Shown: positions 1 to 64,000, counted from the first letter of the stretch. The stretch: DNA of 64,000 nucleotides from an uncultured Candidatus Saccharibacteria bacterium (GCA_964596615.1 CAZQUN010000001.1:66786-130785); one strand, 5' to 3'. The notes: generated from the letters alone by a model not told the origin. Numbers and translations: made by a program.

Positions 1-687
1 AAGAATAATGAAAAAAGGAATAAAGAGATAGAATAGAAACTTTTTTTCTTTCTTAAGCAGAAGATAAATTAAAAGAATTGGCGCTGCAATTAAGAACGCT
101 TCCCTGGCTATCCCGGCTAAAGCCAGGAAAATCCCGGCCAGAGACATTAGAATATATTTATATCTAAAATCTGATTTAAAACCAACAAAAAACAAAAGAA
201 AGAATATTGATAAGAAGAGAAGGGCGACTTCATAGACCCCAAAGTTGTAGGCGGCATACCACCAGTTAAAGGGAAGGAGGATATAGATGAAGGAGAATAA
301 GGCGGCTGTTTTTAGATTGAAGAGATAATAGACGGCGATAGTAAAGATAATTAGTGCTAGGACCAGAATACCAATTGAGATAAAGATTAGATTATTATAG
401 GAAGGTAATCCTGTTATCTTAAATATCTGAGATATGACAATGGGGGCGAGGCGGTTGCTTTCAGTTGAAATTTGTCCCTCCTCTTCAACCAAAGAAGAAG
501 CCAGGAAAACATTAAGACTGTTCTCTGCCCCAAAAAATCCTTCTTGGGACAGATTCCTGGCCAAAAGAGAACTCTTCCATAATTCCATCGGCGAGTAACC
601 TTTGAACATAACCGGAGAATACCAAACTAAAGCTGCTAGGGCAGAGATAATAATTAAAAAACTAATGAGATTTAAAGCATTCTTCAT
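1..687 (-). CDS. Integral membrane protein, C-terminally truncated by window edge (N-terminus MKNALNLISFLIIISALAALVWY...). Not in ORF track
   Basis: Hand translation of the minus strand from ATG at 687..685 gives an open, highly hydrophobic frame to position 1. The ATG overlaps the upstream stop as ATGA (translational coupling). Confidence 0.45.
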   Translation of the reverse strand, partial: MKNALNLISFLIIISALAALVWYSPVMFKGYSPMELWKSSLLARNLSQEGFFGAENSLNVFLASSLVEEEGQISTESNRLAPIVISQIFKITGLPSYNNLIFISIGILVLALIIFTIAVYYLFNLKTAALFSFIYILLPFNWWYAAYNFGVYEVALLFLSIFFLLFFVGFKSDFRYKYILMSLAGIFLALAGIAREAFLIAAPILLIYLLLKKEKKFLFYLFIPFFIIL

Positions 688-1457
688 GATTTCCTGGCAA
701 TAACTAATTGATGATCTCCTTTAATAGAAGAAGGAAGAAACATAGCGAAAAAATCAAGCAAAGGAATAGAAACCAGAGGATAAATATCTTTTTTCTCAAC
801 CTTAAATCCTGTCTGAGTTATCCTTTTTAGCAACTCTTTAGAAGAGACCGGACTAATATGACCAGGGTGATAATCTTTAAACTGCCTTCGATGGATTTCA
901 ACTTTTTTAATTAATCGATAAGCCCTTCCAGAAGCGCTTGTCCTCATCAAAATATTTCTCATGTGATTAAAAGGAAATTTGGAAAAAAAGTAATCATCAT
1001 TATCGGTGGTAATAACTATCCTTCCTCCTGGCTTTAAAATCTTAAAGACCTTTTCTAAAAATACTTCTGGTTTGCCTAAATGCTCAATAACATCAAAAGC
1101 AGTTATTAAATCCGGAGATTCAATATCTAATTGATCAATTTCGTAAGCAGAGTGCTGAATAACTTTTAATCCCGGATAGCGTTCTTTGGCAAATTCAACC
1201 GCGTACCGGGAATAATCGCAGCCGATTACTCTTGCTCCCATCTTTGACATTCTGTCCGTGAAAAATCCGCCGCCACAGCCAACATCCAAGACAGATTTTC
1301 CTTTTAGGCCTAGTCCGTTTAAATGTTTGAAAATATGACCGAGCCGGGAAGAGCTAAATTTAGAAAAATACCTGTATTCCAGACTTAAAAAGTATTCCAA
1401 GTCATAAAAGCCATCATCTTTTTCATCAAATTGAACAACCTTTTGTTCTTTAGTCAT
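684..1457 (-). CDS. Class I SAM-dependent methyltransferase
   Basis: Motif I VLDVGCGGGFF and the downstream acidic and post-II motifs typical of Methyltransf_11/12 fold. Confidence 0.7.
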   Translation of the reverse strand: MTKEQKVVQFDEKDDGFYDLEYFLSLEYRYFSKFSSSRLGHIFKHLNGLGLKGKSVLDVGCGGGFFTDRMSKMGARVIGCDYSRYAVEFAKERYPGLKVIQHSAYEIDQLDIESPDLITAFDVIEHLGKPEVFLEKVFKILKPGGRIVITTDNDDYFFSKFPFNHMRNILMRTSASGRAYRLIKKVEIHRRQFKDYHPGHISPVSSKELLKRITQTGFKVEKKDIYPLVSIPLLDFFAMFLPSSIKGDHQLVIARKS

Positions 1458-2820
1458 TTTTTATCTTCTTAAAATATTTAACAACAAACAAGGTCTGAAG
1501 CAGTATCCCGCCGAATCCGAAATATATTGAAAGAGAAACTGCCGATTCTAAAGGAGAAAAAAAGAACTTATTCAGGATAAAAAACAAAGCCAGGCCGCTA
1601 GCAATAATTGACAGATTAATTACCAAGAGCGGCCTCATCTTATTCAAAGTCCTAAAGAAACTGCCGTAGCCAACCGCCAGACCAGCCAGAACCCAGCCCA
1701 AAAGCAAAACATAAATTAGCTTTATCGCGGGTAAAAACTCCTGGCCATACAAAAATTTAATCAGAACTGGCGCTAGTAAAACAAAGGGGATTAACAACAG
1801 AAGAAAAATAAGGCCGGAAGTTAGACTAGCTTTCTTAAAATTATCCTTAAAAATCTTTCCACCATAAACTAACGATTTAGGCAATTGAACAATTAAAATC
1901 CTTGAAATTGGGGTCATAAAAACCAAAGGCAGAGCTAAATAGCTACTGGCTATTTTAAAGAAGGCCGTTTGAGAGGTATTAGCGGCAAACATACCCAGAA
2001 GGAATACTGGTAGGATAGTATAGAGATTGGTCAGATTCTTATTAACAGAAATCAAAAGACCAAAACCAAAATATTTCCTAAACCTAATATTTTTAAGATT
2101 CCTCAAAATTTGAGAAAGCGATGGAATTAAATTATCTCTTTTTGACAAGCGAGAAAGGATTAAGAGAGAAATGATAAAAAATATTATTGCCGAAAAGAAA
2201 TGACCAAAAACAATTCCCCAAAGACCGTAACCCAATAAAACAAAAGAAACCGGCAAAATCAAATAGATTAATTTATTGAAATTTTCAATAATAGTTAGTT
2301 TCTTTATTTCCCTAATCGACTGAAGAATCAAAGTCAGCATTGAAAAAAGAATTCTGATTAAAACAGCCAAAAAAAGAAGACGGGCCATTTGACCAATTTC
2401 TGGATTCTGATAAAACCAACTAGTTAAAATTGGAGAAATTATTAAAGCTAAAAGACCAACTGTTAGAAAGATAAGCAAACTTAAATAGACAAAATAGCTT
2501 AAAATATTTTTAATTTCTTTTTTGTTCTTTTCCACATAAGCAGCCGGGAATAAAGTCAAAGCACTATAACCCGCTCCCCAATCCATAAACAAACTAACTA
2601 ATCCAACAAAAGCAAAAATTAAAGCGTAAAGACCATAGGTTTCCGCTCCTAATAAGCGGGCGATAACTATTGAGCCAATAGCTGAAACAGCCAAAGAGAA
2701 AAATGAGCCAACCTGAAGAACCGAAACGTCCTGAACGAATTTCTTTTGGCTTAATTCTTTAATTGTTTTAGGTATCTTATTCATTGTATAAATTAAACAC
2801 CGCTTTAAAAACATCGTCAA
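1450..2820 (-). CDS. Polysaccharide flippase-like membrane protein (MOP/Wzx-type)
   Basis: About 12-14 predicted TM helices, 456 aa, located in a GT cluster. Confidence 0.5.
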   Translation of the reverse strand: MTMFLKRCLIYTMNKIPKTIKELSQKKFVQDVSVLQVGSFFSLAVSAIGSIVIARLLGAETYGLYALIFAFVGLVSLFMDWGAGYSALTLFPAAYVEKNKKEIKNILSYFVYLSLLIFLTVGLLALIISPILTSWFYQNPEIGQMARLLFLAVLIRILFSMLTLILQSIREIKKLTIIENFNKLIYLILPVSFVLLGYGLWGIVFGHFFSAIIFFIISLLILSRLSKRDNLIPSLSQILRNLKNIRFRKYFGFGLLISVNKNLTNLYTILPVFLLGMFAANTSQTAFFKIASSYLALPLVFMTPISRILIVQLPKSLVYGGKIFKDNFKKASLTSGLIFLLLLIPFVLLAPVLIKFLYGQEFLPAIKLIYVLLLGWVLAGLAVGYGSFFRTLNKMRPLLVINLSIIASGLALFFILNKFFFSPLESAVSLSIYFGFGGILLQTLFVVKYFKKIKND

Positions 2821-3913
2821 CAGTTATTAATTTAAGACATTTTAACTTTTCTGGGTTGCGACAAACTCTGGCCGGAGGAAGAACAAAAGAACAAGGAAGA
2901 CATTCAATTTTTTTCTGGACAATAATGCAATTTTCACCTAAAGGTGGTTGTTCATTAATATCAATTGGACCAGCTATATCAACAACCGGAATACCAACAG
3001 CATTAGCCATATAAAGAGGCCCGGTATCAACACTGACAAATACTTTCATTTTTGATAAGAAAGCTGATGACTGAGGAAGAGTAAATAATCCGGCCAGATT
3101 AAATATCCTATTCTTCATCATTGATTCCAAATGATTAATTTTACCTTTATCCTTTTCAGAACCAAAAACAATAATCTCAACACCTAAATCATTGATTAAT
3201 TTGTCAAATAATTGAGCGAATTTTTCCAATGGCCACTCCTTTAAAACATTGCCGGCAGTTACGGCTGTTCCAATTAAATTTTTACCAACCAAATCATTTT
3301 CTCTTAAAAAGCTATCAACTTTTTTTTCATCTTCTTGACTAAAGAATAATTCCTTCTTTTTATCTGTTTCTTTAATATTAATAAATTCAAGCAATTTAAG
3401 ATAATGGGTCGCTGTTAAAGTATGCCTCTTGTACTCCAATCTATCTTTAAAAAGAAGAGAAAGCATCCTGTTGGTTTTGCTAGTATATCTAGAAGTTGTC
3501 ATAACTCTTTTCGGAATAGGCGACCACAAAGAGACTAGAATACCTAAGAGGTCTGGTAATAAGGTAAAACAGGTATCAAATTTCTTTTCCCTGATTTTGG
3601 AAATGAAGGCCAGTTTTTTAAAAAATCCGCCTTTAATGAAATTATCGGCTAAAATTATTTCATCAATATGAGGATTGTTTTCTAAAACCGAAGAAGCCAT
3701 CCCGAGACAGATAACCGCTAAATAGCTTTCCGGATATTTTCTTTTTATCTCTCTAAAAACCGGTGTTGAACAAACCAAGTCCCCTATTTTAGCTGTCTGA
3801 ACAATTAAAATCTTTTTCTGATTGCTTTTTTTAAAAAAACTAATCAATGAAAATAAGGGATAGAAAAGATAAGTTAAAATGAGGAAAATTAATTGTTCAA
3901 TGTATTGATTCAT
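2777..3913 (-). CDS. GT9 family glycosyltransferase (heptosyltransferase-like)
   Basis: N-terminal ILIVQTAKIGDLVCSTPVFREIK and C-terminal SVDTGPLYMANAVGIPVV resemble RfaF/RfaC signature regions. Confidence 0.65.
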   Translation of the reverse strand: MNQYIEQLIFLILTYLFYPLFSLISFFKKSNQKKILIVQTAKIGDLVCSTPVFREIKRKYPESYLAVICLGMASSVLENNPHIDEIILADNFIKGGFFKKLAFISKIREKKFDTCFTLLPDLLGILVSLWSPIPKRVMTTSRYTSKTNRMLSLLFKDRLEYKRHTLTATHYLKLLEFINIKETDKKKELFFSQEDEKKVDSFLRENDLVGKNLIGTAVTAGNVLKEWPLEKFAQLFDKLINDLGVEIIVFGSEKDKGKINHLESMMKNRIFNLAGLFTLPQSSAFLSKMKVFVSVDTGPLYMANAVGIPVVDIAGPIDINEQPPLGENCIIVQKKIECLPCSFVLPPARVCRNPEKLKCLKLITVDDVFKAVFNLYNE

Positions 3914-5694
3914 AGAAACTGATAAAGACTAACATCTTTTCCTTGATAGACCGGTTCCAAAAAGCGATAATTATCCAAATTCCATTGAGGATGAAGATTT
4001 TTATCCCAGATAATATAATCTATTGGGTGTTTTCTGAATTCTTCTTCTAGATCTTTTTGATAAAATTCTCTGTATTGGTCAACAACTTTTTGAACCTCCT
4101 CGTCAGTCGGCAGTTTATCTTTTTCAAGATAGGTTAATCGATAGCGATAATAATCATAGATTTTAAGAAATATTTCTTCTCTCTTCTCGTTAAAAAATAA
4201 TTCTTGGGTCATTTCGGGAGTAATTTTATCAAGACGATATTCAAAAAACATTGTCAGCTTATTGTCTTCAATCAAAGGAGGATTAAGATACCGGCTTTTG
4301 TATAAATACTCATCTAATTGAACATAGCAGGATATTAAATGAGCCGGCTTATTCTCCAGTGTCCCAGCGAAATATATTTGATTTTTCTGAGTGTTTTCCT
4401 TTATCCATTGATAAGCTGGCCCGTATTGCTGGCTATGTAAAAGCGTTTCTTCCTTAAATTCGTTGTAAACAAAGATTTCTTGGCTGATGACTAAATAAAA
4501 GCCGGTAAGAATAAACAAGATTAGAAGGAAATTAAAGAATTTAATGCTTTTCTTTCTGACTAAATCAAAGACAAGCCAGATAAAAAATACAATAACCAGG
4601 GGCTTAATAACATACCAATGATAATGGCCTGGCTGGACAATTCGCTGGGTAATGAGCTGCTGATTCAAAATGGCAATAAAGGAAAAAACTATCAAAGACC
4701 AAAGCCAAAGATTTTGACCTTTAATTCTTTTAGTCCAAAGGCCTAAAAGATACAGAACTAAAGCCAAGATTAAATACTTTCCAATTATCATTGAATTGGA
4801 AAGAGTCACCCCAACCAAGCTGGTAAATGAATTAAATGTTTCAGCAGTTGCCAGTTTGTAAAAATTAAACCAATAGGGCAGGGCAATTAAAAGACCGAGA
4901 AGTGTTATCCAAATAATTTTCTTCAATTTTAACCAGTCCCTTCTAAACCAAAACCAGAAAAGCGAAGATAGAATAAAAACAACCAAAAAGCTCCAGGTGA
5001 AAAAATAGATATAGAATGAAAGACCAAGTAAAATTCCAGCCAGCCAGAAATGCTTTTTCTTGGATTGGCCAAGATATGAATAGAAAGAAGATAAGAAGGA
5101 AAATAGGATTATCATTCCAAAAACAGGGATAATCGGACGAGAGAAAATAGAATACCTTGGAATAACAAAACTATTAGCCAGAAAAGCGCTTAGCTCTGAA
5201 GCTGAGCTAATTCCATACCAAAGCATTAAGCCGGCTGCTGAAACCAAGGCTATTTTTTTGTCCTGCTTAAACGAAAGAACAAAAAAATATATTGATAAAA
5301 ACAAGATTAGGGGCAGAATAAACTTGGTTAAGAGAAATATCTGAGAAACATCCAAAAAGAATATCCTCCCTAGCCGATAAAGAATCAATTGGCCTAAATG
5401 CGGACGCTGATAAGGTTGGTCGCCATTAAACGTCCAGAAAACATCTTTTAATCCCCAATCACCTTCAGAGATTTCTTGAAAACGGGATAAATAGTTTGTC
5501 TCAGCATCAATATTTAATATATTAACACCAGCATAATTATCCCCCATTTTAATCATAAAGATAAATTGGGGTAAAACCATTAAAAAACCAATTAGAATTG
5601 AAAAAATAATAGCCAAATAATGATCTTTGATAAATTGCCTCATATTTTTCGGATAAACTTTTTGATAATAATCAACTCTATTGGGAAACTCCAA
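3910..5694 (-). CDS. Large polytopic membrane protein with soluble C-terminal domain (GT-C/YfhO-like?)
   Basis: More than 10 TM segments followed by a ~200 aa hydrophilic tail; context only. Confidence 0.3.
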   Translation of the reverse strand: MEFPNRVDYYQKVYPKNMRQFIKDHYLAIIFSILIGFLMVLPQFIFMIKMGDNYAGVNILNIDAETNYLSRFQEISEGDWGLKDVFWTFNGDQPYQRPHLGQLILYRLGRIFFLDVSQIFLLTKFILPLILFLSIYFFVLSFKQDKKIALVSAAGLMLWYGISSASELSAFLANSFVIPRYSIFSRPIIPVFGMIILFSFLSSFYSYLGQSKKKHFWLAGILLGLSFYIYFFTWSFLVVFILSSLFWFWFRRDWLKLKKIIWITLLGLLIALPYWFNFYKLATAETFNSFTSLVGVTLSNSMIIGKYLILALVLYLLGLWTKRIKGQNLWLWSLIVFSFIAILNQQLITQRIVQPGHYHWYVIKPLVIVFFIWLVFDLVRKKSIKFFNFLLILFILTGFYLVISQEIFVYNEFKEETLLHSQQYGPAYQWIKENTQKNQIYFAGTLENKPAHLISCYVQLDEYLYKSRYLNPPLIEDNKLTMFFEYRLDKITPEMTQELFFNEKREEIFLKIYDYYRYRLTYLEKDKLPTDEEVQKVVDQYREFYQKDLEEEFRKHPIDYIIWDKNLHPQWNLDNYRFLEPVYQGKDVSLYQFL

Positions 5695-7112
5695 AATTCA
5701 TGGTCCCATCTGAATTTCTCAATCTTATGCATCAAATATCCCGCTATTTTAAGAAAAGGATTCTTAAAAAATCCGGAAAAGCGATTGTATTCTGTGGCAA
5801 AGCGGGAACAAAGAGAAAAATGAGGAGAGAATTTATGCTTCGGCCAAGGAGTATTAACCTCTTCAATATTATAGTCCGCCCAGGAAACCAAACTATCAGG
5901 AGGAATAAAGCCATATTCCTGGCTTGTTTTAAAAATCGGCGTGCCCGGATAAGGAGTAAAAATCTTAATAGAAGTATTAGCTTCTGGAGTAATTCTTTTA
6001 AGTTCTTTCATAACCTTGATTGTCTCTGAAACATCTTCGGGTTTTTCACCGGGAAAACCAAGCATAAAAGAATACCAGCCCTTGAAATCATATTTTTTAA
6101 TTATTCGAGCGCTTTCAATGATTTGCTCAACAGTAATATCTTTTCTAATTTTATCCAAAACTCTTTGAGAGCCCGATTCTGCTCCCAAAAACAAGGCCGA
6201 AAGACCAGCTGATTTTAATAATTTCAAGAAATCATCATCCATTCTGGCTAAATAGTCGATTCGGCAATCCGCCTCCCACTTTATGTCTAAGTTGTTTTCT
6301 ATGAATAACTGGCAAATCTTTTTAACTCTGTCAAAATTAACAAAAAAATTATCATCCCAGAAAATTATTCCATCAACCCCATATTTCTCCTTAACTCGTT
6401 TAACCATTTCCAGGACTTTTTCAGGAGACATTGCCCGCCAGTTTCTTTTGTTAAACTCCATGTTGTAGCAAAAAGTACATTGATGACAACATCCTCGGCT
6501 AACCTGAAGAGCAGTGTTTTTTCCGCTCAAACCTGATGACTGATAATTTTTTAAATTAACAAGATTCCAGGCTGGATCCGGTAATCCATCCACGGCTAAA
6601 AACGGCCTTTCCGGATTGTTAACCACCTGACCATTCTTCTTAAAAGAAATCCCTGAAATGCTGTCCAATGGCTTTTCTTCTTTTAAAGCTCTGACTAATT
6701 CCAATAGGGTTTCCTTGCCTTCTCCTCGAACAACAATATCAATATTTTTTTCTTCCAAAGTTTGTTTGGGGAATAAGCTTGAATGGACCCCTCCCCAGAT
6801 AAGAGGCAAATCAGGAAAATTCTTTTTAACAAAGTTAGTCACTTCCAACCCATTATATATCTGATGACCGGTTAAAGCTGAAATACCAAGACAAATAGCG
6901 TCTTTCCCTTCTGATAAAATCAGTTCTTTCCAGTTTGAATCAAAATCAGCATCAATCACCACTGGTGAAAAACCGGCTTTTTCAAGATAAGAAGCCAGGC
7001 AAAGAATCGATAAAGGAGGCCTTCTAACAACTAAAGTCCCTAATTTTGGGTAAACTAAAATTATTTTTCTTTTGTCCTTCATCCTATTTTTTGGAAGAAA
7101 TAGAGCTTCCAT
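5640..7112 (-). CDS. Cobalamin-binding radical SAM enzyme (class B rSAM)
   Basis: N-terminal B12-binding-like Rossmann region (ICLGISALTGH..IWGGVH) followed by SRGCCHQCTFC, which matches the CxxxCxxC motif. Confidence 0.8.
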   Translation of the reverse strand: MEALFLPKNRMKDKRKIILVYPKLGTLVVRRPPLSILCLASYLEKAGFSPVVIDADFDSNWKELILSEGKDAICLGISALTGHQIYNGLEVTNFVKKNFPDLPLIWGGVHSSLFPKQTLEEKNIDIVVRGEGKETLLELVRALKEEKPLDSISGISFKKNGQVVNNPERPFLAVDGLPDPAWNLVNLKNYQSSGLSGKNTALQVSRGCCHQCTFCYNMEFNKRNWRAMSPEKVLEMVKRVKEKYGVDGIIFWDDNFFVNFDRVKKICQLFIENNLDIKWEADCRIDYLARMDDDFLKLLKSAGLSALFLGAESGSQRVLDKIRKDITVEQIIESARIIKKYDFKGWYSFMLGFPGEKPEDVSETIKVMKELKRITPEANTSIKIFTPYPGTPIFKTSQEYGFIPPDSLVSWADYNIEEVNTPWPKHKFSPHFSLCSRFATEYNRFSGFFKNPFLKIAGYLMHKIEKFRWDHEFWSFPIELIIIKKFIRKI

Positions 7113-8377
7113 GCATCAATGTAAGCATCTATAATCTCTTGAAAATTATTGATATCAATATTTTTCTTTTTTTTAACCGGGTATGCTTTTTCAAGTAATC
7201 GGATTCCCTTTTTTATTGCCTTCTTATCAATCCCTCCTTCTTGATTAATGCTTGAAGTAATAAAAAGTAAAGAATTATATATCTTCATCCCCGGATCGCG
7301 CAGATCAAATAAAATTGGCCAGTGAATTTTCCCTCTGAACTGATAAACTCTTAAAAACCAAATCAATGACAGATATGCCTGACTGAAAAAATTGGCTAAT
7401 GATAAAACAAATTTATTTTCAATTTTAAACCGGTTTTTTAAAATAATCTTTAAATAGGGCTTAAAATATTTCCTAGAAGTTCTTGATAGAAACTGATCAA
7501 AACTATTAATGGAAAAAGATTCTTTTAAAACAAACTTGATTGCTCTTAATAAATCATCTCTTGCCTCAAACCAACGCTCTAGATAATTATCAATCCCCTC
7601 ATATTCTGATTTTAATTTTAATTGGGTGTAATAATCAATTTTTTCCAATAGATCGGGGGTTTGATTTTTAAGATCAATAAATTCTTGGTCAAAAACTTTT
7701 TTTAATTCCTCTAATCGTTTCTGGTAAGTTGGTTGGTAAACTCCGGCTAATTGAGTTAAACAAGTACAGATTTCGATATAGGATTTGGAGATATCGTACA
7801 AGAGAGCATCCTTTTGCCATTGAGGCAAATCTTTTTTTAAGATTAAATCAACTGGCCCCCATAAAGAGATTGAAGACAGCCTGTTAAGTATAAAGCGAAG
7901 CCCTTCAGATACTGGCAAATCCTGAGGCTTGTAATCTGGTATTAAATTTCTGATATCTTCTCCGAATAAAACATATGAAGCATGCTTCATTTCATAGTAT
8001 TTGATAAAAGGAGAGAGTTTGGTTAATTGATTTAAGTTTAAAAAACGGATATCAAAATAGAACGATTTTTCTGATTTTTCGTATAAAGAAAATCCTGAAG
8101 TCTCGGCCTTTTCCTCAATTTCTTTGGTTAGTTCCTGATTTTCCGATTCGCTGATTTTAAAATTATCTTTTAAAACAACGTAAATATCATAGTCATTAAG
8201 AGGAATCATTTTCTCATTTTCTAATTTAACACTTCCTTCTCCCCGGCCAAAACCACCAACTAAAATTATTGAAGAAATATTCTTTATTCTTTTCTCTATT
8301 ATATCTACCGCTAAATCTAATTGCCTCTTAATTTGTTCATCAACCCAAGGTTGATTATATGCCGTATATTTCCCCAT
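7079..8377 (-). CDS. Hypothetical protein with N-terminal Pol-beta-type nucleotidyltransferase motif
   Basis: LVGGFGRGEGS...NDYDIYVV fits the GS-x(n)-DxD nucleotidyltransferase signature. Confidence 0.3.
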   Translation of the reverse strand: MGKYTAYNQPWVDEQIKRQLDLAVDIIEKRIKNISSIILVGGFGRGEGSVKLENEKMIPLNDYDIYVVLKDNFKISESENQELTKEIEEKAETSGFSLYEKSEKSFYFDIRFLNLNQLTKLSPFIKYYEMKHASYVLFGEDIRNLIPDYKPQDLPVSEGLRFILNRLSSISLWGPVDLILKKDLPQWQKDALLYDISKSYIEICTCLTQLAGVYQPTYQKRLEELKKVFDQEFIDLKNQTPDLLEKIDYYTQLKLKSEYEGIDNYLERWFEARDDLLRAIKFVLKESFSINSFDQFLSRTSRKYFKPYLKIILKNRFKIENKFVLSLANFFSQAYLSLIWFLRVYQFRGKIHWPILFDLRDPGMKIYNSLLFITSSINQEGGIDKKAIKKGIRLLEKAYPVKKKKNIDINNFQEIIDAYIDAWKLYFFQKIG

Positions 8378-9503
8378 GAATAAGATTTAAAATTTCATTA
8401 TAAAAAACCTGCTCTTTTTTCCCTAAATTAAGATTGGAAATAAATATTCCTTTTTGATCGCCTTCTGGTAAATAGCCATGCATACCCTTAGCCATTTTCT
8501 TTGACATATAGCTCTGTAAAATTATCTTTCCTTCATCCAAGACAAAGAATTCATCGCCGTAACGATTATCAAAAAAATTATACCCATATTCATCTTTTTC
8601 CTGGGAAGTCAGAAAATGACCGACTGATAATGATTCTAATTTCTCTCTGAACGCTGGAAAAACATTGGAATTAAAAAACCAAAAACGCGCCATAGCTGAG
8701 TCCAAAAAAATTAAATAATCTTTTCCCATCTTAAAAGGAAGTTCTTTAAGAATTCCCAAAAGATCAACTGAATCCTTAACCTCTGCCATACCATGATCAG
8801 AATGGATAATAAATTTCTCTCCTTTTAGATAATTTTCTAAAAGCTTATCTATTTTTTTAACTTGGTTAATGGCCTCTGGAGAATCAGGGCCAAATTTATG
8901 AGTAATAGCATCAAGTTCTAAAAGCCAAATTAAATTAAAATCCTTATCCCTGTATTTTTCAGCTAACCCTATTGTTCTCTCATCTCCGCGAAAGAATATA
9001 TTACGGAAGAAATTTCGCATAAACTTATTCTCTCTATCTGTTATTAACCAAGGGCCTTTAATAAAAGCAAAACTTTTATTCTTTTCAATTAAATCATCGA
9101 AAATAGTTTTAACTTCTAAAACATAATTATTTGGCTCTAAACTATGAGTACTAATGTCAAAATTGGAAATAAATTTAATCGGAATATCAGATTTACCTAA
9201 ATGCTTTTCTTTTTTAAAAAAATGAGACAAAGTAATTAATCCATATTTAAAAAGTGTCAAATCTAAAAAACGAAAATACTTAAATAATTTTAGCCAGGAA
9301 AATATCGAGGTCTTGGGGCTATAACAAAACAAGGGCCCAATATTTATCTGATCAGGTTTTTTCCCAGAAAAAAAACTCAAGCCATCTTCCTGATATCCAA
9401 GGGGAGGAATAAAATCCGCTTGATAATTATCAGCAACTGAACTCAAAAAGGGAGCGTGTTTTAATTGTTTAAACATTAAGGAATCAATAATAATCCACTT
9501 CAT
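8355..9503 (-). CDS. Alkaline-phosphatase-superfamily-like metalloenzyme (hypothetical)
   Basis: The HSDHGM motif is typical of AlkP-core phosphotransferase/phosphomutase enzymes. Confidence 0.3.
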   Translation of the reverse strand: MKWIIIDSLMFKQLKHAPFLSSVADNYQADFIPPLGYQEDGLSFFSGKKPDQINIGPLFCYSPKTSIFSWLKLFKYFRFLDLTLFKYGLITLSHFFKKEKHLGKSDIPIKFISNFDISTHSLEPNNYVLEVKTIFDDLIEKNKSFAFIKGPWLITDRENKFMRNFFRNIFFRGDERTIGLAEKYRDKDFNLIWLLELDAITHKFGPDSPEAINQVKKIDKLLENYLKGEKFIIHSDHGMAEVKDSVDLLGILKELPFKMGKDYLIFLDSAMARFWFFNSNVFPAFREKLESLSVGHFLTSQEKDEYGYNFFDNRYGDEFFVLDEGKIILQSYMSKKMAKGMHGYLPEGDQKGIFISNLNLGKKEQVFYNEILNLIHGEIYGI

Positions 9504-10339
9504 ATTTTTTCAGCTAAAATGTATCGATGATGAGCCCAACAAAGCTTTAATCGCCAATAAAGAGGCAGATTTTCCAAAAAAGCAAACTTTTTAATTCTTT
9601 TTAGCATATCTTTGTCTTTGCCAGTAAAGTAATCCAAGCTGTTCCATTGCCAGGAAGAAAAATCTTCTTTTGATTTCCTGATTTTTAATTTAGACAAAAG
9701 ATCCGTTATCGGCATACAAGTATCAGGCCAGACAGGAATATCAAAGACCCCTTCCTTTATTACTCGACAATTATTCTTTTTCAAATTCCTTTTAACCCTT
9801 GAAGCGCTCAGGGCCTTGAAATTTAAACCAATAAAATATTCTTTATTCAAAAAATATTTCCCCAAGAAATATCCTGGCTGATAGCGATTAGGAATATAGA
9901 TTAAAATTAACTTGTTACTAGTCCTGACCACCTCAGAAAGCAAATCCTCAAAGTTTCTAAGTCGCCATAAAGAAGCGAAATTCCAAACTAAATCAAAGGA
10001 ATCATCATTAAATGGCAGTTGATTGTAGTTTGATAAAATAAAATCTGCTTTTAGATTTAAATGATTCCAAATCTTTTCAACTTCTTCCAAATACTCTTTA
10101 TTATCATCAACTAAACTGACATTAATCCCGTTCTGGGCTAAAGAAACGCTGTTTATACCCGGAAGACCCAACATTCCTCGGGTCGGGACTTCTAAAACAT
10201 TTTTCAGATTATGTTTTTTGGCTAATTTAACTAAATTATCAGCTAGTAAAAGCCGCTCGTAGACCAAACCCAGCCCTTCGTTAAAATTAAACTTATTCTT
10301 GGATTTCCAATAGCTATTATAAATATCCTGACCGATCAT
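9500..10339 (-). CDS. Hypothetical protein, possible degenerate class I methyltransferase fold
   Basis: VLEVPTRGMLG / VSLVDDN / FDLVWNF resemble MTase motifs I-III. Confidence 0.3.
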   Translation of the reverse strand: MIGQDIYNSYWKSKNKFNFNEGLGLVYERLLLADNLVKLAKKHNLKNVLEVPTRGMLGLPGINSVSLAQNGINVSLVDDNKEYLEEVEKIWNHLNLKADFILSNYNQLPFNDDSFDLVWNFASLWRLRNFEDLLSEVVRTSNKLILIYIPNRYQPGYFLGKYFLNKEYFIGLNFKALSASRVKRNLKKNNCRVIKEGVFDIPVWPDTCMPITDLLSKLKIRKSKEDFSSWQWNSLDYFTGKDKDMLKRIKKFAFLENLPLYWRLKLCWAHHRYILAEKI

Positions 10340-11288
10340 AATATTTTGTTAATTCAATTAAAGAATCTTTAATATCAAATTTTGGCTGATAGCCAAGTTC
10401 TTTTTCAGCCCTGCTAATATCATAGCGCTGATTTTTAGTCAGCAGATTAATCCGATAAACATCTAAGGGAGGATTTTTAAAAAATAATTCTGCTAAAAGA
10501 CCAATAGATTTCGCTAAAAAAACAGGAAGGGTTAATGGAAATATTTTAACTTTAAGGACTTGGGAGATTAAAGAAACAATCTCTCTTATTCTCAAAGCCT
10601 GACCATCCCCAATAATATATATCCTTCCAATAGAATTCTTGTTTTCCAAAACAAGGATAAAGGCCTCAACTAAGTTCCTAACATCAACCAAATGAAGATA
10701 ATTATCGCCTTTTCCAATTTGAAAATAGTTTCTTTGTTTTATCATTTTAATTAATTTAAAAATCATGCCATCAAAGTCATTTCTGCCATAGATAATTGTC
10801 GGACGAACAATTGTCGCCCTATGCCCTAAACCAATCGCTTCCTTAACTTTCTTTTCAGCTTCAATTTTTGATAAATGATAATATTGATTGCCTCTGGTTG
10901 TCTGATAAGGAGAATTATCTAAGGCAATTTTCTCCTTTGGCCAGCCCAAAACCCCAACGCTGCTGCAATGAATAATTCTTTTTTCCTTGCCAGCTGCTTT
11001 TAATATATTTTCTGTTCCTTTAACATTAACTTCCCAGTAATCTTTTTTGGATTTATCTGTCTGTCCCCGGATGGCAGCTAAATGAAAAACAACCTCAACG
11101 TCCGAAGTGATTTTTTTCAAAAACTCTAAGTCAGTTATCTGGCCATAGACAACCTCAGCGCCAATTCTTTCCAATTCTTTTCCATTTTGACGGACAAGGC
11201 ATTTAACTCTGAAATTTTTTCTCAATAATTCCTTAACTAAATTAGAGCCAATAAAACCTGTTGCTCCAGTAACTAATATTTTAGACAT
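10317..11288 (-). CDS. NAD-dependent sugar epimerase/dehydratase (SDR family)
   Basis: N-terminal ILVTGATGFIGSNLVKEL Rossmann motif; conserved YxxxK region. Confidence 0.8.
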   Translation of the reverse strand: MSKILVTGATGFIGSNLVKELLRKNFRVKCLVRQNGKELERIGAEVVYGQITDLEFLKKITSDVEVVFHLAAIRGQTDKSKKDYWEVNVKGTENILKAAGKEKRIIHCSSVGVLGWPKEKIALDNSPYQTTRGNQYYHLSKIEAEKKVKEAIGLGHRATIVRPTIIYGRNDFDGMIFKLIKMIKQRNYFQIGKGDNYLHLVDVRNLVEAFILVLENKNSIGRIYIIGDGQALRIREIVSLISQVLKVKIFPLTLPVFLAKSIGLLAELFFKNPPLDVYRINLLTKNQRYDISRAEKELGYQPKFDIKDSLIELTKYYDRSGYL

Positions 11289-12379
11289 TATTCCAAAAGC
11301 CCTTTTAAAAAATATTTAAGAGTTAAAAACAAGTTCTGAGGGATACTGGTGTTAGCCGCAACAGCTAAATAGCATCCTGGGCAATTCTCTAATTTTCTCT
11401 TTTTGACTAGTTTTCTGATTTCTTTCGCCCGGCTTGAAAACCAGATCTTTCTGAAATCATATCCAGCCCGATGTAAATTGCCCATCGGATAATGATCAGC
11501 CATCATGCAACAAATCCAGACATTACCATTAGTTGTGATCTGAGTGTGATTAAAACTAGCATAACAAGGCAGGCCATTGCCCTTAATATATTTATCAATA
11601 TATATTCTTCTGACCAAATCAATCAATTTGGTTGTATTCTTTTTAGTACTGTAGCTTTTAACTACATTAACCAAATCCTCTTTTTTAGGCAAAATATCTG
11701 TTCCCATTGTTCCTAATTCAAATCTTAATTCCGAGGGCTCCATCTTAAAAGAATCCGGGTTAAAGTTTTTAACAACATAGTCATAGATTCGAGGAACTTT
11801 CTGGTAATTCCATTTACTGACAACGGTGTGAATGCCTAAATTCAAATTCTTGTACTTTTTTTGAAGCTCTTTAGTTATCTCAATTGTTTCAACAAGTTTT
11901 TCCCAATTCCCTTCCATCCCTCTAATTTTATCATGGTCCTGGCCAATGCCGTCTAAGGACAGATTAACCGTAACATCACTTTTAATTCCCTGGCTTAAAA
12001 ACTTATCCATAATTTCCAAGTATCTTTTCGGCATTGAACCATTATGACAAATGACTAAAATCTCAGGCCGGCAATTCTGATAAAGACCGATTAATAGTTC
12101 TAAAGCATCCTGCCTTAAAAATGGCTCTCCGCCAGTCCAAACACAAAAAGTAGTTTTGCCCATACTTTTCCAAATATCTATCCATTGCTGAGTTGTTAAT
12201 TCCTTTTCAGCCAAATCAGAGTCCTTTCGGTATTTCTCCCAAATATGACAAGTCCGGCATTTGCTATTGCAAAAATTAGTCACTGAAAAAACCGCGTTAG
12301 AAGGTAGCATTTTTGGCCAACCAAAAAAACGAAATGACTTATAACCTAAAATTTTAAAAAAGTAATTAAAATAATTCAT
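11288..12379 (-). CDS. Radical SAM protein with C-terminal SPASM-like Cys cluster
   Basis: CNSKCRTCHIW (CxxxCxxC); C-terminal CYASF..CC..CPGC cysteine-rich region. Confidence 0.7.
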   Translation of the reverse strand: MNYFNYFFKILGYKSFRFFGWPKMLPSNAVFSVTNFCNSKCRTCHIWEKYRKDSDLAEKELTTQQWIDIWKSMGKTTFCVWTGGEPFLRQDALELLIGLYQNCRPEILVICHNGSMPKRYLEIMDKFLSQGIKSDVTVNLSLDGIGQDHDKIRGMEGNWEKLVETIEITKELQKKYKNLNLGIHTVVSKWNYQKVPRIYDYVVKNFNPDSFKMEPSELRFELGTMGTDILPKKEDLVNVVKSYSTKKNTTKLIDLVRRIYIDKYIKGNGLPCYASFNHTQITTNGNVWICCMMADHYPMGNLHRAGYDFRKIWFSSRAKEIRKLVKKRKLENCPGCYLAVAANTSIPQNLFLTLKYFLKGLLE

Positions 12380-13296
12380 TGTTTTTTTAATCTAAAGCTT
12401 AAAAAAACTCCGAAAAGAGCAGGTAAATAGGAAACTAATATCAAACCACTCAAAGAAAGAGCAACTATGCTCTCTATCGAAACATCAAACTGAGAAAAAA
12501 GAAGAATTAAAGCCATTTCCCTTGTTCCTAATCCACTGATTGTAATAGGGATCAAACTAACAACGGTAGCAATCGGCAAATAGAATATTATCTGCCAAAA
12601 ACCAATATCAATATTTAGGGCTTTAACAATGAGATAACTCTGCGAATAAATTAAAAACCAGATTAAAATTGTCAAAAGAAAGGAAAAAAGCAGTTTTCTG
12701 CGACGAGGCAAGTTGTCATAGAAATCATGAAATACTTTTTTTAATGGTTCCTGGAATTTATCTGGAACAAGTTTCTTTAAAAAACCGAACAAAAACTTTG
12801 CTCTTTTCTTAGAGTAGAAAAGCAGGACTATTAGAATAAAAACGGAAGCGAAAATTGAAACTTGAAGAATTAAATTCGGGAATTGACTAATCAGCATAAT
12901 TGCTCCAATAGAAGCGAAAATTATCAAAGCTGAAATATCTAAAATCCGGTCAATGATAACACTGGCGCCAACTGCGCCAAATGAATCTCTAAGATAGCCG
13001 ATTTTGATAAAATAGCCTAGCCGGGAAGGGGTCAAAAGGGCGTAATAATGACTAACAAGCTGAACTTTAAAAAGATGCCAAAAATTATAATCCAATTTCT
13101 GGATTTTTAATAGTTTCTGCCATTTTAATGCTTGAAAAAGAAAGACTGAGAGAATAAGAAAAGGCAGAAAGGCAAAAAATGAATAATCAGCTTGTTTTAG
13201 AAGTAGCAAAAACTCGTCTAAATCAATTCTGGACAGAATTAATAGGAATAAAAGGATTCCTATCAAAGCAAGGTATTTATACCAATTTTTCCGCAT
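12376..13296 (-). CDS. Flippase-like membrane protein (lysyl-PG-synthase TM region-like / UPF0104)
   Basis: About 8 TM helices, 306 aa, directly downstream of a GT2 gene. Confidence 0.4.
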   Translation of the reverse strand: MRKNWYKYLALIGILLFLLILSRIDLDEFLLLLKQADYSFFAFLPFLILSVFLFQALKWQKLLKIQKLDYNFWHLFKVQLVSHYYALLTPSRLGYFIKIGYLRDSFGAVGASVIIDRILDISALIIFASIGAIMLISQFPNLILQVSIFASVFILIVLLFYSKKRAKFLFGFLKKLVPDKFQEPLKKVFHDFYDNLPRRRKLLFSFLLTILIWFLIYSQSYLIVKALNIDIGFWQIIFYLPIATVVSLIPITISGLGTREMALILLFSQFDVSIESIVALSLSGLILVSYLPALFGVFLSFRLKKQ

Positions 13297-13335
13297 ATTC
13301 TCTTAATAATACTCTTTATTTAACCTTTTTTCAAG

Positions 13336-13362
13336 ATAAAAAAACGAAGCCAAAGCCTCGTC
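13336..13362 (-). terminator. Intra-cluster rho-independent terminator followed by promoter-like TTGAAA-17-TATTAT
   Basis: Hairpin ACGAAGC-caaa-GCCTCGT followed by a U-run on the minus strand. This is the only gap longer than 60 bp in the 33-kb cluster. Confidence 0.4.
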
Positions 13363-13391
13363 TCTTGTAAAAATTATTCTGTTTTTTAGAC

Positions 13392-14342
13392 CTATTTTCT
13401 CTTATTAACCAACCCGTAAAAAAATCCTATTCCATAAGTTAAATGAGTTAAAATTATAGCGATAAAAATCAAAGGGCTCAAAACAAAATTAATTATTAAA
13501 CTGGTAATAATAATTATGATTAAATAGAAAGCCGTTAATAGCAAAAACATTTTAGCGATCATTAGAGACAAGAAGGAAAAAATCGTTCCAAAAACTAGAA
13601 AAAGAACAAAGGAAAAAGGAATGAAATAATAGAGTTTGTCAAAAGAAAAATCCTCTTTTATTACCCAGGCCTTATCCCGACTATAATTCCAAATCTGCCT
13701 TAAATGCGGTTTCCATAAATGACGCCTGTCATGGTAAACAACTGCTTCAGGAATATAGAGTACTTTTTTCCCCAATTTCCTAATATTAAAACAGAACTTA
13801 GCATCTTCGCCAGTCAAAAGCGTCTCATCAAAGCCATTAACTTTTAGAGCGTCTTTTCTTTTAACTATCAGATTACAAGAAGGCATTTCTTTAACCGGCA
13901 ATCCTTCTCTGAATTTTAATCTCAGCTTGTACCTTAGAGCAAAAGCGCCGCTAGCAATCGAGGAAGCAAAAATATATCCGCTGACTTTTTGGCCAATTGA
14001 GTTATCACTGGGAGTCAAATTAGGACCACCAACCGCACCGACATCATCTCTTTCAAAGTACCTCAAGGCAATTTTGAGCCAATCTTTGATTGGATAAGCA
14101 TCATCATCAACAAAAGCCAGGATTTCTCCTTTGGCTTTTTTTATAGCTATGTTTCTTTTTCTGGAAGGTTTAACTGGGCCGGTTTCAATAATCTTAATCT
14201 TATCACTACTTGGCTCGGTTGTTTTTTTATCCGGCAAAGCAATAATTTCAAAGTCCTTTTCAGATTGATTTAAGCAATGTTTAAAACATTTTCCTGCCTG
14301 AGCGCCAAATAGCGGGTATGGGATAATAATTGAAACCTTCAT
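13392..14342 (-). CDS. GT2 family glycosyltransferase
   Basis: N-terminal VSIIIPY..., DDD and DxD-like motifs, C-terminal TM helices. Confidence 0.7.
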   Translation of the reverse strand: MKVSIIIPYPLFGAQAGKCFKHCLNQSEKDFEIIALPDKKTTEPSSDKIKIIETGPVKPSRKRNIAIKKAKGEILAFVDDDAYPIKDWLKIALRYFERDDVGAVGGPNLTPSDNSIGQKVSGYIFASSIASGAFALRYKLRLKFREGLPVKEMPSCNLIVKRKDALKVNGFDETLLTGEDAKFCFNIRKLGKKVLYIPEAVVYHDRRHLWKPHLRQIWNYSRDKAWVIKEDFSFDKLYYFIPFSFVLFLVFGTIFSFLSLMIAKMFLLLTAFYLIIIIITSLIINFVLSPLIFIAIILTHLTYGIGFFYGLVNKRK

Positions 14343-15610
14343 ATGAATTTAATCTTTCTCATGGCGAAAATGACCATTTTTAACAAAATCCAGCCATGTC
14401 TGAATCGACTAATATTCGTTTCTCCGTAAATTCTTTCCTGGTATCTAATTGGCAAATCAACAATTTTCAGATTTAACTTAGCCGCTCCAAAAAGCATATC
14501 AAAATCACCAAAAGGATCAAAATCACCAAAAAACTTTCTCCCCTTCCTTATCCTTTGGTAGTCATCCCGCCACATAACTTTTGTCCCGCAAAGAGTATCT
14601 TTAATCCTTTGGTCTAAAAGCCAGGAAAACATTAAGCTAAAAAACTTATTCCCCAAAACATTCAAAAACCTCATTGATTCTTTTTCCAAAGGATAAACCA
14701 AACGACAGCCATTAATGAATTCTCCCCGGCCGCTGGTAATTGCTCGGTAAAACTTTCTTAATTCCTTTGGCCTAACTGTCATATCAGCATCTAAAATCAT
14801 TAAAATATCTTTTTTAGCGTTTCTGAAACCTTTTCTGACAGCATTGTATTTTCCTTTGCCATCCTGGACAAAAACCCTAATATTCTTATCAGAATATTTC
14901 TTTTTTACCCTTTTAATCTCTTCCAGAGTATTATCTTTTGAATCGCCTTCGACAAAAATGATTTCTGTTTCAGAACCAAGCATAGGGGTTTTTTGAACAA
15001 CCGGTTCAATATGGTCTTTTTCATTTCTGGTCGGGACAATTATTGAAACACTTGGTTTTTTCTTAATCAGCTTCTTTTCCGGTTGAGACCTAACTATGAA
15101 AAATTTTAACAAACAGAATTTTCTGATTAAAGGAAACCTTGATAAGAACCGGTTAAAAAAAGATGAAAGAAAAGGAATATATTTAGGAATTAAAAGGCGT
15201 TCCCCTTTTTTAACAACATCGAAACCGGCTAAATAGAGGAGGTTCTCAATATCAGAAGAAGCCAGCCAGTTCCGAAAGGGTTGTGGCCTTTTTAGACGGA
15301 AAAATTCAGCTAATTTCAAAACCGGCTCCCATAAATAATTGTGGTAAGTCAAAACTATTCTTGATCCGGGATTAACTACCCGGTGAAGCTGCTGGAGAGT
15401 TTTCTGAATATCTCTGGCAAAACTAATTAAATCAAGGGCAATAATATATTGATATTTTTTCCCTTTTTTCAATTGAATAGCTGGAATTTCTCCTTTAGAG
15501 CAATCTATTCTTAAAATTAAACTTTCTTTCGGAACCAAAAAGCCAAGAAGATTTTTAATCTCTTGATGATAATATTTATTCTTTTTTGCCCATTTATCTG
15601 GATTGTTCAT
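14339..15610 (-). CDS. GT2 polyprenyl-phosphate glycosyltransferase-like (DPM1/ArnC-like) with N-terminal extension
   Basis: SVSIIVPTRNEKDHI, DGKGKYNAVRKG, LDADMT motifs. Confidence 0.6.
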   Translation of the reverse strand: MNNPDKWAKKNKYYHQEIKNLLGFLVPKESLILRIDCSKGEIPAIQLKKGKKYQYIIALDLISFARDIQKTLQQLHRVVNPGSRIVLTYHNYLWEPVLKLAEFFRLKRPQPFRNWLASSDIENLLYLAGFDVVKKGERLLIPKYIPFLSSFFNRFLSRFPLIRKFCLLKFFIVRSQPEKKLIKKKPSVSIIVPTRNEKDHIEPVVQKTPMLGSETEIIFVEGDSKDNTLEEIKRVKKKYSDKNIRVFVQDGKGKYNAVRKGFRNAKKDILMILDADMTVRPKELRKFYRAITSGRGEFINGCRLVYPLEKESMRFLNVLGNKFFSLMFSWLLDQRIKDTLCGTKVMWRDDYQRIRKGRKFFGDFDPFGDFDMLFGAAKLNLKIVDLPIRYQERIYGETNISRFRHGWILLKMVIFAMRKIKFI

Positions 15611-16964
15611 CTAGATTAAAGTATCTCAAATATCGATAAACCCCATAAAAGAAAAGGATAAATAGAAATGGCTGGAATGGCAAGCGCAGCCGGGCCATGG
15701 CAGCCCAACTTGAGCCAAAAGCAATTAATCCGATAATAATTAACAGGACCAAACCGATTCGGCGTAAATCTCTTTTTTTTAACATCAAAATTGCGCCAAT
15801 TAAAGCAATTAAATTAATTAAAAGCCAAAAGCCAATACCAAAAATTCTGATTAAAAATATCTGATTGCCTTTCAAAGAAGAAGCCAAAGCTGAAAAATCT
15901 TTCTGAGTTAAAAGATTAGAAATATTGACTGAAACTGATTGGCCTAAGTCAATATTCCAAAAAGATAATATTCTTAGCCAGCCTGATTCGGTAAAAACAG
16001 GAATGGCTTTAATAATATGCCATTTTAAATATGTTAATGGCTGGGCTGTGACAACCGAGAAATTAATTTCTCTTAGAACTGGGATGTATTCGTCAACATA
16101 GCGTATTTGTTCAAAACTCTCAACGCCGGCTTTTTCAACAGCCAAGTTCTGTAAATATGCATCAGCCTGTTCCCGTGTCATTCCCTGGCTCAGGACTAAA
16201 TAGTCGCGGACTCCACCAAAAAAATACAGGAAATGATTAATATTGGAAATAGTATAGGTTCCGAACTGAACCTTATTCCTCATCATCCAAGGAGAAAGAA
16301 CTGCTAAAAATATGATTAAATAGACAATTAAGTATTTAACTAATTTAGGCCAACTCACTTTTTTCCAGAGGATAATGATGGTTGCAATTGCCAGAATCGG
16401 ATAAAAGAAAAGGGCAATCTGTCTGACAAAAGCTGCTAAAGCTAGAAAAACCGCTGACCAGATAATGAATTTCCATTTTTCTTTTTTCCAGAATAAGGCC
16501 AGAAGATAAACTGAGAGAATGAAGAAGAACATAAAAGGCGCCTCTGAAGAAGTGACATTGGATGAATAAAAGCTGAATGGCTCAAAAGCCATAAAAACCG
16601 CTGTTCCGATTGAAATGAAATTATTAAAGAAGAGGCGAGCGAACTTGTAAACGAAAACAATGAAAAATGAATAAATAATATTCTGCCAAAGAACAATAAA
16701 AAGATATTTGGGAATAATCAGCCAGGAAACAGCCATTAAAATCGGGTAGCCCGGAGCTGGATAAGAATGAGGGATTACTCCATCAGCACTGAAAATACCC
16801 TGGGTTAAAAAATTCAAACCGGCCTGAATATATCCATCCTGATCCTTGATAAAATTAATATCGCCCAATTTAAAAAAGGCGATGAGCATGTAAATTAGCC
16901 GAGGAATCAAAGCCAGAAAAAATAAAATAACAATTACCTTATTCTTTTTTATCCAGTTTTTCAT
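15594..16964 (-). CDS. GT-C fold glycosyltransferase (ArnT/PMT-like, GT39/GT83-like)
   Basis: About 12 TM helices, 456 aa, directly downstream of a DPM1/ArnC-like GT2 gene (classic lipid-P-sugar donor pair). Confidence 0.5.
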   Translation of the reverse strand: MKNWIKKNKVIVILFFLALIPRLIYMLIAFFKLGDINFIKDQDGYIQAGLNFLTQGIFSADGVIPHSYPAPGYPILMAVSWLIIPKYLFIVLWQNIIYSFFIVFVYKFARLFFNNFISIGTAVFMAFEPFSFYSSNVTSSEAPFMFFFILSVYLLALFWKKEKWKFIIWSAVFLALAAFVRQIALFFYPILAIATIIILWKKVSWPKLVKYLIVYLIIFLAVLSPWMMRNKVQFGTYTISNINHFLYFFGGVRDYLVLSQGMTREQADAYLQNLAVEKAGVESFEQIRYVDEYIPVLREINFSVVTAQPLTYLKWHIIKAIPVFTESGWLRILSFWNIDLGQSVSVNISNLLTQKDFSALASSLKGNQIFLIRIFGIGFWLLINLIALIGAILMLKKRDLRRIGLVLLIIIGLIAFGSSWAAMARLRLPFQPFLFILFFYGVYRYLRYFNLDEQSR

Positions 16965-17845
16965 TTAAATGAATTCTTAATTTCAATAGTTTGCTTAATT
17001 TTTCCTAAAAAAATCAGGGGAGAATAAAGCAGAACACTTGGCCTGAATCTGACCCATTTCAATATTATAAACCCGGTATAAAGAATCGCCAAGGGAAGGA
17101 TATAGAGATAAGCTATTAATAAGGAATTGGGCATTAGATAAGATAAATCCATTTTCATTCCTTTTCTCATTTTAACAGCATGTTTGCCGCAATGGGCCTG
17201 ATGGGCTAAAAAGCCCTTCAAATCATCCCGGTCATAATGACGAACAACTATATCTGATTTAAAATACAATTTCAGATTATTCTTCAGGGCCCGAAAACTG
17301 AATTCAGCATCTTCTCCACCATGTCCTAATTCTTCATTGAAATAGCCAATTTTTTCAAAAACACTCCTTTTAATTGAAAGATTATTGGTTGGGAAATGGA
17401 ATCTTTTGATATAGTAATCTTTGCTAAAAGGAACTGATGTCCACCAGCTGGAAAATGTATCAGCTGCTCCATAAATCGTCTTGTAAATTCCAACTACTCC
17501 CCCGCCAATTAAATCAGTCTCATTTTCCCTATGGGCTTGGACATGTCTTTTTATCCAATCCTTTTCAACCAAACTATCAGCATCGAGCAGAATAATTAAA
17601 TCTCCATCTGAATTCTTAATTCCGACATTCCTACTAAAAGCCGTCAACGACCTTGCTTGATTGGAATAGTATTTCAATCTTTTGTCTTTGATGCTTTCTA
17701 AAATCTCTAAGGTATTATCAGTTGATTTATCATCAACAACAATAACCTCAAAATTCTGATAATCATTTTCAAAAACACTCTCTAGGCATTCTCCAATTGT
17801 TTTTCCCATGTTATGAACCGGGATTATAAGACTAACTTTTCCCAT
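16961..17845 (-). CDS. GT2 family glycosyltransferase
   Basis: VSLIIPVHN...VVDDKSTDNT...LLDADS motifs. Confidence 0.7.
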   Translation of the reverse strand: MGKVSLIIPVHNMGKTIGECLESVFENDYQNFEVIVVDDKSTDNTLEILESIKDKRLKYYSNQARSLTAFSRNVGIKNSDGDLIILLDADSLVEKDWIKRHVQAHRENETDLIGGGVVGIYKTIYGAADTFSSWWTSVPFSKDYYIKRFHFPTNNLSIKRSVFEKIGYFNEELGHGGEDAEFSFRALKNNLKLYFKSDIVVRHYDRDDLKGFLAHQAHCGKHAVKMRKGMKMDLSYLMPNSLLIAYLYILPLAILYTGFIILKWVRFRPSVLLYSPLIFLGKIKQTIEIKNSFK

Positions 17846-18825
17846 TGTTTTGGATTTAAGAAAATATTATCGATTAAATTACAATTATGGTAGCAATAGC
17901 ATTCCTTTTGTTTAATACAATTCCTTTGCTCAATCGCCCTTTCTGATTTGAATAATTCCTTTAATTCTTTCTCCCTAATATTCCCATAGGGTTTTAACAT
18001 TTCGCAACTTGAAACATCGCCATTAGCATAAACAACCAGATGATGCTTCCAGGCCAGACAATCCGGAATTTGCCTCTTTTCCTTTATCACCCTTAAACTG
18101 GCATCAAAAGCTGTTCTCTGGTAATTCCTTAAAATTCTTCTTTCTAATGGCCCAAAGCCGTAATCATATTCTTTCCAAATGTCAAATATCTTATCTTTAA
18201 TCTTTAACAGCTCTTCATATGACGGGCGTCTTAAATTAGGATCTCTTGAAATTCCTCTCTGGATATTAATTGAATGAAAATCAACGCCTAACTTTTTAAC
18301 AAAATTCATCAAGTCAATTATTTCCCCGTAATTATCCTTTGAAAGGACGCTGGTAACTTTAACTCTAACTCCATCTATTTCTTTAAGTTTTCCAATTGTT
18401 TCAATCGCCTTGTTAAAAGTCCCTTCGCCTCTGATTGAATCATTGGTTTTTTCAAATCCATCTAATGAAACAGAAAGAACTATTTCAGCTTTTGTCCTTT
18501 CCTTGATTTTTTTAACCTGAGAACAAATTAATTCTCCATCAAAGCCATTGGTTGCAATGGCTATTGATTTAGTATCAAAGGTTGCGCAAATCTCATCTAA
18601 ATCATCTCTTAAAAATGGTTCTCCTCCGCCAATTTCCAGCCAGATTAATTTATCTAAATATTTTGAAATCCCTTTTATCTCTTCCAAGGTTAATTCTTTT
18701 CCTTTTAGATTATCAAAATCAACAAAACAAGTCCGGCATCTTAAATTACACCGGTTAGTAACATGAAGAATTAAATGAACCGGCTTATTAGAAAAAAAAG
18801 CGGATTTCAGTATTCTTTTTTTCAT
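17824..18825 (-). CDS. Radical SAM protein with SPASM/twitch-like C-terminal Cys motifs
   Basis: CNLRCRTCFV; IGGGEPFL; C-terminal CEMLKP...CYCYHNCN. Confidence 0.7.
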   Translation of the reverse strand: MKKRILKSAFFSNKPVHLILHVTNRCNLRCRTCFVDFDNLKGKELTLEEIKGISKYLDKLIWLEIGGGEPFLRDDLDEICATFDTKSIAIATNGFDGELICSQVKKIKERTKAEIVLSVSLDGFEKTNDSIRGEGTFNKAIETIGKLKEIDGVRVKVTSVLSKDNYGEIIDLMNFVKKLGVDFHSINIQRGISRDPNLRRPSYEELLKIKDKIFDIWKEYDYGFGPLERRILRNYQRTAFDASLRVIKEKRQIPDCLAWKHHLVVYANGDVSSCEMLKPYGNIREKELKELFKSERAIEQRNCIKQKECYCYHNCNLIDNIFLNPKQWEKLVL

Positions 18826-19928
18826 GAAATAAAGTTTAGAATATTTTCAGTTCTTTTCTGCCAGGAATATTTTTTAATATCTTCTCTGGCTTGTTTTGAA
18901 ATTCTCTCAGAAAGAGCTCCATCTTCTAAAACAATTTTAATTCCTTTGGCTAATTCTTCAGGATTATCTGGTTTAACTAAATATGAATTATTCTCATTCA
19001 AAACTTCTCTGATAGAAGGCAAATCAGAAGCGACAATTGGCCGATTACTGGCCATGTAGGTAAATAGCTTTAAAGGAGATGTCCAATATTGGGAAATCTT
19101 TTCTTTTCCTGAATTAGGCAAAACCAGAACATCAGCTGCTTTTTGATTAAAAGGCAGGTCTGTATAGGATAAATATCCAAGAAAAATGACATCAGGATAT
19201 TCTTTTTTAAGTTTTTCAACCTGTTCTTTAGTTCCGCCAATCATGACTAATTTAACTTCTTCGCTAAAAAACTTGGAAGATTCTAAAAGCGTCGAATATC
19301 CTTTCCATTCGTCAAAAAGCCCGGCGTAAAGAACAATCTTTTTATCTAAAGGCAGATTTAATTTTTCCCTTGCTTCTGTTTTTGATACTTCAATATTAAA
19401 ATCATTTAAATCAACTCCATCCGGAGCAACTAGAATCTTTTCTTCTGGAATTCCTTTTTCAATCAATTCGTTTTTTAATCCCTGGGTAATGGTAATAAGG
19501 CCTTTTGTTTTTTCTAAATCCTCTTTATTCAAACTTCTTGGTAATCTATGTATTTCGCAAAAAATATTCTCATCAGAAATACTTAAACGCTTGGCAAAGG
19601 AAATATCTCTTGTATAGATAATATTGGCTTCCTTTTTCTTTAAATATGACAAAACTGATTTAAGAAAACTTCTGCTTTGAAGCCAAAAGGAAATTCTTGG
19701 GACAAAAAATTGCATAAAATCTGTAATTTCCAAATATTTAATTTTAAAATTTTCTTCTTGGCCGTAATATTGCCAAACGCTTTCTTTTATCTCGTTTTTT
19801 CTTTTTGGAACAACTAATTCAACATTTAATCCAGCCAAAGCAAAATTCCGGCACATTTTCATGATTTGAATTCCATGCGCTTTTTCCGTCGGCATTCGAG
19901 TATTAGCAATGTAGATCAATTTTTTCAT
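18822..19928 (-). CDS. GT4 family glycosyltransferase
   Basis: GT-B fold; C-terminal EX7E-like region. Confidence 0.7.
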   Translation of the reverse strand: MKKLIYIANTRMPTEKAHGIQIMKMCRNFALAGLNVELVVPKRKNEIKESVWQYYGQEENFKIKYLEITDFMQFFVPRISFWLQSRSFLKSVLSYLKKKEANIIYTRDISFAKRLSISDENIFCEIHRLPRSLNKEDLEKTKGLITITQGLKNELIEKGIPEEKILVAPDGVDLNDFNIEVSKTEAREKLNLPLDKKIVLYAGLFDEWKGYSTLLESSKFFSEEVKLVMIGGTKEQVEKLKKEYPDVIFLGYLSYTDLPFNQKAADVLVLPNSGKEKISQYWTSPLKLFTYMASNRPIVASDLPSIREVLNENNSYLVKPDNPEELAKGIKIVLEDGALSERISKQAREDIKKYSWQKRTENILNFIS

Positions 19929-21349
19929 ATGCCTAAATATTTAATTCCGGCTTTAATTAAACTTTTCAAATCTGAAAATGACTCAACCTTTTTCAGCTTA
20001 TTCCACCCCTTTTTCCAAATATCTCCATCAGACAAATTCTTAACCATAAAGGCTTTAACTTTTTCTAATTCCATTCCTGACCATTCCATATATGGAACGC
20101 TGGGATCTTCTCCGGTAATTCTTGATTTCTTTCCTTGATAATGACTATTCCAGGAAAAATTGTTATCCAGGATTCCTTTTTTCTTAGCAATCCATTCTAT
20201 TTCTGTCCCTGGATAAATTAGGGCAAAACCATAGCTAGCTTCCACATTCTCATAACTCCTTAATTCTTTAATCAAATCAGCGCTCATTTTTAAATCTTCC
20301 ATTGTTTCATCGGGCAAATTGACAATAAAATTCAAGCTAACAATTAAACCAGCCTTTGAAGAAATTTGAACTGCTTTTCTGGTTTGTTCTAAAGTAATAT
20401 TCTTCTTAATTTCCTTCAAAATCCTTGGACTGCCGGATTCAATACCAAAACTGATTCTCCGACAACCGGCTTTTTTCATCATATTAATCATTTCCTCATC
20501 AACTGTATTGACCCTTGCCCGGGCGTACCATTTAATATCAAGCCCGCGATCAAGAATTTCCTGACAAATACCCATAACATGATTCTTTGAAACAGTTAAA
20601 GTATCATCCCAAAAATTAAAACCCTCAAATCCATATTTCTGATTCAAAAACTCTAACTCATCAACAAAATTCTTTGGAGTTCTTAAACGAAGAATTGATT
20701 TTGAAAAAGCAGCATTATCGCAGAAAACACATTGATTTGGACAGCCTCGGGCGCTAATGACTCCAATTGTCCGAAAATCAGTTCCATGAATCTTTTTCTG
20801 GTATCTATCTAAATCATACAAATACCAGGCTGGAAAAGGTAATTGGGACAAGTCTCTTAAAAAGGGCCTGTCCGGATTAGAAACAATTTCCCCGTTATCC
20901 CGATAGGTAATGCCTAAAACATTTTTCAGTTTTTCCCTCTCAGGCCAGGCATCTAAAAGTTCTTTAGCTGTAATTTCTCCTTCTCTTTTAACAACAACAT
21001 CAATTTCAGGGACAACCTCCAGAGCATTTTTATCGCTCAAAGAAAAATGAGGGCCACCAACCATAATCATCAAATCTGGCTTTTTCTTTTTTAAAAGTTT
21101 AATTACTGAAATAGCTTGGAGACGATTATGAGTTGTCGCAGTCAAACCGACAACTTCCGGAGAAAAGGATAAAATCTTTTTAACGGTTTCTTCCTGATTT
21201 AAATTTTCGCTATGCCCGTCAACAATGACAACATTATGATTACCTTTTTTTTCTAAATACGAAGCAACATAGCCAATGCTAAGAAATGGCAATCCTGCCA
21301 TTTCAATCTCTCCTAATGCTCTTGGTCCTGTGGCTAATACTATTTTCAT
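19925..21349 (-). CDS. Cobalamin-binding radical SAM enzyme (class B rSAM)
   Basis: B12-binding-like N-terminal domain (VVGLTATTH..MVGGPHFS) and ARGCPNQCVFC. Confidence 0.8.
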   Translation of the reverse strand: MKIVLATGPRALGEIEMAGLPFLSIGYVASYLEKKGNHNVVIVDGHSENLNQEETVKKILSFSPEVVGLTATTHNRLQAISVIKLLKKKKPDLMIMVGGPHFSLSDKNALEVVPEIDVVVKREGEITAKELLDAWPEREKLKNVLGITYRDNGEIVSNPDRPFLRDLSQLPFPAWYLYDLDRYQKKIHGTDFRTIGVISARGCPNQCVFCDNAAFSKSILRLRTPKNFVDELEFLNQKYGFEGFNFWDDTLTVSKNHVMGICQEILDRGLDIKWYARARVNTVDEEMINMMKKAGCRRISFGIESGSPRILKEIKKNITLEQTRKAVQISSKAGLIVSLNFIVNLPDETMEDLKMSADLIKELRSYENVEASYGFALIYPGTEIEWIAKKKGILDNNFSWNSHYQGKKSRITGEDPSVPYMEWSGMELEKVKAFMVKNLSDGDIWKKGWNKLKKVESFSDLKSLIKAGIKYLGI

Positions 21350-21355
21350 ATTATT

Positions 21356-22267
21356 TTAAATATTCAATAAATAAACTCCTATAAACATAATCATAATCGC
21401 TACCAATCTTTGAGCAATATGCTTCTTTGCTAAACTTTCTTTTGCTAAATAAGGAAAGAATAGAGTAATAATTATCCCGAAGATTAAAACAAAGAATGGT
21501 TGAAATCCGTTAATTACCCATGCTAAGGCCAGAGGGGCTAAAAGAGTGGCAAGGTTCATTATTATTTTAGCAATAATATTTAACGTTTCGTTAATTGTAT
21601 TCCAAGTTAAAACAGGAACCCTGTTTAATTTAATAACAGACAAAAATTGCCTTCTGTATGAACCAATGAATACTAACAGTATTACAGATAATATGGCAAA
21701 GCCAATATATTCCCAAAAACTTGTTGTCCAAAAACCCTCTTTAATTGCTACGAACTTAAAGACTAACCCATTTAATGCTACTAAAAAAGAAGCTAAAAGC
21801 ATTAACCAGAAAACTTTTTGCTTTAATTCTGGCTTCCCTTTATCTAAATCTAAAGATAGCGCTACTGCCCCTGCTATAATCAGCAAAGAGGCAAAAATCT
21901 GAATACCCGTTAAAACCTCCCTCAAAACAACTAAAGCTAAAATATAGCTAAAAACAGGGATGGTCTGAAACAGCGGCACGACAATTGAAACTTCATCTTC
22001 TTTTAAGGCGTGATAGTAAGGCAAAAGACCTAAAACATAGAGAAAACCATTCACTACAATCAGAAGGGCAAATACTGGCTTAACAGCAAAAACAGCAGGG
22101 TGGATTATTAAGATAAAAGGTAAAACTAATATTCCAATCAAAGAAGAAAAAATAACCAAAGCACCAATCCCGTCACCCTTAAAATACCTACTAATCAAAT
22201 GCTTGTCTATATAATTTGTGATAGCCCACAGGGCAGGCGCTATTGACGCTATAAGAAGCCAGTTCAT
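21356..22267 (-). CDS. DMT/EamA-like 10-TM transporter
   Basis: Two 5-TM repeats, 303 aa. Confidence 0.4.
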   Translation of the reverse strand: MNWLLIASIAPALWAITNYIDKHLISRYFKGDGIGALVIFSSLIGILVLPFILIIHPAVFAVKPVFALLIVVNGFLYVLGLLPYYHALKEDEVSIVVPLFQTIPVFSYILALVVLREVLTGIQIFASLLIIAGAVALSLDLDKGKPELKQKVFWLMLLASFLVALNGLVFKFVAIKEGFWTTSFWEYIGFAILSVILLVFIGSYRRQFLSVIKLNRVPVLTWNTINETLNIIAKIIMNLATLLAPLALAWVINGFQPFFVLIFGIIITLFFPYLAKESLAKKHIAQRLVAIMIMFIGVYLLNI

Positions 22268-22273
22268 ATACCT

Positions 22274-22921
22274 TTATTTCCTCCCAACCACGAAATACCC
22301 CAATGGACAAGGATGAAGTCTTTTAACCTTCTTCGGAATCAACTTGTCAAAAACCATGGCTTTAGTAAAAGAAATTAAACGGATAAAGTTAAAAAGGAAA
22401 AAACTGTGCCATAAATGAATTCCAGCAGTAAATCTTTCCCCAAAAGGAATAATTTCAAAATCAGAAAAGCCGCCTTGTTTTAATAACTCCTCTAATCCCT
22501 GTGAAGTCAATCTTCGGTAATCATTAGGCTCTTTAGCTTCGTTAAAAACAAAAGGCGAGGCAATGAATAGTCTTCCTTCTTTTTTAAGAACCCGATGAAT
22601 TTCTTGCATTAATTTTTCCGGTTCTTTAACAATATAGATAGCGTTGAAGAAAAAGATATTATCTATTGAATTATCTTCCAAAGGCAACTCTCTATTAAAA
22701 TCAATTTGTAAATCAGGATTTTTATCCTGATTGTAATCAGCATTGATTAATTCGGCATTTTCCAAGGACCAATACTGATGATAGCTTGGATCTTTGCCCG
22801 CAGCCAGATCAAGGCATTTACCGGTTAAATTCCGGCAATGCTTTTGAACCTGCCAATTGAATTGAATCCGGTAAATGCTTTTTCCTCTAAAAACTTGTTT
22901 TATAAAATCAAATATCTTCAT
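22274..22921 (-). CDS. SAM-dependent methyltransferase-like protein
   Basis: CLDLAAGKDP motif I-like; LKKEGRLFIASPF. Confidence 0.5.
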   Translation of the reverse strand: MKIFDFIKQVFRGKSIYRIQFNWQVQKHCRNLTGKCLDLAAGKDPSYHQYWSLENAELINADYNQDKNPDLQIDFNRELPLEDNSIDNIFFFNAIYIVKEPEKLMQEIHRVLKKEGRLFIASPFVFNEAKEPNDYRRLTSQGLEELLKQGGFSDFEIIPFGERFTAGIHLWHSFFLFNFIRLISFTKAMVFDKLIPKKVKRLHPCPLGYFVVGRK

Positions 22922-22922
22922 A

Positions 22923-23942
22923 TTATTTCCTCCCTTTAATATAGACTAATTTTCCAAATTTACTAACTAATTTCTGAGCAATGAAATTAGGTGTAATAAA
23001 TTTAAACAAAGGCAATTTGCTCCAAGGGAGCAATTTAATTTGTTCAACTGGACCAGTTGGATAGAACTTTAATCTGGAAAATTTATTCAACATCCTTTTT
23101 AATTCCTTTTTGCTGGTAAAATCAGCCTTGGGATTGCCCCCTTGGTAATTTCTATCAGTTCTCATAGCAGTCAATTGTTTCGAATTCATTTTCCAAAGTT
23201 TCCCTTTAATAATCCCCCAGCCAAACCAGATATGCCACCAGTAATTAATTGAATCCTTGTTGTACATCATAATCAGGAATCTTCTATTTGGTTTTAAAAC
23301 CCGATGAATTTCATCAAAGGCCTTCTGGGTGTCTTCTGTATGATGAAGAACTCCATAAGAGAGGATATAGTCAAAAGAATTGTTTTTAAAAGGGAGGGTT
23401 TCTGCGTCGCCCTGATAAATATATCCTTTGCCTTCAAAATTATTCAACTGGGTTCTTTGATGAGTCATTCTGGCGCTGGGAAAATTTAATTCCAGGCCAT
23501 GGGTTTCAATTCCTTGACCAACAAACTGCTCAAACATTGTTCCAACCCCAGACCCAATCTCTAAAACTCTCTTTTTCTTTAAGGAAGAATAATCAATCCA
23601 TCGATGGAGAATAGGGAATTGGAAATTAGCCCAGGGATGATGCCATTTAAACCATTTCCGGTCCGTGTTCTGGAAATATTTCCAAGTCCCCTCTTCAATA
23701 TTTTCTGAACCAGTGACATAGGCATCCAAATCACACTTATTCTCTCCCCACCATTCCATAATTTCCCTCTTCTTTTCAGAAATATTTTTAGGAATTAAAA
23801 CAAAGAAATTATCATCTAAAACATCGTATCTATCACTGCATTTCTGACATTGAAATGATTTCTTGTTTTTTGACAAAGTTAAACTTCCTCGGCAAATTGG
23901 ACAGGCAAGTATTTTAACAAGTTTTGGATCTATTTCTCTCAT
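22923..23942 (-). CDS. Methyltransferase with N-terminal Trm112-like zinc-ribbon
   Basis: LVKILACPICRGSL..CQKCS followed by VLEIGSGVGT motif I. Confidence 0.6.
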   Translation of the reverse strand: MREIDPKLVKILACPICRGSLTLSKNKKSFQCQKCSDRYDVLDDNFFVLIPKNISEKKREIMEWWGENKCDLDAYVTGSENIEEGTWKYFQNTDRKWFKWHHPWANFQFPILHRWIDYSSLKKKRVLEIGSGVGTMFEQFVGQGIETHGLELNFPSARMTHQRTQLNNFEGKGYIYQGDAETLPFKNNSFDYILSYGVLHHTEDTQKAFDEIHRVLKPNRRFLIMMYNKDSINYWWHIWFGWGIIKGKLWKMNSKQLTAMRTDRNYQGGNPKADFTSKKELKRMLNKFSRLKFYPTGPVEQIKLLPWSKLPLFKFITPNFIAQKLVSKFGKLVYIKGRK

Positions 23943-24667
23943 ACCTTTGATTTGAATTGAATAAAGGAAACTATTGAATTAATTGATTGTCTTTTTAATT
24001 CAAAGAGATTATCTCCTTTTTTAATAAATCCTCTTTCTATAGTCAAAACTGCTTCAAATCCTTCGTTTTCCAATATTTCTTTAACTTCTTGGCTAATCCT
24101 TCCTTTGGGCGGAGCGAAAAACCGGCATTCTTTGTTTAATTTCTCTTCAATGATCTTTTTTGATTGAATAATCTCTGATTCAATTTCTCCCAAGGTAATT
24201 TGATCTAATTTTGGATGAGTTATGGTGTGGGGCTGGAAATCTATTAAATCAGAACTATGCATTTCTTCAATTTCATTCCAATTAAGAGCAGGGAAAGCCC
24301 CGTGAGAAGTTACTACTTCTTTTCCAACCCAGCCAACAGTCAAAAATATTGTTGCAGGAAGATTGTATTCCTTTAAAACAGGGAAGGCGTTTGAATAATT
24401 GTCTTTAAACCCATCATCGAATGTTAAAACAACAGTTTTTTCTGGCAATTCCTTACCACCCTTTAAAAGATTAACTAAATCAGATAATTTAATCACCTGG
24501 TAGCTATTATCCTTCAAGTATTTCATTTGCTTTTGAAAAATCTCTGGTTTAACCGCAAGAAGAGGAATAGCATCATTACGTTCAACAGAATGATACATTA
24601 AAATAGATGCTCCCTTAGAGCGAGGCATTAAAGTCAAAATATCTTTAATTATTCTCTTCAAAAGCAT
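23939..24667 (-). CDS. Polysaccharide deacetylase (NodB homology domain)
   Basis: TFDDG motif, HTITHP His motif. Confidence 0.7.
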   Translation of the reverse strand: MLLKRIIKDILTLMPRSKGASILMYHSVERNDAIPLLAVKPEIFQKQMKYLKDNSYQVIKLSDLVNLLKGGKELPEKTVVLTFDDGFKDNYSNAFPVLKEYNLPATIFLTVGWVGKEVVTSHGAFPALNWNEIEEMHSSDLIDFQPHTITHPKLDQITLGEIESEIIQSKKIIEEKLNKECRFFAPPKGRISQEVKEILENEGFEAVLTIERGFIKKGDNLFELKRQSINSIVSFIQFKSKV

Positions 24668-25697
24668 TGACTATTCCTTTCAACAAATTATCTAGATTGT
24701 GGTGCTTAATAACCTGTTCTCTTAAATACATTCCAATTTCTTCCATTTTGCCACTTCGGGAGAGATTAATAATCTTATCAGCCAAATCCTGAGGGTTTTT
24801 TTCTTTAAAAAGCAACTGGTCTTTGTATGGACCAAAATTCTGAACATAACTCTGATTACAGGCCAGGAGGGGCAGGCCAACTGCCATGGCTTCAAAGCCA
24901 ACCTTATCCGGCGCTCCGGTTGGACATAAATTAACACTCAAATCAGAATTTTGGTAAAGCCTAATTGTTTCAGATTGGATAGTGCCCCCTAAAAGTTGTA
25001 TCTGATTTTCTAATCCTTTTTCCTTTATTAATTCTTTTAGTTTATCTAAATACCCTTTCTGTTTCTCTAAAAGAACTGGACCAGCAATATTTACTATCAA
25101 ATTCACTCCTTTGTCTTTTAAAATGCCAGCAGCATTAATTAACGTTTCGTAGTTTTTAATCGGAGAAATTCTGCCAACTGCAATAATCCTTAATTTATCT
25201 GATTTTTCTTTATTCGGATCTGGCCTAAACAAATCTGTATCAATCCCCTGGCTAATGACAATTCTTTTCGGACTATCTATTTGAAATCCGTCTTTGCTTG
25301 AAGTCACAACCTTATCGGCAAAAAAATGCATTAATTTTGTTTTCCAGGTAACAGCTTTGTGGGCATAAAAACAAATTATCTTTTTTCTGAATAATTTAGC
25401 GAAAGGAGCAATTAAAATAGTGTATTCCGGATTTTGATGGCAAAAAACTCCATCAACCCTGGAAATGAATTTAAAAGCGCCTATTTGGAAGTTAATAAAT
25501 TCCTTTAATCTATTCTTTCCTCTCTCCTTGCCCAAAGAAAAAACTTCAACATTTTCCAATCCTTCAATATTTCCTTTTTCCAAACAGATTACTTTTAATA
25601 AGTTAACTTTCTGGCTTAACTTTTTAACCCAATTAAAAGCAAACCCGGCCTGGGCATCATCTTTATCCAATTTTCTTGTTATCATTAACAATTTCAT
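24645..25697 (-). CDS. GT4 family glycosyltransferase
   Basis: GT-B fold, C-terminal GFEAMAVGLPLLA. Confidence 0.7.
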   Translation of the reverse strand: MKLLMITRKLDKDDAQAGFAFNWVKKLSQKVNLLKVICLEKGNIEGLENVEVFSLGKERGKNRLKEFINFQIGAFKFISRVDGVFCHQNPEYTILIAPFAKLFRKKIICFYAHKAVTWKTKLMHFFADKVVTSSKDGFQIDSPKRIVISQGIDTDLFRPDPNKEKSDKLRIIAVGRISPIKNYETLINAAGILKDKGVNLIVNIAGPVLLEKQKGYLDKLKELIKEKGLENQIQLLGGTIQSETIRLYQNSDLSVNLCPTGAPDKVGFEAMAVGLPLLACNQSYVQNFGPYKDQLLFKEKNPQDLADKIINLSRSGKMEEIGMYLREQVIKHHNLDNLLKGIVNAFEENN

Positions 25698-27544
25698 AAA
25701 TTCTGTTTAGCCCAAATCTGGAAAGTGATTAAAATCCAAAGACAGGTTAAATTGTATCTTTTTTTACTAATATGGTCGTCCAGCATTTTATTGACTTCCT
25801 TGAAATTAAAGTATTGGCTGGTAGCTGGAGAATAGTTTTCTGACAGAACATCATGGGCAAAATCATTTAAATCCGTTCTTAGCCATTTGGCCACCGGGGA
25901 AAACCAGCCTCTTTTTGGAGCTTTAATAACATACTCTGGCAAATATTCTTTCATTGCTTTCTTGAAAATATCCTTCCCCTCTCCCTTGATTTTGTATTTA
26001 CTCGGAATCTTGGCTGCTAATTCAACCAGGCGATGATCTAAAATCGGAACCCTTTCTTCCAACCCAAAAGCCATGGTCATTTTATCAGTCCTCATTAACG
26101 ATTCATTCACCAGCCAGGTTTTAACATCTGTCAGCATAAAATGTTTTTCAAAATCATCTTCAGGCCAGTTCTGGAAATATTCCTTCCCATAAAAATCCTT
26201 AGTTAAATCTCTTTGAAAATATTCCTGATTAAGGACTTCTTCTAAAACATTATCTTTTTGGGACATAAAGAGCAAGTATCTTCCAACACCGGAAGGAAGA
26301 TTAAGTTTTTGAGAAAGATTTTCTTTTTTCAAATATTTTCCCAATAAATTAAGGGAAAAATCAGTCAAAACGTTTTCTCTTAAAAATTGAGGTAGCTTTT
26401 GCCAATTACTCGTTAATTGGCTGTAAGCATAGCGGGGATAGCCGCCAAAAAGCTCATCGCCGCCATCACCGCCCAAAGCAACAGCAACTTTCTCTTTGGT
26501 AAATTTAGACAAAAGAAAAGTCGCGATCTGAGTCGCATTGGAAATTGGCTCATCCAAATGGTAAATGACCTTTTCAACATTCTCCAGCATATCTTTTCCG
26601 TTGATGATTAACTCATGATGGTTAGTTCTGTAATCCTGGCTGACTCGCCGGGCCATATCCAGGTCAAAATTAAATTTCTTTTTGTCTTCGAAATCAAAAC
26701 CAACTGAAAAGGTATTAATCTTTTTATGACCCAATTGATTAACTATGCCTAAAATTGAAGTTGAATCAATTCCTCCGCTTAAAAATATGCCGACTGGCCG
26801 GTCTGAAATCAACTGACCCTTGACTGATTCTTTCATTAAAGATTGGATCTGTTCAATAATTTCATTTTCTGATTCAATATTTTCCAAGTCATTTATCTGC
26901 CAATACTCTTTAATATCAACCTGATTGTTTTTAAAAATCAAATAACTGGCCGGCGGAAGCTTGTAGATGTTCTTGTAAATTGTTAAAGGATGAGGAATGT
27001 AGTGAAGGCGGAAATAGTGGTTAAAGGCATTTAAATCAATTTCTCTCTTAATATCATGCTCTAAAATTGCCTTGATTTCTGAAGAGAAAATGAACTTCTT
27101 GTTGTCAAAGTAATAATAAAGGGGCTTGACTCCAATTCTGTCCCGGGCTAAAAAGAATTCTTTCTTTTTTAAATTAAGAATGGCAAAGGCGAAAATTCCA
27201 TTAAGGAGTTTAAGGCAATCAGGGCCGTGATCTTCATACAAGTGCAAAATGACTTCTGAATCTGATTGGCTGATAAATTGATGTCCTTTTTTGACTAAAT
27301 CCTTTCTTAATTCCTTGAAATTGTAAATCTCGCCGTTGTAAACCAAGGTCAATGATTTATCTTCATTAAACATTGGCTGTTTGGCATTATCCGACAGGTC
27401 AATAATTGAAAGGCGAGTCTGGCCCAGTGAAAAATTGTCAAAACAAAACGAACCTTTTTGATCCGGCCCTCGATGCCGAATCTTCTGATTCATTTTCTCA
27501 ACTAAATCCGGCTGGTTAGAATCAAACCCGTTTATTCCACACAT
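25694..27544 (-). CDS. asnB: Asparagine synthase (glutamine-hydrolysing)-type amidotransferase
   Basis: MCGINGF N-terminal nucleophile; SGGIDS PP-loop. Confidence 0.85.
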   Translation of the reverse strand: MCGINGFDSNQPDLVEKMNQKIRHRGPDQKGSFCFDNFSLGQTRLSIIDLSDNAKQPMFNEDKSLTLVYNGEIYNFKELRKDLVKKGHQFISQSDSEVILHLYEDHGPDCLKLLNGIFAFAILNLKKKEFFLARDRIGVKPLYYYFDNKKFIFSSEIKAILEHDIKREIDLNAFNHYFRLHYIPHPLTIYKNIYKLPPASYLIFKNNQVDIKEYWQINDLENIESENEIIEQIQSLMKESVKGQLISDRPVGIFLSGGIDSTSILGIVNQLGHKKINTFSVGFDFEDKKKFNFDLDMARRVSQDYRTNHHELIINGKDMLENVEKVIYHLDEPISNATQIATFLLSKFTKEKVAVALGGDGGDELFGGYPRYAYSQLTSNWQKLPQFLRENVLTDFSLNLLGKYLKKENLSQKLNLPSGVGRYLLFMSQKDNVLEEVLNQEYFQRDLTKDFYGKEYFQNWPEDDFEKHFMLTDVKTWLVNESLMRTDKMTMAFGLEERVPILDHRLVELAAKIPSKYKIKGEGKDIFKKAMKEYLPEYVIKAPKRGWFSPVAKWLRTDLNDFAHDVLSENYSPATSQYFNFKEVNKMLDDHISKKRYNLTCLWILITFQIWAKQNL

Positions 27545-27550
27545 AGGTCT

Positions 27551-28144
27551 CTACTTTACTAAAAAGACATTAAAGCCCGATGCTTGTTTTCCTGAAAAAA
27601 ACTTATCAATTAACCTGATAAAAGGAAGAAAAATCTTAATTTTCCTCAAAGGAGTCAGATTAAAAACTGTCTCCAGATTACCCCGAACCGGACAAATCTC
27701 AATTACCTTAAAATCTTCGAACAAATATTTAACTCCATCCTCAGTGTATCGAAAGTAATCCTGGTAAACCCCTTTATGAGCATGATAAGGATAAAGGAAA
27801 GGAAGATAGATTAATCCTTTGCCGCCTGGTTTCAAAACTCTGAAAATTTCCCGGGCGGCTTTTTTCGGTTCCTGGATATGCTCTAAGACCGCTTTGCAGA
27901 TAACAGCATCGAAGGATCCATCTTCAAAAGGCATTTGGCAAACATCGCCAACAATATCGGGATTAAAACTTGGCTCTTTATCCAAAACCTGGTAATTGCT
28001 TTCCTTAAAAAGCTCTTTGTATTTTTGAAGTTCTTTTTGGAATTTAAAGCCGCCGCCAATATCAAGGATATTTTTCTCCTGGGCAATTTCTCTAATTTTA
28101 TCGTCAAAAAACCTTTCCCATTTGGTCATGTTAAATCTTTCCAA
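27551..28144 (-). CDS. Class I SAM-dependent methyltransferase
   Basis: ILDIGGG; VLKPGGKGLIYLP. Confidence 0.65.
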   Translation of the reverse strand: MERFNMTKWERFFDDKIREIAQEKNILDIGGGFKFQKELQKYKELFKESNYQVLDKEPSFNPDIVGDVCQMPFEDGSFDAVICKAVLEHIQEPKKAAREIFRVLKPGGKGLIYLPFLYPYHAHKGVYQDYFRYTEDGVKYLFEDFKVIEICPVRGNLETVFNLTPLRKIKIFLPFIRLIDKFFSGKQASGFNVFLVK

Positions 28145-29244
28145 AACTTAATTATCTTTCTAATAGTTTTCTCTTGATTGAACCTTTCTCTGACTATTCT
28201 TCTTCCAGCTCTCCCTATTTCCTTGGCTTTTTCCGGATTATTAAGCAAAAACAAAACCTTCCTAGCCAAAGCAGCGCTGTCGCCAATATCAATCAAATAT
28301 CCATTAACTCCGTTTTTAATGATTTCTTTGGAGCCGGTTGTTCTGGTTGCAACAACTGGCAGTCCAGCCGCCATAGCTTCAACTAAAACCTTGCCAAAGC
28401 TTTCATGCTTGGATGAGGAGATATATATATCTGAAGCATGATAGTAATTAGTTAATTCTTCTAATTTAATTTCCCCAGTTGAGGTTAAAATTAAATTCTT
28501 ATCCCCTTTTATTCTCCCTGGTAAATATTCTCTGTTTCCGACCTGCCAGAAAGCCAGATTCTTGTAATCCTGATGAATTGATTCAATTACTTTGTAGAGA
28601 GTTTTAAAATCCTTGGATGGATCTTTCCGGCCAACATTAATTAAAACTTTTTTGTTCCGATGTTTTTCTCTAAAGCTCTTTACTTTTTTCTCATCAAAAT
28701 CTTCAAACTTTTCCAAATCAATTGGGGTTGAAATGACTCTAATTTTTTCCTTCTTAATTCCATTGCTAACCAATTTCTTTTTAATCCCTGAACTGGTTAC
28801 CCTGACCCCATCCGCTCCTCTAACAACAAATTTACTGATTAAAAGGAAAAACCAGTTAAACCACCATCTTCCCTTTTCAAAAAACCAATACTTGTTCTGC
28901 CAAAAATCTCCATGGAAATGAACCAGCAAAGGAACATTAAAGGCCTTCTTAATCAGCCAGCCAGCCAGACCATTAAGAAACGGATCTTGGCAGACAATCA
29001 AATCAAAATCCAGGCGTCGGGCAATTCCAAAAGCGTTAAAAACATAATTTAATTTAGTTCTGGAATTAGTCGGATAAATTGTTAAATGCGAATTAACTTT
29101 CCTTTTTTCAAATCCTTTTTTAGTTAGAAGGATGACATCCAAATGATCAGCTCTTTGGCCATACTCCTTATGACGCTCTAAAGCATCGCCGCTGAATCCG
29201 GCGCCTAATAATGCTCTTTCAATGCTGATCATTAAAACCCTCAT
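28126..29244 (-). CDS. GT4 family glycosyltransferase (start trimmed to MRVLMISIE)
   Basis: GT-B fold; ESFGKVLVEAMAAGLPVV. The ORF-track start would overlap the upstream mini-gene. Confidence 0.7.
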   Translation of the reverse strand: MRVLMISIERALLGAGFSGDALERHKEYGQRADHLDVILLTKKGFEKRKVNSHLTIYPTNSRTKLNYVFNAFGIARRLDFDLIVCQDPFLNGLAGWLIKKAFNVPLLVHFHGDFWQNKYWFFEKGRWWFNWFFLLISKFVVRGADGVRVTSSGIKKKLVSNGIKKEKIRVISTPIDLEKFEDFDEKKVKSFREKHRNKKVLINVGRKDPSKDFKTLYKVIESIHQDYKNLAFWQVGNREYLPGRIKGDKNLILTSTGEIKLEELTNYYHASDIYISSSKHESFGKVLVEAMAAGLPVVATRTTGSKEIIKNGVNGYLIDIGDSAALARKVLFLLNNPEKAKEIGRAGRRIVRERFNQEKTIRKIIKFWKDLT

Positions 29245-29248
29245 AATA

Positions 29249-29428
29249 TTAATCCTTCCTATAAAGCCAGGTAACTCCGGCAATAACACCTAAAGAAACG
29301 ATAATATCAAACTCCAGGGCAATAATCTCCCTAAAATCTTTAACCTCTGAGAAATAGTAGATAATTTCGAAAATGAGAAAAAATATCATCAGAGACAAGA
29401 CTAAATAGTAGGCTGCTTTTTTATTCAT
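29249..29428 (-). CDS. 59-aa two-TM membrane mini-protein (MNKKAAYYLVLSLMIFFL...)
   Basis: Internal Met of the 94-aa ORF; its ATG overlaps the stop of the upstream rSAM gene as ATGA; hydrophobic. Confidence 0.4.
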   Translation of the reverse strand: MNKKAAYYLVLSLMIFFLIFEIIYYFSEVKDFREIIALEFDIIVSLGVIAGVTWLYRKD

Positions 29429-30885
29429 GTTTTTGTGACAAATCTTTTTGCTAATTTGTAATCCCAGGGAAAACCAAAAAACTTTAATTTCCATCTCATC
29501 TGGCAAAGCAGAACAAAAGGCAGTTTCAGCCATTTGGTTGCTTTAACAGTTGAACCAAGAGCGCTTTTAATTGAATGAGCGCCAAATCTGACATAGGCCT
29601 CCAATGACTCAACAAAATCAGGATTCTCCAGCCAGGGAAACCTGGAAACGTCTAAATAGTTTAATTGGTCTCTGGCTGTCTCTGACCATTCCTGAAGCGA
29701 TCTTGGTTCTTGCCAGCCGGACTGAAGGCATTCAGCATAAAGTTCGGAGCCAGGATAGGGCCGAAAAGCCTGAGGGCCTAAAATTTGAATCCTGTCGCCT
29801 AATTTAACCAACCGGTCAATTAATTTCAATGTTTCCATAACTTCATCTTTGGTTTCTCCCGGTAGGCCGGCCATAAAGGAATATTGGGGAATAATATCAT
29901 ATTTCAAGCACATCTCAGCTGAACGAAGCACATCTTCTGGATCAATATCCTTTTTAATTTTCTTAAGAATCCTCGGACAACCTGATTCAGCTCCAAAAGA
30001 TAAAAGATAGCAACCGGACTCTTTAATTTTCTTCAAAAATTCCTCATCAATCATTCCATCTTTTAAATAGTTAGCCCGAACGGTCGTCTCCCAAGGAATA
30101 ACTAAATCACTCTCAATCATGCCATTAATAATACCTTTAGCTCTTTTAATATCAACAAAGAAATTCTCATCCCAGAAACGAAGTTTCTTTCCTTTGAAAT
30201 ATGGACTGGTTTTAATGCTTCTAATATCCTCCAAAACCTGATCAACTGTTCTTGGTCGCCAATTACACTTTAAAATGGCGTTAATACAAAAAGCGCAGCG
30301 ATGAGGGCATCCTCTTGAAGTCAAGGAAGGAACCAGATACAAATCTTGAAGGATTTTTTCCGGCATTAATTCCCATTTGAACAAGGGCATTTGAGTTGGA
30401 TCATGTAATCCCTGAGACAAGCTTATCGCTATCTCCCCACCCTTTTTAAAGGCGATGCCTGATATCTGATTCAAGGACTTTTGATTAACAATATCAAGCA
30501 TGGGCAATTCCCCTTCCCCATAGCAGACAACATCAATTAAAGGATGTCTGGCGGTCTGGTCAGTAAAAAAGCTCGGATGAGGCCCACCCCAGATAATCTG
30601 ACATTCTGGATTAATTTCTTTAATTAATTCCGAGGCCTTAAGAGCAGCTGGAACTTGAGTGGTCATAACGGAGATTCCGGCAAAATTACAATCAGGAGCT
30701 TTTTCCTTAATTAAATTCAAATAGTTTTTCTGTCTGACACCGTCAATAATTTCAACATCAATTCCATTATCATTTAAATATGTGGCAATGCTCAAAAGCC
30801 CGACAGAAATGGAACTGTCGTAATTCTCTTTGTTAATATTAAATGGTGGATTAATGAGTAAAACTTTAGGCATTGAACAATTCAT
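29425..30885 (-). CDS. Cobalamin-binding radical SAM enzyme (class B rSAM)
   Basis: B12-binding-like N-terminal domain and SRGCPHRCAFC. Confidence 0.8.
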   Translation of the reverse strand: MNCSMPKVLLINPPFNINKENYDSSISVGLLSIATYLNDNGIDVEIIDGVRQKNYLNLIKEKAPDCNFAGISVMTTQVPAALKASELIKEINPECQIIWGGPHPSFFTDQTARHPLIDVVCYGEGELPMLDIVNQKSLNQISGIAFKKGGEIAISLSQGLHDPTQMPLFKWELMPEKILQDLYLVPSLTSRGCPHRCAFCINAILKCNWRPRTVDQVLEDIRSIKTSPYFKGKKLRFWDENFFVDIKRAKGIINGMIESDLVIPWETTVRANYLKDGMIDEEFLKKIKESGCYLLSFGAESGCPRILKKIKKDIDPEDVLRSAEMCLKYDIIPQYSFMAGLPGETKDEVMETLKLIDRLVKLGDRIQILGPQAFRPYPGSELYAECLQSGWQEPRSLQEWSETARDQLNYLDVSRFPWLENPDFVESLEAYVRFGAHSIKSALGSTVKATKWLKLPFVLLCQMRWKLKFFGFPWDYKLAKRFVTKT

Positions 30886-31504
30886 CTAATGAATTAATTA
30901 CAGCAAGAGAATGCTTTTTTAAATCAAGAGTATGTTCTCCTCTTTCCAGATGGATAAAATCAGCCCCGGCATTCTTGGCGTAAAGAGCATCTTCATTGCT
31001 ATTACCGATATAGAGGGTTTCTTTTGGTTTAATTTTCATCTCTTTTAAAACAAAATGAAAGCTTTTTGGATCTGGTTTTTCTTTGTGTTTGCTTTCGAAT
31101 ATAGATAGGTAGAAGTCATAAGGAGCACCATTTATTTTTTTAATCTCAAAATTCGCGATTCTGTCAGGAGCGCCTGTGATAATAGAGACCAATTTATCAT
31201 GCTTTTTTAACTTTTTAAATCCCGGTTCAACATCCTGATAGGCTTTAGTAAATCTAGCTCTTTCCCTGGCTTTATCGTTCTTTCTAAAGGCGGGCCAGAA
31301 AACAAAGGGGTCAAGACCGAATTCATCTTTAATTATTTTATCCCTTCCTGTTTCAAACCAAAATCTGTTTACAGAATTACTGTCTCCGACTTTTCCTCCT
31401 AATTCCTTTACTGTTTTCGAAACAACCCGATGCCTATACTCTGGTAGGGTATAGACTAACGTTCCATCTAAATCAAATGAAATATGCTTGTATTTTTCAA
31501 TCAT
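30866..31504 (-). CDS. HAD superfamily hydrolase/phosphatase
   Basis: ISFDLDGTLV motif I; C-terminal GNSNEDAL...AG. Confidence 0.7.
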   Translation of the reverse strand: MIEKYKHISFDLDGTLVYTLPEYRHRVVSKTVKELGGKVGDSNSVNRFWFETGRDKIIKDEFGLDPFVFWPAFRKNDKARERARFTKAYQDVEPGFKKLKKHDKLVSIITGAPDRIANFEIKKINGAPYDFYLSIFESKHKEKPDPKSFHFVLKEMKIKPKETLYIGNSNEDALYAKNAGADFIHLERGEHTLDLKKHSLAVINSLDELFNA

Positions 31505-32655
31505 ACTTTCTCAAAGACACTTATCGTCTCCCTAATCAAATTATCCCAATTAAATCTTTTTAAATCCTCTTTAGCTTTTTCAACAAACCCGTTAGCTAAA
31601 TCGGAATTATCCAAAACCTTTCCAATCGCCCCTATCCACTCTTCCTTATCCCTATACCCAACCAGAATTCCAGTTTGATTATCCTTAATTGTTTCTAGAT
31701 TCCCACCAGCCGGAGTAGTAATAATTGGAATACCAGCTTTCATAGCTTCTAAAAGCAAATGAGACATGCCTTCATAATTAGTATTTAAAAGGAAAACATC
31801 GGCTAAAGACAAGTAATCAATAACTTGCTGACGGCTGGCCTTGCCGGTAAAGACAACATTATTCTCCAATTTAAGATTTTTGGTTAATTGCTTTAAATTT
31901 TCTGACTCCGGACCCTGGCCAACAACAACCAGTTTGATTTCTCCGTGTTTCTTAATCAAATCCGGCACAATTTCAATTAGCATGTCAATTCCTTTCCAGG
32001 GAACCAATCGGGCAATAGTTAAAAGAATTTTTCCTTCCAAATCCGCTTTTTGCTTTAACTCTTCTTTCCCAGCTGAGGGATTCATTTCAAAAAAATCAAT
32101 TGAATTGTAAATGACTTTAATTTTTTCTTCCGGCAAACCAATCTTTAAGGCAACCTCTTTTAAGAAATTACTGGCAACAATAATTTTGTCCGAATTAACC
32201 AGTATTTTCTTTCTGATTTTTTTCCTTTTTTCAACCTTTGGAGAATATTTCTTTTCCTGGAAAACCATAATATCATCAGAGACAATTTTTTCAGCAGATG
32301 ACTTCTCCCAGGCTGAATCACCGACAAACCGGGTAACTAATCTCTTTCCTAAAACCTTTTTAATAATTAAACTGGTTAGTCCGGCAGTATACAAATCTTG
32401 GCTGTATAAGATATCTGTTCTCAGTCCATACCAAAGACCCCATTTGAGGTAGATAAAGCTCTTTAAAAATCCAGGCCAGAGATTAGAAACTCTTTTGACC
32501 GGATAAGGATATTTATCTTTGCTCTTACCAAAAGTCAAAACCCTGACTTTAAAACCATTCTTAATCAAATCCTTAGCTAAAGGATCCAAAAAAGCACTCG
32601 GTCCGCCAATATCAGGCGGGAAAACTCCTGATAAGATTAAAATTCTTTTGCTCAT
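31501..32655 (-). CDS. GT4 family glycosyltransferase
   Basis: GT-B; EGMSHLLLEAMKAGIPIITT. Confidence 0.7.
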   Translation of the reverse strand: MSKRILILSGVFPPDIGGPSAFLDPLAKDLIKNGFKVRVLTFGKSKDKYPYPVKRVSNLWPGFLKSFIYLKWGLWYGLRTDILYSQDLYTAGLTSLIIKKVLGKRLVTRFVGDSAWEKSSAEKIVSDDIMVFQEKKYSPKVEKRKKIRKKILVNSDKIIVASNFLKEVALKIGLPEEKIKVIYNSIDFFEMNPSAGKEELKQKADLEGKILLTIARLVPWKGIDMLIEIVPDLIKKHGEIKLVVVGQGPESENLKQLTKNLKLENNVVFTGKASRQQVIDYLSLADVFLLNTNYEGMSHLLLEAMKAGIPIITTPAGGNLETIKDNQTGILVGYRDKEEWIGAIGKVLDNSDLANGFVEKAKEDLKRFNWDNLIRETISVFEKV

Positions 32656-33806
32656 AATTGATTGAAGGCCTCTTCCATTTTCAAAGCAATATTATCCCAG
32701 TTGTATTTCTCCCTAACTAATTCTAAACCATTTTTAATTAATTTCTCTCTCAATAAGTCATCTTCTAAAACTTCCTTAACTTTCTGAGCGATACTTTCAG
32801 GGCTTTTTGGCTGACAAAACAATCCGGTCTCTCTGTCAATCAGAAAATCAGGAATTCCGCCAACTGGCGTTCCAATAATTGGCAAACCGGTTGCCATGGC
32901 TTCCAAAAAAACATTGCCCAATCCTTCGGAAACTGAAGGCCGGACAAAAACATCAGCTAGATAATAGTATTTAACAATTTCCTTATGATCCATATGGCCC
33001 AAGAATTTAATCTTATCCTCAAGATTCAACTCTTTAACCAAGTTCCTTAATTTCTTCTCTTCCGGGCCAATATCAATAATTAAAATCTTAAAAGGGAAAT
33101 CAAGGTATTGCCCGGCTTTGATTAAATCATCAACTCCATTCTTTTTAACTAATCTTGAAACAGTTAGAATTATTTTTTCTCCTGAAACAATTCCTGATTT
33201 TTCCTCCGGTCTTTTCGGTCTAAACAAATCCAAATCAACTCCATTGGGAATAATTTTAATCGGAACTCTGTCATTGTTTTTTAAAGCTCTTTTTTTCAGA
33301 TGACTACTGATGACTGTAATAGCATCGGCATTTTTAAAGGAAAGCAGATGCCAGGGTTTAATTAAAATCTGGTAAAGAAATTTAATTCCAAAAACATATC
33401 TTTCCAAATGCTCTTCTGGATCACCTTCTTGGATAGTTAAAAGCAGTTTCTTGCCTTTGCTTGAGAATTTAAAGAATACTGCTGCCACTCCGGCTTGAGA
33501 AGCCATAATTGACCAGATTATTGAGTAATCCCTTTTCTTATCCAATTGAACCACTTTTAAAACTCCTAGAATAGGGAGAAGAAATTTATCTAAAATATTC
33601 AGACCAAAGCCGGTCCGATAAATATTAACATTGTCTATTTTCTCAAATTTAGCCAGTTTTGGGCTAATTCTAGCTGTAATCAAATCAAACTGCCAATCGG
33701 GCAGCCTTTGGGTGATTTCTCTGACGGCAATTTCCGCTCCGCCGGTCAAAGGAAGATAGGCAGTCGAGAAAATGAGAATAGTTTTTTTGGCTTGATTGCT
33801 AGCCAT
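32652..33806 (-). CDS. GT4 family glycosyltransferase
   Basis: GT-B; EGLGNVFLEAMATGLPIIGT. Confidence 0.7.
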   Translation of the reverse strand: MASNQAKKTILIFSTAYLPLTGGAEIAVREITQRLPDWQFDLITARISPKLAKFEKIDNVNIYRTGFGLNILDKFLLPILGVLKVVQLDKKRDYSIIWSIMASQAGVAAVFFKFSSKGKKLLLTIQEGDPEEHLERYVFGIKFLYQILIKPWHLLSFKNADAITVISSHLKKRALKNNDRVPIKIIPNGVDLDLFRPKRPEEKSGIVSGEKIILTVSRLVKKNGVDDLIKAGQYLDFPFKILIIDIGPEEKKLRNLVKELNLEDKIKFLGHMDHKEIVKYYYLADVFVRPSVSEGLGNVFLEAMATGLPIIGTPVGGIPDFLIDRETGLFCQPKSPESIAQKVKEVLEDDLLREKLIKNGLELVREKYNWDNIALKMEEAFNQL

Positions 33807-33830
33807 ATCTATGTTTTAATATATAATAGA

Positions 33831-34958
33831 ATGGCGAAAAAATCAATCCTATACATTATTACCAAATCAGTCTGGGGCGGCGGCAACCGCTATGTTTTTG
33901 ATTTGGCTACTGCTTTAAAAAAAGAAAATCACCGGGTTTTTATCGCTGCTGGCGGAAAAGAAAGATTCTACCAGGAAATTAACAAAACCGACATCCCATA
34001 TTTCAACATTAACGGTTTTCAAAGAACCGTTAATTCTTTTAAGGATATTTTTGCTTTTTTTGAAATTCTAAGCTTGATTCTTCAATTAAAGCCGGAAGTC
34101 ATTCACACCAATAGCCCTAAGGTCGGAGGAATTGCCGGCTTGGCTGGTTGGATTTACAAATTTTTCTCACATCAAAAAACCAAATTAATCTATACTCCTC
34201 ATGGCTGGGCTTTTTCAGAAGACCGACCCCAATGGCAAATTTCATTAATTAAATTATTCAGCAAATTAACCTGTCTTTTTTACGATAAAATTATCTGTGT
34301 TTCGGAGCACGATAAGAGAAACGCCCTTAAAAACAATATCGCGCCTGAGAATAAATTAATTACAATCCATAACGGACTTCGTCCAGTATCATTTTTAGAA
34401 AAAAAACAAGCCCAGGAAAAATTAATCCAAAAAACCCCTCCTTTAGTTATTGGAACAATTGCTGAATGGACTAAAAACAAAGGACTTTTCTATCTCTTAA
34501 AAGCAATTAAAGAAATTGACAAGGAATTTGAATTAATCATGATTGGCAGCGGAGAGAACCCGGATAAAGAGAAAATGCATCAATATATTAAAAAGAATGA
34601 ATTAAAAAATGTTCATTTAATTGAATGGATTGACAATGCTTCTCAATATTTAAAGGCTTTTGACATTTTTATCCTTCCCTCAATTAAAGAGGGCCTGCCT
34701 TATACAATTCTTGAGGCCTCGGCAGCTGAAATTCCGATTATCACTACTCCAATCGGAGGTATCCCGGAAATAATTAAAAATAATGTTAATGGTCTTTTGG
34801 TTCAACCAAAAAACAGCCAACAACTGGCTGAAAAGATAAAATACTTGATTAATAATCCGGAGAAAATTAAAGAATTAACTCGAAAAGCAAAAGAAAAGGC
34901 AGAAAAAGAATTTAGTTTGGAAAAAACAATAGAAAAGACAAAAGGATTGTATGCCTAG
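33831..34958 (+). CDS. GT4 family glycosyltransferase (start at MAKKSILYII)
   Basis: GT-B; EGLPYTILEASAAEIPIITT. Diverges from the 32652..33806 gene with only 24 bp between the two start codons. Confidence 0.7.
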   Translation: MAKKSILYIITKSVWGGGNRYVFDLATALKKENHRVFIAAGGKERFYQEINKTDIPYFNINGFQRTVNSFKDIFAFFEILSLILQLKPEVIHTNSPKVGGIAGLAGWIYKFFSHQKTKLIYTPHGWAFSEDRPQWQISLIKLFSKLTCLFYDKIICVSEHDKRNALKNNIAPENKLITIHNGLRPVSFLEKKQAQEKLIQKTPPLVIGTIAEWTKNKGLFYLLKAIKEIDKEFELIMIGSGENPDKEKMHQYIKKNELKNVHLIEWIDNASQYLKAFDIFILPSIKEGLPYTILEASAAEIPIITTPIGGIPEIIKNNVNGLLVQPKNSQQLAEKIKYLINNPEKIKELTRKAKEKAEKEFSLEKTIEKTKGLYA

Positions 34959-34967
34959 GAGGAAAGT

Positions 34968-35237
34968 ATGTTCTTTAATAAGGAAAAGATTAAGTTTTTT
35001 CGCCAAAATTGGAAACTAAGCGTACATCTACTTCTCAGAACAAAGTATTTTGGCGTTAATAATCAGTGGCGGTCAAGTTTTCCGTCAATATTCGGATGGC
35101 CCTGGTGGAAGATATTTCTGAGTGTCATCACCATTTATCCGATTATCCTAAACTATCGGCGAACTAAGTGGAGAGCAAAACATGTACATTTCCTACATCC
35201 CACAATCATTGAAACATTGGGGTGGAATAAAAAATAG
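34968..35237 (+). CDS. Hypothetical 89-aa Trp-rich small protein
   Basis: Strong SD (GGAGG 6 nt upstream of the ATG), immediately after the GT4 stop, followed by a terminator. Confidence 0.4.
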   Translation: MFFNKEKIKFFRQNWKLSVHLLLRTKYFGVNNQWRSSFPSIFGWPWWKIFLSVITIYPIILNYRRTKWRAKHVHFLHPTIIETLGWNKK

Positions 35238-35276
35238 CCTTTCGTTAAAAAAACCAACAAAAGGCTGTTTTAATAC
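35238..35276. terminator. Bidirectional rho-independent terminator
   Basis: AGCCTTT-loop-AAAGGCT hairpin flanked by T/A runs, between convergent genes. Confidence 0.5.
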
Positions 35277-37544
35277 TTACTTTCCAAACTTTCCAGCTAA
35301 AACATCGTTGATAAAGGCCTCGGCCTGTTCAACATAGCTGCCGCCGAATTCTTTGACCTTTTCGGCGGTTTTAATTGCTTCCTGACGCTGACCTAAATGA
35401 GCGTAGGACAAAGCCAGATTAACCCAGTAGTCCGGATTTTGAGGAGATATCTCAAGTAATTCCTGGTAAATCCTTAAAGTCCATTGATACTGCTCAGCAT
35501 GAATTGCTGAATTAGCCATTCTTGTCAGCTTGTCTTCTGTGCGCCAATTAAGGCCAAGTTCATCCATTCTGTCTAAATAGAGTTGAACCTGATCAGATTG
35601 GTCAACAAGATAAAGAATCATAATCATATTAAGGTATGATTCTATTACTTCAGGATTTAAGGCAATTGCTTTTTCCATGTTGACTATGGCCTGTTGGCGA
35701 AGCTGTTCGGCCTTATTCGTTTCCCCTATAGTCTGATAATATCTTCCTAAATAGAATTGACTGTAGCCAGCCTCCGTATATATCTGAGGCCTGGTCGGGC
35801 TTATCTTAGCTACCCTTTCAAAAAGGACCAATGCCTTGACTAAGTGTTCTGGATTTTGACCGCGGGTATTATTCAGGAATCTCATAAACATCAGGTAGTT
35901 CCGGGCGCTTAGAGGCCTCTCCTCTATCTGTTTCTCAAGCTCCTGTTCTACTCTAATAGCGCTTTGATTAAGCCAGCTTCCGCTAATGCCTGGCTCTTTT
36001 AATGCTCCATCGACAAACTCAGCAAAATGCTGCCGATATTCCTGATTACCATGGGTTTCCCTGTCTAAAACACTAACAAACTGGGTGTTGGCTTCCTGAT
36101 ACTTTTTAAGGTAAATCATCTCCATTGCTTTAATCAGCCCCCGATTGGCTGAGGCCGGCTTAATATTAAAGGTAAACAGAACTGGCAAATAGATTATGAT
36201 GCCAATGACTAATAGGGTTAAATAGATTTTTTTCGATTGGGAAAATCTTCCAGGCCACTTGGGGCTGTAACGGGATAAATATCCCAAGACCAGGAAAAGG
36301 GGAATATATGTCACCAGAGATTCAAAAATGAAGAGGTTCTGGATAAAATAGGCGAGCATGACCAGACTGAGAATAACCGGGATCAGGTATTGTTCCCTCT
36401 TTTTCTTGCGGAAATAGACCCAAAGATAAACCAAAGGAACAATCAACAAGCTCAAATACAAAGACAAACCAATTATTCCCCCTGTAATCAAACGATCAAA
36501 AACAATATTATGAGCTCGGTCAAACCAGATAACCGAACCTGCTTTTCTGTAAATCTGAGGTTCAAAATATTTATCAAAAACCTTGTAAAAACTCTCGTAG
36601 CCGTATCCCAGGATCGGTTTCTCCTTAAATCCTCTCAAGGACGATTTCCAGGTCAAAAGCCTGTTCTCGGCTGTAGTATCAGAAAAGGAAATACTAACAA
36701 CTCTTCTTAAGGTCCCGTTTTTCTTAACCCAGGTAGCATCTTTATTGGCAAAAACTATCCCGGTAAAAATTATTCCCAAAAGCAAGATAATAATGCCGGT
36801 ATTTCTAATCATCTTGTTCTCCTTCAAATGAAAGAAAGCTAAATAGAAAATGAAAATGAATAATGAAAAACTCAAGGAAAGAATAGCGCCTCGAGTCAGG
36901 GTATTCATGGTAATAAATATCTGTAAAAGAATACCAAGGATATAGTACCAGCGAAGATATTTGTTTTTTCTGGAGAAAAATAATATTAAGCCAAAGAAAA
37001 TATTGAAGATTAGATACCCGGCAACGTAGCCCGGATTACCAATAGTCGAAGCCAGCCTTGCTCCGGCAGCTGAAGCCAGAATCCATCCCAGATTAAGATA
37101 CTGACCCAAAGCAAACAAACTAACTAAAATACTACTAATAAAACTGGCCTCAAAAAGAACGAGCCAGTTTTTAGCTTTATGCAGAAATCCAGTCAGGACG
37201 AATAAATAGAGGAAGAGATGGAGCAATAAAAGTAATCCTTCGCTCCTTTCATTGTTAGACCAAAAACTGAAATAGAAGCCGTCATTTATCAAAGAAGAAG
37301 CAAAAACAATGATGATATACAAAAAGAACAAAACTAAAACCAAATTCAGCTTTGGCCGGTATTCTTTTTTAATCACTGCCAAGCCCAAAAAAAGCAAAAA
37401 CAGGACCTCTGTCACAATCTTGAAAATCAGTGTCTTTGGAACAATGTAGGGGAAATAATAGCTGCTGTTAAGAAAAACAGGAATAAGGGTAACAGCAACC
37501 AAACCAACCCAAATAGAATATTTTAATGCTTTTTCCATATTCAT
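35277..37544 (-). CDS. O-antigen ligase/polymerase-like (Wzy_C) membrane protein fused to C-terminal TPR repeats
   Basis: About 12 TM helices in the N-terminal 470 aa; a TPR-like helical repeat region follows. Confidence 0.6.
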   Translation of the reverse strand: MNMEKALKYSIWVGLVAVTLIPVFLNSSYYFPYIVPKTLIFKIVTEVLFLLFLGLAVIKKEYRPKLNLVLVLFFLYIIIVFASSLINDGFYFSFWSNNERSEGLLLLLHLFLYLFVLTGFLHKAKNWLVLFEASFISSILVSLFALGQYLNLGWILASAAGARLASTIGNPGYVAGYLIFNIFFGLILFFSRKNKYLRWYYILGILLQIFITMNTLTRGAILSLSFSLFIFIFYLAFFHLKENKMIRNTGIIILLLGIIFTGIVFANKDATWVKKNGTLRRVVSISFSDTTAENRLLTWKSSLRGFKEKPILGYGYESFYKVFDKYFEPQIYRKAGSVIWFDRAHNIVFDRLITGGIIGLSLYLSLLIVPLVYLWVYFRKKKREQYLIPVILSLVMLAYFIQNLFIFESLVTYIPLFLVLGYLSRYSPKWPGRFSQSKKIYLTLLVIGIIIYLPVLFTFNIKPASANRGLIKAMEMIYLKKYQEANTQFVSVLDRETHGNQEYRQHFAEFVDGALKEPGISGSWLNQSAIRVEQELEKQIEERPLSARNYLMFMRFLNNTRGQNPEHLVKALVLFERVAKISPTRPQIYTEAGYSQFYLGRYYQTIGETNKAEQLRQQAIVNMEKAIALNPEVIESYLNMIMILYLVDQSDQVQLYLDRMDELGLNWRTEDKLTRMANSAIHAEQYQWTLRIYQELLEISPQNPDYWVNLALSYAHLGQRQEAIKTAEKVKEFGGSYVEQAEAFINDVLAGKFGK

Positions 37545-37545
37545 G

Positions 37546-38232
37546 TTACAAATCAGGCAATTGATCTTTTAAATCAGGATCGATTTCCAATGTTTTTTGA
37601 GTATAATCTTTGGCCTTGGCAATATCATTGCCACCGTTATTCTCCGGACCTTCGGCAAAATAGTTAGCCAAATACATGTAATAATTCTGTGCTTCGCCCG
37701 GATTAAAGACTATGGCATCATTCATTAGGTCTTCTATCTGATCGGCTTTTTCAGTCATATCATAGCGATACAATGTTGCCAGACCAACAAAATAATTGTA
37801 ATTGTAAGGATTCTTTGTCAGAACGGTCTTGTAATACTCTTCGGCTTTTTCAACGTCTCTTAAATCAAAAAGATACAAATCAGCTAAATTACCATAAGCC
37901 AGGGTCTGATCCGGATTGTATGAAATAGCGTTTTGCCAGGCATCTTCTGCGCCTTTGTAATCCCCTAGTCGCTTTTTCAAAATACCAATATTAATCCATC
38001 TGATATAGACATGTTCATCGCCTTCTCTTAATTTCTGGTACTGCTTGTTTAAATCTTCGAGAGTAAAATCCAGAGCTTCCTGGCTCATCTTATTCAAAGC
38101 CCCGGGGAAATCTTCAGCAGTATAAACTTTATCTAATCTATTTGGAAGGAAAAATTGGGTTAAATAGAAATAAAAAATCGCTCCGATAGCCAAAGCAATT
38201 AGGATAATAAAAAAATAGCGTTTTTTGTTCAT
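37546..38232 (-). CDS. Membrane-anchored TPR repeat protein
   Basis: N-terminal TM helix, then TPR-like W-x2-A-x3-Y-x8-A-x3-Y repeats. Confidence 0.6.
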   Translation of the reverse strand: MNKKRYFFIILIALAIGAIFYFYLTQFFLPNRLDKVYTAEDFPGALNKMSQEALDFTLEDLNKQYQKLREGDEHVYIRWINIGILKKRLGDYKGAEDAWQNAISYNPDQTLAYGNLADLYLFDLRDVEKAEEYYKTVLTKNPYNYNYFVGLATLYRYDMTEKADQIEDLMNDAIVFNPGEAQNYYMYLANYFAEGPENNGGNDIAKAKDYTQKTLEIDPDLKDQLPDL

Positions 38233-38257
38233 AATAATCTAATAATACACAACCAAC

Positions 38258-38292
38258 AAAGAAAAGGCAAGACCAAAAGGACCTGCCTTTTC
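38258..38292 (-). terminator. Rho-independent terminator of the 447-aa surface protein gene
   Basis: AAGGCAAGACC / GGACCTGCCTT imperfect hairpin followed by a U-run on the minus strand. Confidence 0.45.
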
Positions 38293-38324
38293 TAAAGGTA
38301 TACCAAATATTTAACCATTAATAT

Positions 38325-39668
38325 CTATCCAGTAATATCTGTGCCAGTAGTATAGGCGTTCTTGTCAGTAGCGTTAATCTCGTAGATGGAATCAGCGTCA
38401 TAACCTCCGGCAGTAAATTCAGCTGCTGTCATGTTCAACCATTGTTTAGTCCCGGAATCACCATTAGCAATCAATTTGTAAACTTCGTCTTCTCCGGTTG
38501 CCCGGACCAAATCAGAAGTTGTGTATTCGTCCATTTTGGACTGGTTGACATCCAAAACATCGTTCCAAGGACTCCCATCTCCATCTTTGTCAAAATGCTC
38601 ATAGCTCTCAAAAACATGAGGACTTAGGATAAGACGCTTAAACTTACTACTACCAACTACTTTGACGATATAGATGTCGAACTGGGCCATGCCTTCGGCA
38701 TTAGGATTACGGATTAAGTCACCATCAACAACCGTTATTTCCGTTGAAGGAGTTTCTTCTGTCAGATCTTCTTCTTCTCCCTCTTCCCTGCCCATAACAG
38801 CAAAGTAAGTAAAGTGATCAGTTGTTGCAGTCAAACTATTATTCGTCTCATCAACTGTTGTTGGCAGAGCCACCCATTGGGAAGTAGATTCTTTCCAATA
38901 AAAGACCCTCAAGATTGATTCGTCTAGTCCTTCAATTTGACTATCGGTATAGGTGAAAGTTAGTGTGACAGTCTGGTCAAAACTACTGACTGCTTCTCCA
39001 CTGGCCGTAGCGGTAAAATCATAGACATAGGTTCCAACAACGCTTCTTCCCGAAGGAGTTGGCCGAGAATTGGTAATAGTATCCTTGGCTTTGGATTCTA
39101 CTTTAACATCTGTCGAAGCATCAACTGCGTCAGCCGGTAATTCTGCTGCTGCAGTTGTGTTTTCACCAGTTGTCAAGGTTGTCTTGCCTCCGCCTGAAGC
39201 GGTCGCGGTTACCTCGCCGGTTGTTGTCTCCGGCATTGTCGTTGAGGTTGTCTCTTCGGTGGTTGTTGTTGGAGTTGCGGTGCCTCCACCGCCTCCGCCG
39301 CCAGAGCTACCTCCGCCTCCACCAGTGCTACCGCAAACAGCATCAGTCGGAGTAACTTTTAAAGTAGAACCAATACTATTACCGCTAACATTTATTCGAG
39401 AATACGAGGCAGTACAGACGACATCTGCAGTTGGAGTAGTCCCTAAAGCTTTTCTGTTATTAGACTGGACAACCAATGATGAGCCACTAGAAAGGGAAAA
39501 AGTGACACTATTAGCACCAACAACCATCTGATCAACTGTTCCGCTGACTACTAAAGTATAGCCACCGACATCAACATTCGTATCGCTGAAAACAGCATCA
39601 TCAGCTCCATTAGCCACAAGTGGTAAAAGCAGCAGCAAAGACAAAACTGGAATAACAATTTTTCTCAT
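38325..39668 (-). CDS. Secreted Gly/Thr-rich surface protein with C-terminal ~130-aa module shared with the 1207-aa protein
   Basis: Signal peptide; poly-Gly/Thr linker; C-terminal LIRNPNAEGMAQFDIYIVKVVGSSKFKRL... is homologous to the N-terminus of the 40908..44531 product. Confidence 0.6.
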   Translation of the reverse strand: MRKIVIPVLSLLLLLPLVANGADDAVFSDTNVDVGGYTLVVSGTVDQMVVGANSVTFSLSSGSSLVVQSNNRKALGTTPTADVVCTASYSRINVSGNSIGSTLKVTPTDAVCGSTGGGGGSSGGGGGGGTATPTTTTEETTSTTMPETTTGEVTATASGGGKTTLTTGENTTAAAELPADAVDASTDVKVESKAKDTITNSRPTPSGRSVVGTYVYDFTATASGEAVSSFDQTVTLTFTYTDSQIEGLDESILRVFYWKESTSQWVALPTTVDETNNSLTATTDHFTYFAVMGREEGEEEDLTEETPSTEITVVDGDLIRNPNAEGMAQFDIYIVKVVGSSKFKRLILSPHVFESYEHFDKDGDGSPWNDVLDVNQSKMDEYTTSDLVRATGEDEVYKLIANGDSGTKQWLNMTAAEFTAGGYDADSIYEINATDKNAYTTGTDITG

Positions 39669-39698
39669 ATCAAGCTTCTATTACGAAAGCAAGGCAAC

Positions 39699-39714
39699 GA
39701 AACAAAATTGTTTC
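39699..39714. promoter_or_regulatory. Perfect 16-bp palindrome GAAACAAAATTGTTTC upstream of the 447-aa surface protein gene
   Basis: Seen directly; lies in the 77-bp gap between two surface-protein genes. Confidence 0.35.
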
Positions 39715-39745
39715 TGTCTCCATTGTCCCCGTAATATCCTTATTT

Positions 39746-40609
39746 TTACTCCCAAATTTGCTTCCAGGCAGAGCCGTTGTAACAGTTAAGCTGGTTGTCG
39801 GTGTTGTCAACAAAACACTTTCCTGCAACCTCAGAAGTAGGAGTAGCTGTTGGTTCTAACTTGAGAGTGGTTTGAATGAAGATAGAACTGGTTGTTGCGA
39901 TTGAAGAAGTAGAATTACCGAAATACATAGTCCCGTCAACTTCGACATCACCCTGAACATAGATATCATTGGACATATCAATATTGTTCATTGTTCCTCC
40001 AGCGCCAGCCCAAAAACCGGTTGAAGTTGCTACACCACCAATATTCATGCCATCGCTAACGTCGAATTCTCCCGGGCTGTCATCCCATCTGATAAACTCT
40101 GATGAAGAAGCGTCAAAGAAGATAGAGTCGTCATCATCGGCGATAAGATTACCTACCCAGAAATCATTAGATGTTGAAGCGCTTTCAAAGGTAGCCCAGC
40201 CAGTGCCATAGAGAGTTCCGTCAATTTCAACATCATCCTGGACGTAGAGGTCATTGGACATATCAATATTGTTCATTGTTCCTCCAGCGCCAGCCCAAAA
40301 ACCGGTTGAGGTTACTTTGCCGCCAACGTTAAAATCGTCTGTTAAATCAAACTCTCCTGGAGCATTGTCCCACATTAGCCATTCGCTTCCTGAAGCATCA
40401 AAAAAGAGCGAGTCATCATCATCGGCAATAACATTGCCCAACCAGAAATCATTGGTTGTTGAAGCGCTTTCCATTGTTACAGTTCCAGCAGTATTAATGT
40501 TGCTGTCAATAGTGGTGGCTGCGTAAGTAATTACGCTAACCAAGAAAACCGAAACGATGACACTTAACAAACCAGCAAAAAATTGGTGTTTTTTGAATAT
40601 TTTACTCAT
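39746..40609 (-). CDS. Secreted/anchored protein with two tandem ~95-aa repeats
   Basis: N-terminal TM/signal; the 285-nt DNA repeat is visible as duplicated antisense ORFs both starting MDISILFIVPPAPAQKPVEV. Confidence 0.55.
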   Translation of the reverse strand: MSKIFKKHQFFAGLLSVIVSVFLVSVITYAATTIDSNINTAGTVTMESASTTNDFWLGNVIADDDDSLFFDASGSEWLMWDNAPGEFDLTDDFNVGGKVTSTGFWAGAGGTMNNIDMSNDLYVQDDVEIDGTLYGTGWATFESASTSNDFWVGNLIADDDDSIFFDASSSEFIRWDDSPGEFDVSDGMNIGGVATSTGFWAGAGGTMNNIDMSNDIYVQGDVEVDGTMYFGNSTSSIATTSSIFIQTTLKLEPTATPTSEVAGKCFVDNTDNQLNCYNGSAWKQIWE

Positions 40610-40823
40610 ATAATTCTGAAAAGCTCAAAGTTGAAACCTAAGGTGTATTATTCAGAAGTTCCAAGCCTTAACTTTTCAGCCCTAAAAATATTTTCGACCT
40701 TTCTTGTTTGATAACACTAACCAAGAATACAAACCGACCTTCTTGCATTCTTATAGGAATATATAGAATTTAACTTACTCAATAATTATACCATTGGACA
40801 AGAATTAAAAAAACCTGTCAATT

Positions 40824-40851
40824 GTGGATAAGTTCTATGGTTGTGGATAAT
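40824..40851 (-). promoter_or_regulatory. Two DnaA-box-like 9-mers (TTATCCACA on minus strand) abutting a TTGACA -35
   Basis: TGTGGATAA at 40824-40832 and 40843-40851; the minus strand reads TTATCCACAAccatagaaCTTATCCACAATTGACA. Confidence 0.4.
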
Positions 40852-40855
40852 TAAA

Positions 40856-40886
40856 AGACCCCCGAAAAACGGGGGCCTTTTGTCCA
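40856..40886 (-). terminator. Rho-independent terminator of the 1207-aa gene
   Basis: CCCCCG-aaaaa-CGGGGG hairpin; the minus strand reads GGCCCCCGTTTTTCGGGGGTCTTTT. Confidence 0.7.
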
Positions 40887-40907
40887 ATTCTGTAATAAAC
40901 CTACTCG

Positions 40908-43900
40908 TTAGCCAGACCAACCAATAACATATGGTGTGGTTGAAACAGCATTCTCTAAGCCTGGTACTAAGTGACCGTTATACCACATTGGTAGAGTGGT
41001 AGCGTTGTTAGCGCCAGTTCCTGAAATGCTCGCGCCCTTGTAGTTGTCAGACCATAGGAAGTTACCTAGGTTAGCTGACAGATTCTGGCCGGTTGGGGCC
41101 GTGAATCCTGAGGCGTTGGTAGCATTAGCGAAGTTATGGGTATTAACCTCGTTTGAAGTAGAAACTGTGTCACCAACTAGGAAGGTACTTAGGTTTTCAC
41201 CAGTACCTGCTCCTGAAACAGTACCGCAGACCTTATAAAGTTTGCTTTCGCCAGCCGGAATCTTAATAGCTTCCGTGCTGTCATCAACACTAATGTCTGG
41301 GTTGTCAAAGGTCGCTGTATACCAAGATTCCATATTGCCATCATAGTTGTTGATAGCAGCCGCTGATTTAATCGTATTGCCATCCTGGTCTTTGACATAG
41401 ACATTGGATAATGTCATGCCAGATCCAGAGGTAGCAAAGACGAAAGTAGTTCGATAGAGAAGAACTTCTCCACCGGAAGCATCGGCTGTAACCTTATAGG
41501 CATACATACAAACCGTACCGTTGGTCAGTTCGTCTGCCAAACCGATAGAGTCTGCATCGGTTGAACTAAGTGATCCGGCCTTAGTAACGGTCGGCTTGCT
41601 GGACCTCATAATCATGGCTGAACTGGTTGAATCACGATAAACCTCATAGGTACTAGTGGTAAGTTTGGTATTAGAGGACATACCTGTCGTCTGAATACCA
41701 TTGATACCGCCGATACCAAGCTTTAAGTCAGCTGAGTTAGTACCCGGCGAATTATCGGTGTCTGGGTCAATCGTGCTCATATCGGCTTTGATTGCCAAGG
41801 TCTTATCGCCACCCTTTGGAACGGTCAAGTCGCCAGCGTCAAAGTTGAAGGTGTACTTAGCGGTTGACGGAATAGCCGCTTCGCCTAACTTGGTTGTGCC
41901 ATCATAGACAGCAACATTAGTAAAGTCGCGGTATTCACCACTACCAGCGCTGAAGCCATAACTACCATCAGCTACATAGATTGTCAACTTGTCTAGCCTC
42001 AAATCTTCATACTTGGATGACAGTTTAACGTTGGTAAAGACATTTCCAGTTGAGCCGGCCAAAACAATCGCTGAAGAAGGATTGCTCTCGGTCTCAATTG
42101 TCAATTCTCCATTAGCTCTGGACGTCAAAGTTGGACCATCATCAGAGGTTAAGCTTTCGGTAACTGAGTTACCGGTGTTAACACCATAAGCGGTGATAGA
42201 GTCGCCCCGGAGACCCCAGTTTTCTGTATCATCAGAAACAACTGTGTCTTTATCACCGTGCAACTCAATTGTCATAACCGTACCCTTTTCAATGATGATT
42301 GGCTCTTCCAAAGCGAACGTTGAGGAAGCTGCTGCAGCATCAGAAGAATCAGAAATAGCGTCATTGACTGGAGATTGCGCCACATCATCAGCGTAAACAG
42401 TTAGCGCGTTGGTGTTGGTTGCAGCGAAACCGCTAGCCTTGGCGGTGAAGCCAATAGATGTAATTCTGATGTCTTCTCCTGAGTCAGTCGCATCAAAACG
42501 CCAGCTGGAAAGATTAACATCCTTCTGGTCAATAATGATGTTTGTGTCAGCAGGAAGAGTATTCCTGGTAACTGTCAATGAAGCTGCTTTAACTGTCTGA
42601 GTGTTGCCGCTAATAGATGAGGATGGGGTCGGCGTGATAGAATTGCCGGTTGTAACCCCTTGAGCAGTCATAGCTGAAGGAGTAAAACTGACAACAATAG
42701 TATCATCACTTGCCCAACCACCATTGGTAGCTAGGTCGCCTCGAACCTTGTAAATAGTGTTGCCAACCGGGACGGTAAAGGTATCTGTCCAGGCAACAGT
42801 CAAGACATTGTTAGTAATGTCTGTCGGACCAGCAACAACTGTTCCGTCAGGATCAACTAATTCCAAACCAGTCAAAGCGTCTTCAATCTGACCAGTACCT
42901 CCGCCGGAGGCAACAGTCAAAGTTAGAGCGGAAATATCAATCTCTTCACCCTTAACTTCGAAGTTAAAGGCGCCTAAGATTTGATCATTGGCAACGCCAA
43001 TGTTCTCTGAGCCAACTGAATTACTTCTGGTAACCTGCAAGGTACCATTAGAAATTGTGAATTGGTTATCGCTCAAGACTGGATTGCCACTGCTTGAACC
43101 AGTGCTGCTGTAGGTTGGAGTAATGTTATAACCATAGGTAACACCTTCAACCAATAGGTCGGTTGTTCGGTAAATACCCAGGTCAATGGTTCGAGCTGAA
43201 CCATCTTCAATATCGGCTCTGACTTGATACTGGAGGGTTTGTCCCTTATCAAGAGTAATCGGGTCGAAACTGAAGTTAACGTACTTGCTGCTGGCTACAA
43301 CGCCGTCAGCAACTTTTACTCCATCTTGAAGTAATTCCATGTTAATAACATCAGTTCCTAGAGTAGCGCTACCTTCCTGATAAACCTTAATCTGGCTGAA
43401 TTTAACTTTTTCAGCTGAACCAGCCTGAATCTGGAAGGAAAAGAAGGTGTAATCTTCTTTACCAACCTGAATGCTGGTTGAGGTCGCATTGGTGTAAGCG
43501 CCTCTTTGAACAGTAGCTGTACCAATAGCAATGGTGCTGTTCAAAGTCATTCGGTTACCAGTTAATGGCAAGCTGGCATTTACACTAGCGTCATCTTTAA
43601 CTGTAACAGCAGCTAGAGATAATGACGGTGTTTCACCGTTGTATGAATCTAGGCTGGCAGGCATGTTAGCCGCAATAATAATCGGCTTGGTTGTTCCATC
43701 CTCAACAGTAAAGTCGTTGTTAAAGGTTGACTTATGAAGTGAGTTTAGAGTTTTACTGTTGGTATTGATTGGCAAACCTGTGTCGCCATCAATAAGATCT
43801 AATGAGGAGAAACCGCCATCCTGACCAACGCCAGTTCTTTCAACTACTACCTGGTCAACGATAACATCGCCGCCTGAAGCAGTGAAGTTGAGTTTTGTGA

Positions 43901-44531
43901 AGTAATATCTGGCTGCGTTCTCAACAACGATAGCCGATGCTGGAGTGTCAGCCGCCAAAGAAACTGAAAGAGTTCCTTCGCTGGTAGTAGTGCCTGCTGG
44001 CGGGAAAGTTGCATTCGGATCAGTGACATTAGCACCAGACGTATACCCAGCTGAATCGGTGCTGTTAATGGTGTAAATTGAATCAGCGTCAAAGACCGCC
44101 GTGAACTCACTTGAGGTCATATTGAGCCAATACTTATCACCGGTATCAGTGCCATCGGCAGCATGGAGTCGGTAGACATTGTCAGCTCCATCAACTCTGA
44201 CTAGGTCAGAGGTAGAAAACTCGTCCATGGTTGACTGGTCAACATCCATAACATCATCCCAGTTATCACCATTGCCGTTCTTGTCAAAGTGTGCATAGCT
44301 CTCAAAAACATGAGGGCTAAGAACTAATCTTTTGTACTTCTCGCTGCCAACAACTTTAACAATATAGATGTCGAGTTGAGCTAATCCTGCAGCGCTTGGG
44401 TTGCGGATTAAATCACCATCAACAACATCGACTGCTAAAGCCGCTACTGGAGCAAGCATTGCTACTCCTGAAAGCGATAGAGTTGTAGCGATAGAAGTCA
44501 AAACTGTAATTGACTTTTTCATTTTATTCAT
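40908..44531 (-). CDS. Giant (1207 aa) secreted Ser/Thr-rich surface protein, probable adhesin/S-layer-like with Ig-like beta-rich repeats
   Basis: Signal peptide; N-terminal module shared with the 447-aa protein; low-complexity T/S/G/V-rich repeats. The 262-nt 5' UTR contains the GAGATTG/CAATCTC hairpin. Confidence 0.65.
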   Translation of the reverse strand: MNKMKKSITVLTSIATTLSLSGVAMLAPVAALAVDVVDGDLIRNPSAAGLAQLDIYIVKVVGSEKYKRLVLSPHVFESYAHFDKNGNGDNWDDVMDVDQSTMDEFSTSDLVRVDGADNVYRLHAADGTDTGDKYWLNMTSSEFTAVFDADSIYTINSTDSAGYTSGANVTDPNATFPPAGTTTSEGTLSVSLAADTPASAIVVENAARYYFTKLNFTASGGDVIVDQVVVERTGVGQDGGFSSLDLIDGDTGLPINTNSKTLNSLHKSTFNNDFTVEDGTTKPIIIAANMPASLDSYNGETPSLSLAAVTVKDDASVNASLPLTGNRMTLNSTIAIGTATVQRGAYTNATSTSIQVGKEDYTFFSFQIQAGSAEKVKFSQIKVYQEGSATLGTDVINMELLQDGVKVADGVVASSKYVNFSFDPITLDKGQTLQYQVRADIEDGSARTIDLGIYRTTDLLVEGVTYGYNITPTYSSTGSSSGNPVLSDNQFTISNGTLQVTRSNSVGSENIGVANDQILGAFNFEVKGEEIDISALTLTVASGGGTGQIEDALTGLELVDPDGTVVAGPTDITNNVLTVAWTDTFTVPVGNTIYKVRGDLATNGGWASDDTIVVSFTPSAMTAQGVTTGNSITPTPSSSISGNTQTVKAASLTVTRNTLPADTNIIIDQKDVNLSSWRFDATDSGEDIRITSIGFTAKASGFAATNTNALTVYADDVAQSPVNDAISDSSDAAAASSTFALEEPIIIEKGTVMTIELHGDKDTVVSDDTENWGLRGDSITAYGVNTGNSVTESLTSDDGPTLTSRANGELTIETESNPSSAIVLAGSTGNVFTNVKLSSKYEDLRLDKLTIYVADGSYGFSAGSGEYRDFTNVAVYDGTTKLGEAAIPSTAKYTFNFDAGDLTVPKGGDKTLAIKADMSTIDPDTDNSPGTNSADLKLGIGGINGIQTTGMSSNTKLTTSTYEVYRDSTSSAMIMRSSKPTVTKAGSLSSTDADSIGLADELTNGTVCMYAYKVTADASGGEVLLYRTTFVFATSGSGMTLSNVYVKDQDGNTIKSAAAINNYDGNMESWYTATFDNPDISVDDSTEAIKIPAGESKLYKVCGTVSGAGTGENLSTFLVGDTVSTSNEVNTHNFANATNASGFTAPTGQNLSANLGNFLWSDNYKGASISGTGANNATTLPMWYNGHLVPGLENAVSTTPYVIGWSG

Positions 44532-44784
44532 TTTGTTTCAATCTCTGAGATTGGCTAATTCATATGATATTAAACAATCTCATTCGACTTTTTTATCCCG
44601 TTTTACAGGGATTTCTTCAATCATATCGACCATTTATATTTACGATTGAATCTCTATTTATATCTCAAACCAGTCCAAAAGTCAAGGTTTTTTCACTATT
44701 TACGCGAAAACACGACCAATCCCTGACTTAGGCTTGGACTTCTTCAAATTATACAATAAATAAACTATTTTAAAACAACTTCTT

Positions 44785-44793
44785 TGTGGATAA
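44785..44793 (-). promoter_or_regulatory. DnaA-box-like 9-mer upstream of the giant-protein promoter
   Basis: TGTGGATAA abuts the anti-sigma gene stop; the minus strand reads TTATCCACAaagaagTTGTTT...TATAAT. Confidence 0.35.
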
Positions 44794-45546
44794 CTATTTC
44801 TCAATAATATCGTCTGTTGAAGTCACGGTTTCAAGGAAAATTAGGATTTCCTCGTCAATTATTCCGGTTGTAGTAGCATTATGATTGTTTTCTTCTCCAT
44901 TATCAATTAAAACCGCCAAAATATCCTGGCTAATTTCTTTAATCGTTTTTTCTGCTTCATCAATATCACCCTTAACCTCAATTGGCATTCCTTCCTTGGT
45001 TTTATCCAGGTTTTCCTTTAATCTTTTGGTCTTTTTAGCGACAACAACAGCCTCTTCTTTAGAAGAAATTCCTTTAACATGCTGGCTGAATCCAGCTAAA
45101 TTATCCTTAAAATTAGTCATGACCTGCTTGGTTTTTTCTGTTTTTTCTTCCGGACTAAAGGAATCCCCCGTTATTTTCGCCAATTCCTCTAATCGGCGGC
45201 TGGCAAATTTGACTTCCAGTTGAGTTTTGCTTTCCTGAGAAGCAACTGTTTTCTGAATATCTTCTCCTGCTCTTTTGACCGCATAAAGAAATTCTCCTGG
45301 CAAACTTGGCTCTGAGGCCTTTAATGTCAGCCATGGTCCAAGAACCAGAATCAAGGTCAAAGAGACAGCCAAAGCCATTGGCTGTAATCTCATAAACCAG
45401 CCGAAATCAAGGCTATTCCTTCCTTCTCTAACCATTTCAAAATCAATCTGAGCAGATAAATTACGGCGCAATAAGGCCAGCCAATGGCGAGACGGCTGGA
45501 TTTTATCCAATTTCTTTATTCTTTTGATTAAATCTTGTTCAGTCAT
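44794..45546 (-). CDS. Putative anti-sigma factor (single-TM, coiled-coil ectodomain)
   Basis: Immediately downstream of the ECF sigma gene; one TM at ~aa 55-75; context-based call. Confidence 0.35.
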   Translation of the reverse strand: MTEQDLIKRIKKLDKIQPSRHWLALLRRNLSAQIDFEMVREGRNSLDFGWFMRLQPMALAVSLTLILVLGPWLTLKASEPSLPGEFLYAVKRAGEDIQKTVASQESKTQLEVKFASRRLEELAKITGDSFSPEEKTEKTKQVMTNFKDNLAGFSQHVKGISSKEEAVVVAKKTKRLKENLDKTKEGMPIEVKGDIDEAEKTIKEISQDILAVLIDNGEENNHNATTTGIIDEEILIFLETVTSTDDIIEK

Positions 45547-45590
45547 GTATTACTATATTAAGACGATTAAAAACCCTTTTTGTTACAGGT

Positions 45591-46094
45591 TTAAAGCTTC
45601 TTTTTTAGAGCATTCATTGCCCGATGGACAAGAACCCGGGTTGCTCCCTCTGATTTACCTAAAATCTGGCTAATTTCCTTGGTTGAAAGTTCGTCTAAAT
45701 ACCGCCAGACAATCACATTCTGATGCTCATCTTTTAGTTGAGAAAGCGCCTTTTTAACCCCTTCCATATCCGAGTCTACCTTAATTTTAGCGCCTAGATC
45801 GCTTTTATCTTTAATTCCAGCTAAAACATTCTCGCTCGGGTTTAAAATTATTTCTTTCCTGGATTTCTTCCGATAGAGATCAATAACCAGATTATGGGCT
45901 ATCCGATAAAGTAAAGCCCGCGGATTATCTATCTTTTTCTTTTGGCGGTTGTTTTTAACATTTTGCCAGAACTTAAAAAAGGTTTCTGAAGTCAAATCTT
46001 CAGAATCTTCTGGCGAACTCACCTTTAGGAAAATGAAGCGATAAATTCGCGGAGCGTAGTTATCGTATAGTTTTACAAATTGTCTTTTTCTCAT
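45591..46094 (-). CDS. RNA polymerase sigma-70 factor, ECF subfamily
   Basis: Region 2 LYRIAHNLVIDLYRK and region 4 HTH ISQILGKSEGATRVLVHRAMNALKK. Confidence 0.8.
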   Translation of the reverse strand: MRKRQFVKLYDNYAPRIYRFIFLKVSSPEDSEDLTSETFFKFWQNVKNNRQKKKIDNPRALLYRIAHNLVIDLYRKKSRKEIILNPSENVLAGIKDKSDLGAKIKVDSDMEGVKKALSQLKDEHQNVIVWRYLDELSTKEISQILGKSEGATRVLVHRAMNALKKKL

Positions 46095-46103
46095 TTTAGC
46101 AGG

Positions 46104-46112
46104 TTATCCACA
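46104..46112 (+). promoter_or_regulatory. DnaA-box-like 9-mer, 9 nt upstream of the sigma start codon
   Basis: TTATCCACA on the plus strand. Confidence 0.35.
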
Positions 46113-46120
46113 AAAACAAG

Positions 46121-46213
46121 TAATAAGGAATTAATAAGGAATCTTCAGGATTAATAAGGAACTAATAGGGAATTAATAAGGAATTTTATTGTTCCTTATT
46201 AAGTTCCTTATTA
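46121..46213. repeat. Decamer array: 5 direct TAATAAGGAA (one TAATAGGGAA) plus 2 inverted TTCCTTATTA
   Basis: Seen directly; sits in the sigma promoter region; the inverted copies encode the C-terminal NKELNKEQ of the upstream HTH protein. Confidence 0.8.
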
Positions 46214-46722
46214 TTTCGATAAAAACTACTCCTTCCCCGGCCTTGCTGGATTAATAATTTCCTTTTAACCATTTTATTCAAATCTTTACGGATTGTTCTG
46301 GGATTAACCTTGGGAAGTAAAACTAATAATTCTTTTAATTGAACCTCTCTAACTTCTTTAATATATTTAAGAATCTTCTTTTGTCTTTCGCTTAGATTCT
46401 CAATTCTCTCTTTTTTTAAAAGATTTGTTTGTTCTTTCTTGTTTCCCCGTCTTATCTCTCTTAATAACTCATTATATCCCCTTATTAGTATATCAAAATT
46501 AACGTTTCTTATCCAATTCTGGTCCCGGGCAATTTGAAGATAACTTAAAATGATTTCTATTTTTTTACCGGCCTTTGCCCTTTGGTTTAAAGCTAAATCG
46601 GATAATATCTCATTGGCTATCCCTCTCATCTGGGAAATTAAAATCTCACCCCCGGGGAAAAGCTTGGTCACACGGTATACTGCCAAGCCTAATCTGAGTG
46701 CTTTTTCCTTCAAATCTTCCAT
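46186..46722 (-). CDS. Putative DNA-binding protein with C-terminal winged HTH (DeoR/HTH_11-like)
   Basis: SERQKKILKYIKE...VQLKELLVLLPKVNPRTIRKDLNKMVKRKLL resembles DeoR-type wHTH; N-terminal helical domain. Confidence 0.4.
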   Translation of the reverse strand: MEDLKEKALRLGLAVYRVTKLFPGGEILISQMRGIANEILSDLALNQRAKAGKKIEIILSYLQIARDQNWIRNVNFDILIRGYNELLREIRRGNKKEQTNLLKKERIENLSERQKKILKYIKEVREVQLKELLVLLPKVNPRTIRKDLNKMVKRKLLIQQGRGRSSFYRNNKELNKEQ

Positions 46723-46808
46723 GTATTAAAGAGTATATGATATTTAACAATTCAAGGCAACATAAAAGCGACTAAGAATTACTTTCCCTAGTCGCCATAT
46801 TTTTTGGG

Positions 46809-46898
46809 TGGTGGCGATGACGGGGCTCGAACCCGTGACAGTACGGCTACAGCCCACAGGTTATGAACCTGCCGCTCTATCCTCTGAGCTACATCGCC
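46809..46898 (-). tRNA. tRNA with CAT anticodon (Met/Ile2-type) carrying an unusual 19-nt variable region; 90 nt incl. CCA
   Basis: Hand fold: acceptor GGCGATG/CATCGCC, U8A9, D-stem GCTC/GAGC, anticodon stem GCAGG/CCTGT with loop TTCATAA, T-arm ACGGG-TTCGAGC-CCCGT, encoded CCA. Confidence 0.55.
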
Positions 46899-46911
46899 AC
46901 ACTTTTTGGGT

Positions 46912-46987
46912 TGGAGCGGGAGGCGGGAATCGAACCCACGACCCGCTGATTAAGACTCAGACGCTCTTCCAACTGAGCTACTTCCGC
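46912..46987 (-). tRNA. tRNA-Lys (CTT), 76 nt incl. CCA
   Basis: Hand fold: acceptor GCGGAAG/CTCCCGC (one A-C mismatch), D-stem GCTC/GAGC, anticodon loop GTCTTAA, T-arm GTGGG-TTCGATT-CCCGC, CCA. Confidence 0.65.
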
Positions 46988-47037
46988 CCAAAACCACTTA
47001 GGAACTAAAAAGAATTTATCATAAATATTTTTCCAAG

Positions 47038-47529
47038 TCAAACCTCAACCAACTCCGGACTCGCCCGGACTTTTCTAATGGGCTGGGAAATAAACTTTAT
47101 TTCAGCGGTAGCAATAGTATCTTTTCCCCTCAAAACAATTGCTCGACCTTCGGCCCAAGTATATCTCCCTAAATCTTTACTCGACATATTTTTTGTCCTC
47201 CTAAGCCGAGCCTTAACCACGACACTTTCGCCAATCAGTAAGAGGTTTTCAAAATCTATGATTGACTTCATCTCTACTCTACGAGTCATGCCCGCAATTC
47301 CATTCCTAGCAGCCAAATTACTCACCGCTCCGTCAATTAGACCGAAAATAATCGCTCCATGACAGATTCCAGGCCAACTAACATGGAAAGCATTAGGGGT
47401 AAACTCTGCTTCGCATCTGTTTTTGCCAGTATTTTCAAATTCCAGACCAAGCCCCCATGGATTTGAAGACCCGCAGACAAAACACCTGGGAGAATGTCCT
47501 TCTACTCCTGGCTTGCCATCCATAACCAA
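47038..47529 (-). CDS. Hotdog-fold thioesterase (PaaI/COG2050-like)
   Basis: CFVCGSSNPWGLGLEF matches the conserved N-terminal motif of PaaI-type thioesterases. Confidence 0.55.
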   Translation of the reverse strand: MVMDGKPGVEGHSPRCFVCGSSNPWGLGLEFENTGKNRCEAEFTPNAFHVSWPGICHGAIIFGLIDGAVSNLAARNGIAGMTRRVEMKSIIDFENLLLIGESVVVKARLRRTKNMSSKDLGRYTWAEGRAIVLRGKDTIATAEIKFISQPIRKVRASPELVEV

Positions 47530-47542
47530 TCCCTCTTTATTC

Positions 47543-48142
47543 CTATTTCAAAGAATATCCAGGGATTTTAATTTCCCCGGTTGTGATTTTTTGCAATGTT
47601 TTTGGGAATAAAATATGCTCTTGTTTTAAAACCCGGGCTGCCAAACTTTCTGGTGTATCATTTTTTTCAACCGGAACCCGAACTTGGGCAATAACCGGTC
47701 CGGTATCGTAGTCAGCATCAACAATATGAATTGAAACGCCAGTTTCCCTTTCTCCGGCTTTAAGAACCGCCTGATGAACCCTAATTCCATACATTCCGTC
47801 TCCGCCAAACTTGGGTAAAAGCGCTGGGTGAATATTTAAAATTGCCCCGTTATAGCGAGACAATATTTCCGGTCCGATTTTCTTCATATATCCAGCTAAA
47901 ACCACAATATCAACAGAATGTTTATTCAAGGCATCAATAATGGCCTGATCAAGATTTTGATGAGTCTTATTACTTAAATGAAAATAGGGGATATTTTCTT
48001 TTTTTGCTCTTTTAATTGCCCCTGAATCGCTGTTGTTACTAATGACAACAACCGGCTTTGCTTTCAAAGCCTCTGATTTGCAGGCATCAATAATCGCCTG
48101 CATATTACTTCCATTACCTGATGCTAAAAACCCAATTCTCAT
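47543..48142 (-). CDS. purN: Phosphoribosylglycinamide formyltransferase
   Basis: MRIGFLASGNGSNMQAIIDA; NIHPALLPKFGG; HIVDADYDTGPVIAQ. Confidence 0.85.
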   Translation of the reverse strand: MRIGFLASGNGSNMQAIIDACKSEALKAKPVVVISNNSDSGAIKRAKKENIPYFHLSNKTHQNLDQAIIDALNKHSVDIVVLAGYMKKIGPEILSRYNGAILNIHPALLPKFGGDGMYGIRVHQAVLKAGERETGVSIHIVDADYDTGPVIAQVRVPVEKNDTPESLAARVLKQEHILFPKTLQKITTGEIKIPGYSLK

Positions 48143-48189
48143 CGTTATATCCAGAATACCTTTTCACTATCAAAAGTCAATCTTTTGAC

Positions 48190-48218
48190 TTGACAAAACC
48201 AAATAATTTTGGTAGACT
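48190..48218 (+). promoter_or_regulatory. Sigma70-like promoter TTGACA-17-TAGACT for the His-rich ORF
   Basis: Seen directly; preceded by the AGTCAA/TTGACT inverted repeat. Confidence 0.45.
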
Positions 48219-48281
48219 GAATTAATTGAATTAAAAGAAAAACAAGTTCTCTTTAAATAAATTTCCGAAAAGGAGAGAGAA

Positions 48282-48629
48282 ATGAGAAAAGTAGTAATAG
48301 TTCTTTTTTTAGTCGCTGTTATGATTTTTATGACGGCGATAGGGGCGACGGCTCGCCCTGGTCACGGTCAGGCTCGCGGTCACGGTCCACGATGGCATGG
48401 ACACGGGCATGGTCCACGGTGGCCCCTTGTACCATTTGTGCCATGTCTTGTTTCGTGGCCCCATCGTGATTCACCTCCCCGTGACTATTCCGTACGGTAC
48501 GACCCAGCAGTGCCTGCCCGCGGCTGCTGGATCTGGGTTGAGAGTTACCGGATTCCAGGACATTGGAATCGTCACGGTCATTGGGTCAACGAGCTCCGAG
48601 TGGGGGAATGGAAAAGGTGTCCCCCATAA
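48282..48629 (+). CDS. GC-rich small secreted His/Arg/Trp/Pro-rich protein (115 aa) with HGPRW-type repeats
   Basis: Strong SD AAAGGAGAGAGAA-ATG; signal peptide; ~60% GC body in a ~33% GC genome; strong terminator follows. Confidence 0.5.
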   Translation: MRKVVIVLFLVAVMIFMTAIGATARPGHGQARGHGPRWHGHGHGPRWPLVPFVPCLVSWPHRDSPPRDYSVRYDPAVPARGCWIWVESYRIPGHWNRHGHWVNELRVGEWKRCPP

Positions 48630-48644
48630 AAATAAACCCTTTCC

Positions 48645-48682
48645 GGCCAGCTCTATAAATGTATAGATCTGGCCATTTTTTA
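48645..48682. terminator. Rho-independent terminator (bidirectional)
   Basis: GGCCAGcTCTATAaatgTATAGAtCTGGCC hairpin followed by TTTTTT. Confidence 0.75.
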
Positions 48683-48701
48683 TTATGGCTCGTATTTGAC
48701 A

Positions 48702-49319
48702 TTATCCATTAATATCATTTAGAGCAATTTCGGCAACCTCCTCAGAGACTCCAAATATCTTTGACATTAAGACTGCTAGGTAGGAATCTAATGTCTTTTT
48801 GTCTATTTCCTCTAGTTTCTTGGATAAAGCAAGCTTATCTTTCTCTTTTAGTATTTTGTTTTTTCTAGACGCCAATATATCTCTTGGCACTAGCAAATAG
48901 TTAGCAAATTTATTTGCTTGTGTTTCCAAATAACTATACTGTTTTTCTGGAATTTCTCGGTAAAGCCTGTAAAAATCGATTGGATTTCTAATGTTAAGAC
49001 CCTTATAGAATTCTTTATGCAAAACAAAATGGCCCACTTCATGAGCCAGTGAAAATCTCAAACGATTCTGAAAACGATCGCTTAAAAACCTGCCTTTATC
49101 GACGTAGATGGATTTCCAGTTTGAAGTGATAAGAGCGTCAACATCAAAACTTTTCTGCAGTCCTGACTTGGGAATAAGGTCTATTTCTAGCTTTATATCA
49201 ATAATACTTTCTATATCAACTGGCACAGACCCATCCCAGAATTTTTCCCTAAATAAATCTGCTTTCTTTTTTACGACTAAATTATCTAAAAAGGGAACTA
49301 CTATCTTTCTGTAATCCAT
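48702..49319 (-). CDS. ImmA/IrrE family zinc metallopeptidase (COG2856-like)
   Basis: HEVGHFVLH HExxH motif; directly downstream of an XRE HTH gene. Confidence 0.7.
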   Translation of the reverse strand: MDYRKIVVPFLDNLVVKKKADLFREKFWDGSVPVDIESIIDIKLEIDLIPKSGLQKSFDVDALITSNWKSIYVDKGRFLSDRFQNRLRFSLAHEVGHFVLHKEFYKGLNIRNPIDFYRLYREIPEKQYSYLETQANKFANYLLVPRDILASRKNKILKEKDKLALSKKLEEIDKKTLDSYLAVLMSKIFGVSEEVAEIALNDING

Positions 49320-49320
49320 T

Positions 49321-49692
49321 TCAACTACCCCTGATTAATTCTATTAATTTATCTATTTCTTCCTTGGTCGGTTTTTTATTCCGAACAGTCCTAAAAAAAG
49401 CGGGTAGGTACTCAACCGCATTTTTTTGAGATAAGATATCCCGAGGAATAATGCCTTGAGCCACTTTAGCCTGATCTATAAGCTCCCCGGTTTTATTCTG
49501 GGAGAGTCCTAAAGTTTTTGCCCATTTTCGCAAGATTCTTTCATCAGACGGAGGAGAAATAATTCCTCTTTCTATTTTACTCCAATTACTTGGATCATAA
49601 TCTATTAACCGACACATCTTTCTTAGGGTTAGTCCTCTTTGAATCCTCATCTCTTTTAAGTTTTTACCAAATTTTTTAAGGTTTTTGTACAT
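49321..49692 (-). CDS. XRE-family helix-turn-helix transcriptional regulator
   Basis: LKEMRIQRGLTLRKMCRLIDYDPSNWSKIERG matches the HTH_3 pattern. Confidence 0.75.
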   Translation of the reverse strand: MYKNLKKFGKNLKEMRIQRGLTLRKMCRLIDYDPSNWSKIERGIISPPSDERILRKWAKTLGLSQNKTGELIDQAKVAQGIIPRDILSQKNAVEYLPAFFRTVRNKKPTKEEIDKLIELIRGS

Positions 49693-49719
49693 AATATTAG
49701 AGATAATTATTTATTCTCC

Positions 49720-49739
49720 TGTGGTATTATCCTACCACA
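49720..49739. promoter_or_regulatory. Operator-like palindrome TGTGGTA-ttatcc-TACCACA overlapping the XRE gene -10 region
   Basis: Seen directly; 7-bp perfect arms. Confidence 0.4.
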
Positions 49740-49767
49740 ATAATATGTTGGATGTCAAATAAACATC

Positions 49768-49776
49768 TGTGGATAA
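49768..49776 (-). promoter_or_regulatory. DnaA-box-like 9-mer, 9 nt upstream of the TTGACA -35 of the XRE gene
   Basis: The minus strand reads TTATCCACAgatgtttatTTGACA. Confidence 0.35.
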
Positions 49777-49962
49777 ATTCTACGGTTCGTATCTGATATT
49801 ATCTCCCAAAACAACATCGGAGCTAATAAGCTGCAAGGGCTGAGCACTACCATACCGGAAAAGGATATGGTCCAATTCTCCCCGACTGCCGGTAAAGAAC
49901 TTAATATTCTTCCAGTCGCCAACCGCCGGCGTTGTGCTGACATTGTCTTTTGAATTTTATTG

Positions 49963-51453
49963 TTAAATCTGAACTATTTCGTCCATTTTCGTCTGTAAGA
50001 AATTGTTAATTATCTCGTCCCTATTTCTATCAAGAACAGCATTAAGCAAGACAATTATATCTTTGTCCGTCAAAACAAATACATAAACGCTCCTATTGAT
50101 AACAAAATCTCTACAAGTTTCCAAAGCTCTTTTTTTATTTTTGATACCCCTACACACAATATACCCGATGGTAGATTCGCGGTTATTAAATCTGCCATTC
50201 ATTTGGTCATACTCAGGGTTATTTATGTCGTGACTATAATTCTTACATTCAAACAATATCTTAGCGCAGAATAATCTGCCATAATTAGATAGCCGCGAGA
50301 AAAAACCCCTATCGCTTGAATTATGAAAAGTAATGTCTATTCTTTTTCTGCCTTGGTTTTGGGGGTCTTCCTTTTTAGGACCGCATAAGTAATTACTTGA
50401 ACTGGGGTCATTAAAAATCGTATTTAAACAATCTAGAATATGTTCGTGATAATCGTCAGCATCTTGATTTCCGGGTTTTATTTTTTGAAACATTTTTATT
50501 TTCTGAGTTATAGACTCTTGTATCTCATTTTTTCTTCTTTGCTTCTTTATAATATCTTCGTTTCCAACAGTATTTAAAGCAACCTTGCTCTTTTTGTTCT
50601 TATATTCTTTTAGTAAAGTTGGACGGTCCTTAATATAATCAAACACTAGTTCCCGTGACAGATTATACCGCCCATCTTTTTTAAGAGTCTTCTTGTATGG
50701 TTTAGCTATGCTTTTGTCTTTAAGAGTCCGACATAAAGCAGTTCTCAAATCATAATGTCTGGCTTGCTCAAACTCCAGTATTCCTTTGTTGTAAAAGTCA
50801 GCATAATTTATTGAGATATGTCTTCTTAATACCCTTTTAGGCACTAGCAACATCTTTTTACCTTCAACCACCAATAATCTTTCTTGGTTTTTCTGAAGAA
50901 AATCCCTTTTAGACTCATCCCAAAATATCTTGGTCTGAGTTTCTGCCATATCAATACCATATAAATCACATTGTTGTTGGGTATACTTAATTAAATCTAA
51001 TCTAATTATGTTCGTTACAATATCAGATACATTATCATTTCCGATATTCTCTATATGTAACGCGGTATCTTCAAGGTCGTTTAAATAACCAGACTTAACC
51101 GCCTTACTCTCTTTTAATTTACGGTAAATAGCTCTTGATTTTTTTCTGCCAATAGATTTTCCATCCTTTGTCTTGCGACCATAACCCAGTCCAGTTTCGC
51201 TAGGTTCGTGTAAATTATCTAATAAATCTAAAGCTTTATCCCTATTGCCCTTACGGATATAATTTATCAATCTTTCAAAAACAGATTGTATCTTTTGATA
51301 GCAATCCACAGAAAAATCATCATCTCCGCATCTTATAGCCCAAGGATCAATAAATAGAGGCGTATCCTTTTTGATAAAGCAATCAAAAAAATCCAAATCA
51401 TACTGGGTTTTTCCTAATTCAAAATATTCGGAAATAGTCTTTTTCATTTTCAT
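49963..51453 (-). CDS. Hypothetical protein with C-terminal PD-(D/E)xK nuclease-like motif (restriction-endonuclease-like; possible defense protein)
   Basis: RIDITF ... LFECKNY (D...ExK arrangement); the 350-aa N-terminal domain has no recognisable motif. Confidence 0.35.
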   Translation of the reverse strand: MKMKKTISEYFELGKTQYDLDFFDCFIKKDTPLFIDPWAIRCGDDDFSVDCYQKIQSVFERLINYIRKGNRDKALDLLDNLHEPSETGLGYGRKTKDGKSIGRKKSRAIYRKLKESKAVKSGYLNDLEDTALHIENIGNDNVSDIVTNIIRLDLIKYTQQQCDLYGIDMAETQTKIFWDESKRDFLQKNQERLLVVEGKKMLLVPKRVLRRHISINYADFYNKGILEFEQARHYDLRTALCRTLKDKSIAKPYKKTLKKDGRYNLSRELVFDYIKDRPTLLKEYKNKKSKVALNTVGNEDIIKKQRRKNEIQESITQKIKMFQKIKPGNQDADDYHEHILDCLNTIFNDPSSSNYLCGPKKEDPQNQGRKRIDITFHNSSDRGFFSRLSNYGRLFCAKILFECKNYSHDINNPEYDQMNGRFNNRESTIGYIVCRGIKNKKRALETCRDFVINRSVYVFVLTDKDIIVLLNAVLDRNRDEIINNFLQTKMDEIVQI

Positions 51454-51455
51454 AA

Positions 51456-51854
51456 TCAGGGCAACGTCTCACAAGCCGACCCGTCTTTGTCTCGGTCTAG
51501 CCCGTGAACATCGTTAGATATTCCACCACAATACTCGTAGACCCCTTGGGCTTGTCTGTGGGTAGAGAAATCATCGCAGTTGTAGGCATTGTAAGAACAA
51601 GTATATTTCGGGGTTGGCTCGGGTTCTTTCTTAAAAATCTCGTCAAGCGTAGGTTTGGATTCAACTGGCTCTTGTTCTTCTTCTTTTAATTGTTCTGAAT
51701 CGGTTGGCTGTTCTAAATCAGCTGGTTGTTCTAACCTAGTATTAACCGACTGGATAATGTTTGCTTCCTGATTGTTCTTTTCATCACTACCAGAAAAAGC
51801 GATGATTAGGATAATCACCATTACTCCTCCAGCGATGTAAAGATATTTTTTCAT
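51456..51854 (-). CDS. Secreted Excalibur calcium-binding domain protein
   Basis: Signal/TM; C-terminal CDDFSTHRQAQ...GLDRDKDGSACE matches the Excalibur DxDxDGxxCE motif. Confidence 0.65.
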   Translation of the reverse strand: MKKYLYIAGGVMVIILIIAFSGSDEKNNQEANIIQSVNTRLEQPADLEQPTDSEQLKEEEQEPVESKPTLDEIFKKEPEPTPKYTCSYNAYNCDDFSTHRQAQGVYEYCGGISNDVHGLDRDKDGSACETLP

Positions 51855-51860
51855 ATTTTT

Positions 51861-52454
51861 TTATTCAATATCATCAATGTTATATCCAGCCGCCAAACAA
51901 TGGTCTTTAGTCATTTGTATTAAGCCATCCCAGCTATTTAGGTTTCCATCAATGTATTGTATTTCATTTCTGTATTTGCCGTATTTTGATTTTAAAAGAT
52001 TAACCTCGCCTATAAACATAAAATAAGCATTCTCTCGAGTAGTGCGTGCTTTAATGATACTTGGACAAAGTTGCTTTGGAGAATTAAGAACAGCCCCAAG
52101 CAAAAGTTCTCCTAATTCTTCAACATCATCGGTTGCTAATTTATATTCGGTCAAAATAGTATCGTTATCCTTTTGGGGTTGTATATAGACAGGTTTTTCT
52201 ATGATTTTTTCTTGTGGTAGCTGTTGTTTAAGTGTTTCTATTTCCTGTTTTAATGCTTCTATTGTATCTTGAGTAGTCGTGCCAGATTCATCGGACGTTT
52301 CTTGTTGATTAGGTAGTATTTGAGCTTTCTGATGTTGCCAATCACTATATTTGCCAAACCCATAAGAAAAAACTAAGCCGACACCGATGACAAGTAAGCC
52401 GACTTTTAACCATTCCTTTCTTAGGAATTCTATAATTTTGTCTTTTTCTTCCAT
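51861..52454 (-). CDS. Hypothetical membrane-anchored protein with coiled-coil
   Basis: N-terminal TM; QQ/EE-rich coiled coil. Confidence 0.35.
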   Translation of the reverse strand: MEEKDKIIEFLRKEWLKVGLLVIGVGLVFSYGFGKYSDWQHQKAQILPNQQETSDESGTTTQDTIEALKQEIETLKQQLPQEKIIEKPVYIQPQKDNDTILTEYKLATDDVEELGELLLGAVLNSPKQLCPSIIKARTTRENAYFMFIGEVNLLKSKYGKYRNEIQYIDGNLNSWDGLIQMTKDHCLAAGYNIDDIE

Positions 52455-52835
52455 ATTTTTATTATACTGACTATTTCTATAAAATCAACCCTGACAGATA
52501 GATGGATATTCAACAGAGATTAGATAGTAATCTTTTTAAAAATAAAAACCCAATAGGCCGTAAACTATTGAGTAAAAAGTTCTTTTCCTAGCCAGTTGTC
52601 TAATAGTTCCCAGATAATACTTGGATTAGCATAGCACCATCATCTCCTTTGTATACTTTAATTTAGGAATCCGAGAAAATCAGGTTCTCTAGGGTTTCCG
52701 AAGATTTACATATCTCCCCATAGAAACTGCAAGGGCTTGGGGCGTGAACTAGCCGAGCCTCATTTACAGCAACTGGCTAGGAAAATAGCTAGCGTATTTA
52801 GTTTAATTCTTTTATTTTATTTTGTCAAATCATCA

Positions 52836-53084
52836 TCAAGAGAACCCGATCCCATATCCTAAAAACCCGGCTAGGGCTGATTTGGAGATTTGTTTGATGC
52901 TCTTGTTATACCAAACCAGAGAAATTCCGCCCAGAAGTCCCAGCACAATAATTGCCATAAAGTGAAAAGGATATTCCAAATCCGGCAACTCGCGATAAAG
53001 TATCCATCCCCAAAGCAAACCGCCCAAACCAAATCCAATAATATTGATTAATAAATATTTTTTAAAAGATATATTCTCAAACAT
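52836..53084 (-). CDS. Small 2-TM membrane protein (82 aa)
   Basis: Strong SD (GGAGG) upstream; Gly-zipper-like GFGLGGLLWG. Confidence 0.45.
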   Translation of the reverse strand: MFENISFKKYLLINIIGFGLGGLLWGWILYRELPDLEYPFHFMAIIVLGLLGGISLVWYNKSIKQISKSALAGFLGYGIGFS

Positions 53085-53192
53085 AAAAATTCCTCCTTGT
53101 TTCTATTTTACCCCAAAAGCCAAACCAAACAAACAAACTTATTAACAACTCAACTATCGACATTCAATATCAATATTTTTGAAGAATAACCC

Positions 53193-53381
53193 TTGACGTT
53201 TATAATGCCTCGTGGTAGTATAAAGAGGCAACCCGCCAAAATGATACCCCAATTGGGTATCGTCTCGCGAAGTAGTGGACATCCTAGACAGCCATTATAC
53301 TGTCGCCTCCGTGCCCTAAAGATGGGATATAGCGGAGAATGGACCCACACGAAGAACGAGTGAGGCGGGTTTCTTCGTTTC
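53193..53381 (+). ncRNA. Candidate small RNA unit 1 (promoter TTGACG-17-TAGTAT; ~155 nt; terminator hairpin CGAAGAAC.../GTTTCTTCG)
   Basis: Promoter and terminator seen directly; no credible ORF (only a 16-codon frame); GC-enriched. Confidence 0.3.
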
Positions 53382-53437
53382 CTAAATTGTAGTTATGGGG
53401 TTATAGGGATATGGATAAGAGATATGCCTAAAAACTC

Positions 53438-53631
53438 TTGACAAGTTTGTTTGTATATGATACGATATTAACAATATTAGCGGCCTGCCGAAAAAAGACG
53501 ACCCCCAGTGTCTTCGGAGTAGAGGCCAGTATTACAGGGGTGATTGGAAGGAATAAAACCGCTCCCCTTCCGAAAAATTGTACTTGAGGCGGAACCCCCC
53601 GGGCGAAATAACAGTAACTCGGGGGTTTTTT
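53438..53631 (+). ncRNA. Candidate small RNA unit 2 (promoter TTGACA-17-TACGAT; ~160 nt; strong terminator CCCCCGGG...CTCGGGGG + U6)
   Basis: No ATG anywhere in the transcript; internal hairpins (GGCCTGCC...GGCCAG; GGAAGG...CCTTCC); followed by a conserved 45-nt block shared with unit 1. Confidence 0.45.
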
Positions 53632-53729
53632 CGCTTCCCAAATTGTAGCTGTGGAGTTATAGGTATATGGATGACAATCATAGCGACCCCGAACAATTCT
53701 ATCCCAAAACCAATAATCCCCCTAAAAAC

Positions 53730-53738
53730 TTATCCACA
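53730..53738 (+). promoter_or_regulatory. DnaA-box-like 9-mer adjacent to a bidirectional terminator
   Basis: TTATCCACA on the plus strand; a GCCGC-tggg-GCGG hairpin + T6 follows at 53741..53767. Confidence 0.3.
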
Positions 53739-53783
53739 ATAAAAAAGCCGCTGGGGCGGTTTTTTACTTACGCCACCAGCGGG

Positions 53784-53948
53784 TTAAGAATTTTGTTCCC
53801 TACTTTGAATATAATCCCATTTTATCCTGTCCTCTCGTATTTCTCTTTCCACGGGATCATTGTCTTCAATTGTCCGAGAATCGGCCCCGCATTCTGGACA
53901 GGATTCTCCCCTGCTAATCCTCCGGTAACCACATATTGGACAATCCAT
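53784..53948 (-). CDS. 54-aa double-CxxC zinc-ribbon protein (MDCPICGYRRISRGESCPECGADSRT...). Not in ORF track
   Basis: Hand translation; SD AAGGAGGG 6 nt upstream; promoter TTGACA-16-TAATAT at 54014..53988; terminator at 53741..53767. Confidence 0.55.
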   Translation of the reverse strand: MDCPICGYRRISRGESCPECGADSRTIEDNDPVEREIREDRIKWDYIQSREQNS

Positions 53949-54011
53949 CTTATCCCTCCTTCTTTGTAAATTCGCTTTTTTTAAGAATATTATCAGAAAA
54001 CGTGCTTATGT

Positions 54012-54044
54012 CAAACCAAAAAGGACCCATCCGTAATGGGCCCC
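54012..54044 (-). terminator. Rho-independent terminator of the 54094..54723 gene
   Basis: The minus strand reads GGGCCCATTACGGATGGGTCC + TTTTT. Confidence 0.55.
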
Positions 54045-54093
54045 GCGGCTCAGAAGAAGAATTGCAACCTCCATTTGTGCCTCCTGTTGAGAT

Positions 54094-54642
54094 TTAGTTG
54101 AAAGTGCTTGCTGGGATATGTGATGAAAGAGTCATGCCGCCTGTTTTTTCCATCGTTGGTTCGGTTTCCTTTTTTTCTTTTTTTGGTCCTGCTTTTGGTT
54201 TAGATTCAGGCAAGGGTTTAACTTCGGGAATTGGCCAATGGCATCTTGAGCAGATCATGCTCGTCTTTGCAAAGGAACCGGTATCTGTTACATATCTCCC
54301 ATTGACAAGAATGATCCTCTCGAATTCTCGACTTTTACCATTAACTCCCTCTTTGAGATGTTCGTGTTGCACTAATATACCATTCCGATAAAGCGCCCCT
54401 ACCCGATGAATGCCATTTTCGCTCTTTGTATTTTTAATCATGCAAAATTCGGAGGCAACCCAACGTTTTTTGGGCGTAATTACTTGAACGATTCCTGACC
54501 AAACATGAGGCCATTTAACCAGCTTTTGCGGATCAAACTTGCCTTCCCAATCTTTCTCCTTCGGAGGCTCTTCTGCTAACGCCACCACCCCCATTAAGAA
54601 CAAGGTGGCTACAACAATCAATATGATTCTTTTCTTTTTCAT
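54094..54642 (-). CDS. Secreted hypothetical protein (start trimmed to MKKKRIILIVV)
   Basis: SD GAGAGGTGAAGAG before the internal Met; signal peptide; two Cys pairs. Confidence 0.45.
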   Translation of the reverse strand: MKKKRIILIVVATLFLMGVVALAEEPPKEKDWEGKFDPQKLVKWPHVWSGIVQVITPKKRWVASEFCMIKNTKSENGIHRVGALYRNGILVQHEHLKEGVNGKSREFERIILVNGRYVTDTGSFAKTSMICSRCHWPIPEVKPLPESKPKAGPKKEKKETEPTMEKTGGMTLSSHIPASTFN

Positions 54643-54733
54643 CTCTTCACCTCTCTGCTTTTTAGTTTTTATGGTACTTTTCCTCTTTGTCTTTGGTATA
54701 GCGCTGGGAAGTGATTTTGTCAAGGGAAAAGCG

Positions 54734-54769
54734 AAACTACCGGCATCGTTAGTTAATAACCGGTAGTTT
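54734..54769 (-). terminator. Hairpin AAACTACCGG/CCGGTAGTTT (10-bp perfect stem) overlapping the stop of the upstream gene, followed by promoter TTGACA-17-TATACC
   Basis: Seen directly. Confidence 0.4.
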
Positions 54770-55397
54770 ATTTCAATTCCTCCTCTCTTTCTTTTTTGGA
54801 TCTATAACAGTAAATATAGACCCAGATACTCAAAAAGGCAAAAATGAGTCCAGGAGCAAGCAAGTAAAACAGAACTTCAAATAAATTTTGCCTGACCTTT
54901 ATTTGCCAGAAATAGAGGTTAAGAATTTCGTACGATTGGACATAAAACCATAACCCAATACTTGTAAAATAAAAAGATGCTTTAAACTTGCCCGTCCAGT
55001 GGACTGAAACATTAATCTTTTTGCGACGGCTGAAAAGACTAATGTAGGATAGAAACGCCTCGCCGACCAGGATTAAGATAATTAGCAATCTAATCCTGTT
55101 GATACCCTGAATCCACAATTCTTTGAAAACAAAGGCGAACATAGTGACTCCAAAGAACTTGTCCCTGGCTTGGTCTAGAAATGCTCCAAACTTAGATTTG
55201 GCATTAAGGGCAAAAGCGGCAAACCCGTCAGCTAAATCAGTCAGCCAAACAAAGAGAACCAGGTAGAAAATATCGGAATTGCTGAACGAGTAGGGCCCGA
55301 ACCATAGAATAATGTTAAGGCCTATAGTCACCACTATTCCTATGCCGGTGATAAAATTAGGAACATCTTGAAGAGTGATTCTTCTCATTTCTTTCAC
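54768..55397 (-). CDS. CDP-alcohol phosphatidyltransferase family protein
   Basis: DLADGFAAF...GAFLDQARDK matches D-x2-DG-x2-A-x8-G-x3-D-x3-D; 5-6 TM. Confidence 0.55.
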   Translation of the reverse strand: MKEMRRITLQDVPNFITGIGIVVTIGLNIILWFGPYSFSNSDIFYLVLFVWLTDLADGFAAFALNAKSKFGAFLDQARDKFFGVTMFAFVFKELWIQGINRIRLLIILILVGEAFLSYISLFSRRKKINVSVHWTGKFKASFYFTSIGLWFYVQSYEILNLYFWQIKVRQNLFEVLFYLLAPGLIFAFLSIWVYIYCYRSKKEREEELK

Positions 55398-55439
55398 CTC
55401 CTCCTGTGATAAATTTTCAAAAGAACCTAATATACATAA

Positions 55440-55457
55440 AGGGCCAAAATCGGCCCT
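55440..55457 (-). terminator. Hairpin AGGGCC-aaaatc-GGCCCT downstream of the protease gene
   Basis: Seen directly; weak U-tract. Confidence 0.4.
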
Positions 55458-55485
55458 CCGGTTAAACTAATGACTTGCGAAATTA

Positions 55486-56232
55486 TTAATTGATAATGAT
55501 GAATTCTTTGATTATGCCGGACGGAATTGTTTTAGTCAATCCTCTTGAGCTAACCAGGTTAAGACCAATAACTTCTCCTTTAATATTAATTAAAGGACTG
55601 CCGTTAGCCAAAGTATCTTCTTCAATTAAATTAAGTTTCAGAGTTGAATCGCTGATGCTTCTAATAGTTCCCAAACTGATAAATCTGTTTAATTCATTTT
55701 TTTCCAGTTTGATTCCGGCTAAGACAACTCTTTGTCCAAGACGAAGGTCTCCTGGTTCAACCAATGAAACAACCGGCAAATTATCCTGGTCTATCTTAAG
55801 AAGAACCAGATTATTCTCTAAATCTCTTTTAATCACCTGGGCAGAAAGATAATCTCCGTTTTTAATAATCCAGTAATTATTTGTCCTTGAAGAAATTAAA
55901 TCAGCGGCGGTAATAATTAAGCCGTCGCTTGTGATAATAAAGCCGGTCCCCTGATTAATCAGAGTCTTATTCTGATAAGATTGAACCGCAACTAGACGAG
56001 GACTAATCCTTTCAATTGCCTCTTCCAAAGCGGTATTTTCAGTAATAATAATTTCCTCAGTCGGATTGATAATGGTCGTCCCATTGCCAGCATGACGGAA
56101 AAATTCAATCTTTGAAAAAGGCGGAATAGTTGCTAAATAGGGCAGGAGGAGATTATCAGCCAAAACGCCTCCCAGGCCTCCAATAACCAGAATCAAAAAA
56201 ATGTTTATGGTCTTATCTTTTAATTTAGACAT
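55486..56232 (-). CDS. Membrane-anchored trypsin-like (S1/DegP-like) serine protease domain protein
   Basis: GTGFIITSDGLIITAAD; ANGSPLINIKGEVIGLN resembles the GNSGGPL..G.VIGIN catalytic-Ser region. Confidence 0.45.
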   Translation of the reverse strand: MSKLKDKTINIFLILVIGGLGGVLADNLLLPYLATIPPFSKIEFFRHAGNGTTIINPTEEIIITENTALEEAIERISPRLVAVQSYQNKTLINQGTGFIITSDGLIITAADLISSRTNNYWIIKNGDYLSAQVIKRDLENNLVLLKIDQDNLPVVSLVEPGDLRLGQRVVLAGIKLEKNELNRFISLGTIRSISDSTLKLNLIEEDTLANGSPLINIKGEVIGLNLVSSRGLTKTIPSGIIKEFIIIN

Positions 56233-56272
56233 AGGGTTTGATTATGGCCGCTTAAATGATAAATGTCAATAT

Positions 56273-56623
56273 TTACCAGGTCACCTCGATTTTCCGGCTG
56301 GCTCCTTGGAATTGGCCAATAGATGTAATTGTATCCGACCCATTATAGGTCGTTGTATAGATGGCATCAGCGCTGAAATCAAGAGCAACATCGGTATAGG
56401 GGCAACTACCAGCTCCGTTTTGCCTGACTTCGTAAAGGCATTTTTCCGCCCCGGCATCGGCAGTATAAAAAGCAATAACTGACTTTCCTGCCTGGCGGGA
56501 GGCCTCAATTTGCTGGATTGCTAAAGCGCCGACTCCGAATCCAATGGCCGTAATTGCGCTTAGAATTAAAAGAGTCAGAATGATTGCTACAGCTCCTTGT
56601 TGATTGATATTTTTTGTTCTCAT
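56273..56623 (-). CDS. PilX-like minor pilin / pilus assembly protein
   Basis: N-terminal QQGAVAIILTLLILSAIT matches the PilX_N pattern. Confidence 0.45.
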   Translation of the reverse strand: MRTKNINQQGAVAIILTLLILSAITAIGFGVGALAIQQIEASRQAGKSVIAFYTADAGAEKCLYEVRQNGAGSCPYTDVALDFSADAIYTTTYNGSDTITSIGQFQGASRKIEVTW

Positions 56624-57120
56624 TAATATATTCTCGGAGCGATAGTGTTTTGGAGATTAATTACCGTTGCTTCTTCGGGCCTGTTGCCGCTTGTTTCGAT
56701 CTTCATAACAATGGTAACTACTTTTCTGGCCGGAGCAGACGGGAAGGTGTAAGCCTGAACATAGAAACTACCCGTTATCTCAACATTACTCGGACTGGTG
56801 ACCTGGCCGTTTCTCAAAAGTTTTTTATTAGTATTATCAAATTGGTAATCAAAGGTCTGGCTATCGGCATTGGTAATATTAAGCGTTGTCAAACCACTGC
56901 CAGCGCCAGTATTAATTGCGCTTGTTCTTAATTCTTTAAACATCGTTTCCGAAAGAAAACGACCGGCTTCCTGGGCATTTTGAATAGCAAATGCCTTTCG
57001 CTGGCCCTTGATAACGGTAGAAGCGATATTACCAACAGTAATGATGATTATACCAAAAGCAGCCATTGCGACAAGCAATTCAACAAGAGTAAATCCTTTG
57101 TTTTTTACTTCCAGTTCCAT
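56623..57120 (-). CDS. Type IV pilin/pseudopilin (prepilin N-terminal cleavage/methylation motif); start trimmed to MELEVKNKGFTL
   Basis: KGFTLVELLVAMAAFGIII matches G/FTLxE. Confidence 0.65.
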   Translation of the reverse strand: MELEVKNKGFTLVELLVAMAAFGIIIITVGNIASTVIKGQRKAFAIQNAQEAGRFLSETMFKELRTSAINTGAGSGLTTLNITNADSQTFDYQFDNTNKKLLRNGQVTSPSNVEITGSFYVQAYTFPSAPARKVVTIVMKIETSGNRPEEATVINLQNTIAPRIY

Positions 57121-57608
57121 AATCTGTTTTCTGTATTTAGATATTGCCAGTCCCCTGTTGGCAAAAGCCATTTAATTTCAATAACAACCTTGACTTCGTT
57201 AGTAGAAACACTTGTTAAACTGACTTTGCGATAAAAGGGGCTGTCATCGCCAGTATCATACTGATAAAGACCACTATTGCTGTCGTACTTGAGAGGAGTC
57301 TCAGAAGAAGATAAGAGCGAAGCGCTGTCATATTGAATCCGGTAATCGCCGGTAGTAACCGAGCTGTACCAATCATCCCATTCAGTTTCTGCTTTTCTCA
57401 TATCCCTGATAACTTCTATCCCTTCCTGGGCTAGACCAGAGGCAATTAGTTTCATCTTGGCAGTACTGGCTCCTTCAAAAGAAGAACTGACTAAACTCAT
57501 AATCCCAACCAAGGCAACCGAGGTAATAAAGACAGCGGTTATTACTCCGATTAAACTAAATCCTTTCTGGTTTTTTCTTTTTTTAGGCATAAAACTATTT
57601 AACTTCAA
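57105..57608 (-). CDS. Minor pilin-like protein (degenerate prepilin N-terminus)
   Basis: KGFSLIGVITAVFITSVAL. Confidence 0.5.
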   Translation of the reverse strand: MKLNSFMPKKRKNQKGFSLIGVITAVFITSVALVGIMSLVSSSFEGASTAKMKLIASGLAQEGIEVIRDMRKAETEWDDWYSSVTTGDYRIQYDSASLLSSSETPLKYDSNSGLYQYDTGDDSPFYRKVSLTSVSTNEVKVVIEIKWLLPTGDWQYLNTENRLWNWK

Positions 57609-58122
57609 TTAAGCCGGCTGTACTAATAACCACCGACTTGGTTAAAGAAGCATCAATAATTTCCAATGTAATGGTTGCTCTCTTGCCAGCTAAGCTTTCT
57701 CCGTCAATATATGTGGTTGGATTGGGCGATTCAAAAAAAACATCAACTTCATTTGATAAAGGAGCGATTTCATTAACTCTAATATTATCGGACAAATTAA
57801 TTGTTTCGATAGTTGTATCGCCTCCCTGATAAGATGAGTCGCCGTTTACATCTCCGTAAATAATATACGAAGTGGCATTATCGGCAACATAGAGACCATA
57901 GCCGTAGTAGTTTCCGGTAATATCAACTCCGCTTAGAGCTTTGTTCTGAGCCTCCCTCAAGTCAGAGGCCAGTTTCTGGGTATCTTGGGAAAGAGTATAA
58001 TTTTTCTGACCAGACCGATAACCAACTAAAACAATTGTCGAAAGCAAACTCAAAATGAACATGACAACAAGAAGCTCAAGCAGGGTTGCTCCGGATTCTT
58101 TTTTCTTTTTATTTCCAAACAT
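57595..58122 (-). CDS. Type IV pilin/pseudopilin (GspH/PilE-like)
   Basis: SGATLLELLVVMFILSLLSTIV prepilin motif. Confidence 0.65.
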   Translation of the reverse strand: MFGNKKKKESGATLLELLVVMFILSLLSTIVLVGYRSGQKNYTLSQDTQKLASDLREAQNKALSGVDITGNYYGYGLYVADNATSYIIYGDVNGDSSYQGGDTTIETINLSDNIRVNEIAPLSNEVDVFFESPNPTTYIDGESLAGKRATITLEIIDASLTKSVVISTAGLIEVK

Positions 58123-58149
58123 CCCTTATATTATACCACACTACTCTAA

Positions 58150-58178
58150 CTTAAAAAACCGCCATCAATTAACGGTTA
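58150..58178 (-). terminator. Hairpin AACCG...CGGTT + U-run downstream of the FN3/PKD gene
   Basis: Seen directly. Confidence 0.4.
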
Positions 58179-58198
58179 AAAAATACTAAAAAATATTT

Positions 58199-59281
58199 TT
58201 AGTGGGGAGTAACTTCTTTCCATTCAGGTAATGGAATCTGAACACCAACAGTCTGTGGGTCGCTTACATTATCGCAACTCAGACCGTCTGAGTCGGTTAC
58301 ATCCAAAGTGACTTCTTTTTCTCCATTAGAAGTAAATTGAACTGTTGGATTTTGGTCGCTGGAACTGGATGGGTCACCATCTTCAAATGTCCAGGACCAA
58401 CTTGATTTAGAAGCCCCACCGTAAACCGTTGATTGATCAGTAAACAAGACATCTTCATCCTGGCTTGGATTCTCCGGCGACCAGGAAAAATCAATTGTCG
58501 GATATTGATGAAGTCCGGTTGTAAATGACGAGCCACTCACCCAGCCGGAATCATCCCCTTCTTCATCGTAGACCTTAACCCGCCAGTAATAGGTGTTATT
58601 GTAGCCAATCTGGTCGGAGCCGGGTGATTCCGCCACGGTTACTGTCTGATTATTAGTTGTCGGGCTTGGATTGGAAAGATCCTCATAATCTCTGTCAACT
58701 TCTGGTGAACCAAAGTCACTATTATCATCCACCTGGAACTCAAATCTCTCCTGGTCATCATCGTCACCGTCAGAATAAGTCCAGGAGAAATAGTGAGAAG
58801 GAGTAGAACAATAATCTCCGCTTGTAACCGAAAGATCGGTCGCAGTCGGGTCGCTTGAACAACTATCACTAACCACAAAAGAACTATCATCTTCGACCCA
58901 TTCACTAATACTGCCGTATTCATCTTCAACCCTTACCCGCCAGTAATAGGTTGCGCCAAAAGACAGGCCTTCTTGATCAACTTCATAGTTTTCATTGCTT
59001 GAATCGACCCAGCCGGTATCTATCTCCGGATCATCAAAATTATCGTCATCGTCAATTTCAACTTCATAATCAGTATGACTAGAAGAACCATCTACAGTCC
59101 ATTCAACCTTTGGGGTTGGATAAGCGCTTGAATAACAAGATGGCTGGTCGACATTGTCGGTACAAAGAGTAAAATCAGTCCCTTCCTCATAAGCCCAGAC
59201 ATAATAGGCGAAATAAAAGCTGCCCGCTATAACAATCAAAAGCAGCATTAAAAACGAATATCTTTCGATAAAACTTCTCAT
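58199..59281 (-). CDS. Secreted highly acidic protein with two FN3-like repeats (YYWRVRV/YYWRVKV) and a C-terminal PKD-like domain
   Basis: N-terminal TM/signal; Asp/Ser-rich; WSWTFEDGD...EVTLDVTDSDG PKD signature. Confidence 0.55.
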   Translation of the reverse strand: MRSFIERYSFLMLLLIVIAGSFYFAYYVWAYEEGTDFTLCTDNVDQPSCYSSAYPTPKVEWTVDGSSSHTDYEVEIDDDDNFDDPEIDTGWVDSSNENYEVDQEGLSFGATYYWRVRVEDEYGSISEWVEDDSSFVVSDSCSSDPTATDLSVTSGDYCSTPSHYFSWTYSDGDDDDQERFEFQVDDNSDFGSPEVDRDYEDLSNPSPTTNNQTVTVAESPGSDQIGYNNTYYWRVKVYDEEGDDSGWVSGSSFTTGLHQYPTIDFSWSPENPSQDEDVLFTDQSTVYGGASKSSWSWTFEDGDPSSSSDQNPTVQFTSNGEKEVTLDVTDSDGLSCDNVSDPQTVGVQIPLPEWKEVTPH

Positions 59282-59325
59282 TTCCTTTCTATTGTATTAC
59301 TTTTTTAAGCAATTAGCCAAAAAAC

Positions 59326-59334
59326 TTATCCACA
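59326..59334 (+). promoter_or_regulatory. DnaA-box-like 9-mer, 5 nt upstream of the -35 of the FN3/PKD gene promoter (TTGGCT-18-TACAAT)
   Basis: TTATCCACA on the plus strand, 3 nt after the stop of the peptidase gene. Confidence 0.35.
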
Positions 59335-59337
59335 ACC

Positions 59338-60546
59338 TTAATTAGCATTAAGAACCAAATGGAATAATGAACTCTTTAAGATTAGAGTAATAATTACTCC
59401 AATAAACATCCATAAAACAAAAGGAAAGGGTTTGCAGATTTTGATTTTTTCATCCTTCTTTTCCAAAAGCCATTTTTTAACTGATTCGGCCTGGCTTCGA
59501 GTTAATCCCTCTGGATAAATCTGGCTAAGATGTTCTTTGAAAAACTTTTTGTCATTTTTAATTTGATTAATAACGCTCTCGTCCAGATTCATTTTAGGTT
59601 TTAGATTCCTGGTCTCTATTTCTCTTGTTCCGGTTCTTGAAATATGAAAATCAATTAATGAGGTAAATATGGTAAAAACTATCATAAAGATAATCATTAT
59701 CTGAACAGTTTTTTTAAGAGATTGCCAGGTAGCGGTCGGGGAAGTAATAAATCCGTAAATCAGAACAATAATTAGGATAGAAGTAATTACTTTAAGAACA
59801 ATTGGTTTTTTCAGAAAATCAGAAGCAATTCTTCTGAAGATAACAAAGGCAGCGAAAACAAACATTTGAAAAGAAGCAATATCAACTGAAAAATATTTCT
59901 TAATTGGTTCTTGGAAAACAGTAAAAATTAAAACTATGGTTACAAAGGCAAGAAGAATTGTTCCCATGCTTTTAATCTTGTCTTTAATTGCTTTTTTAAC
60001 ATCTGGCTTTTTCTTTTTTTCCCGGCTGATTTCTTTCTTAGATATTTTCAAGTAAATAAATTTAAGAAAATAGAAAAAGGCTTTGATGAGTAAATAGATA
60101 AAAATTGGAATAAAAATATTAACCAAGAGAGAAAAAGAAGGAAAAAGAGGCAGATATGATTTCCAATAATATCCCAAAGGGATAAGAAGGGCATAGACAA
60201 AAAAGAGTTTGGCATCACCAGCAGCCCAAGCCCCGCCCCGCCACATTAAAAAGGCGATTATCAGAGCGATAACGGCATTAAGAAAAACTCTTGATAAATA
60301 GACTAAAGAAACAGTAAGGACCGGGGTTGGCGAATTGGCCGGCTGGTCCAATATTTCAAAATGGAAAAAGTGGGTTACCGGCGAGGCAACAAAATACCAA
60401 ATCAAAAAGAACAGAATAATCCCTAATCCCCAGAAAAGACCGAGAAGAATCCATTTGTTTCTGACCTTGCCATATCTAATATCTTCGTAGGTAGTTATCA
60501 GGCCAAGAAATATGACAAAAGGCAGGAATAGAATATTAAATATCAT
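59338..60546 (-). CDS. A24-family prepilin peptidase-like membrane protein with long C-terminal extension
   Basis: YEDIRYGKVRN (first Asp motif) and AAGDAKLF (GGGDxKL-type second Asp motif); 8-10 TM. Confidence 0.55.
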   Translation of the reverse strand: MIFNILFLPFVIFLGLITTYEDIRYGKVRNKWILLGLFWGLGIILFFLIWYFVASPVTHFFHFEILDQPANSPTPVLTVSLVYLSRVFLNAVIALIIAFLMWRGGAWAAGDAKLFFVYALLIPLGYYWKSYLPLFPSFSLLVNIFIPIFIYLLIKAFFYFLKFIYLKISKKEISREKKKKPDVKKAIKDKIKSMGTILLAFVTIVLIFTVFQEPIKKYFSVDIASFQMFVFAAFVIFRRIASDFLKKPIVLKVITSILIIVLIYGFITSPTATWQSLKKTVQIMIIFMIVFTIFTSLIDFHISRTGTREIETRNLKPKMNLDESVINQIKNDKKFFKEHLSQIYPEGLTRSQAESVKKWLLEKKDEKIKICKPFPFVLWMFIGVIITLILKSSLFHLVLNAN

Positions 60547-61463
60547 TTCTCTTTAATCCCAATAATGGGATGGTAAAAATCTTTTGTTTCCTGGATAATT
60601 AAATCTTTTTTAATTGGCTTGAACTCTTTACTTTTATCAGGATAATCCCGATGAATACCAAGACAATATTTCTTGTATTGGCATTTTTTGCAGGTTGAAA
60701 TAAACATGATTTCCTTTTCCGGCAGGGTTCGCCAGACAAAGGGCCAGAACTTAGGTTCAAGAGTACAAAGAGGAAAATGATAGAGTCGAAGTTCTTTTAA
60801 GTCAGAAAAGAATGGCTCAATTTTATTTAAATAGGGCCTAATTTTTGAATAGGAAATCATAACCTTATCTAGATTCTTCTCTGCCTGGCCTTCTGTCTCA
60901 AGGTAAATAACAATGACCCTATCTGTGGAAGGAAATTTAGAATTGATAAGATTGAGTGTTTGATCAATGTATTTGGCTGAAAGTTTACTTAGAACTGTTC
61001 TAATTTCTATTGTCTGGTTTTCCTTCAGATCTAAAATATTTTCTAATCCTTTAACCATTTGGGTAAAGCTATTTTTTGTCTGAGTAATACTATCGTGAAC
61101 TTTTTCATTTGGACCACATAAAGAAACAGCAATATTTAAATTATCAGCGCTCATAATCTCTTTAGCAAAGTCCCGGTAACAAAAACGCCGGCCGTTGGTT
61201 AAAAGTCTTAATTCATGCTTAGGAAAATTTTTCCTGACAAATCGAAAGATATCCAGAAAATGAGGATGAAGAGTTGGTTCGCCGCCGGTTAAAATAACCG
61301 GCTCATTGGGACCAATCTTTTTCTTAATCTGTTTAATCCTTGAAATTAGAAGATTGTAATCATAGCCTTTGCCAACATGACCACCCTCAGATTCCCAGGG
61401 CAAATCCGGATTGGTGCACATCAGACACTTATTATTACATTTATCCCAAACGCATATATCCAT
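60543..61463 (-). CDS. Small radical SAM enzyme with C-terminal CxxCxxxxxC auxiliary motif (twitch-like)
   Basis: CNNKCLMC; ILTGGEPTL; CKKCQYKKYC. Confidence 0.65.
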   Translation of the reverse strand: MDICVWDKCNNKCLMCTNPDLPWESEGGHVGKGYDYNLLISRIKQIKKKIGPNEPVILTGGEPTLHPHFLDIFRFVRKNFPKHELRLLTNGRRFCYRDFAKEIMSADNLNIAVSLCGPNEKVHDSITQTKNSFTQMVKGLENILDLKENQTIEIRTVLSKLSAKYIDQTLNLINSKFPSTDRVIVIYLETEGQAEKNLDKVMISYSKIRPYLNKIEPFFSDLKELRLYHFPLCTLEPKFWPFVWRTLPEKEIMFISTCKKCQYKKYCLGIHRDYPDKSKEFKPIKKDLIIQETKDFYHPIIGIKEK

Positions 61464-61465
61464 AA

Positions 61466-62383
61466 TTAGACTGGTTTTAATTCCTTATCGCCGTAATGCT
61501 TTAAATACTCCTTCCAAATTCCTTCGCATTGGTTGAATAATTTGCATTGACGGCATTTTTTTGGTTTTATCCGGCCGACTATTTTCCTTGAATTTTCAAC
61601 ATCAAGATTCTTAAAATCAGGAGCGATGTGTTCCGTTTTGAAAGTAGCAACTTCTTGAAGTTCGCTGACCTGATTGAGATAGTCCTGGAAATAACAAAGG
61701 GGGACATAGCGAATATGCCAGTGGGGGATTTTATTTTTTTTTCCGATATCAAGGCATTTTTTAATAGCGGGAGCGGCTTTTGAGATTTGAGGAACTAATT
61801 TATTGAAATTATCATGGGCGGCGCCGTAGCTCGGATCAACAAAGATGAATTCTGAGTTCCTAATGCCCTGATTAAAAATGAATTTTCCAATCTCGGGCAA
61901 ATATTTAAGATTATCCTTGATAATAGTTGTATTAGAGCCGATCTTTTCGAAATTGAGTTTTTTTAAATTGTTTAATCCTTTTTTTAACTGATTAAAACTT
62001 CCTTTTGACTGAGTCAGGTAATCATGGGTTTTGGCATTATGGCCGTGAATAGAAAAAATAATATCTGTTAGGCCGGCCTTAATGATTTTTTGAGCGTATT
62101 TGGGATAAGAAAACATCCGGCCATTAGTTGCCATATTAATCGTTTCAAAGCCTAAATCCTTGGCAAACTTTATCAGTTCAACCGCGTCTTCTCTGATGGT
62201 TGTTTCTCCGCCGATTAATTCGAGATAGGTCGTTCCTCTTTTTCTGGCTCGAATCATTTCCTGTTTAATTTCATTGGTTGTTTTATTGGGTAATTCCCTT
62301 TTATTGGAATCAATACAAAAACGGCAATGATTATTGCACTCATAGCCGATAATAAGCACTGTTTTTTTTATTTTATCCGTCAT
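61466..62383 (-). CDS. Small radical SAM enzyme, paralogue of the preceding gene
   Basis: CNNHCRFC; LIGGETT; CRQCKLFNQC; blocks shared with the 60543..61463 product (TNGR.F.Y; HD..TQ.K.SF.Q..KGL.N). Confidence 0.7.
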   Translation of the reverse strand: MTDKIKKTVLIIGYECNNHCRFCIDSNKRELPNKTTNEIKQEMIRARKRGTTYLELIGGETTIREDAVELIKFAKDLGFETINMATNGRMFSYPKYAQKIIKAGLTDIIFSIHGHNAKTHDYLTQSKGSFNQLKKGLNNLKKLNFEKIGSNTTIIKDNLKYLPEIGKFIFNQGIRNSEFIFVDPSYGAAHDNFNKLVPQISKAAPAIKKCLDIGKKNKIPHWHIRYVPLCYFQDYLNQVSELQEVATFKTEHIAPDFKNLDVENSRKIVGRIKPKKCRQCKLFNQCEGIWKEYLKHYGDKELKPV

Positions 62384-62388
62384 TAAAA

Positions 62389-63381
62389 TTACCTATTCGG
62401 TTTAACTAAAACCGGGATATATTGGTTTTCTTTTTTAACTTTAGTAATTCTTTTCTTGTCTTTGTATATTTCAAAATATTGAGGGGTCATAACCAATCTG
62501 TTACCTTTTTTAATTCCTTTATAGATATTCTCTATATTGTTTAAAAAGTTTTCATCATTTTCCTGATAAAAAACACCTGATTCTATCTTAGATTCAGATT
62601 TATGGTATTTAATCTCTGAATTCTTAAAGTTTCCTTTAAAATTTCCGTAGAGAAGTATTTTATCAACGCAGGTCCAATACAAGGAGGCTGGCTCTTTTAA
62701 ACTCTCTTCTGTGATTTTAACCCTTTCCGGATCCATAACTTTTAATATCTCCAAAATATCATTGACGAACTTGATTGAAGGCCTACATTCTAAATGGCAG
62801 GGGTAATAAGAAAGGAGTGAATATGAAAAAACATTTAGTTGCCAGGCGAAATTCTTTGATCTTTTTAAAGATTCAACTGCTGGATTGGAAAATCCAAAAT
62901 TATTTGGATCACGTTTCTTATCTCCCTTGCTGTTAAGACATAAATAATCCCCGAAATCAAGACAGCATTTGGGATAGCCCATAACTTCTCCGAATTTTCT
63001 GCTGTCACGACTGTCTAAAGTTTTTTTGTAATAAAGATCTACCCCCTCCAGAGCCTTGCTTATATCCTTGGATACGCCTAAAGATATCTTTCCTTTTCTC
63101 TTATCATCCATATCAACCATCTCAAAGATTCCTCTTGGGCTGTTGACAATGAACTTACAATTAGAAACTCCTAATTTAAAGCCTAGTTTTTTACACAACT
63201 GATTAACCCGATTAAGTTTGTTAATAAAGGGCTGGTCATATTTGTCAAAATTAATTAGTTCTCCCATTGTCGGCTTTAGATCATACAAAAGAGCAATCAG
63301 TTCTATGTCAGATAACTGGGCCAAATTGGATATCTCCTGTATTATTCCGTACTCCTTTTTAACTTTTTTTTGGTTAACCAT
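62389..63381 (-). CDS. Hypothetical protein (Cys-containing, 330 aa)
   Basis: ORF only; conserved-looking YPKCCLDFGDYLC / YYPCHLECRP motifs. Confidence 0.3.
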   Translation of the reverse strand: MVNQKKVKKEYGIIQEISNLAQLSDIELIALLYDLKPTMGELINFDKYDQPFINKLNRVNQLCKKLGFKLGVSNCKFIVNSPRGIFEMVDMDDKRKGKISLGVSKDISKALEGVDLYYKKTLDSRDSRKFGEVMGYPKCCLDFGDYLCLNSKGDKKRDPNNFGFSNPAVESLKRSKNFAWQLNVFSYSLLSYYPCHLECRPSIKFVNDILEILKVMDPERVKITEESLKEPASLYWTCVDKILLYGNFKGNFKNSEIKYHKSESKIESGVFYQENDENFLNNIENIYKGIKKGNRLVMTPQYFEIYKDKKRITKVKKENQYIPVLVKPNR

Positions 63382-63385
63382 TTAA

Positions 63386-64000
63386 TTAGATATCTGTTAT
63401 CTGCCGAACCGTTAAAGCAATTATGTCTTTGCTTTTCTCGTTTAGAATAATGGAAACACTATCTCCTATTTTTAAATCCGAATACTTATTTTTTTTCTGA
63501 GAGATTATTTTATTGGGAGGAGATATCTCCATAACAACAAATTTCGTTTTACTGGTAAGCAAAACCTTCTCAATCCCTATTTCTGTCTTTATTAAAATAG
63601 AGGTCTTGTTCCTTTTGGCAACAGCGCCGTCTAAGATATTGCCCGAAACAGCGCTTTTTTGTTTTTTCTCTACTTTTTCTTTGTTTGTTTTTTTCATTTT
63701 TTTCTTATAAGAAGCAATTTTAGCATTAGCCCCTTCTAAAAAGAAGAGTAAATGCAAAAAAGGTTCATTTGATTTATTATCTTTAAAGTGAATTTCGTCT
63801 CCAAAACTTGGCTCAATCATTCCAAGATTTTTAAGCTGGGATATGTTTTCTTTAAATTTTTTTAAAAAACTTAAACCAAAGTTACTTCTAAAATCCCTTC
63901 TTGAAATATATCCGTCAATAATCATTTTCTTGCTTATATAGTATAACATCTGCGATATCTTATTATTAGGCGTTCCTTCGTAAAAAACCTTGAACCCACC
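63386..64000 (-). CDS. Hypothetical protein, probably extends beyond window end
   Basis: The frame stays open upstream of the annotated Met to position 64000. Confidence 0.3.
   Translation of the reverse strand, partial: GGFKVFYEGTPNNKISQMLYYISKKMIIDGYISRRDFRSNFGLSFLKKFKENISQLKNLGMIEPSFGDEIHFKDNKSNEPFLHLLFFLEGANAKIASYKKKMKKTNKEKVEKKQKSAVSGNILDGAVAKRNKTSILIKTEIGIEKVLLTSKTKFVVMEISPPNKIISQKKNKYSDLKIGDSVSIILNEKSKDIIALTVRQITDI

Follow-up and report, generated by a model that had tools for sequence, protein, structure and literature searches.

RESULTS

A minus-strand gene series at the window edge

The window, the whole 64,000-nucleotide stretch of DNA that was analyzed, ends in a series of genes that its ORF calls place close together and all on the minus strand. 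The genes listed in a preliminary description of this DNA, a Candidatus Portnoybacteria (CPR) contig, are all present on that strand, and the radical SAM (rSAM), protease, Ig/PKD, and pilin genes are co-directional and densely packed. Related loci used for comparison are cited by number (L001 and so on).

At the edge lies a partial gene (63386..64000, minus strand) whose frame is open through base 64000. Its product joins a HemN_C-like segment to a small C-terminal domain. L040 and L078 encode large proteins that match the rSAM queries, and residues 7 to 114 resemble their C-terminal region; residues 112 to 202 resemble proteins of 96 to 111 aa whose genes immediately precede the DUF483-like gene in L089, L011, and L012. 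These resemblances suggest that the gene is most likely the end of another rSAM protein of the same cassette. Because this frame is open at the last base and L089, an 83%-identical relative, has four further rSAMs upstream, the cassette extends beyond the window. The next gene (62389..63381, minus strand), which is conserved as part of the cassette, encodes a 330-aa DUF483-like protein in which four Cys are invariant (GYPxCC ... PCxxxC). The preliminary description had placed a Cys-motif protein after the rSAM genes; the protein exists, but its gene lies outside the region as then delimited and is transcribed before the rSAM genes. At the opposite end, that region began at 54768 with a gene that went unmentioned, encoding a CDP-alcohol phosphatidyltransferase (54768..55397, minus strand; CDP-OH_P_transf, 58.8 bits). 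This gene is an unrelated neighbor with a terminator-like site (55438-55459) ahead of it.

HxsC-like radical SAM enzymes and a FlaK-like protease

The two tandem rSAM paralogs of ~305 aa with C-terminal CxxCxxxxxC motifs that were originally reported are rSAM-A (61466..62383, minus strand; 305 aa) and rSAM-B (60543..61463, minus strand; 306 aa). Both match Pfam Radical_SAM (76 and 64 bits, respectively) and carry CxxxCxxC. Each also has four conserved C-terminal Cys that include the CxxCxxxxxC motif, and the Cys are kept across 34 orthologs of rSAM-A (C16/C20/C23 and C230/C277/C280/C286) and 39 of rSAM-B (C9/C13/C16 and C233/C258/C261/C267). Judging from the sequences, the four-Cys set is a putative auxiliary Fe-S cluster motif; Pfam SPASM matched neither enzyme, and the NCBIfam N_Twi_rSAM model scored only 34.6 against a cut-off of 170. 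Since rSAM-A and rSAM-B are only 25% identical, they are old paralogs.

The enzymes were compared with the NCBIfam models of the His-Xaa-Ser (HXS) system (TIGR03976-03979) and with the unpublished "type 4" models HxsA4 (NF038313), HxsC4 (NF038332), and HxsD_rel (NF038315). The best NCBIfam match of rSAM-A was HxsC4 at 154 bits, below the cut-off of 500, followed by HxsC at 98.8 bits (cut-off, 267.9). rSAM-B matched HxsC (TIGR03977) at 175.9 bits over model positions 30 to 288 of 292, likewise below 267.9. The HxsC/HxsC4 peptide-maturase type was the best match, not the housekeeping enzymes QueE, MoaA, or PflA that had initially been considered, and these are excluded. Orthologs of rSAM-A occur in CPR and Omnitrophota loci (E values of 1e-115 to 1e-176).

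The gene that follows (59338..60546, minus strand) overlaps that of rSAM-B by 4 nt. By its motifs and predicted fold, its 402-aa product is a FlaK-type (A24B-like) GxGD aspartyl membrane protease. FlaK, PibD, and TadV are class III signal peptidases and GxGD proteases of peptidase family A24 (FlaK structure, 3S0X). Like them, the window protease has two Asp in transmembrane (TM) helices, the second in xGD[AV]K, and lacks the N-terminal methyltransferase/Zn-finger domain. The motifs behind the earlier A24-like call, EDIRYGKVRN (residues 21 to 30) and AAGDAKL (residues 108 to 114), are present, and D22 and G110-D111-A112-K113 are invariant across 21 diverse homologs; the call holds, with a sub-threshold Pfam score (Peptidase_A24 [PF01478], 16.7 bits, under the gathering score of 26.5). 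Some homologs have a precomputed PF01478 match, and a profile search of PDB sequences found nothing. The predicted fold is FlaK-like and polytopic. Unlike FlaK, PibD, and TadV, the protease is very remote in sequence, with Ala, Ser, Thr, or Gly as the first residue of GxGD across the family (W[AST][AP]GDAKLF). It also differs from them in having a conserved C-terminal extension, in which additional TM helices are followed by a small alpha/beta domain and a final TM helix; reported as 250 aa long, this extension is real and kept family-wide, but it measures about 230 aa. No second GxGD protein was found among window ORFs of at least 120 aa.

Surface protein and pilin genes

An acidic, N-terminally anchored protein of 360 aa (58199..59281, minus strand; pI 4.05) is encoded next. 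Pfam assigns it two Ig_Rha78A_N (FN3-like) stretches and a PKD domain, and its composition (Asp, 13%; Ser, 14%) agrees with the Asp/Ser-rich FN3-FN3-PKD protein first described. Behind the anchor stands a motif, C[TS]xxxx[QE]PxCY, that is not invariant. A smaller Ig homolog lies between the rSAM-B and protease genes in L001, L003, L017, L018, and L027. The Ig/PKD protein probably groups with the protease/rSAM module, not with the pilins. The 76-nt gap between its gene and the first pilin gene contains a terminator-like hairpin with a T-run (58157..58177, minus strand), which is weak evidence of a transcript boundary because such sites are no more numerous in total than expected from shuffling.

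Beyond the gap lie four small genes, all on the minus strand, whose products have leaders of ~10 aa ending in Gly (marked below by a slash). Three of them exceed the N_methyl cut-off (PF07963, 21.2 bits): prepilin 1, a GspH/FimU-like minor pilin (57595..58122; 28.3 bits); prepilin 2, a PilV-like minor pilin (57105..57590; 24.6 bits); and prepilin 3, a PilW/ComGF-like minor pilin (56623..57120; 30.7 bits). Prepilin 1 (MFGNKKKKESG/ATLLELL) has weak matches to GspH, ComGD, and other NCBIfam models. Prepilin 2 (MPKKRKNQKG/FSLIG) lacks Glu at +5 and matches PilV (TIGR02523) weakly; its start is that of the public gene call on an identical contig (mechanical ORF start, 57608). The start of prepilin 3 (MELEVKNKG/FTLVELL) is likewise a gene call (mechanical ORF start, 57171). 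The fourth product, a PilX-like small protein (56273..56623), had no family match in Pfam and NCBIfam scans; it was assigned from its N-terminus (MRTKNINQQG/AVAIILTLLIL) and from the fixed slot that it (family 13) occupies behind the three pilins in seven related loci. The four prepilin N-termini noted at the outset thus correspond to three family-supported pilins and one N-terminus. No HxS-like target or repeat motif was found in the pilins, and Cys number zero in the three pilins and two in the PilX-like protein.

The last gene of the set encodes a membrane-anchored serine protease (55486..56232, minus strand; Trypsin_2, 61.9 bits) that has no PDZ domain, so that "DegP-like" was a misnomer. 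It lies 3' of the pilins in L005, L006, L008, L012, L013, and L089 and travels with them. Pfam scans of the large ORFs from ~700 to 48,100 matched no pilus family (PilB, PilC, PilD, or PilM to PilO), and ORF scans of the window outside 48,300 to 49,700 found no major pilin, ATPase, or platform protein.

Genomic partners in related loci

Using the protease as the anchor, we compared 80 loci at the species level. rSAMs of the window family were present in 70 of them (median, 4 per locus), and in 51 of 71 evaluable loci a same-strand rSAM of this family, mostly the rSAM-B ortholog, was encoded directly upstream of the protease. HxsB was found in 20/80 loci, HxsD in 20/80, and an HxsA4-type leader in 16/80; bona fide HxsB, HxsD, or HxsA4 genes occurred in 23/80, and an rSAM or Hxs gene occurred in 76/80. 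Pilin genes lay 3' of the protease gene in only 8/80 loci, members of the nearest clade, and also in the more distant L046. These counts do not bear out the single "type IV pilus-like module" that had been proposed.

Instead, Omnitrophota and a close CPR relative have His-Xaa-Ser precursors adjoining their rSAM-A and rSAM-B orthologs. In the Omnitrophota loci L030, L032, and L075, the gene order is HxsA4, rSAM-A ortholog (1e-125 to 1e-131), rSAM-B ortholog (1e-77 to 1e-83), and protease, and the L032 precursor scores 95.5 bits as HxsA4 (cut-off, 55). In L007, whose protease is 60% identical to that of the window (rSAM-A, 1e-164; DUF483-like protein, 1e-145), the downstream genes are HxsD, HxsD-rel, HxsB, and HxsA4. 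The HxsB proteins of L007 and L025 score 523 and 514 bits (cut-off, 370), and proteins of relatives reach 69 bits for HxsD (cut-off, 50) and 62 bits for HxsD_rel (cut-off, 41). HxsA4 of the relatives begins with a conserved leader (PKIKKDIKxFLxSEEGKISKK), which a K-x-G junction connects to a hydrophobic helix; (SHG)n repeats come next, and the protein ends in GQW. In HxsA4 leaders, [KR]-x-[GAS] stands immediately ahead of the hydrophobic stretch. Both these leaders and the four adjacent prepilins offer candidate class III cleavage sites. The precursors also have ordinary AxA signal peptidase I sites after the hydrophobic stretch, and a dedicated protease is therefore not strictly required.

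A six-frame scan of the 64-kb window for the precursor ORF whose presence nearby had been envisaged found no HxS/SHx repeat and no HxsA4-type leader. HMMs built from relatives found no HxsD among window ORFs, and no NCBIfam match to HxsB was obtained among the window proteins scanned (five other window rSAMs were checked with Pfam only). In L089, no HxsA, HxsB, HxsD, or HxS repeat occurred within 10 kb on either side of the protease gene. The link between protease and HXS is not reciprocal: when the HxsA4 leader served as the anchor, only 5 of 79 metagenome loci had the protease, which after dereplication accompanied 3 to 4 of about 22 precursor types. L099 and L100 carry rSAM-A/B orthologs without the protease.

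DISCUSSION

Our analyses make it likely that positions 58199-64000 hold the last genes of a large, multi-rSAM maturation cassette of the His-Xaa-Ser "type 4" kind that continues upstream past the window. To its 3' end we assign the partial rSAM, the Cys-motif protein related to DUF483, rSAM-A, rSAM-B, the GxGD protease, and probably the Ig/PKD protein. A separate RiPP-like system running beyond the window had been one of two possibilities raised previously, and it is supported by the comparative loci, which link the rSAMs and the protease to HXS genes, and by the open frame at the edge.

HXS (HxsABCD) is an anti-phage system of Pseudomonadota (PMC13128918). The proteobacterial HxsA requires rSAM-dependent modification and N-terminal cleavage, for which the paper names no protease (PMC13128918). 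The cassette resembles HXS in that rSAM-B aligns over nearly the full HxsC model, rSAM-A matches HxsC4/HxsC, and orthologs in relatives accompany HxsB, HxsD, HxsD-rel, and HxsA4 proteins that pass curated cut-offs. A secreted or anchored His-rich repeat protein that is matured by rSAMs and N-terminally cleaved would be the shared trait. In contrast to HXS, no HxsA, HxsB, or HxsD was found among the window proteins scanned, the window rSAMs score below the cut-offs, and the cassette has four to nine rSAM paralogs rather than two. It also adds the DUF483-like protein and the GxGD protease to the four published genes, and its hosts are CPR, Omnitrophota, Myxococcota, and DPANN, whereas published HXS is 99.7% pseudomonadotal. 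PADLOC detected nothing specific for phage defense.

The cassette also recalls SPASM-twitch RiPP maturases with a dedicated leader peptidase, given that its rSAMs have a putative auxiliary-cluster Cys motif and a protease is encoded in the cluster; as in RiPP systems, relatives have a conserved precursor leader and a small HxsD-type partner. To our knowledge, however, RiPP leader peptidases do not usually belong to the intramembrane-type GxGD aspartyl class, and the cassette's products would be repeat proteins targeted to the membrane instead of small peptides that diffuse. The pilin genes resemble a type IV minor-pilin operon (FimU/GspH-PilV-PilW-PilX plus tip adhesin) in being four consecutive genes for small proteins with class III leaders, in the same order of resemblance, with an adhesin-like Ig/PKD protein adjoining. 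Unlike in such an operon, a major pilin, ATPase, platform protein, and PilD were not found among the window ORFs scanned, and the Ig/PKD protein goes with the protease/rSAM module in other genomes.

The tight packing of the genes in one direction, the Gly-ending leaders on all four pilin-like proteins, and the recurrence of the arrangement in the eight nearest-clade loci and L046 could mean that the rSAMs modify the pilins or the FN3/PKD adhesin to give a modified pilus tip, with the A24 enzyme as the module's prepilin peptidase. We regard this earlier proposal as improbable, since more than 40 loci have orthologs of rSAM-A, rSAM-B, and the protease without any pilin, and in Omnitrophota and one close CPR relative the rSAM orthologs lie beside His-Xaa-Ser precursors. 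Moreover, L007, nested within the pilin clade of the protease tree, has HXS genes where the window has pilins; the pilins lack an HxS repeat and almost lack Cys; and a terminator-like hairpin stands between the pilin genes and the others. A more plausible, though still doubtful, role for the pilins is that the protease processes both the substrate of the rSAM cassette and the four minor prepilins, such that the pilin operon settled beside it. HxsA4-type precursors and pilins share a basic, Gly-ending leader followed by a hydrophobic helix, and no PilD, PilB, or PilC was found in the ORFs scanned in the 64 kb. L046, which represents a second branch of the protease tree with adjoining pilins, hints at a real functional tie, but the tree was built by neighbor joining and is a rough guide, and the adjacency is seen in only 8 to 9 of 80 loci. 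With their small size and many pilin genes, CPR genomes make chance adjacency plausible. In addition, L018 retains a canonical PilD within a PilB/PilC cluster that lies 9 kb away from the protease gene, on which basis the protease is not a general prepilin peptidase.

In CPR loci that lack HxsA4, the matured effector might be the anchored Ig_Rha78A_N/FN3-like protein, as the rSAM target, the protease substrate, or both. In about 20 CPR loci, its gene lies directly beside the protease gene or between those of rSAM-B and the protease; the distribution of the protein and that of HxsA4 and HxsD almost complement each other; and a conserved Cys motif stands behind the anchor. We nevertheless consider this unlikely, as the motif varies (the first Cys is missing in L012, and L017, L018, and L021-L029 show differences), no Gly junction precedes the anchor, and many loci with rSAM-A, rSAM-B, and protease have no Ig protein. 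Finally, glycosyltransferases, PMT_2, methyltransferases, and carbamoyltransferase parts flank the array in L001, L003, and L089, and the rSAMs might make or tailor something other than a peptide, for example a glycan or lipid of the cell surface, with the A24-like protein as a non-protease membrane partner. That seems very improbable: peptide maturases are the best family matches of the rSAMs, 23 of the 80 loci have HXS precursor, HxsB, or HxsD genes, both catalytic Asp are invariant throughout the protease family, and in CPR genomes glycan genes often neighbor anything.

If the locus is a His-Xaa-Ser-type cassette, the HxsC-like, twitch-type rSAMs would act in the cytoplasm to modify a protein or peptide synthesized by the ribosome; in relatives, this substrate would be the HxsA4 precursor, with HxsB and HxsD assisting. 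In the manner of class III signal peptidases, the FlaK-like protease would then cut the modified substrate on the cytoplasmic side of the membrane, presumably at the Gly before the hydrophobic helix, and the final product would be located on the cell surface. What our analysis shows is gene content, family membership, the predicted fold, and linkage kept across genomes; the chemistry, cleavage site, and substrate are inferred. The four minor-pilin genes and the trypsin-like protease gene (55486-58122) would form a separate unit that neighbors the cassette only in a Portnoybacteria-like lineage, and the class III leaders of the pilins may make them extra substrates of the FlaK-like protease, whose genomic partner, unlike that of FlaK, PibD, and TadV, is an rSAM array rather than pilus or archaellum genes. 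The locus most likely belongs to a large, widely conserved protein-maturation cluster related to the HXS anti-phage system, and the pilins are its lineage-restricted neighbors.

Gene organization of the cassette and its surroundings

Every gene between positions 64000 and 54768 of this low-GC window (~0.35) lies on the minus strand, and neighboring genes overlap or are separated by 2 to 5 nt, save at three gaps of 56, 76, and 88 nt. The window proteins are identical to those of a contig of the Candidatus Portnoybacteria type (CPR/Patescibacteria). In the direction of reading, the series consists of an ORF that is open at the window edge (63386-64000+), a 330-amino-acid (aa) DUF483-like Cys protein (62389-63381), the radical SAM enzymes (rSAMs) rSAM-A (61466-62383) and rSAM-B (60543-61463), a 402-aa polytopic membrane protein referred to here as the protease (59338-60546), an acidic protein with two Ig_Rha78A_N domains and a PKD domain (58199-59281), three N_methyl prepilins (57595-58122, 57105-57590, and 56623-57120), a PilX-like protein (56273-56623), a membrane-anchored Trypsin_2 protease (55486-56232), and a CDP-alcohol phosphatidyltransferase (54768-55397). 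The preliminary description had read this region as a type IV pilus-like module with rSAMs, and its observation stands because every sequence motif that it named was found in the window. The four pilin-like proteins resemble, in gene order, GspH/FimU, PilV, PilW/ComGF, and PilX, and a Trypsin_2 protease follows the pilins in most related loci. The gap 5′ of the first pilin gene contains a terminator-like hairpin, and the trypsin gene is preceded by a good promoter-like site, but such sites are no more numerous than in shuffled sequence. Pfam searches of the large ORFs at ~700 to 48,100 found no pilus assembly genes.

Several other regions of the window merit description. A surface-glycan cluster spans 684-37544 and consists of ~30 genes, only one of which is on the plus strand; it encodes GT1, GT2, GT9, and PMT_2 proteins, methyltransferases, an asparagine-synthase-like protein, a deacetylase, a flippase, and a Wzy_C+TPR protein. 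It also encodes three B12-binding rSAMs (5640-7112, 19925-21349, and 29425-30885) and two SPASM rSAMs (11288-12379 and 17824-18825), none of which is related to the HxsC-like pair described below. The GC-richest part of the window (38325-44531; GC, 0.42 to 0.45) holds ORFs of 447, 287, and 1,207 aa with no Pfam match. An Excalibur-domain protein (51456-51854) adjoins a 496-aa protein (49963-51453) that had no Pfam match in our scan and is assigned to DUF8370 in the public gene table. Finally, ~900 nt at 53150-54090 have a GC content of 0.43 to 0.49, versus 0.30 to 0.40 in the surroundings, with no ORF of >100 aa and no Rfam match; this stretch may represent the remnant of a gene, an insertion, or a novel RNA. 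The 82-aa ORF beside it (52836-53084) is the N-terminal part of a ~205-aa membrane protein that is intact in the related loci L005 and L013.

rSAM-A and rSAM-B as relatives of HxsC

The two enzymes, which are 25% identical to each other, each carry a CxxxCxxC motif and four conserved C-terminal Cys residues; the latter are compatible with a putative twitch-like auxiliary cluster, which no model confirms. The best NCBIfam match of rSAM-B was HxsC, an rSAM of the His-Xaa-Ser (HXS) system (175.9 bits over nearly the full length; cutoff, 267.9), and the best matches of rSAM-A were HxsC4 (154 bits) and HxsC (99 bits). The housekeeping identities raised in the preliminary description (MoaA, QueE, and PflA) scored far below HxsC and HxsC4 and far below their own cutoffs, and the NrdG model likewise scored far lower. 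On these scores, rSAM-A and rSAM-B are HxsC relatives that fall outside the curated equivalogs, and neither is a housekeeping enzyme. PADLOC returned only generic viperin-like rSAM similarity. A precursor ORF concealed between the rSAM genes was ruled out, since the gaps are only 2 to 5 nt.

The cassette continues past the window, given that its edge ORF (63386-64000) is open and that segments of this ORF match, in related loci, a small protein as well as C-terminal regions of large proteins of the rSAM family. An 83%-identical relative, L089, served as a stand-in for the DNA beyond base 64000; farther upstream, it encodes three additional rSAMs (one being HemN-like), an rSAM fused to GT2, and proteins resembling TsaD and TsaC. 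The extended clusters of L089 (1648-3260) and of another relative, L001 (3104-4819), carry either genes of the TsaD/Kae1-like and TsaC/Sua5-like types or a fused carbamoyltransferase, a hint that carbamoylation or adenylation is coupled to the rSAM array.

Four Cys residues are invariant in the DUF483-like protein. Its structure was modeled confidently, yet no convincing structural relative was found, and a likeness to NleE was too weak for use; no NCBIfam model covers this protein, and no paper on it was found in the literature searched.

Three further types of protein were observed in the related arrays. Proteins of ~640 aa (L005:5397-7298, L007:4383-6302, and similar) combine two HxsC-like rSAM domains in a tandem fusion, the N terminus being HxsC-like and the C terminus HxsC4-like (258 bits to NF038332). 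A conserved ~70-aa protein (YIVxYxSQEHxEVLGYV...EAKxYxVxEAEIAE) without a family match is missing from the window and present in 12 CPR loci (L021, L022, L026, L029, L037, L039, L040, L042, L047, L050, L064, and L066; e.g., L042:8847-9047). In nearly all 12, it is encoded precisely between the orthologues of rSAM-A and rSAM-B, and it could be a substrate or partner protein. Another conserved protein, of ~69 aa (KKDDxFLxTxTxFN...DTFLFVNxFPY), is encoded in the upstream array, between the rSAMs of 450 and 298 aa, in L007 (3239-3481), L013 (3299-3505), and four other loci.

The protease as a distinct GxGD subfamily

The preliminary description had called the 402-aa protein an A24-type peptidase. 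Despite a subthreshold Pfam A24 score, this call was borne out when 21 homologues (identities as low as ~26%) were aligned: D22 and GDAKLF (110-115) are invariant, and residues of the C-terminal extension are conserved as well. The protease profile had no match among PDB sequences, and it was fold comparison that revealed the likeness to FlaK. When the profile was searched against 1.84 billion cluster representatives, 783 proteins were found at an E value of ≤1e-30 and only 2,390 at ≤1e-3, nearly all of them matching over their full length (330 to 430 aa). Since relaxing the threshold added so few matches and the alignments were full length, the family is compact and well apart from ordinary prepilin peptidases. 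The A24 designation is correct, albeit for a special subfamily. No description of it was found in the literature searched, and no NCBIfam model exists.

The protease family and HXS-type loci

Scanning one genome per GTDB species yielded 228 protease loci, the best 80 of which were analyzed. Their hosts include CPR lineages, Omnitrophota, Myxococcota/Oligoflexales, Woesearchaeota, and Aenigmatarchaeota, among others. Among these best 80 loci, an rSAM or Hxs gene was present in 76, and rSAMs homologous to rSAM-A/B were present in 70 (median, 4; up to 8 to 9 per locus); in 51 of the 71 evaluable loci, an rSAM gene lies immediately upstream of the protease gene on the same strand. The same 80 loci include 21 with the DUF483-like protein, 20 with HxsB, 20 with HxsD-type proteins, and 16 with a precursor bearing an HxsA4-type leader. 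This precursor is built of a leader (PKIKKDIKxFLxSEEGKISKK), a hydrophobic helix, (SHG)n repeats, and a GQW end, and NCBIfam identifies it as HxsA4 (95.5 bits; cutoff, 55). The relatives' HxsD (69 bits; cutoff, 50), HxsD_rel (62 bits; cutoff, 41), and HxsB (523 and 514 bits; cutoff, 370) were likewise recognized. One locus, L073, labeled as from an uncultured Methanosarcinales archaeon, encodes an HxsA4-type leader followed by a Cys-Gly core, CSCGGCGSCGCSSCGCGCGCGCGCGCH, with no SHG repeats (5482-5706); one leader type therefore serves differing cores.

Gene order ties the window enzymes to these systems. Three Omnitrophota loci (L030, L032, and L075) share the order HxsD, HxsD-rel, ..., HxsA4, rSAM-A orthologue, rSAM-B orthologue, protease, with E values against the window of 1e-125 to 1e-131 for rSAM-A and 1e-77 to 1e-83 for rSAM-B; the further rSAM paralogues of these loci match at 1e-37 or worse. 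A closer relative, L007, has a protease 60% identical to that of the window, rSAM-A (1e-164), the DUF483-like protein (1e-145), and the same upstream array, and its protease gene is followed by genes for a TPR protein, an Ig-like protein, HxsD, HxsD-rel, HxsB, and HxsA4. A neighbor-joining tree of the protease places L007 inside a clade whose remaining members bear pilins (the window, L089, L005, L006, L008, and L010 to L013), and HxsD and HxsA4 occur on the deeper branches (Omnitrophota, DPANN, and others). The protease family therefore has its ancestral setting in the HXS-type system, and the pilin neighborhood is derived, although it is also present in the more distant locus L046.

The link has limits. 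No HxS repeat, HxsA4 leader, HxsD, or HxsB was found in the window (its five other rSAMs being checked by Pfam only) or within 10 kb on each side of the protease gene in L089. In the reciprocal test, metagenome loci anchored on the HxsA4 leader encoded HxsB in 59 of 79 cases and HxsD in ~50 of 79 but the protease in only 5 of 79, with the array of some long loci (L165) extending past the 10 kb read. The protease accompanies 3 to 4 of ~22 dereplicated HxsA4 precursor types, and two loci with rSAM-A/B orthologues (L099 and L100) have no protease after them. The protease is thus an accessory rather than an obligatory HXS component. Where present, it would cut at the [KR]-x-[GAS] junction of the leader, judging from the leader's shape and the class to which the enzyme belongs. 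AxA sites are likewise present in HxsA4 precursors, beyond the hydrophobic stretch, so signal peptidase I could free the repeats.

Possible roles of the pilins and the Ig/PKD protein

The idea that the rSAMs modify pili, put forward in the preliminary description, is attractive but probably wrong: the HXS-type context is ancestral, and pilins follow the protease gene in only 8 of the best 80 loci. A narrower proposal is that the FlaK-like protease also cuts its four neighboring prepilins, each of which has a ~10-residue leader with Gly at its end; no second GxGD protein was found among window ORFs of ≥120 aa. In a related locus, L018, a canonical PilD (Zn-finger N-domain and GMGIGDIKL) is encoded within a PilB-PilC-pilin cluster that lies 9 kb away from the L018 copy of the protease; the protease is thus a specialized paralogue and not the general prepilin peptidase of the cell. 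We regard cleavage of the prepilins as conceivable but doubtful. Considerably more speculative is a combined scenario in which the protease family is the missing HXS-type N-terminal processing enzyme and, in the window's Portnoybacteria lineage, the entire HxsC-like rSAM array has been retargeted together with the protease from (SHG)n peptides to components of the pilus tip (the minor pilins and the FN3/PKD adhesin); we consider it improbable, but if true, it would mean that radical SAM enzymes modify the type IV pilus of an episymbiotic CPR bacterium.

The Ig/PKD protein is anchored at its N terminus and usually bears the motif C[TS]xxxx[QE]PxCY; because this motif is not fully conserved, its Cys pair was rejected as an obligatory modification site. 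In five relatives (L001, L003, L017, L018, and L027), a small Ig_Rha78A_N protein is encoded between rSAM-B and the protease gene, and in the nearest clade, it is encoded downstream of the protease gene. The Ig/PKD protein is therefore part of the rSAM/protease module rather than of the pilin set. Since the Ig protein and HxsA4 and HxsD have nearly complementary distributions, we retain as a rival, if an unlikely one, the possibility that it is the effector in the window lineage.

Comparison with the published HXS system

The published HXS system comprises four genes, encoding HxsD, HxsB, HxsC, and HxsA, and was established as an anti-phage barrier only in 2026 (Nat Commun 2026, PMC13128918). 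HxsA is modified (+8 Da on SHRSS), its N-terminal cleavage requires HxsB, HxsC, and HxsD, and the exported protein blocks entry of phage DNA (PMC13128918). These systems are 99.7% in Pseudomonadota, and the paper makes no mention of a protease or peptidase, archaea, or Patescibacteria (PMC13128918). In contrast, the loci described here represent a much larger relative in CPR, Omnitrophota, Myxococcota, and DPANN archaea that adds up to 8 to 9 HxsC-like rSAMs, the four-Cys DUF483-like protein, and a dedicated family of FlaK-type GxGD proteases with at least 783 sequence clusters. NCBIfam holds HxsA3, HxsA4, HxsC4, and HxsD_rel models, indicating that its curators are aware of further types; nothing relevant to HxsA4/HxsC4, rSAM RiPPs in Patescibacteria, or an rSAM with a prepilin peptidase in Omnitrophota was found in the literature searched.

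Taken together, the window holds a fragment of a widely distributed, undescribed elaboration of the HXS rSAM maturation system with its own GxGD protease; in the window lineage, this HXS-like fragment is juxtaposed with minor pilins and has no visible substrate. The association first noticed is therefore real and of more interest than a pilus operon, albeit for a reason other than the one proposed. For the window itself, the outcome corrects the reading of rSAM-modified pili, which is probably wrong. Beyond it, the compact clusters L007, L032, and L156 offer systems for testing the chemistry of HxS modification, and the protease family provides a concrete candidate for the N-terminal processing step of HXS-type systems.
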